64,000 bases of DNA from assembly GCA_030141605.1 (NCBI GenBank), contig JAQGDQ010000910.1, positions 1 to 64,000 of the forward strand. The letters run 5' to 3'. A model generated the notes under the pieces. The model made no database searches. It was not told where the DNA came from and saw only the letters and a list, made by a program, of their open reading frames with translations. How positions within the stretch are numbered: position 1 is the stretch's first letter; the number at the start of each line of letters is the position of its first letter. Positions 1 through 64,000 of the stretch are shown here, one piece after another. Origin of the DNA: Tubiluchus corallicola. Lineage: Eukaryota; Animalia; Priapulida. The position numbers and the translations under genes are program-made.

Positions 1-287
1 GAGTAAACAAAGTCAAAACAACATAGGTACGCAATAACATATATATATGTAAATAAAGTATCAGACACTGTAGAATCCTGGTAAATGAGTCAAGTATATC
101 TGTAGCAGGTCCCAATACCATGTTCAACTGAATGTAAACAAACAAACAAACAATAGAGTAAACAAAGTCAAAGCAACATAGGTATGCAATAACATATATA
201 TATGTAAATAAAGTTTCACACACTGTAGAATCCTGGTAAATGAGTCAAGTACATCTGTAGCAGGTCCCAATACCTTGTTCAACTGAC
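1..287. repeat. Tandem duplication, ~155-bp unit, 2 copies (truncated by the window edge)
   Basis: gagtaaacaaagtcaaa...gttcaactga occurs at 1 and again at 156. Confidence 0.85.
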
Positions 288-528
288 GAACTCACAAAAT
301 TCAAACATTGGCTTCCTAGTACATCCTTTAACTTCTTACACAGACTCATGTACAGCACGCAAAAAGGCTTCTTCAACTTAGAAAGCTACTACTGTATTCT
401 ATACCTAAATTTACAGTCCTTTTTAAGCATGCTAATTAAAAGTAAAAGTTCCCAGTAAGAAAGTTCTTAGTAAATAGCATTAAAATAGTAAAAACTTTAA
501 ATAGTATTAACTACGTTACTTTTGTTAT

Positions 529-880
529 AATAGTAATGTTCATATGTTTGTTGCAACGTTGTTTGTGCATTGTGGTCACCATTGTTCTGTATCTGTCTAG
601 CATTTCACTCTCACTAACAACAGTAATGTTCATATTTATTGCAACGTTGTTTGTACATTGTGGTCACCATTGTTCTGCATCTGTCTAGCATTTCACTCTC
701 ACTAACAATAGTAATGTTCATATTTATTGCAACGGTTTTTGTACATTGTGGTCACCATTGTTCTGCATCTGTCTAGCATTTCACTCTCACTAACAATAGT
801 AATGTTCGTATTTATTGCAACGTTTTTTGTACATTGTGGTCACCATTGTTCTGCATCTGTCTAGCACTTCACTCTCACTA
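529..880. repeat. Minisatellite, ~88-bp unit x4
   Basis: agtaatgttcatatttattgcaacg...cactctcactaa repeats at ~532, 622, 710 and 798. Confidence 0.9.
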
Positions 881-2273
881 AGGGAAAACATATATCAGTT
901 GTAAAACTGTCTGTTTCAGACCTACTCGTATGTTACATCTTCAATAAATCCTATGTTTAAACCAAATTTGTCAGTTCTACAAGCTAATATCTAATACGCA
1001 GTTAAGCCGCACTGTTATAGAACTGCAAGAGACAATAATTTATGAAGAACACAATTCCTACACATAGGAAACTCATCAATGAAAGAAAGTTTATTTGAAC
1101 AGACGCCAACGAAATTTCAAAAAAAGTACATCGACGTAATTGGAATCAGCGCTGGGAGTTCCATTTACGGGGCAAATGTGAACGGGTCTTTACACTAAAG
1201 CTGACTCGGACATACACGCTTTAGTTTGGCATTCATTTTCTAAAACAATTTTGAATTTTTCGCAAGCGGCGAATGAAATGAATAATATTGTATAAACTAT
1301 TGATCATGCATTAATAACAGCGCGATCGTATCAGCGTTTGCGAAGTCGTGGGTTTATTGTTGTTCATTTCCTCCGCTAGAGGTCAGTAACCGCGCATACA
1401 AGCACAGACAATAACAACAACAACAACACGGCAAGAGGGCTATCTCAGCAAAAAGCTCGCTTACAAAACAATACACGTAAAACCTGGTTTTTCTTCCCGA
1501 GATGATTAACAATCATTTAGTTAGAAGTATGCTCAGAAATATACAACGAATTAAACTAAAATTAGGCAAAAAAGGAAAATGAATTATTATGAATTATGAA
1601 TTTATTCCACAGCAACTCAAACATACATATAAATTGATATAACATTGAAAAAAACATAAACTATGCGAGTTACATAAACATAAAAAGAAAGCCCTTTATG
1701 ACAAGCATACGAAACTTTGGCACCAGGGGGGGGGCAGCAGTTGGGGTAGGAAATACATAAATAAATTGGCGTAGAATCTATCATTTGCTACGCCCCATTC
1801 ACAACACGAAAATACAGTGGACAATGGCTAACAGTTATGCATGACTTCTGGCTACATTGTACAGCAAGCAGCAATGGAACTGTTACTTATAATACAAGTA
1901 CTATTATAACAATAAATTCTACTATAATAGCACGATATTTAAAATCGAATCGCGAATCTAGGTTGCAGGTGGCGAAAGATGTTGACGATCTCCATCATCC
2001 CCACTCCCGCTGGAATGTTTGCCAAGTGCGCAGTTGCCGGTAGGAAAGCTGGGAAGCGTTGAAAAACCCTGCTCGCCCGACGACCTCACCTCGATCTAGA
2101 ACTTGGCACCGTGCCACGTGGAAAAGTTCGTCGCGCTAGCAGCAAAACTAGGAACTCGAGAGAGTTCACCGCGTCAACAAAAGTCTGATGAATATGGGGG
2201 GCAATTTCATATTTCCCGGGCAAAAATAAGGACAAATGTAACGCTGCATTCTTGGTCAAAATGACAATTGCAT

Positions 2274-3180
<907 letters not shown>

Positions 3181-4498
3181 AATTGTCATGAATGCACTGG
3201 ATCAAAATGCATTTCTCCGTCGATTGTTGTAGAATTAAAACTATGACAAACATGATTTTGTGTCAGCAAAGGCTAAAATAAGAGGCCAGGGACGAGCGTC
3301 CTCATTTCAGCAGCTATGCAAGCACACACTAACGATAAACAAGTCTAATACAATACACGCGCCCTCCTAAACTTAGCGAGAACTCTATTTTGAAAACTGT
3401 CAACAAGTACATAGACATAGAACATTTATTTTCTCCAATTAGTTTAACATCAAAAGTTTTTTAAATATTAAGTAATTATAATCATGGAACAGGGCAGGGA
3501 CGGACCATAGGGTCATCTAGTCTCCTGCCCTTTCTTATAAATAGATTAGTCATATTAAAAATTAACGGCGATGTTGCAGATAACAAAAACAAATAAGAAA
3601 AATATACAAATAAAAACAGTATAAATGATACAAATTATCCAAAAACAACTGAAAACAAAAAAATAATAAAGTTGGATACCAAAATCTAAACAAAACAATA
3701 CAATTATTCAGTAATTAGGATTATCATATGTAGTAGTTTCAAATGGGGTCTTATTAACAGGTACCGTTTCTCGCGCTGCTGTTTATGTATTGTTTTTATG
3801 CATCCACTATATTTACAGTACCCAGTTACGTCATAAAAGATGATTTGCACAGATGAACCAGTGACCCCTGCGGTGATTCGATTCACTGGTCAGCTTGACC
3901 TCAATTAGCAAAATTTCAATGTTAGTCTGATTGACCTTGCCTCGTAAATTTGAACAAGATAAACAATTTCAGGGTCACTTACTAAATTCAAAACATTTAA
4001 ATTCAAAGCCGTCAGTCAGCCTTCCAAACGCTGTTTGCTTTTAAAACAGATTTACGGCAGAACTGATAACTTGGGGCTCACATTAACCGTCTCCGAAAAC
4101 GCCTCCCCCTATTTCCAATAATGAGCGCGTCCAGCACACAAAGCCGTCACGTTACGAAGAAGACAACTACGCGTCATCGGGACGCGAAAGGGAATCGGGA
4201 AGGGAGAGTCCTTTATGCTCGAGCAAGGCGGATGTTGACAGAAGCAGAGAGTGAACAGCTGTACTCTGAACACGCACGGCAGACGTAGCATAAATAAAAA
4301 TTCTTTGAAGACTAGAATCCGGTATCTGGAACTACGTAACATGTAAAACGTACACTAATATTATGACAAAACACCAGCAGTGCTTGTTAACGTAGTTAAC
4401 GCCTAGAGCCCCGCGTTCTAGAATTTTCCAGAGAAACGTGTTGCTAGTAGACAAAACATGCAACGGTTACAGCCAAATCAACAGCCATGAGCACACAC

Positions 4499-4910
4499 AT
4501 TAAAAGCAAATCATAAAGCTGAAATCGACGCGTTTTAAAGGCGAAATTACAGAAACATTTAGGGTATTAGATGGCCAAAGAAAATTTCAAACAAAGATCT
4601 ATATGAAAAATAAAAGAACCTTGGACAAGAAAAATAAAAAACGACGTTTAAGATGGATTGGGCATATGCTTAGACTACCTGATGACGTTCCAGTGAAGAT
4701 AGCTCTTCAACAAGCCATAGAACCAGCTAAAAAACCTGCAGGAGGACAAATGTTAATATATTTAGATTTTGCACAGAAAGATTTAAACACTTCAGCATTG
4801 ATCCTTAGAAATAAATGCACTTGGGGCATTGCAGCGTGTAGGGAGTCCTGGCATAGGGAGGTGAGCAGTATCATGTCCCTGGACGTTAGATTCATTGAAG
4901 AAGAAGAAGA
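4499..4910 (+). mobile_element. 5'-truncated RTE-clade LINE fragment with (GAA)n tail
   Basis: Encodes RRLRWIGHMLRLPDDVPVKIAL, typical of the RTE ORF C-terminus. Ends in gaagaagaaga. The 9-bp direct repeat agcacacac flanks it at 4490 and 4911. Confidence 0.75.
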
Positions 4911-5029
4911 AGCACACACGCACACACACAGACATCAACTATACTGCGTCCAAGTGCATTATGTAATACAGTTATTACGCTATGTATGATGTAATGAATA
5001 CGTTTATATAATAATAATTATTATTATTA

Positions 5030-5900
5030 TGAGGTTATTTCGTATAAAATTATACAGTTTACAAAGATAAAGATGTTAGTAAAACAGATAATGCGATGTT
5101 AGTAAAGTAACATATCTACAGACATTCAACTTTATAATAACCACACATTGTAGCACCCTTGTACAGTATACAGTGTTGTAAGGAGCTATAATAGATATCT
5201 TAAAACATAATCTTTAAATGAGTTCTTAACCTTTAATTTTACATTTTCGTTTAGATCTACAGTACAGTTACAGTGATATTTAAATCTTAAATTTACTTGA
5301 CTATTATTTACATAGTAGCATAGCTTTGGAATTCTCAATGTGCAAGAGTTTACAATTTTTCTCACAAAGTTTGATTTTCGACTATCTATTAAATAATTCC
5401 TGATCCAGACAATTAAAATGTATTTTAATGTCCACGACAATGTAAACTTTGCTGATTTAGCTCACTTCTTTGAGCACACTAATTGTTATATAATATGTTA
5501 TGAAATTTTGCAACTTTTATGCTGATGTACCTTGTATGCATAACACTGTTTTTAATGCTATAACCTTGAGTAAGAAATGTACGTAAAGTGACAATCTGGA
5601 CTAAAATCACTAATGTATCGATTGTGGCATTTACCTCGTTCCTCGTGTAACTTGTTTTAGTCAATAAACTGCATAAATACATATTAAGAATTTTGAAATA
5701 TTAACCTTTACTGATTATTTGTCAAGTTATCTAAACGTACACGACACATATTTGATGATCTGCTAAACAACTTTGAAATAGTGGTTTGTTTAAATCCAGT
5801 AAGTAAATTTGTTTATTTACAATATAACGAGACTAATGCTTTAAACTCAAAGCACGCTGCCTGTTCTTTTGTGAAACAGTGCAAATAGACTTACACTAAA
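5030..5900 (-). mobile_element. Degenerate LINE-like 3' fragment, dispersed family
   Basis: The segment 5030-5390 recurs inverted at ~11230-11590 and direct at ~49240-49590. Broken minus-strand ORFs end next to a (TAA)n tail. The LINE assignment is inferred. Confidence 0.6.
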
Positions 5901-6611
5901 AAATGTACTCAACAAACAAGAATTACGAATTAATTAATTAAGGACGCTAATTAATTTAGGAAAAATAACCGTAGCAACAGTTTCTACAGACGCGATGTCA
6001 ATATAGAGTGATCATGTATAAGTGTCCCAACCCAAATACATGGCCCATTATAATTATTACAACGTATTTGTGGCGAACACGAATTTGTAGTAATTTTCTG
6101 CCTTACATAAGCTGTCATTTTGTCAAATAAATTTCGAAGATTTATTGACACTTTGCGCCCGTTTCTTAAAAGGATTACGCCATCTTGGGTCAACCATTTT
6201 AAAGCTCAAATCGAAACACAATGGCCGAAGCAGGCGTGAAAACTGGGGCAAGTAATTCAACCGGTGTATGTATAGTACAGCACCATTGATTGCAGAATGA
6301 CACGCTACGTAACATATTCTAGGTCACACAACTGTGCAGTGAGTAGTAATGAAGGCTGAGCCACGTCAGCTTTGAGTAATACAGTAAACACTTTCTTGCT
6401 TTAAAGGGTACGAAAAGAAAATTTTACAATATGTAGATCCCAAAGAACTTTCCATAGAACGTTAGACTTCTTAGGATCACGCATACCTGTTTGAAAGTAT
6501 CCATGTTTGAAAATAACGGGTACATTTTAGCAAACACGACGCACTAACATTCATTATTAAAGAGAAAATATCTAAAATGATTGACCAGAAGCATGCAAAA
6601 TTTATGTCTAA

Positions 6612-8955
6612 ATGAATGGTTAGGGTCAGAAGAATGAGTGAATGAAAGAATGGTTAGGATCAGAAGAATGAGTGAATGAAAGAATGGTTAGGGTCAGAAG
6701 AAATGAGTGAATGAAAGAATGGTTAGGATCAGAAGAAATGAGTGAATGAAAGAATGGTTAGGATCAGAAGAAATGAGTGAATGAAAGAATGGTTAGGGTC
6801 AGAAGAAATGAGTGAATGAAAGAATGGTTAGGGTCAGAAGAAATGAGTGAATGAAAGAATGGTTAGGATCAGAAGAAATGAGTGAATGAAAGAATGGTTA
6901 GGATCAGAAGAAATGAGTGAATGAAAGAATGGTTAGGATCAGAAGAAATGATGGAATGAAAGAACGGTTAGGATCAGAAGAAATGAGTGAATGAAAGAAC
7001 GGTTAGGATCAGAAGAAATGAGTGAATGAAAGAATGGTTAGGATCAGAAGAAATGAGTGAATGAAAGAATGGTTAGGATCAGAAGAAATGAGTGAATGAA
7101 AGAATGGTTAGGGTCAGAAGAAATGAGTGAATGAAAGAATGGTTAGGGTGAGAAGAAATGATGGAATGAAAGAACGGTTAGGATCAGAAGAAATGAGTGA
7201 ATGAAAGAATGGTTAGGATCAGAAGAAATGAGTGAATGAAAGAATGGTTAGGATCAGAAGAAATGATGGAATGAAAGAACGGTTAGGATCAGAAGAAATG
7301 AGTGAATGAAAGAACGGTTAGGATCAGAAGAAATGAGTGAATGAAAGAATGGTTAGGATCAGAAGAAATGAGTGAATGAAAGAATGGTTAGGATCAGAAG
7401 AAATGAGTGAATGAAAGAACGGTTAGGATCAGAAGAAATGAGTGAATGAAAGAATGGTTAGGATCAGAAGAAATGAGTGAATGAAAGAACGGTTAGGATC
7501 AGAAGAAATGAGTGAATGAAAGAATGGTTAGGGTCAGAAGAAATGAGTGAATGAAAGAATGGTTAGGGTGAGAAGAAATGAGTGAATGAAAGAATGGTTA
7601 GGATCAGAAGAAATGAGTGAATGAAAGAACGGTTAGGATCAGAAGAAATGAGTGAATGAAAGAATGGTTAGGGTCAGAAGAAATGAGTGAATGAAAGAAC
7701 GGTTAGGGTGAGAAGAAATGAGTGAATGAAAGAATGGTTAGGGTCAGAAGAAATGAGTGAATGAAAAAATGGTTAGGATCAGAAGAAATGAGTGAATGAA
7801 AGAATGGTTAGGGTCAGAAGAAATGAGTGAATGAAAGAATGGTTAGGATCAGAAGAAATGAGCGAATGAAAGAACGGTTAGGATCAGAAGAAATGAGTGA
7901 ATGAAAGAACGGTTAGGATCAGAAGAAATGAGTGAATGAAAGAATGGTTAGGATCAGAAGAAATGAGTGAATGAAAGAATGGTTAGGATCAGAAGAAATG
8001 AGTGAATGAAAGAATGGTTAGGGTCAGAAGAAATGAGTGAATGAAAGAATGGTTAGGGTGAGAAGAAATGATGGAATGAAAGAACGGTTAGGATCAGAAG
8101 AAATGAGTGAATGAAAGAATGGTTAGGATCAGAAGAAATGAGTGAATGAAAGAATGGTTAGGATCAGAAGAAATGATGGAATGAAAGAACGGTTAGGATC
8201 AGAAGAAATGAGTGAATGAAAGAACGGTTAGGATCAGAAGAAATGAGTGAATGAAAGAATGGTTAGGATCAGAAGAAATGAGTGAATGAAAGAATGGTTA
8301 GGATCAGAAGAAATGAGTGAATGAAAGAACGGTTAGGATCAGAAGAAATGAGTGAATGAAAGAATGGTTAGGATCAGAAGAAATGAGTGAATGAAAGAAT
8401 GGTTAGTGTGAGAAGAAATGAGTGAATGAAAGAACGGTTATGGTCAGAAGAAATGATGGAATGAAAGAATGGTTAGGGTCAGAAGAAATGAGCGAATGAA
8501 AGAACGGTTAGGATCAGAAGAAATGAGTGAATGAAAGAATGGTTAGGATCAGAAGAAATGATGGAATGAAAGAATGGTTAGGATCAGAAGAAATGAGTGA
8601 ATGAAAGAATGGTTAGGATCAGAAGAAATGAGTGAATGAAAGAATGGTTAGGATCAGAAGAAATGATGGAATGAAAGAACGGTTAGGGTCAGAAGAAATG
8701 AGTGAATGAAAGAATGGTTAGGGACAGAAGAAATGATGGAATGAAAGAAAGTGAATGAAAGAATGGTTAGGATCAGAAGAAATGAGTGAAGGAAAGAATG
8801 GTTAGGATCAGAAGAAATGAGTGAATGAAAGAATGGTTAGGGACAGAAGAAATGATGGAATGAAAGAAAGTGAATGAAAGAATGGTTAGGATCAGAAGAA
8901 ATGAGTGAAGGAAAGAATGGTTAGAGTCAGAAGAAATGAGTGAAGGAAAGAATCG
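6612..8955. repeat. Purine-rich minisatellite, 35-bp unit, ~67 copies
   Basis: Unit agaagaaatgagtgaatgaaagaatggttaggatc. Some variants contain GGTTAGGG. Confidence 0.97.
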
Positions 8956-8970
8956 TAAATGGATAAGAAG

Positions 8971-9170
8971 CTTCTTTCTTTCTCAGTTGTGTTCGCCATG
9001 AGTTACTTGAGCAAAAAATACTTCAGTGACTTGCTAGGTCTATCCTGAAGGATTTGGTCCACAGCTCCTTATTTGAATATTCGGAGCACCCTGGCTCGTG
9101 AGCCAGGGGTCCCCCATCCGCCACCCGGGGGATGCGCCCGGTAGGGGTTTACTCTACCCGGTAGGGGTTT
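8971..9170 (-). mobile_element. Short GC-rich element resembling an RTE 5' UTR joined to a (GAAA)n 3' end
   Basis: Minus strand reads aaacccctaccgggcgcatcccccgggtggcggatgggggacccctggctcacgagccagggtgctccgaatattcaaataagg...actgagaaagaaagaag. Similarity to RTE 5' UTRs is from memory. No TSD seen. Confidence 0.45.
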
Positions 9171-10577
9171 AATTATTCTTAATAATTAAAATATTCTCGG
9201 CACCCGCTAAAACGGCACTGCATCGCCATCCGAGCGTGCTTTACAAAATTTCAATACCAAAAGAAAACATTACTGATCTTATGGACAATATAAAGTAATT
9301 TAAACTTTTGCTTAGTTAGTGAAGAGTGTGGCACGAATGCTCTGATTATTTTTCAAACTTTTACCAATGTTATCTAAACTTGTTTCAGAACACTTACCCT
9401 TACACTGGCTGCATCTAACGGTCAATTTACAAGCTTAAAACACCGTTACTGTTAAATACAAGTTCTGCATGCAACAGGATAGCCTGTAAGTGATGAAAAA
9501 TGTAATAAGTTTTGTTTATATGAAAAGTGTTTGCTGGTGCTTTTTTCAAATTTCGTAACAAACTACGTCATATGGTCACTCATTTATTCCCTTCGCTCCA
9601 ATAAGCATGCCAAACTGAACAAATATCCTTTTCGCTAGAAACGTCGTTTAGAAATGCAGTTAGGAATGCGCAGCGTGGCTCAAAAATACTACAAAATGGC
9701 TAAGCTAACATACAAAAACTGCCTATAACGTATCAGAAGTTAACATATCTGTGACTGTATCCCGTAAACGGCTAATAAAATGGGGGAAAATATTGGAGAT
9801 TTTTCTACTAACCTGCGCGCCAGTAATGTTGCAACACGATGATGCAATACAAGCATGGTATGACGTCATTCATGCTTTACTGTTGCATCATCAGCATCAC
9901 ACACACAGTTCATTCACAGCATTAAACCATTAGCTAAGCTCCCACCCAAAAGATATATATATATATGTATATATAATAATCTTTATTTGCCATTAAAATT
10001 CATTGATAATCACTGATAAAAACTTTACAGAGATGATCAATCAGTGTTAGTTAATAAAAACTTACACTGCTGAAGGCAAATGCGTCAGTGCAATCTAAAC
10101 TACTTTGCAGTAATGGAAAGTAACGACGAATAAAATCAAACATATTTACAACTATGCACAAAAAAATGAAAAACTATGATTTAATTAATATGGCCGTGGA
10201 TATATGAATTCTGAATTAGTGTGTATGTTGTCGTACTGGTGTGATGGTATTTCATATCTGGTTAATATCAGTGATTTTAATTTTGCTTTAAATGCTGATA
10301 GGGACTTGATTTGTTTAACCTGTAATGGTAGAGAATTCCAAAGTAGAATTGCATACATTCATTATGATGCAATACAATCATGGTTTTACGTAGTTCATGC
10401 TTTACTATTGCATCATCAGCATCAGCAACACACACACACAGTTTCATTCACAGCATTAAACCGTTAGCTAGCTCACCCCCCCCCCCACCATAAATATAAC
10501 ACCATCCTTGAGCGAGGGCTCGAAAGGCTTAGTAACCTATAACAACACCAACCCAAGCCGCCTGCAATTATACAATA

Positions 10578-11120
10578 ATGACCATCATACCGGCCAACAG
10601 TTTATCAATATCGCCAGGGCAGCTATGTCCATATGTCAGCGGCACTCTTGACCATAACACACAAACAAAGCTGTCCACTGTTGACGTAAACAATGGTCAA
10701 AACATCTGCTCATTCCCACTCCATCCAAACAGCGAAACGGAGACAGTCACACTAGCTTCAAATGTTCTAGTACCAAAGTTACTACAAACGCGTTTGGCTA
10801 GACCATTTTTTGGCTACGCCCCCCTGAGCGATCCAGCCACTGACCTCCCATATAAACAAAATTTACCACTAGACTGGCTAGACGCGTTCCCGATGTTTAC
10901 AAATTGGGAAACAAATTATAAGCAACTGTTGGCAAAAGGAAACTCAACAACAAACGACTGGGTTTCAAGCAGCGATGGTCAACAACTCTTTACATTCGCC
11001 ACCAGGGGGGGCCAGAATTACTATGACAATATTGTGAGAGAATACTGTACATTATTTGTTCTGGAAATGTTATCCTTACTTGAAAATACAGTGTGCATGG
11101 TTACACATGATGTAAGTTGA
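10578..11120 (+). CDS. Orphan ORF, 180 aa, unknown product
   Basis: ATG-initiated, non-repetitive and more C-rich than its surroundings. No recognised motif. Confidence 0.25.
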   Translation: MTIIPANSLSISPGQLCPYVSGTLDHNTQTKLSTVDVNNGQNICSFPLHPNSETETVTLASNVLVPKLLQTRLARPFFGYAPLSDPATDLPYKQNLPLDWLDAFPMFTNWETNYKQLLAKGNSTTNDWVSSSDGQQLFTFATRGGQNYYDNIVREYCTLFVLEMLSLLENTVCMVTHDVS

Positions 11121-11229
11121 TGTAAGTAAAATGGAAACATGTGATACGCTTTCTTTTTCCATATGTAAGTTTCTTCTTCATATATGTATTGTTAATGTAT
11201 TTTTGTGACACAATTTTTTGATATTTAAT

Positions 11230-11590
11230 AGATAGTCAAAAATTAAACTTTGTGAGAAAAATTGTAAACTCTTACACATTGAGAATTCCAAAGCTATGCT
11301 ACTATGTAAATAACAGTCGAGTAAATTTAAGATTTAAATATGGTTGTACTGTAGATCTAAACGCAAATGTAAAATTAAAGGTTAAGAACTCATTTAAAGA
11401 TTATGTTTTAAGATATCTATTATAGCTCCTTACAACACTGTATACTTTAATATTACAAGGGTACTACAATGTGTGGTTATTATAAGGTTGAATGTCTGTA
11501 GATATGTTACTTTACTAATATCGCATTACCTATTTTACTAACATCTTTATCTTTGTAAACTGTATATTTTTATACGAAATAAACTCATAA
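11230..11590 (+). mobile_element. Copy of the dispersed LINE-like 3' fragment
   Basis: Reverse complement of ~5030-5390. Confidence 0.7.
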
Positions 11591-12659
11591 TATATATATA
11601 TATATATATATATAAAGAAGTATATATATAGTTTCATCATGCTAGTTGGGGCAACTTATATTACATACACATAAACTTGCTTTTACAAGCTGCCATCACA
11701 TGATTCACAAAACGGAACCGGAAATGGTGAATCATTCTGCAACACGCACGCAAATAACCTTCGTAAGGCGCGCTGATTTAAACTCAAAGACTGGTTGGTC
11801 AGTCCACAGAGCGGGCGGTTCTCAGCGTTTGCTAAACGGTCCCCCCTCTTTTCCACCCCGAGCTAAAGCATTCTCACAATCAGAAAAATGCAAATGGCGT
11901 CAGATAGACAACAAGACTCAACACGTTTGTCAAATAGTCAAAATGTATCTTTCGCAACTTATTTCCCAGATCCGTAATACCACACAGCGTGTCTACAGCG
12001 TTTAGCCAGTGGTCAATTTACATCTCGAAAACTTTCGAGTGACCCTCCCCCTCGCCCCCCCCCCCTCATAAGCACCCAGTCTTCTTCACCAGGTTGAAGT
12101 CAACGAGTCAGAAGACTCTCTTTCAATTAGGGTTAATCGAAAAACAATGAATTAAGTCTTCACGCAAGAAAGTATGCCGTCTACTTAGTTAAAGGAAAGA
12201 TCATGCGTTCTGGAAAGTTTTGGTTAAAGAGATCATGCGTTCTGGAAAGTTTTGGTTAAAGGAAAGATCATGCGTTCTGGTAAGTTTATTTCAAGGTTTG
12301 TGAAAAATGACAGAAAGATCTAATTCTAATAGAAGCGTGAAAGGCACCTCGACTAATTAGAAAAGTCCCATTATTTCACGCTTGGCTTTCCATTTTGAGC
12401 GCCATTTTTCCACCAGCGACGTCACTCATTGACTGAGGAAAAGCAGCGCAGTGTCAATTTTCATCAAAAGTATAATGAGTTTTTACAAAAAATAGTTTAC
12501 TAATTTAGTGATATTTTTGCATAAACAATGGGTAAGCTGCAGAACTTTAAAAATTAGTTTAAGCAACACGCGTTTACGAAAAGCCTCAATGTGCTTACGG
12601 AAACTCACGAAGCGGACCAGTTACATTATACCTTTCAAGTGAATGACGGTAACACCACA

Positions 12660-13577
12660 CCTGAAAACCTCTATACTGTGGCAGCATAAATGAACTTTAT
12701 GCTTTATAGACAGCCTGAAAACCTCTATACTCTGGTAGCATAAATGAACTTTATGCTTTATAGACAGCCTGAAAACCTCTATACTGCGGCAGCATAAATG
12801 AACTTTATGCTTTATAGACAGCCTGAAAACCTCTATACTCTGGTAGCATAAATGAACTTTATGCTTTATAGACAGCCTGAAAACCTCTATACTCTGGTAG
12901 CATAAATGAACTTTATGCTTTATAGACAGCCTGAAAACCTCTATAGTGTGACAGCATAAATTAACGTTATGCTTTATAGACAGCGTGAAAACCTCTATAC
13001 TGCGGCAGCATAAATGAACTTTATGCTTTATAGACAGCCTGAAAACCTCTATACTGCGGCAGCATAAATGAACTTTATGCTTTATAGACAGCCTGAAAAC
13101 CTCTATACTGCGGCAGCATAAATGAACTTTATGCTTTATAGACAGCGTGAAAACCTCTATACTGAGGCAGCATAAATGAACTTTATGCTTTATAGACAGC
13201 GTGAAAACCTCTATACTCTGGTAGTATAAATGAACTTTATGCTTTATAGACAGCCTGAAAACCTCTATACTCTGGTAGCATAAATGAACTTTATGCTTTA
13301 TAGACAGCCTGAAAACCTCTATACTGCGGCAGCATAAATGAACTTTATGCTTTATAGACAGCCTGAAAACCTCTATACTGCGGCAGCATAGATTAACTTT
13401 ATGCTTTATAGACAGCGTGAAAACCTCTATACTGCGGCAGCATAAATGAACTTTATGCTTTATAGACAGCCTGAAAACCTCTATACTGTGGCAGCATAAA
13501 TGAAGTTTATGCTTTATAGACAGCCTGAAAACCTCTATCCTGCGGCAGCATAAATGAACTTTATGCTTTATAGACAG
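12660..13577. repeat. Minisatellite, 54-bp unit x17, each unit with an internal hairpin
   Basis: Unit cctgaaaacctctatactgcggcagcataaatgaactttatgctttatagacag. Confidence 0.95.
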
Positions 13578-13869
13578 TCTTCTTTGTGTAATTCTTTGTG
13601 AAATGATAACAGCAAAATAAACCCAACACGTGCTAAGAGAGTCTCTTCCTTTAATTATATTCTACTCTACTAAATTCCATGCTTCCCATCACACGACCCT
13701 CCCTTTTTTACTGACTTGATAAGCATTTTACAATCGGTTAGCAGTGTCGCAACATCGGTATCTATTTTTGCATCAGACCGCGTAAAACGAAATCCAGATG
13801 TGAGATTTTCAGCTAAAATAATCTAAACAGACCCGCAAAAACTATTCGCAGAAACCAGGCTAAAACAGG

Positions 13870-14545
13870 TTAACTCTCATTTTAACAATGTTTTATTTCC
13901 CGAGTTAATTCAACTGCACTTTTTTCCTTCCACCAACTCACGCAGCGTTAAAATATGACAGCCGCTAAGTGTTGAAATGTGCCGTTAGCTAACTCTCATT
14001 TTAACAATGTTTTATTTCCCGAGTTAATTCAATTGCACTTTTTTCCTTCCACCAACTCACGCAGCGTTAAAATATGACAGCCGCTAAGTGTTGAAATGTG
14101 CCGTTAGCTAACTCTCATTTTAACAATGTTTTATTTCCCGAGTTAATTCAATTGCACTTTTTTACTTCCACCAACTCACGCAGCAGACAGTCGCTAAGTG
14201 TTGAAATGAGCCATTAGCTAACTCTCATTTTAACAATGTTTTATTTCCTGAGTTAATTCAATTGCACTTTTTTACTTCCACCAACTCACGCAGCAGACAG
14301 TCGCTAAGTGTTGAAATGAGCCATTAACTAACTCTCATTTTAACAATGTTTTATTTCCTGAGTTAATTCAATTGCACTTTTTTACTTCCACCAACTCACG
14401 CAGCAGACAGTCGCTAAGTGTTGAAATGAGCCATTAACTAACTCTCATTTTAACAATGTTTTATTTCCTGAGTTAATTCAATTGCACTTTTTTACTTCCA
14501 CCAACTCACGCAGCTAAGTGTTGAAACGTGTCCATTAACTAACTC
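13870..14545. repeat. Tandem repeat, 110-119-bp unit x6
   Basis: taactctcattttaacaatgttttatttcc...gctaagtgttgaaatg repeated. Confidence 0.92.
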
Positions 14546-15121
14546 GGCTTATAGCAGACTCACCTAAGTGGACCGAGACACACCTAGCTAGCAAAGGCCA
14601 TTGTTTTGATTATGTAATCCTTTTAATGTATAAACTTACACAAAATCTTGCCTACCGAGAATCTACACGTAGTGCGTTTTTCTGTCACTGTAAACATCAT
14701 AAATTATCATAATGTTAAATCAAACATTCATTTCTCAACCAAACTGCAAATATACATAAAATTATATGTTAATTACCTCAGTTTTTGCTTAGAAACTGCT
14801 AATTTAGGATATCGAGCTGATTAAATGAATTTATTGTCTGTACCTCATTACAGACTAGTGCTGCCTGTGATCATTTACTATTTTAACATATTAAAAGGAT
14901 GGCTGACCTGATGACCTCTTGGTCAGTTTGCTCACTATTACTCACCAGTGCTGCCTATGATTATTTACTATTTTAACATATTAAAAGGATGGCTGACCTG
15001 ATGACCTTTTAGTCAGTTTGCTATCCTCTCTCCTTTTCACTTATTACTGGCAATATGGCCCTTTTACCTGTACACTATTCAACTGTTACACCCTTGTAGA
15101 CTGGAAGTGGTTACCGTACCG

Positions 15122-15343
15122 TACGTTTGTAAACTAGAGAAAAACTAAATTTCAATTCAATTCAGTTACAGTACATAGGCATCCACGAACACCAATACTC
15201 TAAGTATTTCTGCTGTAAAGTAAGGATGTATACTCACATCTAGAGATGTGTGAGACACCTATGACTGGGTTGGTGTTCATGGATACCTATGTACTGTAAC
15301 TGAATTGAATTGAAATTTAGTTTTTCTCTAGTTTACAAATGTA
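15122..15343. repeat. Inverted repeat, 74-bp arms with a 74-bp spacer
   Basis: 15122-15195 is the near-perfect reverse complement of 15270-15343. Confidence 0.9.
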
Positions 15344-15771
15344 AAGTAATTGTAGGTGAGTATTGAATCTAGCGGTCATCTATCCAACTACTGATCAGAC
15401 TCGCGATGTTACTTAACTACGGGGATACTACTCGACTATTCACGGCTGACTCAGAAGCACCTTGTGTGAGAATTTCAGACTGAACCAGAGATGCAACACG
15501 CGGACTCAAAGCCGCTTAACCGCAGTGCAAAGCACACACCGTAACTACTCGACTATTCACGGCTGACTCAGAAACACCAAGAATGAGAACTTCAGACTGA
15601 AACAGCAGATGTATCTTGTCGGCTTCAATGCGGGGGGGGGGGAAATTTACACGAGTAACAGCTGCTGGTGTGAATCATTGAGTCGGATCTACTGAGAATA
15701 TCATATGAATAGCATTCCAGAAATTGAGATGCTCTCAGAATTAGTTCACACTCGGGGGGGGGGGGCGTCAC

Positions 15772-16075
15772 AATTAAAAACAGATTTAAGAAGAAGTTGT
15801 AAAATTAATTTTGAAAAACAAAAAGAAAAACAATGAAAAATCAAAAACGATTATGTGTCAGATACGAAAACCAGAAAATCGCAGAATTAAAAACAGATTT
15901 AAGAAGAAGTTGTAAAATTAATTTTGAAAAACAAAAAGAAAAACAATGAAAAATCAAAAACGATTATTATCTAGTATGAAAACTAGAAAATCTCAGAATT
16001 TAAAACAGATTTAAGAAGAAGTTGTAAAATTAACTTTGAAAACCAAAAAGAAAAATTATGAAAAATCAAAAAAAA
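15772..16075. repeat. A-rich tandem repeat, ~115-bp unit x3
   Basis: aattaaaaacagatttaagaagaagttgtaaaatt occurs three times. Confidence 0.85.
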
Positions 16076-16283
16076 ATATGCATCTAATACAATCGAATAT
16101 CCCTAACGCCTTTTTACATTTCACTGAACGATCACACAAAAGTTTTATATACTTTCTGTAAAGGCAGGTTCACACAATTAGAAAGGTAGGTGACCAAGAA
16201 AGAACAATCAGTCGGTTATTGTTTATATCTCCCCTTCATTACAAATATCAACAATTTTATTTAATTTTCCACGTTGATTGTAC

Positions 16284-16902
16284 ATACGAAGAGTCTAAAC
16301 CTACGCTTCAAATGATACGAAGAGGCTAAACCTACGCTTCAAATGATACGAAGAGGCTAAACCTACGCTTCAAATGATACGAAGAGTCTAAACCTACGCT
16401 TCAAATGATACGAAGAGGCTAAACCTACGCTTCAAATGATACGAAGAGGCTAAACCTACGCTTCAAATGATACGAAGAGTCTAAACCTACGCTTCAAATG
16501 ATACGAAGAGGCTAAACCTACGCTTCAAATGATACGAAGAGTCTAAACCTACGCTTCAAATGATACGAAGAGTCTAAACCTACGCTTCAAATGATACGAA
16601 GAGTCTAAACCTACGCTTCAAATGATACGAAGAGGCTAAACCTACGCTTCAAATGATACGAAGAGGCTAAACCTACGCTTCAAATGAAACGAAGAGGCTA
16701 AACCTACGCTTCAAATGATACGAAGAGGCTAAACCTACGCATTCAAATGATACGAAGAGGCTAAACCTACGCTTCAAATGATACGAAGAGGCTAAACCTA
16801 CGCTTCAAATGATACGAAGAGGCTAAACCTACGCTTCAAATGATACGAAGAGGCTAAACCTACGCTTCAAATGATACGAAGAGGCTAAACTTACGCTTCA
16901 AA
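16284..16902. repeat. Minisatellite, 31-bp unit x~20
   Basis: Unit atacgaagaggctaaacctacgcttcaaatg. Confidence 0.95.
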
Positions 16903-17729
16903 TAGGCGGCTAAACGTGCCGGTAACTTACAAGTGCAGATATACAAATTTCAACTACGTCCCAGCTCAAAGCAAACGATCAACAGATCAAGAAATTGTCA
17001 AATAAATCATCACTAGTGTATATAAACAAGAACGTCAAAAATATGTATGCAAAATGCACATACGTCAAACTATCATCAACGGTTATCGAAAAGGCAGGTC
17101 ACGGCACGCGATTGTTATTTCATCACATAGGTGTATGTAAATATGTACATAGTACTATGCACATCAGGTGATTTATATCGTACGCTGATATTTATCAAAA
17201 ATTCATAACACAGAAAATTGTACTAAGCCAATTAAAGGTTAGTGCACATTATTAGCTTTAGTGATCTATTAATATGCTAATCTAGAACTCTGGTTAGAGG
17301 TTACTTGCTAGTCATTGGCCGGTCAACAAAGAGACGTTTGTCAAGTTTGCACACTTGAACACTATTAAGAATCACGTCAACCTTGAAATTCGTGTTCAAA
17401 TTTTCGCCAAAAATGTCGGTAGGCTGATATTAATTAATATGCAGGTAACTCATTAGAAATGTAGCAACGGGCCAAGTGTCACCTAGTTAACATAACACAA
17501 TATGAAACCAATCAGCTTCTTTGTTTCAACACTGAGGCTTCTGAAAATCTGCAAATTGTAATCTATGATGACAAAACTTGAGTTTTTGAAGCGATGTATC
17601 TAAAAAAAACAGCTAAGATGGAAGTACGGAAGATGAGGGGTTTACTCATTTTCAGCTTCAGATGAATTTCAGATGCAGTTTACCCATATTGCAAATTCTT
17701 ATCTGCATACAACATAAATTTGAAATCTA

Positions 17730-18246
17730 TGGCGAAATTACAGAAACATTTAGGGTATTAGATGACCAAAGAAAATTTCAAATAAGAATCTATATGCAAA
17801 AATAAAAGAAGAACCTTGGACAAGAAAAATAAAAAGACGCCGTTTAAGATGGATTGGGCACATGCTTAGACTACCTTGATGACATTCCAGTGAAGATAAC
17901 TTTTCAACAAGCCATAAAACCAGCTAAAAAACCTGTAGGAGGACAAATGTTAAACATATTTAGATTTTGCACAGAAAGATTTAAACACTTCAGCATTGAT
18001 CCTTAGAAATAAATCCACTTGGGGCATTGCAGCGAGCAGGGAGTCCTGGCATAGGGAGCTGAGCAGAATCATGTCACTGACGTATGATTCATTGCATGAT
18101 GGATGATGATGATCTGGCATAGGGAGGTTAACAGAATCATGTCCCTAGACGTATGATTCATTGGATGATGATGATGATGATCTGGCATAGGGAGGTGAGC
18201 AGAATCATGTCCCTAGACGTATGATTCATTGGATGATGGATGATGA
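17730..18246 (+). mobile_element. Second copy of the RTE fragment, with a triplicated 3' terminus and (GAT)n tails
   Basis: Aligns by eye to 4540-4900. ctggcatagggag...gattcattg plus (gat)n occurs three times from ~18047. Confidence 0.8.
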
Positions 18247-19708
18247 ACATTATTTCTAAAGATATGGAAATTCAAAACATGCTATAAATGTTACGAGTAA
18301 AAATAAACAACATACACATTGTTGTCAAAAATCAATAAAAGAACAACTAGAAGGAGTTGGGCTTTAAAATGATGCACGTGTTCATCACAAGTACTGAGGT
18401 ATTTTTGACAACATCTTCAAGCAAATCTGAGATCGTCACAAAAAACTCGGCAATTTGACACGCGATCCTCAAACCTAATTTAAAAAAAACTGTAAGGAAA
18501 ATGTGGCAATATTTGAGATATGATTTGCAAGAACAGTTTTAGAAAGTCAAAAGGCCAACAAAATTACTGTGTCCAGGTAAAAAAATGATAGTTAATAAAA
18601 TATCCAGAGAAAATGTGGAAACTATATAGATGAATATTAAATGGACATCATTTACGCGGTTACCAATTTCCAATCAACAACATAAAGTTTGCGAGTTAAT
18701 TAGACAACATCTGCCAAATTACTTGTACCACTTACTTAGACAACACAGTTTCAATAGCTTTATTGTCAAACCATGAATGATATAAATACAAAATGGCAGA
18801 GTTACTTAATGTTGATAGATGTGTGGTTATGGCAGTCTAAAAAGAGCTTATGGAACAACATTTCATAATACAGATAAACTTGTTGTAAAAATAACAACAA
18901 ACTTTTCCCAACAATGCGTTGCCTCTGTTGAAAACGCAAATAAAATTCTTGAGACGAAAAATTGTTTCTAGAAATTATAAGAATTAGTTTGGTTAGATCT
19001 CATCTAGAATACTGTGTGCAGCTTTGGTGTGACAGCAGTGAACGAACAGAATAATTTGCCTGCCACTGTGATTGCCTCACCAACCATATTAAAATTTAAA
19101 TCTTGAACTGACAATTACTTTGTGGAAAAATATTTGATTTCCATGAGTGTGCTCGTTTAACCTTTAAATCACGACAGTATAACAAGACCCACATTTAAAT
19201 GTAAATACTAATTATTATTAAAAACCAATTTTGTACTGCTTGCAAAGACCATCTATAGATGTGTTTTGAGCACATATAATCGCCAAATTGTTTTGAGAAG
19301 TAACACTGCATCTTATTAACACAATTCTCTAATGTGAACTACAAAAGCAACAAAGATATTTACATTTCATAATTAATTTTGTGTAGTCTGTATCGAGTGC
19401 AATCTTATCAGGAAAGTTAGAGAAATAAGTACATACATTAAATGTTAGTTACCATGACCAATTCCGAATTCCAAACATTTACAAGCACGTGCGTGATTAC
19501 AATAATTACGGAAGAATAATTACCGATATTTAAAAATAAATAGGCCCCCAAAAGAATGTTACACTAGTCATTACTTCCTACTCAGGACCCCAATCTTAGT
19601 ACGTCGAATTAGCCTAAAGTGGTCAAACATGGAGCGCCGTATCAATTAAATGCCAAAGCTTACCTATAGAAAAGTAATTTTTATCAACAAAATTCTCAGA
19701 AATCTTAC

Positions 19709-19774
19709 CTGAGTAGCGTTTTCGTTATTTGCAGCAGACCCTATCATAACCCTCCTGACCGCTATCGCCGCCAT
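19709..19774 (-). CDS. Candidate first coding exon of an unidentified minus-strand gene (MAAIAVRRVMIGSAANNENATQ)
   Basis: ttgATGGCGGCG start in a CpG-rich patch, 22 open codons, then the canonical donor CAG|GTAAGA. No downstream exons recognised. Confidence 0.4.
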
Positions 19775-20209
19775 CAAGCTACTGCCAAAACAACGAACAT
19801 CACGTGAGTAAACGACATCGTGGGGCGCGTTTGTTTACAGGGATTTAAATGTTCAAGTTCCCGGCTTCGCAATCAGCTGATAATTCGGTTTATTGATGTA
19901 GCTGAAACTGCTTTGCAGATGGTCATAAAAAAGCCTTAAGGCGCATATACACACGCAGTAAGCCAATTGACACACTATATATAATTATATCACTATATAA
20001 TTATACAGCCGTTACATAATTATGTATTATAATTTTAATGCAGTGCATTTATGAACAAACATCGAAAATGGTTAATGGTTTTAGCTTATTAGTAAATTAC
20101 TTTATGCAAGAAACCAAGAATAACTTCAGCTCCTACAACGCACAAAGTTAATTCTTATTACAGGCACATAAAAATTTTAATTTATAGTTAAAAACAAGAA
20201 AACTTTATT

Positions 20210-20410
20210 AAAAACTTTTACATTAAAAAGTTAAAACTTAAAATCATGTCGAACGTTTCGGACAAGCTGCTGCTGTCATCATCAGTGGTAAATTTACAAA
20301 CACACAAACTGCTTGTATGTATTTAAACGTACCACTGGGGATGACAGAGTCAACTAGTCGAAACGTTTGGCATGATTTTAACTTTTGACTTCTTAATGTA
20401 AAAGTTTTTA
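20210..20410. mobile_element. Inverted pair of decayed Penelope-type terminal sequences, each with a minimal hammerhead motif
   Basis: Minus 20249-20289: CCA-CTGATGA-TGACAG...TTGTC-CGAAACGTT. Plus 20331-20370: CCA-CTGGGGA-TGAC...GTC-GAAACGTT-TGG. The ~80-bp arms are inverted copies of each other. Confidence 0.6.
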
Positions 20411-20899
20411 GACACACAAAATTATTTTACAAAAAGGCTTAGTTATTTGACAAAGTAATTATTAGGGTAGCAAACAGGCAGCCTAAAGACTTTTCACAAT
20501 TTTATAACTTTTATCATTTTTATGTAGCCGCCTGAGCTGAAGTAAAACTGAATTGAATTGAACTGACTTATTCGTTCATAATATTAACTTCAAGGTTGTT
20601 ATTATTATTATTGATTATAGGAAATCGATACGTCTTTGCTGAAGCCAAGTTTGCTCGAACGCAAGGAAATGTGAAAAACTTAAAACAAAACCTGTATGTG
20701 TTTGACGCAGGAATCTTTTGTTTAAAAACTAATTGTGTTTAGAGATCAGATAGCAAATTTAACATTCTCTTACGCACAGCCTATTTCACGGGGGGGGGGA
20801 GGGGGTGTGTGGGAATACTTCTCCGGGGCCTCACCCTCCAGGGGGCCTCGCGCCAAGGTAACTTTTTTTTTGCTTCGTGCTAACATACTGCCTCTCCCC

Positions 20900-20900
<1 letters not shown>

Positions 20901-20990
<90 letters not shown>
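20901..20990. repeat. (CT)n microsatellite inside a GC-rich MITE-like segment (~20778-21245)
   Basis: The microsatellite is directly visible. Imperfect ends cagcctattt / aaataggtcctg and repeated gggcctc suggest a MITE. Confidence 0.7.
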
Positions 20991-22124
20991 TGCCGCACGC
21001 ACGCCGTTTGCCAGTATTGACAAGTATTAAGGACTGGTCTTAAGAATAAAGCAGTTTTTCTTTCAATTGTTCTTTTCTTTAGCAACTGTATAACTCCATA
21101 TTTTCTCTTCGAAAATGCTTCTCCGGCATTTTAGGGCATCCTAGCTGTTCAAAATTTTTCTGGGCGGCAACCGTCGTGGCGAACCCCCGAGGGGGCCTCA
21201 CACGCCCCACTTCCCCGAGCCTCGCTTAGGCTAAAATAGGTCCTGCAGTCTTACGTACATGATTATGGATTTGAACCCACAGCTGCAGCAAGTCTTTCAC
21301 TTATAATGCATGACTGTAGCAGTAAACAGATTAATTCAGATTCTAAATTAAGATAATCTAATTAATTAATTAAATTAATCTAATTATAGTTCTTAGTAAT
21401 TTCTCGAAGGTGGGAAAACCAAACCCATAAACTTGGAAATGTTGAATTGGTTGACAGTTACAATAATTTAATCAATTAGAACCTGAATGACTGCTAACAG
21501 TCCGTCACTTTATAAGCAGAAGGCATGGTTCAAATCCAGGTTGTTTTCCGACTTTTAGCATTTCTTTTTTTAGGGCAAGTTTGGTTTCTAATTCAGCAGT
21601 GTGGGTTTATTTGCATATCAGTAACTAAAGATGACAGGATTCAGACAATTGCCAAAAAAATAGAAATCTTATGACCTAAAACCACCTTAATAATAATAAT
21701 ATAGAAACTATAGAGTGTAGCGCAGCTTTTGTTAGAGGTTACAGAAAAGGGAAAAAGAAAAAACGAGATGCGAATAGAACAATTTCATGGCTGATGTTTA
21801 GCGTGGATTTTGCAGACCGCAGTGCCTGCAATCTTCAGGTGTATGATCGGAGACCCGAAGAGAGATCGGGATTGAAATCAAACTGCTTCTACAACTCTTT
21901 CAGATGACTTACTATCTTTTTTAAACATTAATTACATAAGTTATTGATTATTAATCATTATATATTAATTTGTATTAATTATGTAATTATCAATTAAATT
22001 AGTAAATCCTACTATTATGCCTTTTGAATATGAACAATGCAATGGCGTGTTCGTCGTTCAGTTGTGTCTTTTTGGATCATTTTTATTTCCGGTTTGTCTT
22101 TCAAGACAGCATTTATGTATTTGG

Positions 22125-22563
22125 TAGGGGTGAGCATTCTCTACCAGAAAGCGAATTCGAATCGAACCGAATTTGTGACTTTCGAATTCGAATCGAACCG
22201 AACTTCAGTGTTTCGAATTCGAACCGAATTCGAATTGAGATTGAATTATTTTCGAATAAGTTTTCGAACCAACTGTAAAAATTAGTCTTACAAAGATCAT
22301 GCACATCACTAGATTTTATTCTGCAATAAAACGACTAGTAATTTGTTTAAAATTCTGCACAGAAATCACAGCTAAATTATGCTAATTGCATGATGCTTTA
22401 ATGGTTTTAATGATCAGGAACATATGTGATTGAAGTGCTGAATTATTCGAATCTATAGTTTTGGATTCGAATCAAGTTCGAACTAAAAAACTCGTTCGAA
22501 TCGAATTCGAGCGTTCGAATTCGATTCTAATGTTCGAACTCGAACGTTCGATGCTCACCCCTA
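22125..22563. mobile_element. hAT-type MITE (439 bp) with TTCGAA subterminal repeats
   Basis: TIR taggggtgagcat/atgctcaccccta. Perfect 8-bp TSD gtatttgg at 22117-22124 and 22564-22571. Related fragments lie at ~27310-27342 and ~35148-35257. Confidence 0.92.
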
Positions 22564-23367
22564 GTATTTGGCTGGGTATCAGGCATTTCAGTACTATACT
22601 GCTCCAAATATACTGCTCATGATTGCAAGCAGTGAGGGGCACACATAGTTTCCTCAATTGAGGGCACAGTAGATTCTCTGTTTACTTTGGCGCAATAAAT
22701 TATTCTGTCTATTAACTATTATTCGTTGTTTTTGTATCCTCCCCTAGCAAAATGTTAACTATGTCATATCCGTCATTATTATTATTATTATTAAGTATAA
22801 TAATGGTAAAGTGTAAAAAATTGTTGCTAGTTTAATTGTGGACAAGTACCTACTGAATGATAAATTAGAAACGTTATTAAGCTCTAAGCTGTCTACTAAC
22901 CATTAACCAAAGTCTCGTTAATGTTGAAACTTGAAAATCGCAAATCTGTCGATACAGACAACTAAGTCTTTGCAAGTTCACAAATTCATAAAGTTTTTTG
23001 TGCGCGACGCATTAGCGATTTTCACACCACTTTTCGCATTATGGCTGCGTCCATGGAATTGTAAAATTTTGCTTTTAGAAACGTTTTTATACGCTTCTAC
23101 TATGTAATCGCAAGTTGTATGGAAAAACTGTCAAATGTTAAGGGACCATTTGATGCTATCTAGTGGAAATCCTTGGTTATTGAAGTTATATGGTATTTAT
23201 GTTTCTTTTATCATGTATATTTACAGATTTTTTTTGAGTACCGTTGGCTAGATTTTTTAGTAATCACAAGGTTTCATGCAATAGTGCAAAACTTTCTGTC
23301 CAGTCAATGTGGGTTTTAACTTTTAATTTAAAATCTATCTGTATAAAGTATAATTTACAGCATTACG

Positions 23368-23445
23368 TGGATGAACAATACGTAGGATTTTCTATAATTA
23401 TATAACTATATACAATTATAGAAAATCATACGTATTGCTCATCCA
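23368..23445. repeat. 78-nt near-perfect hairpin
   Basis: tggatgaacaatacgtaggattttctataatt pairs with aattatagaaaatcatacgtattgctcatcca around a very small loop. Confidence 0.85.
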
Positions 23446-24243
23446 GTCTATTAAGCGGCGTCAACTGTATATACAGTAGGCGCCGCTTAATAGACTCATT
23501 TTTGGACAGAAGTGTTTGACTCTATTTAACTGTAGTGCTAGTTGCATAGAAGTATGAATCATCAGTTTAGCATGCACTGCAACAACGGCTTTTAATGAAT
23601 TTTAAAAACGAAGTAATACCTAAATGCCTATGCAGTTATTTAAAACTATTAATTTATAAACTGAATTAATAAAAAAGAAAAGAAAAACGTTTACATTTCT
23701 AAAGCACAAAAGTCCGTTCTGTTTATTTACAAGATTAACAAAAAGTCATTGAAGGTCGGCTGATTTATTTTTTTTGCGAAGTTCACTCACAAAGTTTTCA
23801 CTTGTAAGTCACAAGGAATACTGGTACTGGTAGATTACGGTACCTGCCTCTGTGGTATAATAATAATATTTTTTTAGTATAATGGTATACTAATGTTTCC
23901 TAAATTAAACTGATAACATTAATGCCCACCAGTGTCTAAAAAATCTTTTTATCTATATTCGGTAAAGGATAGCAGACTAGGTGACTTTATAGCCTTTTCG
24001 CAATCTATCTATACATTTTAACCATTCTTCAAGACTTATTAGCGATTCTTTTATTAATCATGTTTTATTGTAGCACTATAAAGAGATAAATAAATTAAAA
24101 TTGAATTGAATATACAGCAACTGTTAACTGATTTCTGTGAAAGGCATTTAGTGTTATTGAAAAGCAAATCACTAGACAGGTGATTAAATGTTTAGCTTCG
24201 AGAAATTCGTGGGTGACAGGGTTAATTGGAGTAAACACGCAGG

Positions 24244-24826
24244 TAGGGTTACCATGCTTCCGGGTTTTCTCGGACACGTTCTCTTTTTGGGCCTCTGTCC
24301 GGGCGGGTTTTCAAAAAATTGGCAGTTTGTCCGGGTTTTGCCTCGATCTGTAAGTATGCACGGACGTTGCCAACTGCAGAGGCGTACGGCAGTACGAGAC
24401 AAAGAAAAGCTCGTTAATTTTCAATACAAGATGTTGCTAACATCTGAAAATGCAACCCTTGTAAAAGCTTTGTGTACATATTTACTGAACAAAAGCAAGC
24501 GATGCACACATCACTACGGGTCACACGACTCACACCGCTGTCGATACTCGGCGTATTCGCTAACGACTTAAAATGACATCAGCTTCCGGGAGCCATTTTG
24601 TTTGTTTTTATGTGAATTTCTTTAAATTTCTATAGTTTTGCTGTTTTGCAGTTTTGAGCGTAACTGATAAAAGTTAATTAGAAAGTAGCAATGCCAAAAC
24701 GACAGTTTGCATTTACAGATGAAATGAAGGCCGAGTACCCGTGTTTTCACGCAGGTCCATATTACTGGGAAGCCGGATGCTCGACACGTGGTCCTCTTTT
24801 TCAACTCAGACAATATGGTAACCCTA
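24244..24826. mobile_element. hAT-type MITE (583 bp)
   Basis: TIR tagggttaccat/atggtaacccta. Perfect 8-bp TSD cacgcagg at 24236-24243 and 24827-24834. Confidence 0.92.
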
Positions 24827-24842
24827 CACGCAGGTCAAAGCA

Positions 24843-24965
24843 AAACCGCTAGACTAGCATATTAGCATATGCTAAAAGTTCCTACTTAGAAACAGTCACA
24901 TCAACTCCCATTTTGTTCATAAGTAGGAACTTTTAGCATATGCTAATATGCTAGTCTAGCGGTTT
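24843..24965. repeat. Perfect inverted repeat, 46-bp arms with a 31-bp spacer
   Basis: 24843-24888 is the exact reverse complement of 24920-24965. Confidence 0.95.
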
Positions 24966-25194
24966 ATATTTATATATATTTATGTATATTTATAGAACAG
25001 AAGTGAACTAAGGTGATATAAAAGTCAAAAAAGCTTATTGGTCGTACAAAAGTGCCTTACTGAAGCATGTAATAATAATAATAATAATAATATTTATTTA
25101 AAGTCGGCTTTTGGGTCAGCAATTAACATTAGCTCAAAGAGCTATTATCGCCGACTGTAAATAACAACCTACAACTACAGAACAGAGACTATTA

Positions 25195-25335
25195 TTACCC
25201 CACTTTTACCCTAAATACCACTCGTCAGGCAGGGCAACAGCAGGTAAGTCTTTGGTATGACCCGGCCGCTGGTTCGAACTCACGACCTCCCAGACAGAAA
25301 GCAGACGCGTTACCACTAGACTAAATCGTCTGGTC
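25195..25335 (-). mobile_element. tRNA-derived SINE
   Basis: Minus strand has A box tagtctagtgg and B box gttcgaacc, followed by ggtcataccaaagact...cctgctgttgccctgcctgac. This resembles the MetaSINE core as recalled, unverified. Confidence 0.65.
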
Positions 25336-25522
25336 GTGTATGTGAAGCCAATTATGCAAAGTTATTTGAGTCTATTATTGGCAGTTTTTATGTATACATA
25401 GAAACGATCTGTACCGAGTGTTTCTGAGTCAGTTAAGTAACTGATTCTATTAACCATGAGTCTAATAAATCGTGCCTACTGTATATACATATATATAATC
25501 ATTTTGTGTATATACACACATA

Positions 25523-25580
<58 letters not shown>

Positions 25581-25874
25581 TTCGTAGTTTGTATTACTTC
25601 TAATAAAACATTTATATATTTATATATATATAAATGTTCTAATTACAAGTAATACAAATTACAAAAGCTTTGTATTCTAGTCCATGGAAACATGGCACTG
25701 TAAGAAAGCAGTTGTTATGAATATAGCGCTGAGCCTATTACTTGACATTTCACAGTCGGAACATTATCACAAACTTGGCTTCTTTAATGCCCTGCAACAC
25801 AAATCATTTAAATGGGTAGCCATTCGTTTTTTTCATCATCTGCTTCTTATGACGTATCTTACTGTTTGTCAAAC

Positions 25875-26226
25875 TGTCGTGGAGATCGCTGACGTCAAGT
25901 AGAATTGCATGGAACATTGTAGAATGTTCCGTCGGGATGACCGCCTTAGCGTCTGGATTGTTCTCGAACATTTATTCCGGAAGTTTCTACAGCGCGCTAT
26001 ATAAGGCGAAGCAGGCTGCCGACACGGGATCGCAGATCTAACACGGACTTATACTTATGCTTTTATAATTATGTAAACGTTTTCCAGATTTTCTCGTTTA
26101 TTGTAATCATTTCAAAGTTCCTTCATTTTGGTGTTCTAGAGAATTCTCGCTCAATAAAGCAATAACATTTAACAGCGTGTTTTCAGGTTTTCTCTGCGAG
26201 CCTTCCGAGAGAAACAAAACACAACA
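25875..26226 (+). mobile_element. Solo LTR (352 bp)
   Basis: TGTCGTG...CACAACA termini. 5-bp TSD caaac at 25870-25874 and 26227-26231. TATATAA at 25998 and AATAAA at 26153. Confidence 0.85.
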
Positions 26227-26365
26227 CAAACATTGAATTATCGGAAACTTTTTTTATTGTTTTTAATGTATTAATTTTGTGTTTTTGTGTTGATGTGAAT
26301 TAATGAATCTTGAATCGATCTAGAATCAGCGAATGACCTTGTTCTTTGTAGGTCTCGTGTAAACA

Positions 26366-29300
26366 ATGGTCGAAGAACCAGAAAGTAGCAAAGATGTAGA
26401 AGACAATGAGGCTGGTGACGTTACCATGGTGATTCCACACATACGTCAGAGTTATAACTGGGACTGCGGCCTGGCTTGTGTCAAAATGGTGCTAAAGTGA
26501 GCTCAAGGAGCACATGTTTGCTTGCATATCAAAACCGTCCATAAGTGGGGATAGTTAAAACTGCGTTACGATGCTTCAGAGTAGAATGCACCAAAAATTT
26601 GGTCAAATGTCAATTTTCAATTTTTATAAAAACAAACGCTAAATATATTGGACTTTTATATTCTAGCATCAAATTATCAGGAAAATGTTCAAAAAACTCA
26701 AAAAATGTAATTTTATTACCCCGTACCCACTTTTCTGCCTAAAAATTAGTACTACTATTGAGAAAAACTTATATTTTCAAACTCCATTGTAGCTTCAAGT
26801 TTCTGTTACCAAACCCAGATCTTCGTCAGGAAGGGCCATCTACTGGACTTAAATGTAACTTCAATGTGTTCTTGCAAAATCCAGCATTTGTGCGGTTGCT
26901 AAGAGCTTTGTAGAAATGCGACAAAAAACAATGGCTGACTTTAACAGTGATTTTCTCAAGGTTATGTTTTTCAGTGTGCAGCCTGCACCTCAACTTCAAC
27001 GTGGATTATCTCAGCTTAGAAATAACATAGAGTGATGAACTTGGTATCAAAATGATGCTCATGAAATGCAGATTCAGGATTTGTGAATAACTTGAAAAAT
27101 TTAGTTGCCGACTTATCGACAATTTTGATATGCAAGCAACACATATTAATAGTTTCTCTTTCTTAGAATGGTATAAGGCTGACAATAAAATACTTCTGTT
27201 TCTAATCGTGCGGGTAATTTTTTTTATTGCGCTTGTTATCCCTGCATTATGTCTTAAACGAAATTATTTTATCATCATCATCACCACCACCACCACCGCC
27301 TAAAAAACTCAATTGAATTCGAATGTAAGATTCTCACCCCTAATCGTGCAGCGGTTCCGAAACTTTATGGATAAATGATTTATCCCGGGATCTGCGTTAA
27401 TTTTTTTCAGATATTTTTATCCCGACGTGGATTTTTCAGATTTCGAAGAAAAATGCGACTCTGTTGGATTTCATCAAACGTAGGTAACTTTTGGTTTAGA
27501 TTTTTTCATTTTCTAAATTAAAAAAAACGCTCTTGAATATTCCATTTCATATCTGTGGTCTCTGTTAAAATGAACTGTATGCCACCGTTGTCTCAACAAT
27601 GAAGATTACCTGTCAATTGCTTCTGATATTATGCAGGTAAATTTTTAAATTCAAACATTTAAAAGGAAATACAGAGCAATGATTCTCAACAAGTACAACA
27701 CTTTTTAATTTCCCATACCTACTGCAGCAGTCATACCACAATCCTGGTACAGATTATGCAAAACAAGGCATCATTGATAAATCTTTAGAGCTGATGTCAA
27801 CATAGCACAATCTATCATCTTTCTTCCTACCATTTCCACTAACACATCCTTCTACTCTTCCTGTGTGATCTAACCTTTCTCCCAGTTCTTTTTTTGTTCA
27901 CTCATCCATTCTTTTTTTATCGGGTTCACATGACAGTGGGCTTATACAAGCCTTTGCTTCTCTAGCCCACAGCAGTACAATTATTCTTTTATGATAACGA
28001 TAATGTATGAAACATAATAATTTAATACAGTAGATGTAATAATTTTGATGTCACTGTGTGCTTAATGTCATTATATTGTACTGAATGCGATAATAATAAA
28101 CTAAAACTAAAGGTGTCGAGATGTTAGATGTTAGTGTAATGTTAGAGATACGTGGGTTTACCTGTAAAGAATTAGAATTGTTGCTTAACTTTGTGTTGAC
28201 CAGCTGTGGCTCATAGCTAAATTTATTAGGGGTGCTGCTTCAGAAAATTTTTAGCCATTGTTTTAATACTGTGTAAAACAAAACAAACATATGTAATTTT
28301 ATTGTTGCGATTTCTAATTGTATTTTTTTATACAAACAAACAAACATTTGAAAGTTTACGCATAAACTTGATAAAATCCTAAACAATAAAATATTTGTTG
28401 CTTACTAATAGCCTAAATTGTCACAGTTTGAGCTTGGTAAATCCACGGTAAGCATGTGACAACTATCAACAAACTGTGTGAGTGACAGTACTTTCTCTAT
28501 CTGGGCTCAGACATATTATTCCACATAGGTTGACACGGTAAGCACGTGACAACTATCAACAAACTGTGTGAGTGACAATACTTTTTCTACCTGGGCTCAG
28601 ATGTATTATTCCACATAGGTGGTCACAGTAAGCACGTGACAACTATCAACAAACTGTGTGAGTAACAGTACTTCTTCTACTTGTGTTGTATTTCAATTTC
28701 ACTTTGGTTTTTCTCTTCAGCATTTGGACGGTGGATCTCGTCTATGTTTTGAAGCAGTACGGAGTTGATTCGTTGTTTTGCACGTTGACGTTGGGTGTTG
28801 ATACCGGATATTCAAAAGTGGTGAGGCTTTTCTTCTTTCTAAGAGGCTTAAAGGGCAAGAAAAGGGGTACCTGAATTAGGTTTCAGAAAAATCGCCTTAA
28901 AAGTTGTATTATTTTAGCAATTTTATGTGTATATCGTACTCGTGTTGAAAGGAATTTTTTTATTTTAAAACTCTCGCAATACTTTTCAGACCACGCCATT
29001 ACTTGATGTCACACACGCACTACGTAAATCACGGGAAGAAAAGAAAACGTTAAATTATGTCCCAAAAGACTTTCCATGCAAAGTTATATTACTTAGCTTT
29101 TCACTAACCTGTTTGAAAGGCTTATGTAACTAGAAAAGAAAATTATTAATTATTTAAAAAGCTTTCACCATTTAGTAAAATATCTCTGACTCCACCCCCC
29201 AGGGTGCAGCACTTACTAACCAAAAAACAAATATTTAAACTTATTGACAAGATATGGTAAGTAAAATTTTACACAGTCAGAGACGTGTGCGCTATGATTG

Positions 29301-32300
29301 GTCCGATTATTTTTTCAAACTTTACCTGATATTATCTGAACTTGTTTCAAATGACCTGTCGTCAAAATGGCTGCATCTAACCGTCATTGCGGGAGTTTGA
29401 ATTTACAAGTTTTATACAGCGTTATTGTCAACGCAAGCCTAATATGCAAAAAGGTAGTATGTAAGTGATATAAAATTTCAAGACTATTTTTAAGCTTTAT
29501 GTAAGTTGAGGGTTTTCTTGTGCTTTAATGGAAAGCAGGGTGATTTATAATTTCCTTTTCCATTTACACTCTAACACCTATAATAATGCTACAGCATCTC
29601 TGGTAAGTAATTAACAGGTTGTTGGCATCCTTCTGTCTCAGAAGACAATGGAGTGTGCCCCAAGAGAGTCAGTTATTGATCACATTGATGGAGCTGCAGA
29701 GTCGACTGTCTTCAGGGTACACGCCTGGGCAAGGTGTATGGAGATCCTGAGTTGCCCAGACAACAGGATCCCCCTCTCTTCTTCCCTGGTGTAAGCGGAG
29801 CGATACGTTTGTCACCAGGTTGGCTGCCGGAGTCAGTGAGCATGCTGCACTGGTCCGCCTTCGGGGCTCCACTCCTGATTTGGAAGGTTTACTCCTCTAA
29901 ACATGGCCATTGGGTCACTTGACCTCCTCCGCCCTCTAGCCATTGGCTGTTTGTGCAGCTCCCCTGCCTAGTGTCGAGATACAGTGTTGGCATCCTGCAA
30001 GTGTACAGCACCTGCTAGTCCTGGGCGGCTACCCATCCAAGTACTAACCAGGCTCTACGTTGCTTAACTTCGGTGATCAGACGCGAACCGGTGTTTTCAA
30101 CGTGATTTGGCCGTAGCTAATTAACAGGTTGAAAAACTTATTTAAATGCAGGTGAGTCGTCAATTCCAGTTTCTATTGGGTTAGCTACGAAATGGACAGC
30201 TTGATCGCCTAGCCGTGTAACTCTGACCACTTGTTGACCACTTATCTGCAAACAGGACAGAAAACATGGTCCAAATATTCCACAAAAAGTGAACTGTGAC
30301 ATTAAAATTTAAGCAACGTAAATGAAAGACGAAGTTCAGAGATGGAAAAAATTCCCACTTACAATCAGAAATTAAGGTTTCCCATATTGAAAGACGAAGT
30401 TCAGAGATGGAAAAAATTCCCACTTACAATCAGAAATTAAGGTTTCCCATAATGAAAGACGAAGTTCAGAGATGGAAAAAATTCTCACTTGCAATCAGAA
30501 ATTAAGGTTTCCCATATTGAAAGACGAAGTTCAGAGATGGAAAAAATTCTCACTTGCAATCAGAAATTAAGGTTTCCCATATTGAAAGACGAAGTTCAGA
30601 GATGGAAAAAATTCTCACTTACAATCAGAAATTAAGGTTTCCCATATTGAAAGACGAAGTTCAGAGATGGAAAAAATTCCCACTTACTATCAGAAATATG
30701 ATTTCCCATATTAATTATCATTTATCAACAATCATGCTAGTACAACATCCTTCAAAAACTGATTCAAGATTATTATCAGTTAGTATGTCAGGGAAGCATT
30801 TACTAATCCAATGATACCTTTTCAGTAAGGATGATATTCTCCATTTGATAGCTATAGGGATGCCACTCTGTCTTGAGCCAAAGTCGGGAGACGAGAGCTA
30901 GCTAGGTGACCTGTGAGCTCCCCCAATGAGACCCGGGAGGGAGCCTTGGGAACAACTGTTTCCTGCATTTTAGATGTTTCACGAGGAACTTCTTCAGAAA
31001 TTAAAATCAATAAATTCAGCCTTTAAGGTAGCTGGGTGGTCGAGTGGTTTAGATTTCGGACTGCAATCACGCGGTCTTGAGTTCGAAACTAGCGGCTGCA
31101 AATTCCAGGACATTTGCTCTATTCACTATTTGTGTGTTGCGTCTTTACCTGTATTGTTGTAAGTGTCGTCGCTAAATAGATGTTAGTGCTGTTGTTGTCT
31201 GTTAAATGAGCAACGGTGAATAAATAAATCTTGTCTTTAGTATAAATCTTGATGTTTGACTCCAAAAAGCCGTAAAAATCTAAAACGTACAAAAGTGCAA
31301 GCAGCCTGTACATCAATTTTTCCAGTTTCTTCCCAGTCACATTTCTCACATTTTATGAGGTACCAGTGGTGGCAACCCTAGACACCGGGCCCAAATCGGG
31401 AGTGCTGGCAACCCTAGACCCCGGGCCCAATCAGGAGTGGTGGCAACCCTAGACACCGGGTCCAATCAGGAGTGGTGGCAACCCTAGACACCGGGCCCAA
31501 ATCGGGAGTGCTGGCAACCCTAGACCCCGGGCCCAAATCAGGAGCGGTGGCAACCCTAGACACCGGGCCCAATCAGGAGTGGTGGCAACCCTAGACACCG
31601 GGTCCAATCAGGAGTGGTGGCAACCCTAGACACCGGGTCCAATCAGGAGTGGTAGCAACCCTAGACACCGGGTCCAATCAGGAGTGGTGGCAACCCTAGA
31701 CACCGGGTCCAATCAGGAGTGGTGGCAACCCTAGATACCGGGTCCAATCAGGAGTGGTGGCAACCCTAGACACCGGGTCCAATCAGGAGTGGTGACAACC
31801 CTAGACACCGGGTCCAATCAGGAGTGGTGGCAACCCTAGATACCGGGTCCAATCAGGAGTGGTGGCAACCCTAGACACCGGGCCCAATCAGGAGTGGTAG
31901 CAACCCTAGACACCGGGCCCAATCAGGAGTGGTAGCAACCCTAGACACCGGGCCCAAATCGGGAGTGCTGGCAACCCTAGACCCCGGGCCCAAATCAGGA
32001 GCGGTGGCAACCCTAGACACCGGGCCCAATCAGGAGTGGTGGCAACCCTAGATACCGGGTCCAATCAGGAGTGGTGACAACCCTAGATACCGGGTCCAAT
32101 CAGGAGTGGTGACAACCCTAGATACCGGGTCCAATCAGGAGTGGTGACAACCCTAGATACCGGGTCCAATCAGGAGTGGTAGCAACCCTAGACACCGGGC
32201 CCAAATCAGGAGTGGTAGCAACCCTAGACACCGGGCCCAATCAGGAGTGGTGGCAACCCTAGATAACTACTAAGTGTTGAAGTGCATAAAATTGGTCCAT

Positions 32301-32736
32301 TGCCTTTTCATTTTCTACATTTCAGAAGTTTTATGCTTCCTCTGTCGGCAAGGATGAAAATCGGGTGAACTCCCTTTTCTCCGAGGCTGGAAGCAATGGC
32401 ATCGTAATAGAACAAAGGCAAGTTTAATAGGTGATTTATACCTTCATTCTAACGTGTTTGCTTAACCCTTTCACTGCTTTTTAACTTTCCCACCTTGACT
32501 TTTGCTCATTTGACAATAACTTCTTGTGGTGTGTTACTAAAACAAAATCTTGTAAATAAACAAATAGTTGTTCGTTATTGAGTACTAATATCAGATATTA
32601 GTTTTGTTTTTACACATACACATACATGCACTCATACACGCACACACGCACACACACACACACACATGCACACACCCACACACACATGCATGCACACGCA
32701 CACATACACACACACACACATAGGCACGCACACACA

Positions 32737-32789
<53 letters not shown>

Positions 32790-35470
32790 GCACGTAGGCA
32801 CACACACACACACGTACACACACGCACACACACCCTCATAAATAAACATGTACTTATATTTAGAAACCAGTTTTCACAAAAGACGCAATACTAATCCGTA
32901 ATATACAATCATTTTATAAGAATGCAGAACAACGATCTACAAGTGATCTTGCGTGGGAACATATCATACAGCACAGTATTGTGGAATGCACCTGGCTTCA
33001 GATGCTGATTGGCTGGCTAGCATTACCTGTTTCAAAGCAACCTCAATCCCACGGCTCTTAAACTTTTCTATAATGTTCTGCATGGCCATAGCAGTGAAAT
33101 AAACAGACCTGGGTGACTGCGCTTAGTGCTGAGTTTGGGCGGCAGTTTGCGTGAAAAACATAGGCGGCAGTGTCTAACCTAATAACATTCATATTGTAAA
33201 GTGTAGATATTTTTGTATTTCCATTTTTTAAATAAATTTAGAAAAAATTGACAAATTTAAAATGGCTGTTTGCAGCTGGTTGGATTTTAACACGGCAAGT
33301 GCAGGTGCAATTTATCTGCTGGAAAAACGCAGATGATTCCGTGAAGAAAAAGCGTTTAACAAGATAACACAGAAATGTTTTAACCGTCCATACAAGTTCA
33401 AACTTTAAAGCATCATCTTCCACTTCTATTATCGAATTTGGACGTAGATGGCAGCACGGGTTCAAACTTGAAAGCATCATCTTCCACTTCTATTATCGAA
33501 TTTGAACGTAGATGGCAGCACAGCGTTATTCATACCCTTCACACGCATGGTGGATACACCGTGCCGATTTCCGACAAAGTTTAACGTGCATATTTTGCTT
33601 GCTTATGTAATTAGCCGACTGACTAAGTCATCCTAGCGCCACCTGTTGATAATTTTGAAAAGCTCGACGTACTTGCAGGTCTGTGTCGATGGAGGAGGTT
33701 TTGGAGAATTTGCGTAAATCTCGTCCAGTCATCGTTCTGATAAACGCTCGATTGTTAAGGTGTATCACATGTCGGCGACATTGTCTAGAATGCTGTCTGT
33801 CTTGTGTAAATAGAGGATATTATGGTGAGTTTAAAGGAAATGTTATATAATCTTATATGATTTGCTATATCATTTAAAATCTCAGCATGGTGAACGATAA
33901 AATACATTTAAAATTCATAGGAAACATCAAATTTAAAAGACATGGAAAATTTAAATTAGTTCATCATAAAAGTACAATTTAAACAAATGCATTTTAAATG
34001 TTTTAGCTAAGCCGGTCTGGTTGTGTGACTTTACTAAGCTGGTCTGGTCATGTGACTTTGCTAAGCTGGTCTGGTCATGTGACTTTACTAAGCTGGTCTG
34101 GTCATGTGACTTTACTAAGCTGGTCTGGTCATGTGACTTTGCTAAGCCGGTCTGGTCATGTGACTTTGCTAAGCTGGTCTGGTCATGTGACTTTGCTAAG
34201 CTGGTCTGGTCGCGCAACTTTGCTAAACTGGTGCGGTTTCTTAGCTTAAAGTGATATAGAGCCGTTCTAAAGTAAAATATACATTATAAAATAAACATAT
34301 ATACATTAATATATAAAATATATTTATATATAAAGTAAAATATATTAATCACTGCAGTTTTTTTTATATGCGAAGTTTGGCACCCATCAAGCTGGAGTCA
34401 CTCACTAGACACTAGAGATCACTTAATAACATGGTTGTGGCACGACTGGAATGTATCTCGTTATCAAGGATAGTTTTTTAAAATGAGTCACTAGACCAGC
34501 CAAGGTGCCTTGGCCAGATTTGGATGTGTATCCATCCAATCATATCAACAAAGTGTATAATATGGCAGATGAAACGCCCCACCATGAGTCACTCAGCCGT
34601 CAACTAACCAGGTTCGGTATTGCTTAACTTTAGCTGCTACATGCACTGCATAACTGCTTGACTATTCACCTTCATTTCCTGGTCAGTAAATTGTCGTTGT
34701 CATTTGCCAGCTGTTGCATTTCTGTCCATTTTTCACAAATGTTTTTGAATTTTAGGTCATTTTATAGTCTTAACCGGTTTCAATGAGAAAACTCAAGTTC
34801 TGATGTACAAAAATCCGGCTTGTAAAAGCAGTAAGTACTTACCATCCATTTCCATACTTTGTGATGATTTCAGAGGAGTTAGTTTCTGACGTCATATGAT
34901 GTAGAGCCCATTTTTTCGTGACATCATATGTTTAAGCAGTACTGTAACACCTATGCAAATGTGCTTGACGCGCAAGGGAAGATGCCTGCCATTGCACAAA
35001 CTGTGGTTAGTTTCTGAAGTAAGCAATAGCTGTGTAAGGAAAATATAAGGAACAATTGCTAGCTTTTACAGGCAAGAAAATGTATATTTTGGACAGTAAA
35101 TTAAAATGAGATTGAGTAAAAAACAATCATCCGGTTTTCCTTTAAAATTCGAAATTGGGATTCGAAATCTCAAAAGTCGGTTTGATTAGAATTCACAAGT
35201 CACAAATTCAAATCGATTCGAATTTGCTTTCTGGTAGAGAACGTTCCTCTCACCTAGTTTGTCACTATTTAGAACAGTTCAAGCCATTTTGAGTGATTAC
35301 ACTTCTTTGTTTGTGTATAAATGTGTAACTCACTTGCTAATGATGTCTTCATTTTTGTAGAACTGTGTGCGACGACGTACGGCAACTTCGAGGAATGCCG
35401 TCACAGTTACGGCACCGACGACGACATAGTTTTCGTTCGTCGACCGTCGGTACTGGCGACAAACAGTTAG
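26366..35470 (+). CDS. GUCD1: GUCD1 (C22orf13-like, Guanylate_cyc_2 family), 240 aa. Coding exons 26366-26496, 27411-27479, 28721-28820, 32326-32417, 33679-33824, 34756-34830, 35361-35470
   Basis: Exons join in frame (131+69+100+92+146+75+110 = 723 nt). Family motifs: PHIRQSYNWDCGLACVKMVL, TIWTVDLVYVL, FCTLTLGVDTGY, GHFIVLTGFN, YKNPA, FEECRHSYGTDDDIVFV. An in-frame TAA lies just before the ATG. Introns are GT-AG except intron 4 (GC-AG). Confidence 0.93.
26513..27145. mobile_element. TIR-bounded non-autonomous DNA element in a GUCD1 intron
   Basis: atgtttgcttgcatatcaaaa ... ttttgatatgcaagcaacacat. TSD unclear. Confidence 0.6.
27786..28095 (+). mobile_element. Dispersed retroelement-like 3' fragment
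   Basis: A near-identical inverted copy lies at ~54330-54636. It ends in an aataataaa-type tail. Confidence 0.7.
28445..28680. repeat. Tandem repeat, ~90-bp unit x3
   Basis: gtaagcacgtgacaactatcaacaaactgtgtgagt occurs three times. Confidence 0.85.
28852..29524. mobile_element. TTAA-flanked MITE (Kolobok-like)
   Basis: TTAA|agggcaagaaaa ... ttttcttgtgct|TTAA. Diverged copies lie at ~36200-36864 and ~9290-9545. Confidence 0.75.
29622..30117 (-). mobile_element. 5S rRNA-headed SINE (SINE3 type), 496 bp
   Basis: 14-bp TSD taattaacaggttg at 29608-29621 and 30118-30131. The minus-strand head is a near full-length 5S copy, followed by a ~380-bp body ending gagacagaaggatgccaa. Confidence 0.88.
30003..30117 (-). 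pseudogene. 5S rRNA-derived sequence (SINE head, not a bona fide 5S gene)
   Basis: gctacggccaaatcacgttgaaaacaccggttcgcgtctgatcaccgaagttaagcaacgtagagcctggttagtacttggatgggtagccgcccaggactagcaggtgctgta matches animal 5S, including the internal promoter region. No oligo-T terminator follows. Confidence 0.85.
30323..30710. repeat. Minisatellite, 65-bp unit x6
   Basis: Unit tgaaagacgaagttcagagatggaaaaaattcccacttacaatcagaaattaaggtttcccatat. Confidence 0.93.
31030..31235 (+). mobile_element. tRNA-derived SINE-like sequence
   Basis: A box tggtcgagtgg, anticodon-like gactgcaatc, B box gttcgaaac, and an aataaataaa tail. No intact acceptor stem. Confidence 0.5.
31365..32263. repeat. GC-rich minisatellite, 35-36-bp unit x~25
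   Basis: Unit agtggtggcaaccctagacaccgggcccaatcagg. Confidence 0.95.
32611..32833. repeat. Imperfect (CA)n microsatellite
   Basis: Directly visible. Confidence 0.95.
34005..34230. repeat. Minisatellite, 27-bp unit x~8
   Basis: Unit gctaagctggtctggtcatgtgacttt. Confidence 0.93.
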
Positions 35471-35653
35471 CAAACGTTCCGCAAAGCAGCAGTTTTCGAG
35501 CTAGTGAATACCCCGCAGCTTGTGTCAAGACCGTATACTGCACCTGCCCCGTTCTCTGAGTTTGAGATGCAAGCAGTAATGTCACGCGCTTTAGAATTCA
35601 CAAATGAAGCTCTGAAATTGATAGCATAGATAGATGTCTCAATCCCGGATGAC

Positions 35654-36155
35654 CAGGCTGCATAAGATTATGGATATCCATAAAATAAGACCAAAAATCC
35701 ATAAAATAAAATCTGAAAAATCCATAAAATAAGAAATGCATGAAATAAAAAAATATTTTTTTTGTGATTTTTTGTACAAAGTAACGAGTTGTAAGCATTG
35801 GCAACACTGAAAACGAACGTTAGAAGGAGAGAAAGAGAAAGAAAACAAACCAACAAAAGCGCATTTCCGGATTTGCTATTTTACATTGTTTTTTTTCTCA
35901 TTGTCTTTTTGTTATCAAGATGGCGAAGTTTCAACCAAAGCATGAGCTGGAGTTCGGTCTGAAACTAAGTCCTGCGTGTTTAAAAACACGTTTCAAACCA
36001 CCTGTTTTTACTTTTTAATTGATTTCCCCCTGGGCATCTCGTTCCAGATATAGTCTATTTCTTATTTTATTGATATCCATAAAATAAAATTTCAAAAATC
36101 CATAAAATAAGCTATTTTATTTATTTTATACATACCCATAATCTTATGCACCCTA
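35654..36155. mobile_element. hAT-type MITE with ccataaaataa subterminal repeats
   Basis: TIR caggctgcataagattat/ataatcttatgcacccta. TSD cggatgac/cggatgag (7 of 8 match). Confidence 0.85.
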
Positions 36156-36199
36156 CGGATGAGACATGCATTGTTCAGTATGCCTGGCAGGGCCGACCT

Positions 36200-36864
36200 A
36201 AATGTCAAGAGAAGGGGTACCAGAAGTAGCTTTCAGAAAAATTGCTTTAAAGAATTATATTACTTTACAGCAATTTTCTACTCGAGTTGAATAGATTTTT
36301 TGTTTGTTTTCATTTTATATTTCCCGCGATACTTTTCTTACGGCGCCATTACGTGACGTCACCTACGCAAACGTAAATCAGGGGAAGAAAAGTAAATGCT
36401 AAACTTTGTGTCCCAGAAAACTTTCCATGGAAAATTTTGTTAATTAGCATTTCGTTTACCTGCTTGAAAGACTTATGTAACCAGAAAAGAAAATTATTAA
36501 TTTAAAATGCTTTCGCCAATTGGTAAAATGTCGCTGACTCACCCTCCTGGGTGCACCAAAAACGTATTTTTAATCTTATTGACAAGATACAGTAATTTAA
36601 AATTTTATTCATTTAGTGGTGTATGTGCTAAGAATGTCCTTTTTATTTTTTTAAACTTTACACGATTTTATCTAAACTTGTTTCAAATGACCTACCATCA
36701 AAATGGCTGCGCCTAACGGTCGTTGCGGGAGTTTAAATCTACGTTTTATACAGCGATACTGCCAATGCAAGTCGTGTATGCAAAAAGGCATTATGTAAAT
36801 GGTATAAAATTTCAAAACGAATTTTTTTAAGCATTATGGAAGTGGAGGGTTTTCTTGTACTTTC
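36200..36864. mobile_element. Second copy of the TTAA-type MITE at 28852
   Basis: Colinear similarity from aaggggtacc to gagggttttcttgt. Confidence 0.75.
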
Positions 36865-37213
36865 ACAGCATCATAGGCCCCCCCTCCCGGGCAAAACAGT
36901 GCTCTGAGACCCCTACCTGTACAACCACCCACAGGAATAAAAATTTAAACGGTGAATAAAGTTAAACATGTACATCTATTGTATTAGTACGTCCAACAAA
37001 ATCAGTGTTTAAAGATTAAAAAACATGCTAAACAGCAAAGATTAATAAACACGAACGTTTGAACAATGTACATTAAGTTTTAACATATAAATGTTACTCA
37101 ATTGGAAAAACCACGCAGATGTAGATGGCGCTGTCTGAAGTTTATATGATTTATTTATTATTAATAAAGCGTTTAATACAAACGTTTGCAAAGTTTGTTT
37201 TTATACTGTTTAA

Positions 37214-37738
37214 AGGAAAACCGGACGATTCTGTAAACACGAGTTCAGAATAAAGAATGCTCTAAAATATTGAAAACAACAATAGCTTATTTTTAATCAA
37301 AGCTTTGATTAAATAATAATTACCTCGGATACTCAAATGTCGTTAAACTTTCAAAGCTACGCGCGGGTCAGTGAATTTACTAAGATTGGCAGCGGCGCCT
37401 TTTTGTCACATTCGCGTGGCCGATAAATAAAAGGCGGTACCGTGATAAGCATGATCATGAACTGGTGTATTAGTTTTTGACGTCGTATGACGTAGAGCCC
37501 ATTTTCATGACATCACGCGTTTAAAAAGTACCACTTTTGCAGGGAAGACGCCTGCCATTGTGCAAACTGTCGTTAGTTTCTGACGTAAGCAATAGCTGTG
37601 TTCGATTGCCGTTAATTAACTTTCTAAGCTAATTATTCAAATATAAGGAACAATTGCTAACTTTTGCAGGCAAGAAAATGTACATTTTGGACAGTAAATT
37701 AGATTGAGATCGAGTCTAAACAATCGTCCGGTTTTCCT
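37214..37738. mobile_element. TTAA-flanked MITE (Kolobok-like), second family
   Basis: TTAA|aggaaaaccggacgat ... atcgtccggttttcct|TTAA. A partial copy lies at ~34880-35144. Confidence 0.85.
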
Positions 37739-37937
37739 TTAAATAAATGATGAAAGTTCGTTCTTTTTTGTGAGTTCACATTACCGATGTGCACTCAATA
37801 AACCATGTTCGCTATAATGGTGTTATACTGTATTAGTAGTATGTCTTAGTGTAAGATATAATCATGTGTAATTTAAAGCGGAGATCTTATTGTTTTGTCT
37901 TAGTAAGCAGAACATTTTTTCTGCCAACTTTGATATA

Positions 37938-38774
37938 CAGTCTAACCTCGTTATCTCGCCACTGTCCGTCTAGGGCAAATTTTTGGCGAGAGGCGAGTAT
38001 GGCGAGATAATGGGAATATAACGAAGTTAGTCTATATGTATATACATAATAGTTGATTAACATAGTGTTCCTCTATGTACATATAAAATATATTTCGCAT
38101 TATGATACCAATCAACATTAAATCAGAAATGAAAAAATGTCATAAAAATAATCTTAGAATGTTACTTTCTTTACTCGCTATTATATCTCCTACACTTCTC
38201 CGGCTAACAGTGTCACCAAATTTCGCGCTAAATACAGTAGCAATTTCCTGCTGTGTCTTTGAAGAATTATTCGTATGATAAATACAAATTTCCTTTTTTT
38301 GTTCAGGATTAAGACAAAACAGTTTTCGCTTCAGAGACATCATGAAAAGTTGCTCACACTTTGTGGAAACTCAAACTTAAACGCAGCTTTGGTGTTATAG
38401 AGTAAGGATATCGGAGACGCTTTAGTTTCCCTGCGCATTAACCAACCACAGCACTCCTAATCTAATCCTGGTGAGACACACACTAGATTAATTATGTCTG
38501 TCTATCGAGTACAGCAGCATTGTCTACATACCGCGGTTATATTGATCGACACGCAGTATATGTATTGATCGATTCACCTCTGAGTTTGTCTGTTTGGCGA
38601 CATAACGAATATAGTTTACATAAGCACTCATCCTAGCATGACGTGGCGAGGGCGAGAAGCGAGGGTGGCGACTTAACGAGGTAAATATCAAAGCAGGAAA
38701 TCCGTCCTGGTACTTTCTATGGCGAGAGACGAGTTTGGCGGCATAACGAGGGGCGAGATAACGAGGCTAGACTG
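37938..38774 (-). mobile_element. Internally deleted pogo/Tigger element retaining the CENP-B-type N-terminal HTH
   Basis: TA|cagtctaacctcgttatctcgcc ... ggcgagataacgaggctagactg|TA. ORF 38140-38343 reads LNPEQKKEICIYH...TQQEIATVFSAKFG..VSRRSVGDII. Confidence 0.88.
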
Positions 38775-39510
38775 TACTAAGATTTGTAAACTGTAATGTA
38801 ATAATGCAACATAATTATAATGTCAGACCACATTGACGGTAATATTTAACATTTAACAACAACTCATCACACATCTTTGTGTACATTGTACCAGCTAAGC
38901 ACAAAAAGGAATCAATTTTTTATTAGAAGCTTCGCGGTACCTGTAATCATTTCTAGTTTGCTCCACGTCACAATCATGGGGGTGTGATATTTTTTAAATA
39001 AAGTGGATTTATTTGGTTATGGACGGCGTTACATCTTGTTTTGTTACTTCTCTTTTGTTACTACCGGGAGTGCATTTACCAATACCAACTCGGAAAATGC
39101 ATATCCTTTTATATGCAACACACCACAAGCAGTTACCGAGTTTGCTTTTACATAAAAGCCAGAGCAAACAATTAGGTTATATAAAATTACGTGTACGCCT
39201 GCTTGGACGTAAGCACCATGTAAATAACAGTAACCACATAGCATTAAATAAGTGTTACTAATACACCACAAGTAATTCTGTTTTGCATTTATACATAAGA
39301 AACCATAAATCCATGATAAAGATAAGCAAGACTGAACTATCATAAGGAGATTTTCCATTAATCATATTGATTTCTACATATATATAAACAAACGAAGCAT
39401 TTTTGGGAATGTTCAGTATTTCTTTTCACGATATTTTTTTACACAAAAATATTTCAGTAAGTACAATCAAAATTTTACCATAATTTCTACGTTTTGAGGT
39501 ACTTTCCTAT

Positions 39511-39825
39511 CTAAAAATCGTTTGCAAGGCAAAAATATTCAAAACTTTTACATAATTTCCAGGATTCTTCCGAAACATTGTTCTTCAATGCAACAAATTT
39601 AAGGCTAAGACATGGTTTCCATGGAAACACATTCGGCTTAGGATGCAAAACGAATTTAGCATGTCCAGGGAAATATGACGTCTCAACACATGATAAACAG
39701 AAGCCATCTACAGCGAAAACATAACATTGTATCATCATTGCACGAATTACCTCCGAAGCGGAGTCATTCCGAAAAAAACTTGCATAATCAACAATAAAAA
39801 AATGGCGAAAATTAGTTCCTGACAT
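39511..39825 (-). CDS. Orphan ORF, 104 aa, downstream of DKC1 on the same strand
   Basis: aaaaATGT start context and a non-repetitive, globular-looking sequence. No confident family match. Confidence 0.25.
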   Translation of the reverse strand: MSGTNFRHFFIVDYASFFRNDSASEVIRAMMIQCYVFAVDGFCLSCVETSYFPGHAKFVLHPKPNVFPWKPCLSLKFVALKNNVSEESWKLCKSFEYFCLANDF

Positions 39826-39864
39826 TTTTCAAAATCATTTTAACAGTTCTAACTTTTAACGAGT

Positions 39865-40002
39865 TCTCTCTCTCTCTCTCCCCCCTCTCTCCACCCTCTC
39901 TCTCTTTCTCTCTCCCCATGTCTTTCTCTCTCTCCCCTCTCTCTCTTTCTCTCTCTCTCCCCCTCTCTCTTTCTCTCTCTCTCCCCCCCTCTCTCTCTCT
40001 CT
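39865..40002. repeat. Imperfect (CT)n microsatellite
   Basis: Directly visible. Confidence 0.9.
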
Positions 40003-41153
40003 GTTAATCATTTTAACAGTCCTGTTTTAGGTGAACAAAAGTAATTCGTTGGTAATATGGCCGCATTACTTTCAACATTTAATACAAACCTGTATGGTAC
40101 AGAAAGTTCTCGCTTAACGACTCGCTTTGTTGGAATACATTAGCATTCTCAAGGGAGAAATTCCTGCACTCTGGTGGTGAAAATCAGCGATTGTTAATTA
40201 AAGATAACTCAAGAGTTGCTTACTGACGAGGAAAATGAATTCTGAAAATGCAAATAACAGCCAGCCCCGACTTAGAGGAAGACAGGATGATTTTTCATGT
40301 ACTACCCCATTTTCAAGTCCGATAAAAAGTATACATTTTAACTCCAATTAATAATGCAAAAGCCTTTCTGATAAAAAACTAACATAATTTTCAACAGCAA
40401 AAATATTCCACCAGCATGTTGCACATGTTTGCGAAAGCGAAAATTGAAGTACATTGCTACTGTAGGAGATTCAGTGTTTTGAACTAAAACTAGGCAGGCT
40501 TTAAGATAAAAATTTACATTTCAAATTTAACGCAGTGCTCAACCACTGCGCACTTGAGCTGTCGAACCTGTGTAGTTCATCACAAACTAACATATCTGAA
40601 CCTGTTATTGTGCAATGCATTTCAAAAATGCAGCGCCAGTGCCTGTCTAACTGGCAAAATGCATCTAGCAACTAAGAACTAATTGTGCGAACGTAAACTT
40701 GTGTGGTAAGAATTCTTTCACAGAAGTAACTTTTGAAAAAATAGTATGTTTCCTTTCGATATTTTAAATAGATTGTTTGACCTGCGGTTTAAGATTAGGT
40801 CCGGTTTTGCTTTAAGCAAAGACATGCTTTTATTTAGACAAAAACATCGGCAACCTTTCGGTGAGTTACGGTCAAATTAGAAATGTCAGTTTGCTCCTTA
40901 TAATACGTTGATTTCTGTAATTTTTATTCACTGTAATTTTATTTAGTTGGATTGTCGGGTGAACATGACCGTAACTGGTCGAAAAGTTGCCAATGTTTGC
41001 GTCATCGGTGTTGGCTGTTATTTTCATTTTAATAACTCAGGATAAAACTTGATCAATGAGCAAAAACTGATTGTTCTTCAAGAAATTTTCAAGAACAAAC
41101 ACTTCATAACTTGTAATGCAATTTATAGAACGCGAAATTTTTTACTTGGCAAC

Positions 41154-43100
41154 TTAGTCCAGCTCCTCGTACTTGCTTTTCTTTTTCTTCTTTTTCTCTG
41201 ATTTCGGCGTAGACACGTCAGTTTCCCCGTGTCCGTCCTTGTGACGTTTCTCACCTCCTTCAGGTGTAACCGCATCGCCGGCTGAAAGTAGTCCACTGGA
41301 ATCGAGATGCTTTTCTTTATGTCTCTTCTCTGATTTTGGAGTCTCATTTGAGTCTGCAGCTTCCTTGTGTTTTTCTTTATGCTTTTTCTTCGACTTCGGG
41401 GTCGTCACGTCAACAGCATCATGAGACTCGTTCAACTTGTCATGTTTTTCTTTATGCTTCTTCTTTGACTTCGGGGTCGTCACGTCGACAGGATCGTGAG
41501 ACTCGTTCAACTCCGCATGCTTTTCTTTATGTTTTTTCTTTTTATGTACCTTGCTGGCAGAAGCGTCCGTACTCGTGTCCAACATACCCTTCTCAACAGT
41601 TGCCGTCTCGCTTTCCGACTGCTTGTGTTTCTTCTTTTTCTTCACCTTTTTCTCCGGCGCTTCGGCAATCACGTCGGAAGTTGTTTCCGTCTTGATTTTT
41701 GAAACCGGAGCAACATTTTGCTCGGCGCTACTCGAGCTGCTCGAGGACGACTTCCTTTTTCTTTTAACGCCAGTAGTCGCTTGGCCGTCTTCTGCTGCTT
41801 CCGATTTTGGCTCTGCTGCCGATTTTGGCTCCTCATCCTCTTTCTTAATTGCCGTGCTGTAATACTCGTACGTATCAGTCCAATCTTTGGGTGTTTTTTC
41901 ATTGGGTTTACCGTGAGCATCTAATAGACCTTCCTTTACCATTTTCTTCTTCATGGTAGCTTTTGGTCCAAGACCCCACTTGCGGGGGTACGTGTCACGC
42001 TCCATGATAACTCGTTTGATTTTTGCTACCACTCCGTGGTCACATGTGCACATTACGGCTGTAGTCATGAGGGCTACGGCCAGGGCGATAGCCTCACCTT
42101 TAGTTGTGACGATGACGATTTCTTGATTTAACTCTATCCCGTCCTCATATCGGAGAACACCAGGAAGCATAATCTTAGCTCCATAACACACGGCATTCAC
42201 CGCACTGTCTTTCATTATGATTCGCTTGTGAGAAGTCAGCAAAGCTTCTAATGGGTTGATTACTCGACGGAGGTACGTTTCGTCTTTGTGGTTATCGTAC
42301 AGCCACTGTGCGTCCATAATGTCGTGCATTGTCACTAGATTATCTTTCTCGGAAACAATGCCGGAGCGCACTCGTCGGAGCTCTTGCATTTGTCCACCCA
42401 CTCCCATTAACAATCCCAGATGTACACACAATGTTCGTACGTACGTTCCCGCTTCGCAGCTCATCCAAAAAACGCCCATATTTTGCTCACTGTTGAACTG
42501 CAGTAATTTGCTTTCATAAATAGTTCGTACACGCAGCTGCCGCTTCACTGCCGCGATGATGGGAGGTCTTTGAAACAGTGCACCAGTCAATGTTTCAACT
42601 GCTTGTGCAACTTTAGCTTCGCTTTCTACAGGACTGTGAAATCGCACTATAGACACATACTCTTTGCCTGCACTTTGCTGAGATTTTACAAGACGGGTGG
42701 CTCTTTCGATACATACAATTAAACAACCCGTAACCTTCGGATCCAAAGTTCCACTATGGCCAGTTTTTTGTACTCTCAATATTCTTTTTATCCACGAAAC
42801 AACTTCGTGAGAAGAAGGGTTTGCTGGTTTGTCCAAATTACAAAAACCACTTTTAACGTATTCAGAAATATCTCGTTTGAGAGGAGAACATCCAAAGGGT
42901 AGCGGAGTGTAATGCATAGATCTGACGTTTAACTTATCAAAATTTTTCAACAATAACGGCCACTGCGACGTAGAAAGTGTTACAGGCTTTGTCGAGGGCT
43001 CGACTTCAAACTTTCCTTTGTGTTGAAGTTCACCTAAATCATCTTTACTGGTTTTATTTGACAATTGAGAACGCGGCGATAAAACCACGTTATTCGCCAT
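41154..43100 (-). CDS. DKC1: Dyskerin / H/ACA RNP pseudouridine synthase (Cbf5), 648 aa, intronless CDS
   Basis: [39 protein letters not shown] (catalytic Asp), [14 protein letters not shown] domain and [18 protein letters not shown], then a Lys-rich tail. Confidence 0.98.
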
Positions 43101-43959
43101 CTCGCCTCATCGAAAAACTCCCAGTGTAAAGACGCACTGGAGTAAACTTGCCCACATTTTACACGGCAACCAGGCTTGAACCGGCCAGCCAAAAACAGGC
43201 AACCATAACGCCAATTTTGCTTCTCAGTGACTGCACAAACAAATAACATTTTCAGAATATATAAAAATGGCAAAAAGATTCGCTTTACACACAAGCCTTA
43301 TTGTTGGAAGCGGAGTAAAACACTAGCCGAAGTAGGACAATTACTGATCTAGTAAAGCGGCAACTACTAAATTTGGATTGGATATCAATCTTTTTGAAGT
43401 AAAATAAGTCCGCTTTTTAGGCAATTCCAACATCTGCTTAAGGTATACCTATTTTTTATTTTGTCTCGCTTCACAGACAGGTGATAAGTTTCACTACCTC
43501 TTGAACAAATAATTGTTTTCCACTAACGGTAGCTAGTAAGTAACGAGTAAACAGCCTAGTAAGCTATGTGCCCTACATGGTTTCTCTCTTTAAAGCATTG
43601 GGTTCTTTAGGGTTAATATTATGTTGATATTAACGGTGCTAATAATAATGATGATGATAATATTATTGTAAAAATGCATTTGTAAATTGTCAATGACTAT
43701 CCATCGTTATTATAAAATTTCTTTTTTTTAAACAAATTTAGTTTTTTGTTTTATTATATAATATTTATCAATTCTCGACAGAAATCTTCAATGCCCTACT
43801 TTGGCTTCCCATGTATGACACTGCTTTTTTGCGCATGCATTTTAGCAGAAGTGTCCTACTTCAGCTAGTGGCATACTCTATGCCTACACTTACCTTTTTT
43901 GAAAAAGTTTGAAAACTGGTAACTCATTTGTTTCCTGAAAATCCTTATGCAACCAGCAC

Positions 43960-44550
43960 ATTAAAAGTCATTCGCAGGACATTACATCCATGTCATCAAC
44001 ATATCAAAGAAAGAGTATATCAAGCCCTGGTCAGATCCAAACTAAAATAAGGCATTGCAGTCTGGAACATATACACAATCACTGACATCAAGCGCATTGA
44101 GCAAGTCCAGTGAAATGCAGCACTTAGTACGAAATGAATATACCAGAAATGCTGATCTATCTAGGGTGATCTCCGAACTTGGGTGGGAAACTAGAGATTA
44201 GACGACCACAAATGATACTAAATGCCTTTCATGATATAGTGGATCACAGGGTAGGTATAAATTTACCAACTTACATCACACCATCTCTCAAAGATAACAA
44301 CAAATTTGTTCATCCATCAGCAGGAGTCAATATTTATTTATACTCCTACCCCAGAGTAATACGTTTGTGGAACAAACTTACACTGGATATTAGAGAAATC
44401 ACTTCTAGAAATCACTTTCGAATACTAGGTGCCTCTGCTGTTTCTACCATGATGGTACCATCCCACATAACCTGTCTGTAAATCTAACTGTGGTTTTGGT
44501 CCACAACCACCATGTTTGTTTTGCTTGTTTCACCTCTTTGTCATAACCTC
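43960..44550 (+). mobile_element. Decayed CR1/L2-like LINE 3' fragment
   Basis: Interrupted translation RTLHPCHQHIKERVYQALVRSKLK*GIAVWNIYT..DIKRIEQVQ*NA, and YSYPRVIRLWNKL. Confidence 0.7.
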
Positions 44551-45003
44551 TAATACCATCACCAGTTAGCAAGTTGCAGCCTGTATGCTAACCATGTGCA
44601 CGCCAAGATTTCTAGTATGTCGTCAGAGACTTTTTAGAAATATATTATTCAAGACTTCAAAAACATCTGCTTTGACAAACAATTTAATATAATTTTTATT
44701 CATTTTAGAAATATTACATTACAAAATATAATGATATTCAGCATCTACTTCATGACAAGCATTACATTTACTCTCATTCTAACTTCATTATCATCAATTA
44801 TCGCATTAAAAGGCTGATACCGTCGTATTGTATTTATGGACCACAACGTTGTTTTGGTGCGGACTGTAAATTAGCATTTTGGTGCGGGGCAAAACCGGTG
44901 TAAGGTTCCATATTTGCGTTAACGGCGCCGTTGAAGGTTAACATCGTGAAAATTTAAAAGTAAACGAGTTTAAGCTTTGTGTAAGTGCTGTAAAAACGAA
45001 ATC

Positions 45004-47136
45004 ATGACGGATCCTGCACGGACTTTAAGGGGCTTAGATCCCAAGTTTAAAGATTATACTCCGATGGATCGTGGTTTGTCTGCGATGGCAGAGAATCGTT
45101 GGTCATTTGAAGTTGCTTGGGAAGTGGCCAATAAAGTTGGTGGCATATACACAGTGATACGCACCAAAGCAGCTGTTAGTATGGAAGAGTTAGGAGATCG
45201 CTATTGCCTTATAGGACCGTATAATGATGCTTGTGTTAGGACAGAAGTTGAAATTATTCAACCAGATGACACTATAATGCTCAAATGTATTAGAAAAATG
45301 AATGATTACGGGTTTAAGTGTTTCTATGGTCGCTGGCTCATCGATGGCTATCCTCAAGTGGTGCTTTTTGATATCGGTTCTGCAGCTTGGAAACTTGATG
45401 AATGGAAGAAGGAATTTTGGGAAGCAGCGAAAGTCGGTATTCCGTGGCAGGATAGGGAGTCGAATGATGCCATTATTTTTGGCTTTCTAGTTGCCGCCTT
45501 TCTTGGCGAGTTCAGCGCTCGTTCTCAGGATGAAACGGAGTCGCGACCGTTAATCACTGCCCATTTTCACGAGTGGCTATCCAGTGTGGGACTTATCATG
45601 TCTCGTGCAAGACGATACGATGTAGCTACAATCTTCACAACTCACGCTACGCTACTGGGACGCTATCTCTGTGCCGGATCGGCGGATTTCTACAATCACA
45701 TAAGCTCCTTTGATTTAGACAAGGAAGCGGGCGAGCGCGGTATTTATCATCGCTATTGCATGGAGCGTGCCGCGTCGCACGTTTGTCACCAGTTTACCAC
45801 GGTTAGCGACATTACGGGATACGAAGCCGAACATTTGCTGCAGAGAAAGCCCGATATAATCACGCCAAACGGTCTGAATGTCATAAAGTTTGCCGCTCTT
45901 CACGAGTTTCAGAATCTGCATGCTATTTCAAAGGATAAAATAAACGACTTTATTAGAGGTCATTTTTACGGGCACCACAATTTTAATTTGGACAAAACTA
46001 TCTACTTCTTCATTGCTGGAAGATACGAGTTTACGAACAAAGGGGCGGACGTTTTCATAGAATCTTTGTCTAGATTGAATCACTATCTCAAATCGGCCAG
46101 TAGCGAAGTAACGGTCATTGCTTTTCTTATCTTTCCTGCGAGAACAAATAATTTCAACGTCGAATCGCTACGAGGGCAGGCCATCGTCAAGTCCTTGAAA
46201 GATACCGTTCAGAGCATCAAAGAGAAGATCGGTCACCGCATGTTTGATATTTGCTTGAGCGGTTCCGTGCCGACGGGCGAAGACATCTTGAAGACCGAGG
46301 ATGTCGTGAAGTTGAAGCGCTGTATGTTTGCGGCGCAGAGGAGCTCGCTTCCGCCAATATGCACGCATAATATGGCCGACGATTTGAACGATCCGGTGTT
46401 GAGCAACATTCGCCGTTGCCAGATGTTTAACAACAGAAACGACAGGGTCAAAGTTGTTTTCCACCCGGAGTTCTTGTCGTCCACTAGTCCGCTGCTAGGT
46501 CTGGATTATGAAGAGTTTGTCAGGGGTTGTCATCTGGGAGTCTTCCCGTCGTATTACGAACCCTGGGGTTACACGCCCGCCGAATGTACCGTCATGGGCA
46601 TTCCGTCGATATCCACAAACTTGTCCGGATTCGGATGCTTCATGCAGGAGCACGTGGCCGATCCGCAAAGCTACGGAATCTACATCGTCGACCGGCGTTT
46701 CAAGACGTCCGAGGAATCCATCCGCCAGATGGCGCAGATGATGTACGACTTCACTTGTCTGAGCCGCCGTCAGCGCATCATACAGAGGAACCGCACGGAG
46801 CGACTCTCCGAGCTGCTGGATTGGCAGAATCTCGGCACGTACTACCGACGCGTTCGCAGGATGGCGCTGAAGGAAGTCTATCCGGAGTTTTTCCTGGAGG
46901 AAAGCGATCGGATATCGGTCACCAGCTTGAGATACAAGTTTCCACGCCCGCCGTCGGCGCTCCCGTCCCCGACGAGCTCAAGAACGTCGACGCCTCCGCC
47001 GTCGGATGGAGAGAATAATGAAGAAGAAGAAGATGAAGACGATTCTGGAGGTTTGGTGTTCAAGCCGTCAACGACGCCAGATGTTGATGAGGTTTATGAA
47101 AATGAAATTATGTCGGCTAGAGATGATACTAATTAA
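45004..47136 (+). CDS. GYS: Glycogen synthase (GT3 family), 710 aa from the first ATG, intronless CDS
   Basis: [52 protein letters not shown] and [15 protein letters not shown], plus the C-terminal SxxxS ladder. The ORF-track start at 44977 is not an ATG. Confidence 0.98.
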
Positions 47137-47286
47137 TTAGCTAGCCCCGTTAGCATCATTATTTGCATGTAGATTAAGTAGGGATGTTTATCGTGTTTTT
47201 AAATTTATTCTGCTCTCTGTTCACTTTACACAACTTGTCATCACACTGTAGCCTCCGTTGTTTACCACATGCACAAAAATGTTATT

Positions 47287-47778
47287 CTTCTTCTTCCCAG
47301 CTTTCCCCTATGTGGGGTCGCCGTTGTGAATGAGTCTTCTCCACGCATTCCTGTGGTTGACCATCTCTTCATTTATGTCTTCCCTTCCCACATGATCCTC
47401 ACTGACTCTTCTTTTCAGGTGTCCATACCATCGCAATCTTGTGAGGCTTCCACTACTTTTACTGTTCCTCTGATATTATCATTTCTAATTTTATCTCTTC
47501 TTGTTATTCCCACCATCCATCTCAACATCCTCATCTCCACCACACCCATTTTCTTCTCTTCGGTCTTCTTTAGAGAAGCTGCTTCCAGCCCATAGATTAG
47601 AGCGGGTCTGACCACTTCTTTGTGGACTTTACCTTTAAGTCTCACCGACTCATTCATAGGAGGTTTTGGCGCAGTTTTTACAGGCGGATGCCCTTCTTGA
47701 CCCTAACCCTCCCTATTTATCCGGGCTTGGGACCGGCACTGAGTTGGGCTGGCTTGCCCCCCCCCCAGTAGCTAGGTT
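47287..47778 (-). mobile_element. Internally deleted RTE-clade retroelement (492 bp): twister 5' head, ORF C-terminal remnant, (GAA)n tail
   Basis: 18-bp TSD atgcacaaaaatgttatt at 47269-47286 and 47779-47796. Peptide KGKVHKEVVRPALIYGLE...EMRMLRWMVGITRRDKIRN. Ends gcgaccccacatagggg...gaagaagaag. Confidence 0.92.
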
Positions 47779-47779
47779 A
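47707..47779 (-). ncRNA. Twister self-cleaving ribozyme (P1 type with a P3 hairpin; 5' strand of P1 absent)
   Basis: U^AA-CCUA-GC-U-ACUG(G9)CAAGCCAGCCCAACU-CAGU-GCCGGUCCCAAGCCCGGAUAAA-UAGG-GAGGG. P2 = CCUA/UAGG, P3 is closed by ACUG/CAGU, P4 = CCGG/CCGG, and both pseudoknots (CCC:GGG, GC:GC) can form. Confidence 0.85.
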
Positions 47780-48684
47780 TGCACAAAAATGTTATTAAGA
47801 GATTTTTTACCGGGATATTTAATTGTAAACTGATTGTCAACTTAGCTTGCCATAGATTACCACTCCGAATGTAATTTAGTCAGAATTAAGCTACCTCATT
47901 TTTGCTAATATAGAAAGGTGCAGGTTGAAAAATTAAATGGTTTACTTACAGTCTAGGTAGTATTTAAGTATGTATTTTTGCGGTACTCATTTAGGAAAAC
48001 TAAATACAGTTTTTGCAGTACATAATGTAGTGCTTATGTAGTAGCATGGATTTTGTACCACGACGTACGCGAACGTTTGCTATAGATTACAGCTACTTTC
48101 GTAGGTATTTTGTGCAACTGTGGTTGAATCGATGCTCAAAAATATGTGTCAAAGGCCCTCTACTGGCCTAACTTGAGAACTGTCTGTCGTGTGTGCTAGT
48201 AGATTGTCTGATGGTACGTAGATATGTTAAAGAAGAGTTTTCTTTACCGTATTTAACCGATTGACCTATCTTTGAACTTATTAAATTATCCGCTTGCATT
48301 TAGCTTAAATTCTTGTGAGATTAAAGTAGCAGTATTCTGTAATGTTTGTTGTGTAAGCCCGGTAGATGGTACTGTAGTGCAAGCAAAATGAAGTTGCAAT
48401 GCTATTTATCAACACCATTAGTGAACAGATTAAAAATAAGGTACAAAAGTGTTAAGTATGCTGTTGTTACTAGCTGAATGATTATGCTGCGTGTTGATAA
48501 GTTTTGTTTTATAAACTTACATGTTTAGCGTTACATTTTTGTCATTTTCGTTACCTTGTTAAGTATCTTGTGCTAAGTTATACGATAATCACATTTTTTG
48601 TGCAAACTTAAATTAATACTAGAACTTCTAAGCGCTATTACTTGTTAAGTTTGTGTTCTGTGTAATAAAGATACGAATGTAGTT

Positions 48685-49003
48685 AAATAGCAAATTATAT
48701 CGTTTTTTATTTCTTTGCGCACATCTGCCTAATATGGTTTAGGAAGTCAACCCGTTTCTTGAACACTAAGCAACTTTGCTTCCGATGAGTATTTGTATGG
48801 GTGACAGGAGGTCTGTGTTTAAGAATTTAACCATTTTTTTTGAATAGCAAATTATATCGTTTTTTATTTCTTCGCACACGTCTACCTAATACGATTTAGG
48901 AAGTCAACCCGTTTCTTGAGCACTAAGCAACTTTGCTTCCGATGAGTATTTGTATGGGTGACAGGAGGTCTGTGTTTGAGCATTAAACATTTTTTTGAAT
49001 AGC
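48685..49003 (+). repeat. Tandem duplication (~157 bp x2) containing degenerate 5S-like sequence
   Basis: aatagcaaattatatcg...cactaagcaac...agtatttgtatgggtgac occurs twice. The 5S resemblance is weak. Confidence 0.7.
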
Positions 49004-49234
49004 GTGTTTCGCCAAACTCTTGTGTGCATGCGACTTACTGTCTAAACGTATCCTTCTCTTTTGAAAAAGCAAGAAATTATGTTTTTACTGAAATTCTTTT
49101 GCTTGAAAGTGCATTTGGTCATCAAGAATAATTACGGCTGTAAAAATCGGACGTATTTAGAAAGGTTGACATTGCAGTCTGACCACATGCAGTTTGACCA
49201 TGCTTGAATTAAGCAGACATCGTGGAGATCTTAT

Positions 49235-49590
49235 TATTATTATTGTGAGTTTATTTCGTATAAAAATATACAGTTTACAAAGATAAAGATGTTGGTAAAA
49301 CAGGTAATACAATGTTAGTAAAGTAACATCTACAGACATTCAACTTTATAATAACCACACATTGTAGTTCCCTTGTAATTATATTACAGTATACAGTGTT
49401 GTAAGAAGCTGTAATAGATATCTTAAAACAAAATCTTTAAATGAGTTCTTAACCTTTAATTTTACATTTTCATTTAGATCTACAGTACAACCATATTTAA
49501 ATCTTAAATTTACTTGACTGTTATTTAATTAGTAGCATAGCTTTGGAATTCTCAATGTGCAAGAGTTTACAGTTTAATTTTCGACTATCT
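49235..49590 (-). mobile_element. Third copy of the dispersed LINE-like 3' fragment
   Basis: Colinear with 5030-5390. Confidence 0.75.
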
Positions 49591-49649
49591 ATACTTATTG
49601 AAGTATATAAAGTATTAACTAGAAAAGAAAAAAATTGCTGGACAATTCT

Positions 49650-49860
49650 TTCATTTAGTCGTTGATTCTAAAACTAGGGGACATGGTTTAAAACTGTTTA
49701 AAGAGCGGTCATGTCTTGACGTTCGTAAATTTATTTTCATGTGTTGACATTCACTTTCTGTGAGAGTTGTGAATTAAACAGAATATTTTGCTTGTCTTGG
49801 TGATTACCGTGCCAACCCCTGTAAAGTTTAAATCCTTAATCGACAGTTATTTGTGAAAAA
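49650..49860 (+). mobile_element. CR1-like LINE 3' remnant
   Basis: Translates TRGHGLKLFKERSCLDVRKF, a typical CR1 C-terminal motif. Confidence 0.65.
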
Positions 49861-50896
49861 AAATGGGGTTTCTATGAGTGTACTCGCTTAACCTCTAATC
49901 ATGACACCAACACAGTAAAATGCATTCAAAATATTAAATAATTTTCTCAGGAAGACGTTCAGCTAGAAACTTGGTATTCCACCTTTGTTAATGGATAAAT
50001 GTTACATAGTGGATTGTTGAAGGAGCAAAATTTTGATTAATTACCCAGTTTATTGTTAATTATTGGTTAATTCAGTTAATGAGATGTGTCCAATCTAGTC
50101 ATAACCATTTTCCTTGAGTAAGCTTTGCTTTTCAATTATAGATCCTGTCTTGCTAAAATGAAAAAATGTTGATATTAATGCAATAATTAATTCTTAACAA
50201 ATGACAGTCGGACAAGTGCAGCACATAATCAACACGTTACTTTTTACAATAAAATCAAGATTTTTGAAGTGAATTACTGTAGTGTATTTTGTTTTCGTTA
50301 CTAGATGGAGCCACCATGAAACAATGCGCTCCGTTGTACACGTTGCAGGAAACAGTTATTTTTTTGCATGCGTGCTTTGCTTTGTGCAAGTAATAATAAT
50401 TGTTATCTTGAGTTAGGAGGTAAGTGTTAACGCCGAGTACGCCGTGGTTACTTTGCTTGTAAAGAATTGTCTTTGGTGGTTCATTCCGTTTACGTTTTAC
50501 ATGCATGCCGGTCGTAAAGTTGCAACGTGGTATCATACTATACACGGTAGATTGATGATTATCGAATTCTCGATCTGCTTAAATAATAAATTATGACGTA
50601 CAATAAATTTTATGGGTTGTCTGATTTCACTTGGTCATAATTATGATTAAAGGGTGTAAACTAGCGTTGTAAATATAGTCAATGTTCACATTGTTCGGTA
50701 GGCTTACTCTGCAGGGTGATATGGACTAGATTATATAGATTTTATTCAGAACAGTTTATGGTGCTCCCTATAAAAATAATAGTATCTTTTCACTTTCAGT
50801 AGATAGTGCAGCGTAAGAAGTTTATAACGGCACTATAAGACATGCTGATGTAGATGAGATCACAAAATTTGTAGTGCTGCTGTAGAATAAAGAAAA

Positions 50897-51520
50897 ATGT
50901 ATAAAAAGAACTTCGTCTGCGTGTTATTCTGTGCTTGCTTATGGCTCTCTAATGGGAATTTTCTAAACGATGTTTCGAACACGGTTCACAAAGTTTCGAA
51001 AGTCGTAAACCGTGGTATTAACACGTTCACCGGCAGTGATTACAGAAGTCTTAAAACATTTAGTTGGAAAAACTGCGGAAGTCAAGCCGATCCAATCGTC
51101 TTGAAGAATATCACCGTTTCGCCTGATCCCGTGAAGATTCCCGGCGTTGCCAAGGTCTCGTTTGCGGGTCTTGTTGGCATGACCCTGGATAGTCCGTTGA
51201 AAATGGAACTGGAGGTCAAGAAAAAGGAAATTATCTGGATAGAAATACCTTGCATTGACGATGTGGGATCTTGTACGTATGACGACATTTGCACCAAACT
51301 ACCCCCGCCTACATGCCCACCCCCATTTGAGAAGTACGGCATTCCATGTCAATGTCCAGTCAAGGCAAACACGTACAACTTGCCGATGAGTGATATAGAA
51401 ATCCCGGATGCAGGCATCCCGTCTTTCCTGGAGGATGGTGATTTTTGGATTCGGGCAAAGTTTAGCATGAATGGGAAGCAGATGGGGTGCTATGAGTTTA
51501 ACTTCTCTGTGACAAGTTAA
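50897..51520 (+). CDS. GM2A: Ganglioside GM2 activator-like secreted ML-domain lipid-binding protein, 207 aa, intronless CDS
   Basis: Signal peptide, then FSWKNCG..DPIVLKNITVSPDPVKIPG, WIEIPCIDDVGSCTYDDIC, GIPCQCP and GDFWIRAK...MGCY. AATAAA at 51567. Possible 5' UTR intron from GTAAGT (50420) to tttcag (50799). Confidence 0.93.
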   Translation: MYKKNFVCVLFCACLWLSNGNFLNDVSNTVHKVSKVVNRGINTFTGSDYRSLKTFSWKNCGSQADPIVLKNITVSPDPVKIPGVAKVSFAGLVGMTLDSPLKMELEVKKKEIIWIEIPCIDDVGSCTYDDICTKLPPPTCPPPFEKYGIPCQCPVKANTYNLPMSDIEIPDAGIPSFLEDGDFWIRAKFSMNGKQMGCYEFNFSVTS

Positions 51521-51640
51521 AATTGGTGCTTTCAGTAAATGGCAATAATGGCTACACAGCATGAATAATAAAGCATTATCACTTTAAATATTACATCTTT
51601 GATAAAAAAGCATAATACCAGTTTTACATTTTTGTACTTA

Positions 51641-52130
51641 AAGGAAAGAACAAGTAACTCAGTGTATTGGGTTTATTTTACTGTTATCACTTGAACTGTT
51701 TGTGGTGTGTTAAAGGAAAGGAAAAGTCACTTAGTATGTTGGGTTTATTTTACTGTTATCACTTGAACTGTTTGTGGTGTGTTAGAGGAAAGAAGAAGTC
51801 ACTCAGTATGTTGGCTTTATTTTACTGTTATCACTCACTTAAACTGTTTGTGGTGTGTTAGAGGAAAGAACAAGTCACTCGGTGTGTTGGGTTTATTTTA
51901 CTGTTATCACTTAAAGTGTTTGTGGTGTGCTAGAGGAAAGAACAAGTCACTCGGTGTGTTGGGTTTATTTTAATGTTATCACTTAAACTGTTTGTGGTGT
52001 GCTAGAGGAAAGAACAAGTTACTCAGTATGGTGGGTTTATTTTACTGTTATCACTTAAACTGTTTGTGGTGTGCTAGATGAAAGAACAAGTTACTCAGTA
52101 TGTTGGATTTATTTTAATGTTATCGCTTTA
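51641..52130. repeat. 72-bp satellite, array 1 (~7 copies)
   Basis: Unit aggaaagaacaagtcactcagtatgttgggtttattttactgttatcacttaaactgtttgtggtgtgct(ag). Confidence 0.95.
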
Positions 52131-52951
52131 ACCCAGGTGTGGTGGTTGCCGCCATTCACTTGAAAGTCGTGACGCAACTGCGAGACTTCTTGAGTTTTCG
52201 TAAACTTGCGCTGCTTGAACTAATTCAAACTTCCGTAGCTTATTTAATATTTACCAATATATAATAGGCAAAAATATTACAAATTAGCTATCTAATTTTT
52301 CTGTAAAAACTAACAACACTTTTGACGAAGATTGACAGTGCACTACTTTTCTTCAAGACGAATGACGTTCATTGGAAGAAGAATGGTCGTTGAAAATGGG
52401 AGCGCCCAAGCATGAAGGTGATCGCGACTTAAAGTGAGTTAGTTACAGGAGGCGCTTATTGCAGTTTTATACTAAATATTTCTTACATTTTTTGTGAACA
52501 TTGAAATAAGCCTAACTTCCCAGAAGACTTGACTTCTCCTTTAATTCCGTCTTATGGCCGTCTTATTATATTCTATGTGGCCTAATTATAGCTCTATGAA
52601 ATAAAGTGTGATATGAGGCAATTTCATTTAATTACGTGATTAAAAAGATGCCCTAGTGACCTCTGAAAACAACAATCAGTTATTTTAATAGAATTCATAT
52701 GAAAAATTGGCTAAGAAATTATGAAAATTACCTTACATGTGTACAAGTTGACCCTTATGTACAAGTCGATGTGCATTTTAAGAGCAAACATTCCATCATT
52801 TTATATATTACCTGTGTACAAGTCGACCATAAAATATTAAGATCTTCCTGAGTAAATAAAGTCAACAATGGCCGAGTAATAAGTCAATATCCTACTGTGT
52901 TAGTCTGTAAGATACGTGCAAGTGCCTGGGCCGACTATATTATACCTACCC

Positions 52952-52994
<43 letters not shown>

Positions 52995-53679
52995 TCATGT
53001 TGAGGGCCCTCAATGCAATCCATGATAATGCAGCCTGTGGCCCGCAGGAATTGCGGGAAAGTTTAATGTGGCCCGGCTAGTCAGATAATTTGCACACCCC
53101 TGACTTATGGCTATTATACACCCCTGATATATAGTGTATACTATAGTATTAATTTGTAGTATGTAATACTTATTATAGTAAGTATCAGTGAATAAAATTG
53201 TAGTTACTTGTTTAATGAATGAATAACCATGATATTGGTTTACGATGAAAGTAAGTTCTATATTTTAATTTTAATTTTTAACGTGCACAACTATATATGA
53301 TTACCCGAGTAGCAACTATGGCGAAATTCATTATTGTACATTATTTTCCAAAATCATGAAACTTGCATTATTGCACAATGAAGTGTTACAAGTGCCTTAC
53401 AGTTCGTGTAATCTTGACGTACGTTGTACTTGGCAGCAGTGACAATCATGTACACTTATCGCACTGACTATTTTTGGATCGGAATTTTCATCATTTTGTG
53501 AATAAAATTGATAATGTTAATAAAAATGTTTACGAAGGTTTTTGTATGTACGGTGTATGGATGAAAATCCATCACAGACCAAAGCCTAAAGATTTAAAAA
53601 ACTGAAAACATTAATTAGGGAAAACTGCTCAGTCCAATGTTATTAGATCATACAATTATTTGGTGTTATATCGCGGTGT

Positions 53680-53898
53680 AACTAATCGCCGATAGATGGC
53701 AGCACCAAGCAATTAGGTCGTGAACACGACAGCAGAAGTGTGCGTCTGTAAGCGGTGAATTATTACTGTAGCAGCTAAAATGTTTTTACAACTAATCGCC
53801 GATAGATGGCAGCACCAAGCAATTAGGTCGTGAACACGACAGCAGAAGTGTGCGTCTGTAAGCGGTGAATTATTACTGTAGCAGCTAAAATGTTTTTA
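53680..53898. repeat. Tandem duplication, ~110 bp x2
   Basis: aactaatcgccgatagatggcagcacc...aaatgtttttac occurs twice. Confidence 0.9.
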
Positions 53899-54329
53899 CT
53901 GGAAATTACACGATTCAAATCACAATTGCGCGTTTAATAATCAACACGATTTAAGAGATAAAGTTTATTATCTTTTGGAATGAAAATTTTCGATTAAATC
54001 AGTGTAAGATGGTGATAATGTACGCAAATTGGCCTACGAATCATCGCTACTGTCATACAGCGGTTAAATAAAACTTCTTTTCTCATCGTTTTATATTAAA
54101 CGTCTTAATTTTCACTTAAATTGTTTTCACACGACTTTCGATATAAAAGTTTGGTGAAATGTGTGTACAGCAGCAGCAGTAGCAATGACAACAACAACAA
54201 CTACAAAAGCAGCAACAAAAATAACAAGACATAATTAGAATAATTAACCTCATCATAACGCCCCTACTCCACCAACCTCGGTTAATGCAAGACAAAACAA
54301 AATGTGTATATATTTTTTTATTTATTATT

Positions 54330-54636
54330 ATTATCACATTCAGTACAATATAATGACATTAAGCACACAGTAACATCAAAATTATTACATCTACTGTATT
54401 AAATTCTTATGTTTCATACACAATCGTTATCATAAAAGAATAATTGTACTGCAGTGGGCTAGAGAAGCAAAGGCTTGTATAAGCCCACTGTCATGTGAAC
54501 CCGATAAAAAAGAATAGATGAGTGAACAAAAAAGAACTGGGAGAAAGATTAGATCACACAGGAAGGGTAGAAGGATGTGTTAGTGGAAATGGTAGGAAGA
54601 AAGATAGTAGATTGCGCTATGTTGACATCAGCTCTA
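54330..54636 (-). mobile_element. Inverted copy of the 27786-28095 repeat
   Basis: Reverse-complement similarity visible by eye. Confidence 0.75.
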
Positions 54637-55349
54637 TTGACATTTGCATACACATCAATAATTAGGTGAATTGTGCCAAACTTGCTTAACGCCTGTTTTT
54701 TTGCAGTTCTGTGGTTGGCGATGTACGAAGAGGTCTGTATACGCTACTGTTTTATGCAATCTTAAAATAGGTTACAGTTTTGGAAGTTTCTCAAATATAC
54801 GACACATTGAAAAATTCTGGTAACATTTTCCTTGAAAAGCAAATTTGTATAAATTCGTTAAAACAATAGGATAATAATAACGCAATGCTATTAGGAACAA
54901 TGTTACAGTTTCGAAATTAGAACACAATGAAGTTACGAACAATGGATATTGACGTATTCGAAACAAAAACATGTACGATTCTAACGTAAATGAAAACAAT
55001 GATTGTTTGATAAAACATGACGAGGCCAATGTACGTGATGTGTTCACGTTATTTAGGCTTATTGCTACTGCGCAAGAAGAAGAAGAAGAAAAGAACAATG
55101 TTGGGTATACCATCGATGTTTTATCAAAGTTTATGGCAAATCATGGAAAATAAGTTATGATATCGACAATCCAGCTGGAACATGGAAATGCTGGAATGAA
55201 TTTTCACAGTAATGTTTTGAGCACGTTGGTGTCTGCTTGTATTCTTTTCATTGTCCAATCCCAGGTGAGGATCATCCGCTCGGAAGTGGTACATCGCAAA
55301 CCCCCCAAAGCGTGCCATCGGACCCTCCAACACCAACATTTTCTGTACG

Positions 55350-55812
55350 ATTTGGATTGTGGTATGTTAGAAGCTATGGATTTTGGTATTGGATTGTGGT
55401 ATGTTGGAAGCTATGGATTTTGGTATTGGGTTGTGGTAATCTTAGATGCAGTGGAGTTTGGTATTGGATTGTGGTATGTTAGAAGCTATGGAGTTTGGTA
55501 TTGGATTGTGGTAATTTTAGATGCTATGGATTTTGGTATTGGATTGTGGTATGTTACATGCAATGGAGTTTGGTATTGGATTGTGGTATGTTAGAAGCTA
55601 TGGATTTTGGTATTGGATTGTGGTATGTTGGAAGCTATGGATTTTGGTATTGGATTGTGGTAATCTTAGATGCAGTGGAGTTTGGTATTGGATTGTGGTA
55701 TGTTAGAAGCTATGGATTTTGGTATTGGATTGTCGTAATTTTAGATGCTATGGATTTTGGTACTGGATTGTGGTAATCTTAGATGCTATGGATTTGGTAT
55801 TGGATTGTGATA
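55350..55812. repeat. Minisatellite, 37-38-bp unit x~12
   Basis: Unit ggattgtggtatgttagaagctatggattttggtatt. Confidence 0.92.
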
Positions 55813-56002
55813 ACTTTTCATAAATCTTCTTTTAAACTTTTCATTCTTATTGTTCCCAAGCAAGATCCTGCTAGTAAATCACTCTATGCACAGACTAATG
55901 CTTAATAAAGTAAAGTTTACGTAAAACAACTGAACTTGCTAAATTGATGCGGTGTACAGCTTTGCTTTACCCATATGTCACGTTGTTGTCAAGACGCATG
56001 GC

Positions 56003-56132
56003 TGTGGTACACTTAACCTTTGACCTACTGCAACTGCGACACGTTGCTGCGTGGTACACTTAACCTTTGACCTACAGCAACTGCGACACATTACTATTTG
56101 GTACACTTAACCTTTGACCTACAATAACTGCG
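56003..56132. repeat. Tandem repeat, ~47 bp x3
   Basis: tggtacacttaacctttgacctac occurs three times. Confidence 0.85.
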
Positions 56133-56608
56133 CATGCGCATAAAAAACTGAAAAGCTTACTGCTGATTAAGTTGTTCGCAGTGTTTATTTGGTAGCCCTA
56201 TAATATATCGTAATATGTGATATTATATTAGCAATAATCATTGTTTCTTTAGTTTTGAAAACCGCTGCAGCTGTATTAATGTATCCCCCCATAAATTCAT
56301 ATTAACAGCAGCACCACAATTTTTTTACAATTTTCACTAATCTGAGAAGGGTAGCTGGCTCGATGACCAATTGGTCTTTCACTACCCTTTCTCCTGCACC
56401 CCCTTAACTCTTTCCCTTATGCTTAATTTATCCTTTTTAATCAATAACTAAAAAATAATAGTCAATTTGTATACAGGTGTAAATGAGGAGATAAATAAAA
56501 ACGTCTAATTGTCTCTAAAATGTCTCTAAAATGTATTAATTTCTTTCTTTTGATAACAGTGAGTGAAATATTGTTAATAAAACAATGATCACGCCATCTG
56601 GAGCTGTA

Positions 56609-58642
56609 TTAATTTCTTTCTTTTGATAACAAGGAGTGAAATATTGTTAATAAAACAATGATCACGCATAGCAACAATGCGCTAAAAACTGCGAGAAAAA
56701 CAAATCCAAACGGTGGATTTCGTTTGGCTCGTTGGGCGTGTGCAAGTCCCGCGAAGCGAGGGAAATTTCCTTTGTTTTCCAGGGTGACACGTGCCACGGC
56801 ATAACAACAACGTTCCACGCTGTAGGCGCCATGTTGATTGACGCAAGCTCTGATTCCGACCACCATGTTGACTTCCGGTACCGCTTTTAGTGCAATTTCT
56901 CCTTGATCGTTGATGTACAAGATGTCTTTATAACTGAGAATCGAGTAATTCAATGCTAGTGAGATATTTTTTGGATGAACGGCTTTAACAGCACCTACAG
57001 TTGAACCAATCTCTCCTTTGGTCGTCATCAAGTATACCTCCTGCAGAAACCGAGGATTCCTCGTCTTTGTTCTCTTCACAGAAACATTAATCTCTGTCTG
57101 TCCTTGTAGATTTCTATAATGTCTAAAGGCTTTTAACGTAATTTTATACGAATCTTTGCTATTCGCGTCCAGTGATTGTGCAATAACAAAATCAAGATAC
57201 GATCTGTGATAAGATTTGAGGTGAACACAGCCAGAGTTGACAGTTTGGAAATTTTGCACCGGAGTACCCGATTCTGTTTCTAGAACGTAGGACATGCTGA
57301 CCCTCGTGTACCAATATTTAATAGGTACTGTCAGTAATGCTGTACCAACTGGTTCATTTTCGTAAACATTTACGGAATACGACTTCTTCTCGAAGTCTAG
57401 TATATCTTGTCGTACTTTTATCGATAACAGAGCTCTGTCGTAATGTTCACGATTCTCGTGTTCTGTAGCTTGTATGAGGACGTAATAGTTGGCACTTCGT
57501 GGAAGGGACTGAGCAACAGTTATCTCACCGTTGACTTCGTCTATCTCAAACTTACCATCGGTTTGATCTGGAAAAGCAAAACTATAATATATGACGGTTC
57601 CCAGCTCCTCCAGGTCGCGGGCTGATATGGGACCTGGGTCAATTTCCAGGAGTTCTCCCACTGACGTTTCGCCAACCACGTCTGCTTTGTAAACGCCGGA
57701 CACCGCCGGTCTTTTGAACGCAGGATTTTCGTTATTTATGTCTCTGACTATAACTTCAAGTGTAGTATGGATGTATTGCTCTGGCGACACGGTTTCGTAA
57801 TAAATGAATCGATGAATCACGAGGTTTATCTCATGGTATGTCAATTTTCTATGGAACATCTTTTTCTTTACGTAGATATCGTAATGTGTTCTCGTTTGTC
57901 CATCTTTTTGTTCAAAATATTCATCCAAACTGCATGTTATGTGCAGAGGTGGTGGAAAGCGAGGTTCCAGGCACACTTTAAACTCAGTTGCATACGTGAA
58001 TGAATCCTTATCAGCTACTTCAAATGAAAACACTTTCGTTCCAACCAAAGTGCCTTCGTCTATTTCCAGAGGTGGGTAGGGTGACCCAACAAAAGTGGGC
58101 AGGAACATATCGACAGGGTGAATCCGGATCTTGAGAGTGATCAGATGAGCCTCGTTGGGATCGTATCTCGTACCTCTTCGTATTCGGGCACAGCATGCAA
58201 ATTCAATTATCGCACTAGGTGCGCGATTATCCAGCTCTTCACTTCTATACTTTGCAAAATACTTGCCCACAGATAGTGCCAATCTCAACTTTTGGTTTCT
58301 GTTCTCAAATTCATAATCTCGACCAAAACGATACTTGGGCCAGGTGAACAATTGCCAATCCATGCGACTGTCGGCCACCTCGTGGCGGTAAATGTAAGCA
58401 ATTTTGTTAAACAGGGGATCAGCGACGATACCAGTTTTTATCTTATCACCAGGTTGTAGTTTTTCACTAATATCTATGCTATAATAGTAATGATTGTATC
58501 TTCCATCTTGTATATAGCAAGCTCTTGGCGGTTTGCCAAAGATGTCCTTTGCTAGATTTTCTTGAAGTTTACTGATACAAATAGCAAAAAGATAGATGTA
58601 ATGGCTAATGGCTTTCTTCTCAAAATGTTGTGTCACCTCCAT
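56609..58642 (-). CDS. Cadherin-repeat single-pass membrane protein, 677 aa, intronless ORF
   Basis: Cadherin motifs PVDMFLPTF, EIDEGTLVGT, VADKD, VRDINNENPAF, SARDLE, FEIDEVNGEITV and VNVYENEPVGT. C-terminal hydrophobic helix FVFLAVFSALLLCVIIVLLTIF. Confidence 0.85.
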   Translation of the reverse strand: MEVTQHFEKKAISHYIYLFAICISKLQENLAKDIFGKPPRACYIQDGRYNHYYYSIDISEKLQPGDKIKTGIVADPLFNKIAYIYRHEVADSRMDWQLFTWPKYRFGRDYEFENRNQKLRLALSVGKYFAKYRSEELDNRAPSAIIEFACCARIRRGTRYDPNEAHLITLKIRIHPVDMFLPTFVGSPYPPLEIDEGTLVGTKVFSFEVADKDSFTYATEFKVCLEPRFPPPLHITCSLDEYFEQKDGQTRTHYDIYVKKKMFHRKLTYHEINLVIHRFIYYETVSPEQYIHTTLEVIVRDINNENPAFKRPAVSGVYKADVVGETSVGELLEIDPGPISARDLEELGTVIYYSFAFPDQTDGKFEIDEVNGEITVAQSLPRSANYYVLIQATEHENREHYDRALLSIKVRQDILDFEKKSYSVNVYENEPVGTALLTVPIKYWYTRVSMSYVLETESGTPVQNFQTVNSGCVHLKSYHRSYLDFVIAQSLDANSKDSYKITLKAFRHYRNLQGQTEINVSVKRTKTRNPRFLQEVYLMTTKGEIGSTVGAVKAVHPKNISLALNYSILSYKDILYINDQGEIALKAVPEVNMVVGIRACVNQHGAYSVERCCYAVARVTLENKGNFPRFAGLAHAQRAKRNPPFGFVFLAVFSALLLCVIIVLLTIFHSLLSKERN

Positions 58643-58797
58643 GATGTTTCGTTATCTGTTCGTATGTTTCCATGGAAACAAAAGTCGTTCCTATGGAAGC
58701 ATCTCAAGTAAAGTATATCTAACTGATTCAAATGAGTAACTTATATTTGTTGCTGCAACTTTTGTTGCTACTGATGCAGTTGCTGCTATCCTTTCAC

Positions 58798-59912
<1,115 letters not shown>

Positions 59913-60423
59913 CTTACTTTGATTAACCTCAGTAGACTAAATTGGTTCATACAACGTTAGCGGAAACTGGCTGAAATTCTGAATTACTGGACATAGCGTC
60001 CAGTGGTCTGGTAGTCAAGTAATAGGCCTACTGCTTACTGATACACTAAAGGTTTTAATATGCACAGAGGAACAGCTAAAAGTATAATCACGTTAGTAAG
60101 CTATGTAAAAGCAATTTCAACTAAAGACTTGGTAAAGTACTTCTGGTTAATGACAGATATGACGTCATTTTATTAAAATATCATTCATAATCCTGTTCTT
60201 CAATTCAATGTTCATGTATTATTCATTGTTATTTATAGACAACTTCAACAAGTTTTAACGTGGTTTATTAACAACTATTTATAGCCCCTTCGCTTTAAAT
60301 TCTGTAGATCCGTAGTTATTTATTACCTTTTAGAATAATTTTTTTTGGTTTGTCCTATTTTTGGCTAAAGTTTACAATTCTCCACTACACAAGAAATTAG
60401 TTCGTGTATATGGATTAGTGATT

Positions 60424-60500
60424 AAGGTTACGGATTAGGATTAGGGTTAGGATTAGGCTATAGTGATATAGGGTTACGGGTTGGGTTAGGTTAGGGTTAG
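60424..60500 (+). repeat. Degenerate interstitial (TTAGGG)-like repeats
   Basis: ggattaggattagggttaggattagg...ggttaggttagggttag. Confidence 0.6.
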
Positions 60501-60527
60501 AGTATTTAAATTGTGTGGCGAATTGCA

Positions 60528-60980
60528 TAACCCCTTCCCTATTTTTTTGTATATTCATTGTTATTTATAACCCCTACTATATTTTTCTGTTTATTCATTG
60601 TTATTTATAGCCCTTCCCTATTTTTCTGTTTATTCATTGTTATTTATAACCCCTTTCCCTAATTTTCTGTTAATTCATTGTTATTTATAGCCCCTTCCCT
60701 AATTTTCTGTTTATTCATTGTTGCTGATAACCCCTTCCCTAATTTTCTGTTTATTCATTGTTATTTATAACCCCTTCCTATTTTTCTGTTTATTCATTGT
60801 TATTTATAACCCCTTCCCTAATTTTCTGTTTATTCATTGTTATTTATAACCCCTTCCCTAATTTTCTGTTTATTCATTGTTATTTATAACCCCTTCCCTA
60901 ATTTTTTTTTTTTTTTTTATTTTTTTTTTTTATTTTTTTTTTTTATTTTTATTTATAATTTTCTGTTTATTCATTGTTAC
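60528..60980. repeat. Minisatellite, 40-bp unit x~10
   Basis: Unit aaccccttccctaattttctgtttattcattgttatttat. Confidence 0.92.
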
Positions 60981-61172
60981 TTATTTTTTATTCATATAAT
61001 CATAATTATATTCTTGATAGATAGTCTGACTGACTGACTGACTGACTGATTGAATTTATTTATGATATTTGAAGCTGATGTTTCATTTCACAGGATGCTT
61101 TAAAACTATAACAAAATTACAAGTGAATTCTAATAAACGCATGATATAATTTTAAAAAATTTAATTTAAATA

Positions 61173-63456
61173 AAAGAACAAGCCGTTCAGTACGTTGGGT
61201 TTATTTTACTGTTATCACTTAAACTGCCTGTGGTGTGTTAGAGGAAATAATAAATCACTCCGTCTGTTGGGTTTATTTTACTGTTATCACTTAAAGTGTT
61301 TGTGGTGTGTTAGAGGAAAGAACAAGTCGCTCAGTACGTTGGGTTTATTTTACTGTTATCACTTAAACTGTTTGTGGTGTGCTAAAAGAAAGAACAAGTC
61401 GTTCAGTACGTTGGTTTTTTTTTACTGTTATCACTTAAACTGTTTGTGGTGTGGTAGAGGAAAGAACAAGTCGCTCAGTACGTTGGGTTTATTTTACTGT
61501 TATCACTTAAACTGTTTGTGGTGTGCTAAAGGAAAGAACAAGTCACTCAGTACGTTGGGTTTATTTTACTGTTATCAGTTAAACTGTTTGTGGTGTGCTA
61601 GAGGAAAGAACAAGTCACTCAGTACGTTTGGTTTATTTTACTGTTATCACTTAAACTGTTTGTGGTGTGCCAGAGGAAAGAACAAGTCACTCAGTACGTT
61701 GGGTTTATTTTACTGTTATCACTTAAACTGTTTGTGGTGTGCTAAAGGAAAGAACAAGTCACTCAGTACGTTGGGTTTATTTTACTGTTATCACTTAAAC
61801 TGTTTGTGGTGTGCTAAAGGAAAGAACAAGTCACTCAGTACGTTGGGTTTATTTTACTGTTATCACTTAAACTGTTTGTGGTGTGCTAAAGGAAGGAACA
61901 AGTCACTCAGTACGTTGGGTTTATTTTACTGTTATCACTAAAACTGTTTGTGGTGTGCTAAAGGAAAGAACAAGTCGCTCAGTATGCTGGGTTTATTTTA
62001 CTGTTATCACTTAAACTGTTTGTGGTGTGCTAGAGGAAAGAACAAGTCGCTCAGTACGTTGGGTTTATTTTACTGTTATCACTTAAACTGTTTGTGGTGT
62101 GCTAAAGGAAAGAACAAGTCACTCAGTACGTTGGGTTTATTTTACTGTTATCAGTTAAACTGCTTGTGGTGTGCTAGAGGAAAGAACAAGTCACTCAGTA
62201 CGTTTGGTTTATTTTACTGTTATCACTTAAACTGTTTGTGGTGTGCCAGAGGAAAGAACAAGTCACTCAGTACGTTGGGTTTATGTTACTGTTATCACTT
62301 AAACTGTTTGTGGTGTGCTAGAGGAAAGAACAAGTCACTCAGTACGTTGGGTTTATTTTACTGTTATCACTTAAACTGTTTGTGATGTGCTAGAGGAAAG
62401 AACAAGTCACTCAGTACGTTGGGTTTATTTTACTATTATCACTTAAACTGTTTGTGGTGTGCTAGAGGAAGAACAAATCACACAGTACGTTGGGTTTATT
62501 TAACTGTTATCACTTAAACTGTTTGTGGTGTGCTAAAGGAAAGAACAGGTCACTCAGTACGTTGGGCATATTTTACTGTTATCACTTAAACGGTTTGTGG
62601 TGTGCTAGAGGAAAGAACAAGTCACTCAGTACGTTGGGTTTATTTTACTGTTATCACTTAAACTGTTTGTGGTGTGCTGGAGGAAAGAACAAGTCACTCC
62701 ATATGTTGGGTTTATTTTACTGTTATCACTTAAACTGTTTGTGGTGTGCTAGAGGAAAGAACAAGTCACTCAGTACGTTGGGCATATTTTACTGTTATCA
62801 CTTAAACTGTTTGTGGTGTGCTAGAGGAAAGAACAAGTCACTCAGTACGTTGGGTTTATTTTACTGTTATCACTTAAACTGTTTGTGGTGTGCTAGAGGA
62901 AAGAACAAATCACACAGTATGTTGGGTTTATTTTACTGTCATCACTTAAACTGTTTGTGGTGTGCTAAAGGAAAGAACAAGTCACTCAGTATGTTGGGTT
63001 TATTTTACTGTCATCACTTAAACTGTTTGTGGTGTGCTAAAGGAAAGAACAAGTCACTCAGTATGTTGGGTTTATTTTACTGTCATCACTTAAACTGTTT
63101 GTGGTGTGCTAGAGGAAAGAACAAGTCACTCAGTATGTTGGGTTTGTTTTACTGTTATCACTTAAACTGTTTGTGGTGTGCTAAAGGAAAGAACAAGTCG
63201 CTCAGTACGTTGGGCTTATTTTACTGTTATCACTTAAACTGTTTGTGGTGTGCTAAAGGAAAGAACAAATCACACAGTATGTTGGGCTTATTTTACTGTT
63301 ATCACTTAAACTGTTTGTGGTGTGCTAAAGGAGTGAACAAATTACACAGTATGTTGGGTTTATTTTACTGTTATCACTTAAACTGTTTGTGGTGTGCTAA
63401 AGGAAAGAACAAGTCGCTCAGTACGTTGGGCTTATTTTGCTGTTATCACTTAAACT
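61173..63456. repeat. 72-bp satellite, array 2 (~32 copies)
   Basis: Same unit as 51641-52130. The ORF track shows a 24-aa periodicity. Confidence 0.97.
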
Positions 63457-64000
63457 CGGAAAAATATAACAAAGGACTTTGCAAAGAACCATCTGTAAAG
63501 CATATCTATTGAAAATTATGACGTAACTGGGAGACTTCGTGACTTTCCGTTTGCGCATCGTAACTTTCCGTAAGTGCGCGCTGCTTAAACCAATTCAAAC
63601 TTGTGCCGCTTACCGAAATGTTCACGTAAAATTAGCTGCCCAACTTTTTTCATCTCTGACTAGGCAATTTTTTTGTAGTTTGAAAACTTTCGTTAATTGC
63701 TTTGTTAATGTGGAACTAGTAATTAATAATTAACAGTCATTAATCTCTAGACGAATTTTGTACCCTCTCACTCTTACGCCTGGAGTTACGATTGCCCCCT
63801 ACGCCCTCTATCGCCCACTCCTTGCTACGCCTCAGAGAATGACAAAGCTGTTCAGAGGAACTAGGCATCCAGCATAGGGTCAATGGCTCCCAGTGTTATT
63901 AAATCTTATCAAAGACGTATCTATATTTGAGAAGATTACTCACGCTCTTTATTTACCAAACAAGTTTTGTGAACCAGCATGAATGAAACTGCGAGGTTCT

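What the first reader, a model, noticed from the sequence alone, without database searches (positions are those of the whole stretch)
47287..47796. Twister-ribozyme-headed mini-retroelement whose 5' end sits exactly at the ribozyme cleavage site
Seen: a 492-bp minus-strand insert flanked by a perfect 18-bp TSD. It reads AACCUAGCUACUG...CAGUGCCGGUCCCAAGCCCGGAUAAAUAGGGAGGG, ~60 nt more leader, a direct jump to the last part of an RTE ORF, then a (GAA)n tail. P2 (CCUA/UAGG), P3, P4 and both pseudoknots can pair. Established: twister ribozymes cleave U^A in the UAA of loop L1, and are reported in the 5' UTRs of some RTE-clade elements. The core GCCGGUCCCAAGCCCGGAUAAA matches the rice twister as I recall it. 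Inference: the insert starts at the A just 3' of the cut and lacks the 5' P1 strand, so it looks like a complete cDNA of a self-cleaved RNA. This would be a non-autonomous, SINE-like family that uses a ribozyme instead of a Pol III promoter to define its 5' end and borrows RTE reverse transcriptase.
Basis: partly seen in the sequence, partly recalled or inferred. Interest (0 to 1): 0.88.

Follow-up and report, generated by a model that had tools for sequence, protein, structure and literature searches.

The report
Twister-headed miniature RTE retroposon family
This 492-base insert is one copy of an abundant, internally deleted jumping-gene family that starts exactly where a twister-type ribozyme is predicted to cut itself and likely borrows its copying enzyme from a full-length relative; each ingredient is already published, though I found no report of this exact combination.

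Summary
Window 47287-47778 (minus strand, 492 nt) lies between perfect 18-nt repeats. It starts at the AA of a twister-P1 match (51.2 bits, E 3.9e-10, below Rfam's 67.2 cut-off). An RTE-type leader follows, then the last ~150 codons of an endonuclease/RT ORF with two further deletions (16 and 90 nt), then a GAA tail.

The family test passes. Assembled contigs from two samples pile up thousands-fold over the element, with no dip at the main junction and many different flanks at both ends. My rough bounds are about 120 to 6,800 copies. Cleavage, expression and a full-length partner are not shown, and the share of copies that reach the cut site could not be counted.

It is not new in kind. Twisters at RTE 5' ends with the duplication beside the AA are published (PMC8501958). 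So are bipartite non-autonomous RTEs (PMC5786205) and ribozyme-headed deleted elements (PMC3414825, PMC3185411). Six paper searches found no twister-headed non-autonomous family. 'SINE-like' is a loose label: it has no Pol III head and keeps its parent's own 5' end.

The parts
47779..47796 (-). Upstream copy of the target-site duplication; its last bases supply the U before the predicted cut and the 5' strand of P1 (2 of 4 pairs)
47703..47778 (-). Twister-type (P1, 'T-variant') ribozyme from the AA at the predicted cut: P2 47776-73/47715-12, P3 47770-65/47742-37, P4 47736-34/47723-21
   Evidence: Rfam RF03160 51.2 bits, E 3.9e-10, gathering 67.2; pairing table
47654..47702 (-). RTE-type 5' leader after the ribozyme
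   Evidence: element nt 15-114 is 80% identical over 101 nt to the head of the endonuclease/RT element in L085, and 83% over 94 nt to L087; alignment
47647..47653 (-). Likely start of the parent's ORF (ATG at 47653), cut off by the main deletion at about 47647/47646
   Evidence: 2 contigs in run X3 leave the element at 47647 and, by my hand translation, continue as MSQNQRSELNAR; 3 of 18 long homologues begin MS-x(4-9)-NAR; by-eye match
47443..47646 (-). First ORF remnant (residues ~815-884 of the 962-aa homologue P0004), ending at a 16-nt frameshifting deletion at 47443/47442
47308..47442 (-). Second and third ORF remnants, joined by a 90-nt deletion at about 47381-47376, ending at the TAG stop (47310-47308)
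   Evidence: partner-type loose ends at 47378 and 47381
47287..47307 (-). Short 3' UTR and (GAA)n tail
   Evidence: element nt 411-492 is 88% identical to the 3' end in L061
47269..47286 (-). Downstream copy of the target-site duplication
44974..47136 (+). Context: single-ORF glycogen synthase gene; the insert lies 150 nt after its stop codon, in the opposite orientation
   Evidence: (PF05693, 1119.8 bits)

Best explanation
It is one copy of a multi-copy, internally deleted retroposon that keeps the ribozyme-bearing 5' end and the 3' end of a likely RTE-clade LINE; the twister is predicted to cut a read-through transcript just before the first A, and the cut RNA is likely copied into new sites by the enzyme of a full-length partner. 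Shown: the anatomy, the duplication, the shared main junction, many different flanks, and loss of the endonuclease and RT coding regions. Inferred steps: (1) a host or internal Pol II transcript runs into a source copy; (2) the twister core folds and cleaves, with flanking DNA giving a weak P1; (3) the partner's protein recognises the retained 3' end and primes reverse transcription at a nick, helped by AA overlap with the GAA tail; (4) complete cDNAs start at the AA, directly beside the new duplication, which becomes the next P1. The three deletions likely arose in the founder lineage before amplification.
For: Family: summed contig depth over the element is 19,120-81,074 (X1) and 594,031-904,989 (X2), against about 6-19 and 94-353 in the flanks. 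Depth does not dip at the main junction: 905,890 and 872,106 in X2, 78,368 and 83,985 in X3. Only 119 of 1773 (X2) and 47 of 286 (X3) contigs lie partly off the 231-nt stretch. Five distinct listed contigs bridge the main junction with 31 or more letters on each side and carry 3-13 differences. One listed contig bridges each smaller junction (X2 record 10, X4 record 25).

Ends: 17-26 contigs per run leave at 47285 into unlike flanks (X1, X2, X3). At the 5' end 7 groups of 4-33 contigs go loose at 47764-66; in 4 of 7 the consensus still reads through the AACC start before agreement collapses. 8 more go loose exactly at 47778, and depth is 233 or less from 47784.

Parentage: homologues are 75-80% identical at best, including a 962-aa protein with only endonuclease and RT Pfam domains. 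6 of 8 outside loci found by the twister core have an endonuclease N-terminus just downstream. L087 shows an 18-nt repeat abutting the AA in the same way.

Literature: cleavage gives a 5'-AA end whatever base precedes it (PMC8501958), and P1 flaws did not lower cleavage in a large screen (PMC11662667).
Against: No cleavage assay and no run on record as RNA. The Rfam score is under the curated cut-off, and the minimum-energy fold competes with the twister fold. Depth falls from 826,271 to 11,601 between 47736 and 47775 in X2: I read this as alignments clipping at the G-run, but frequent 5' truncation would look the same. At least one contig looks truncated inside the ribozyme (X3 record 11). 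The loose-end tables were cut (339 and 67 rows hidden). The partner is seen only as short loose ends in 1-6 contigs per place. X1, X2 and X4 are one sample, possibly the window's own source, so only X3 is independent. No tree with named RTE references was built.
Confidence: 0.8

Rival explanations
1. The family is real, but its 5' end is set by an internal Pol II promoter that starts at this A; the ribozyme is an inherited relic that no longer needs to cut.
For: Once a source copy begins at the AA, initiation there would give the same ends as cleavage. P1 is 2 of 4 and the minimum-energy fold is not the twister fold. LINE 5' extremities can drive transcription (PMC5786205), and Pr77 of L1Tc/NARTc is discussed as both ribozyme and possible initiator (PMC3185411 passages).
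Against: The core is intact in this copy. No majority change inside 47703-47745 is among the rows listed (three places: 47631, 47660, 47697). The majority base at 47770 gives a C-G pair where this copy has U-G (loose-end consensus). Initiation exactly at the scissile A would be a coincidence.
Confidence: 0.13
2. A one-off internally deleted RTE copy made by template jumping during a single insertion; not a family.
For: Only one copy in the 64-kb window; no whole genome was available to count copies.
Against: No depth dip at the main junction in two samples, several distinct bridging contigs, and at least eight places where nearly all depth differs from this copy.
Confidence: 0.02
3. The copies spread as DNA (satellite, segmental duplication, or cargo of a DNA transposon) rather than through RNA.
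For: High copy number alone does not show retroposition; the window is rich in tandem arrays.
Against: Depth returns to single-copy level at both duplication borders, and loose ends run into many unlike flanks. An 18-nt duplication, a GAA tail and no terminal inverted repeat among 3 inverted pairs found.
Confidence: 0.03
4. A Pol III SINE with an RTE tail.
For: Short, non-coding for RT, RTE-derived 3' end.
Against: No tRNA by aragorn, no strict B box anywhere, no A box in the head (one A-like match at 47542 inside the ORF remnant); no tRNA, 5S or 7SL Rfam match over the element; a 5' ribozyme would cut off any head placed upstream.
Confidence: 0.02

Closest known systems
Perere-3 RTE element of Schistosoma mansoni with T-variant twisters (Liu et al. 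2021, PMC8501958)
   Same: Twister at the 5' end of an RTE element; duplication directly beside the AA; duplication supplies the 5' strand of P1; same core sequence.
   Different: Perere-3 as described is autonomous (endonuclease + RT) with a GTAA tail, and cleavage was shown. This element has lost about 815-840 codons and has a GAA tail; cleavage is untested.
Bipartite non-autonomous RTEs: RTESINE1/2, WALLSI3, MAR4_MD, RTE-N2_Lch, Bov-A (Kojima 2018, PMC5786205)
   Same: 5' end plus 3' end of an RTE joined by internal deletion; no RNA-gene head; the paper suggests a 5' ribozyme as the reason such elements keep the 5' end.
   Different: The passages read name no twister and cite HDV-like ribozymes. 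This element keeps ~340 nt of 3' coding sequence with two extra deletions (RTE-N2_Lch keeps 70 bp of 3' end).
R2 and R2/R1 SIDEs of Drosophila (Eickbush and Eickbush 2012, PMC3414825)
   Same: Ribozyme plus LINE 3' end, dependent on co-transcription and on a partner's enzyme; later deletions are proposed to shorten them.
   Different: R2 ribozyme (HDV-like), fixed 28S rDNA site, described as rare. This one has a twister, dispersed sites and hundreds or more copies.
NARTc/RIME of trypanosomes (Sanchez-Luque et al. 2011, PMC3185411)
   Same: Non-autonomous element that shares its parent's 5' ribozyme; dispersed.
   Different: HDV-like ribozyme with cleavage shown; L1Tc/ingi parent rather than RTE.
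Retrozymes (PMC7761336)
   Same: Non-coding retroelements with a self-cleaving ribozyme and no own promoter.
   Different: Hammerheads in LTRs or tandem repeats, circular RNA intermediates. Here a single 5' twister and a LINE tail. The same review already states that truncated but active twisters are conserved at RTE 5' ends (unpublished there).

Membership tests
Rfam twister-P1 (RF03160) | Score at or above the curated cut-off of 67.2 bits | tested here: not met
   51.2 bits, E 3.9e-10; all 9 RTE-head hits in L081-L088 also fall short, 33.9-63.9 bits. Filed as twister-type/T-variant, not as a curated member.
Twister ribozyme (T-variant sense of PMC8501958) | AA at L1, P2, P4, L4 and both pseudoknot base sets conserved | tested here: met
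   P2 shows paired changes against L085 and L082 (read by eye)
Twister ribozyme (T-variant sense of PMC8501958) | Twister fold is the favoured structure | tested here: inconclusive
   forced fold -24.1 against -27.3 kcal/mol; z 0.13; pseudoknots not modelled
Twister ribozyme (T-variant sense of PMC8501958) | Self-cleavage giving a 5'-AA end | not testable with these tools
   needs an assay
Bipartite non-autonomous RTE (Kojima 2018) | 5' end derived from the LINE's own 5' end | tested here: met
   80% over 101 nt to the head of L085, 83% over 94 nt to L087
Bipartite non-autonomous RTE (Kojima 2018) | 3' end derived from the LINE's 3' end, with tail | tested here: met
Bipartite non-autonomous RTE (Kojima 2018) | No endonuclease or RT coding capacity | tested here: met
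   remnants map to residues 815-961 of P0004, after its RT domain (544-778)
Bipartite non-autonomous RTE (Kojima 2018) | Many dispersed copies share the same deletion | tested here: met
   (two samples; main junction strongly, two small junctions by one bridging contig each plus depth)
Bipartite non-autonomous RTE (Kojima 2018) | Autonomous partner in the same genome | tested here: inconclusive
   only short undeleted-type loose ends at 47378, 47381, 47643 and 47647 in 1-6 contigs each
RTE clade | Placement by RT phylogeny with named references | not tested
   assignment rests on single-ORF endonuclease+RT homologues with no other Pfam domain, short 3' UTR and microsatellite tail; clade traits recalled
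Pol III SINE (SINE1/2/3) | tRNA, 5S or 7SL head with internal promoter boxes | tested here: not met
R2 SIDE | HDV-like ribozyme and insertion in 28S rDNA | tested here: not met
   twister match, insertion behind a glycogen synthase gene
Retrozyme | Hammerhead ribozymes in LTRs or tandem repeats | tested here: not met
   no hammerhead match and no LTR-length repeat in 46800-48300

The most novel reading that the evidence does not exclude
The first documented twister-headed non-autonomous retroposon, one that far outnumbers its parent LINE and in which every insertion site writes a new P1 strand. The family would then be a natural library of hundreds to thousands of ribozyme variants in which target DNA decides which copies can become source elements. 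It would also scatter transcript-cutting switches that genes tolerate only in antisense, as here behind glycogen synthase.
Probability: 0.35. Interest if true: 0.55.

Novelty: new member of a known kind. Interest (0 to 1): 0.33.

Why it matters
Kojima (PMC5786205) left open why only a few LINE clades, all with 5' ribozymes, yield bipartite non-autonomous elements. Liu et al. (PMC8501958) proposed that the insertion site tunes the ribozyme through P1. A young, high-copy, 492-nt family with an intact twister core and no coding burden is a convenient test bed for both ideas: every copy has the same core and a different P1. It also predicts an orientation bias inside host transcripts. It does not change what is known about ribozyme chemistry or retrotransposition.

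Tried and rejected
No whole genome is held, so copies could not be tabulated; sequencing-run contigs were used instead. The window has no second copy.

No RNA holder was listed, so nothing is claimed on expression. Run X3 (kind unknown) shows 3'-skewed depth and no cover beyond 47848; this could be RNA but is not used as evidence. X5 and X6 (same species label, other studies) held only 33-35 nt of twister core with other downstream sequence, in 2 and 1 contigs; I cannot tell whether they are the same organism, so their lack of the family is not used. No empty-site joint was among the 15 of 16 joints shown; contigs with 3, 15 and 17 differences run from the gene into the element's 3' end, so the insertion seems to be on several haplotypes, but contigs cannot show absence.

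Metagenome relatives were uninformative on ribozymes: 0 of 80 loci had the twister core at up to 3 substitutions, and 0 of the 15 of them scanned had an Rfam match at E<=0.01. Most matches are 42-62% identical (one 72%) and many are partial. The twister pattern gave 0 matches in viral contigs. No outside locus (0 of 8) showed a twister joined directly to an RTE C-terminus.

I first read loose ends at 47443/47444 as partner sequence and withdrew that: they are a 1-nt variant of the mini element. A weak match of the leader to a homologue's N-terminus (E 0.077) suggested VRLK microhomology at the main junction; the loose end at 47647 argues against it. The ATG at 47657 opens an 80-codon frame; I have no evidence that it is used. 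Three look-ups of earlier findings returned nothing.

Full report
What is there. Read on the minus strand, the insert runs from 47778 to 47287, 492 nt. It lies between two identical 18-nt repeats at 47779-47796 and 47269-47286. No such pair arose in 1000 shuffles of the 1.5-kb region, and about 3e-5 are expected. The host is an invertebrate animal: the neighbouring glycogen synthase has its best hit in Priapulus caudatus at 76%. The insert sits 150 nt after that gene's stop codon, antisense.

The ribozyme. Rfam twister-P1 matches 47783-47703 over the whole model at 51.2 bits, E 3.9e-10 (1.7e-8 on the whole window), under the curated 67.2. The shortfall fits a broken P1 (2 of 4 pairs) and a long P3; P2, P3 and P4 pair fully, and the L1, L4 and pseudoknot bases equal the consensus. 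The U of UAA is the last base of the duplication and the insert starts at the next A. Against an easy reading, the minimum-energy fold is an alternative 3.2 kcal/mol lower than the forced twister fold and is no more stable than shuffles (z 0.13). These programs ignore pseudoknots, so the result is inconclusive.

The body. The 72-residue frame at 47657-47442 has 102 homologues among 130 candidates, the best 75-80% identical, including full-length endonuclease+RT proteins. P0004 has only those two domain types. The element keeps residues 815-961 of P0004 with two gaps, which are 16 and 90 nt against the related 3' end in L061. The leader is RTE-derived too. A twister-core pattern found 8 loci in prokaryotic assemblies (likely animal or plant contamination, my inference), all with twister-P1 matches of 33.9-63.9 bits. 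6 of 8 have an endonuclease N-terminus just downstream, and L085 and L087 match the element's head at 80-83%. L087 also has an 18-nt repeat abutting the AA. Two X3 contigs leave the element at 47647 and continue, by hand translation, like the N-termini of close homologues, while contigs leaving at 47643 carry the ORF sequence expected just upstream of the remnant. The main junction is therefore at about 47647/47646 and removes roughly 815-840 codons.

Is it a family? No genome was held. Six runs were listed, four holding the stretch, from two studies. On 46500-48600, 2941, 3816, 1396 and 2617 contigs were laid from X1-X4, of which 154, 222, 159 and 75 fit only partly. Summed depth over the element is thousands of times the flank depth. 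At finer scale there is no dip at the main junction in X2 or X3. At eight listed places nearly all depth differs from this copy, so the window copy is about 2% from the majority. Undeleted-type ends appear in only 1-6 contigs per place. X1, X2 and X4 are one sample and may be the window's source; X3 is the independent one.

Do copies start at the cut? Depth is at single-copy level from 47784 on. Seven groups of 4-33 contigs lose alignment at 47764-66, where this copy has a G-run; in 4 of 7 the consensus still reads through the AACC start and then turns heterogeneous, and 8 more contigs go loose at exactly 47778. So many independent insertions share the start. The fraction is unknown: depth declines over 47744-47775, the tables were cut, and at least one contig looks truncated within the ribozyme.

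Mechanism. Most likely (0.8) a read-through transcript is cut by the twister, the partner RTE's protein binds the retained 3' end and reverse-transcribes it at a new nick, and full-length copies begin at the AA beside a fresh duplication that becomes the next P1. Cleavage, transcription and the partner's action are inferred. The main rival (0.13) is initiation at the same A from an internal promoter. One-off deletion, DNA-level spread and Pol III SINE are each 0.03 or less.

What is known. PMC8501958 (abstract, parts 1, 3, 4 and 5 of 9, passages) shows twisters upstream of all 113 full-length Perere-3 copies, duplications next to the AA that supply P1, and cleavage in vitro and in yeast. PMC7761336 (passages) states that truncated but active twisters are conserved at RTE 5' ends. 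PMC5786205 (parts 1-2 of 5, passages, section 23) lists bipartite non-autonomous RTEs and links their retained 5' end to ribozymes. PMC3414825 (abstract and Discussion) and PMC3185411 (passages) describe ribozyme-headed deleted elements of R2 and L1Tc. PMC11662667 (passages) reports tolerance of P1 flaws. PMC6765202 and PMC13725137 (passages) add nothing specific. Searches listed no paper on a twister-headed non-autonomous family; I judged most listed papers from title and abstract start only. No supplements were read, and the T-variant lists in PMC8501958 could include such elements (18.6% had no conserved domain downstream). Repbase and Dfam were not searchable.

Verdict. A real and well-supported feature, correctly read by the first stage. 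It is a new member of a known kind, a bipartite non-autonomous RTE, with a ribozyme type not yet reported for that kind in the papers I could search. Interest 0.33; 0.55 if the insertion-site control of source copies proves true.

Noticed in passing
window 44974-47136 (+), 41154-43106 (-), 50891-51520 (+), 56609-58651 (-): Four long uninterrupted ORFs: glycogen synthase, dyskerin/DKC1, an ML-domain protein and a cadherin-domain protein. Animal glycogen synthase and DKC1 usually have many introns (recalled). All 14 of 14 listed coding differences in glycogen synthase are synonymous, so it looks functional. Possible lineage-wide intron loss or retrocopy replacement.
   Followed up: partly
window 30000-30118 (-): Isolated 5S rRNA match, 84.7 bits, followed by further sequence rather than a T-run; could be a pseudogene or the head of a 5S-derived SINE.
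   Followed up: no
window 47705-47739, loose ends in runs X2, X3, X5, X6: Contigs share only the twister core and continue with a different leader: at least one other twister-headed family exists in these runs.
   Followed up: no
window 4504-4989 (+) and 44170-44481 (+): Frames that resemble 3' ends of other non-LTR elements, the first with a GAA run; resemblance recalled, and the first had no Pfam match.
   Followed up: partly
L081-L088: Short contigs in eight bacterial assemblies carry twister-headed RTE-like sequence; likely eukaryotic contamination. L081 and L084 have start contexts like those quoted for Perere-3.
   Followed up: partly
L087 281-299 and 1037-1055: A 19-nt repeat follows an RTE 3' end and precedes a twister-headed RTE 5' end, in inverted order to a normal insertion; tandem unit or assembly loop.
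   Followed up: partly
window 6611-8970, 12660-13580, 31365-32265, 61167-63456: Long minisatellite arrays at 91-95% identity, plus large simple-repeat tracts near 2200-3200 and 58700-59950.
   Followed up: no
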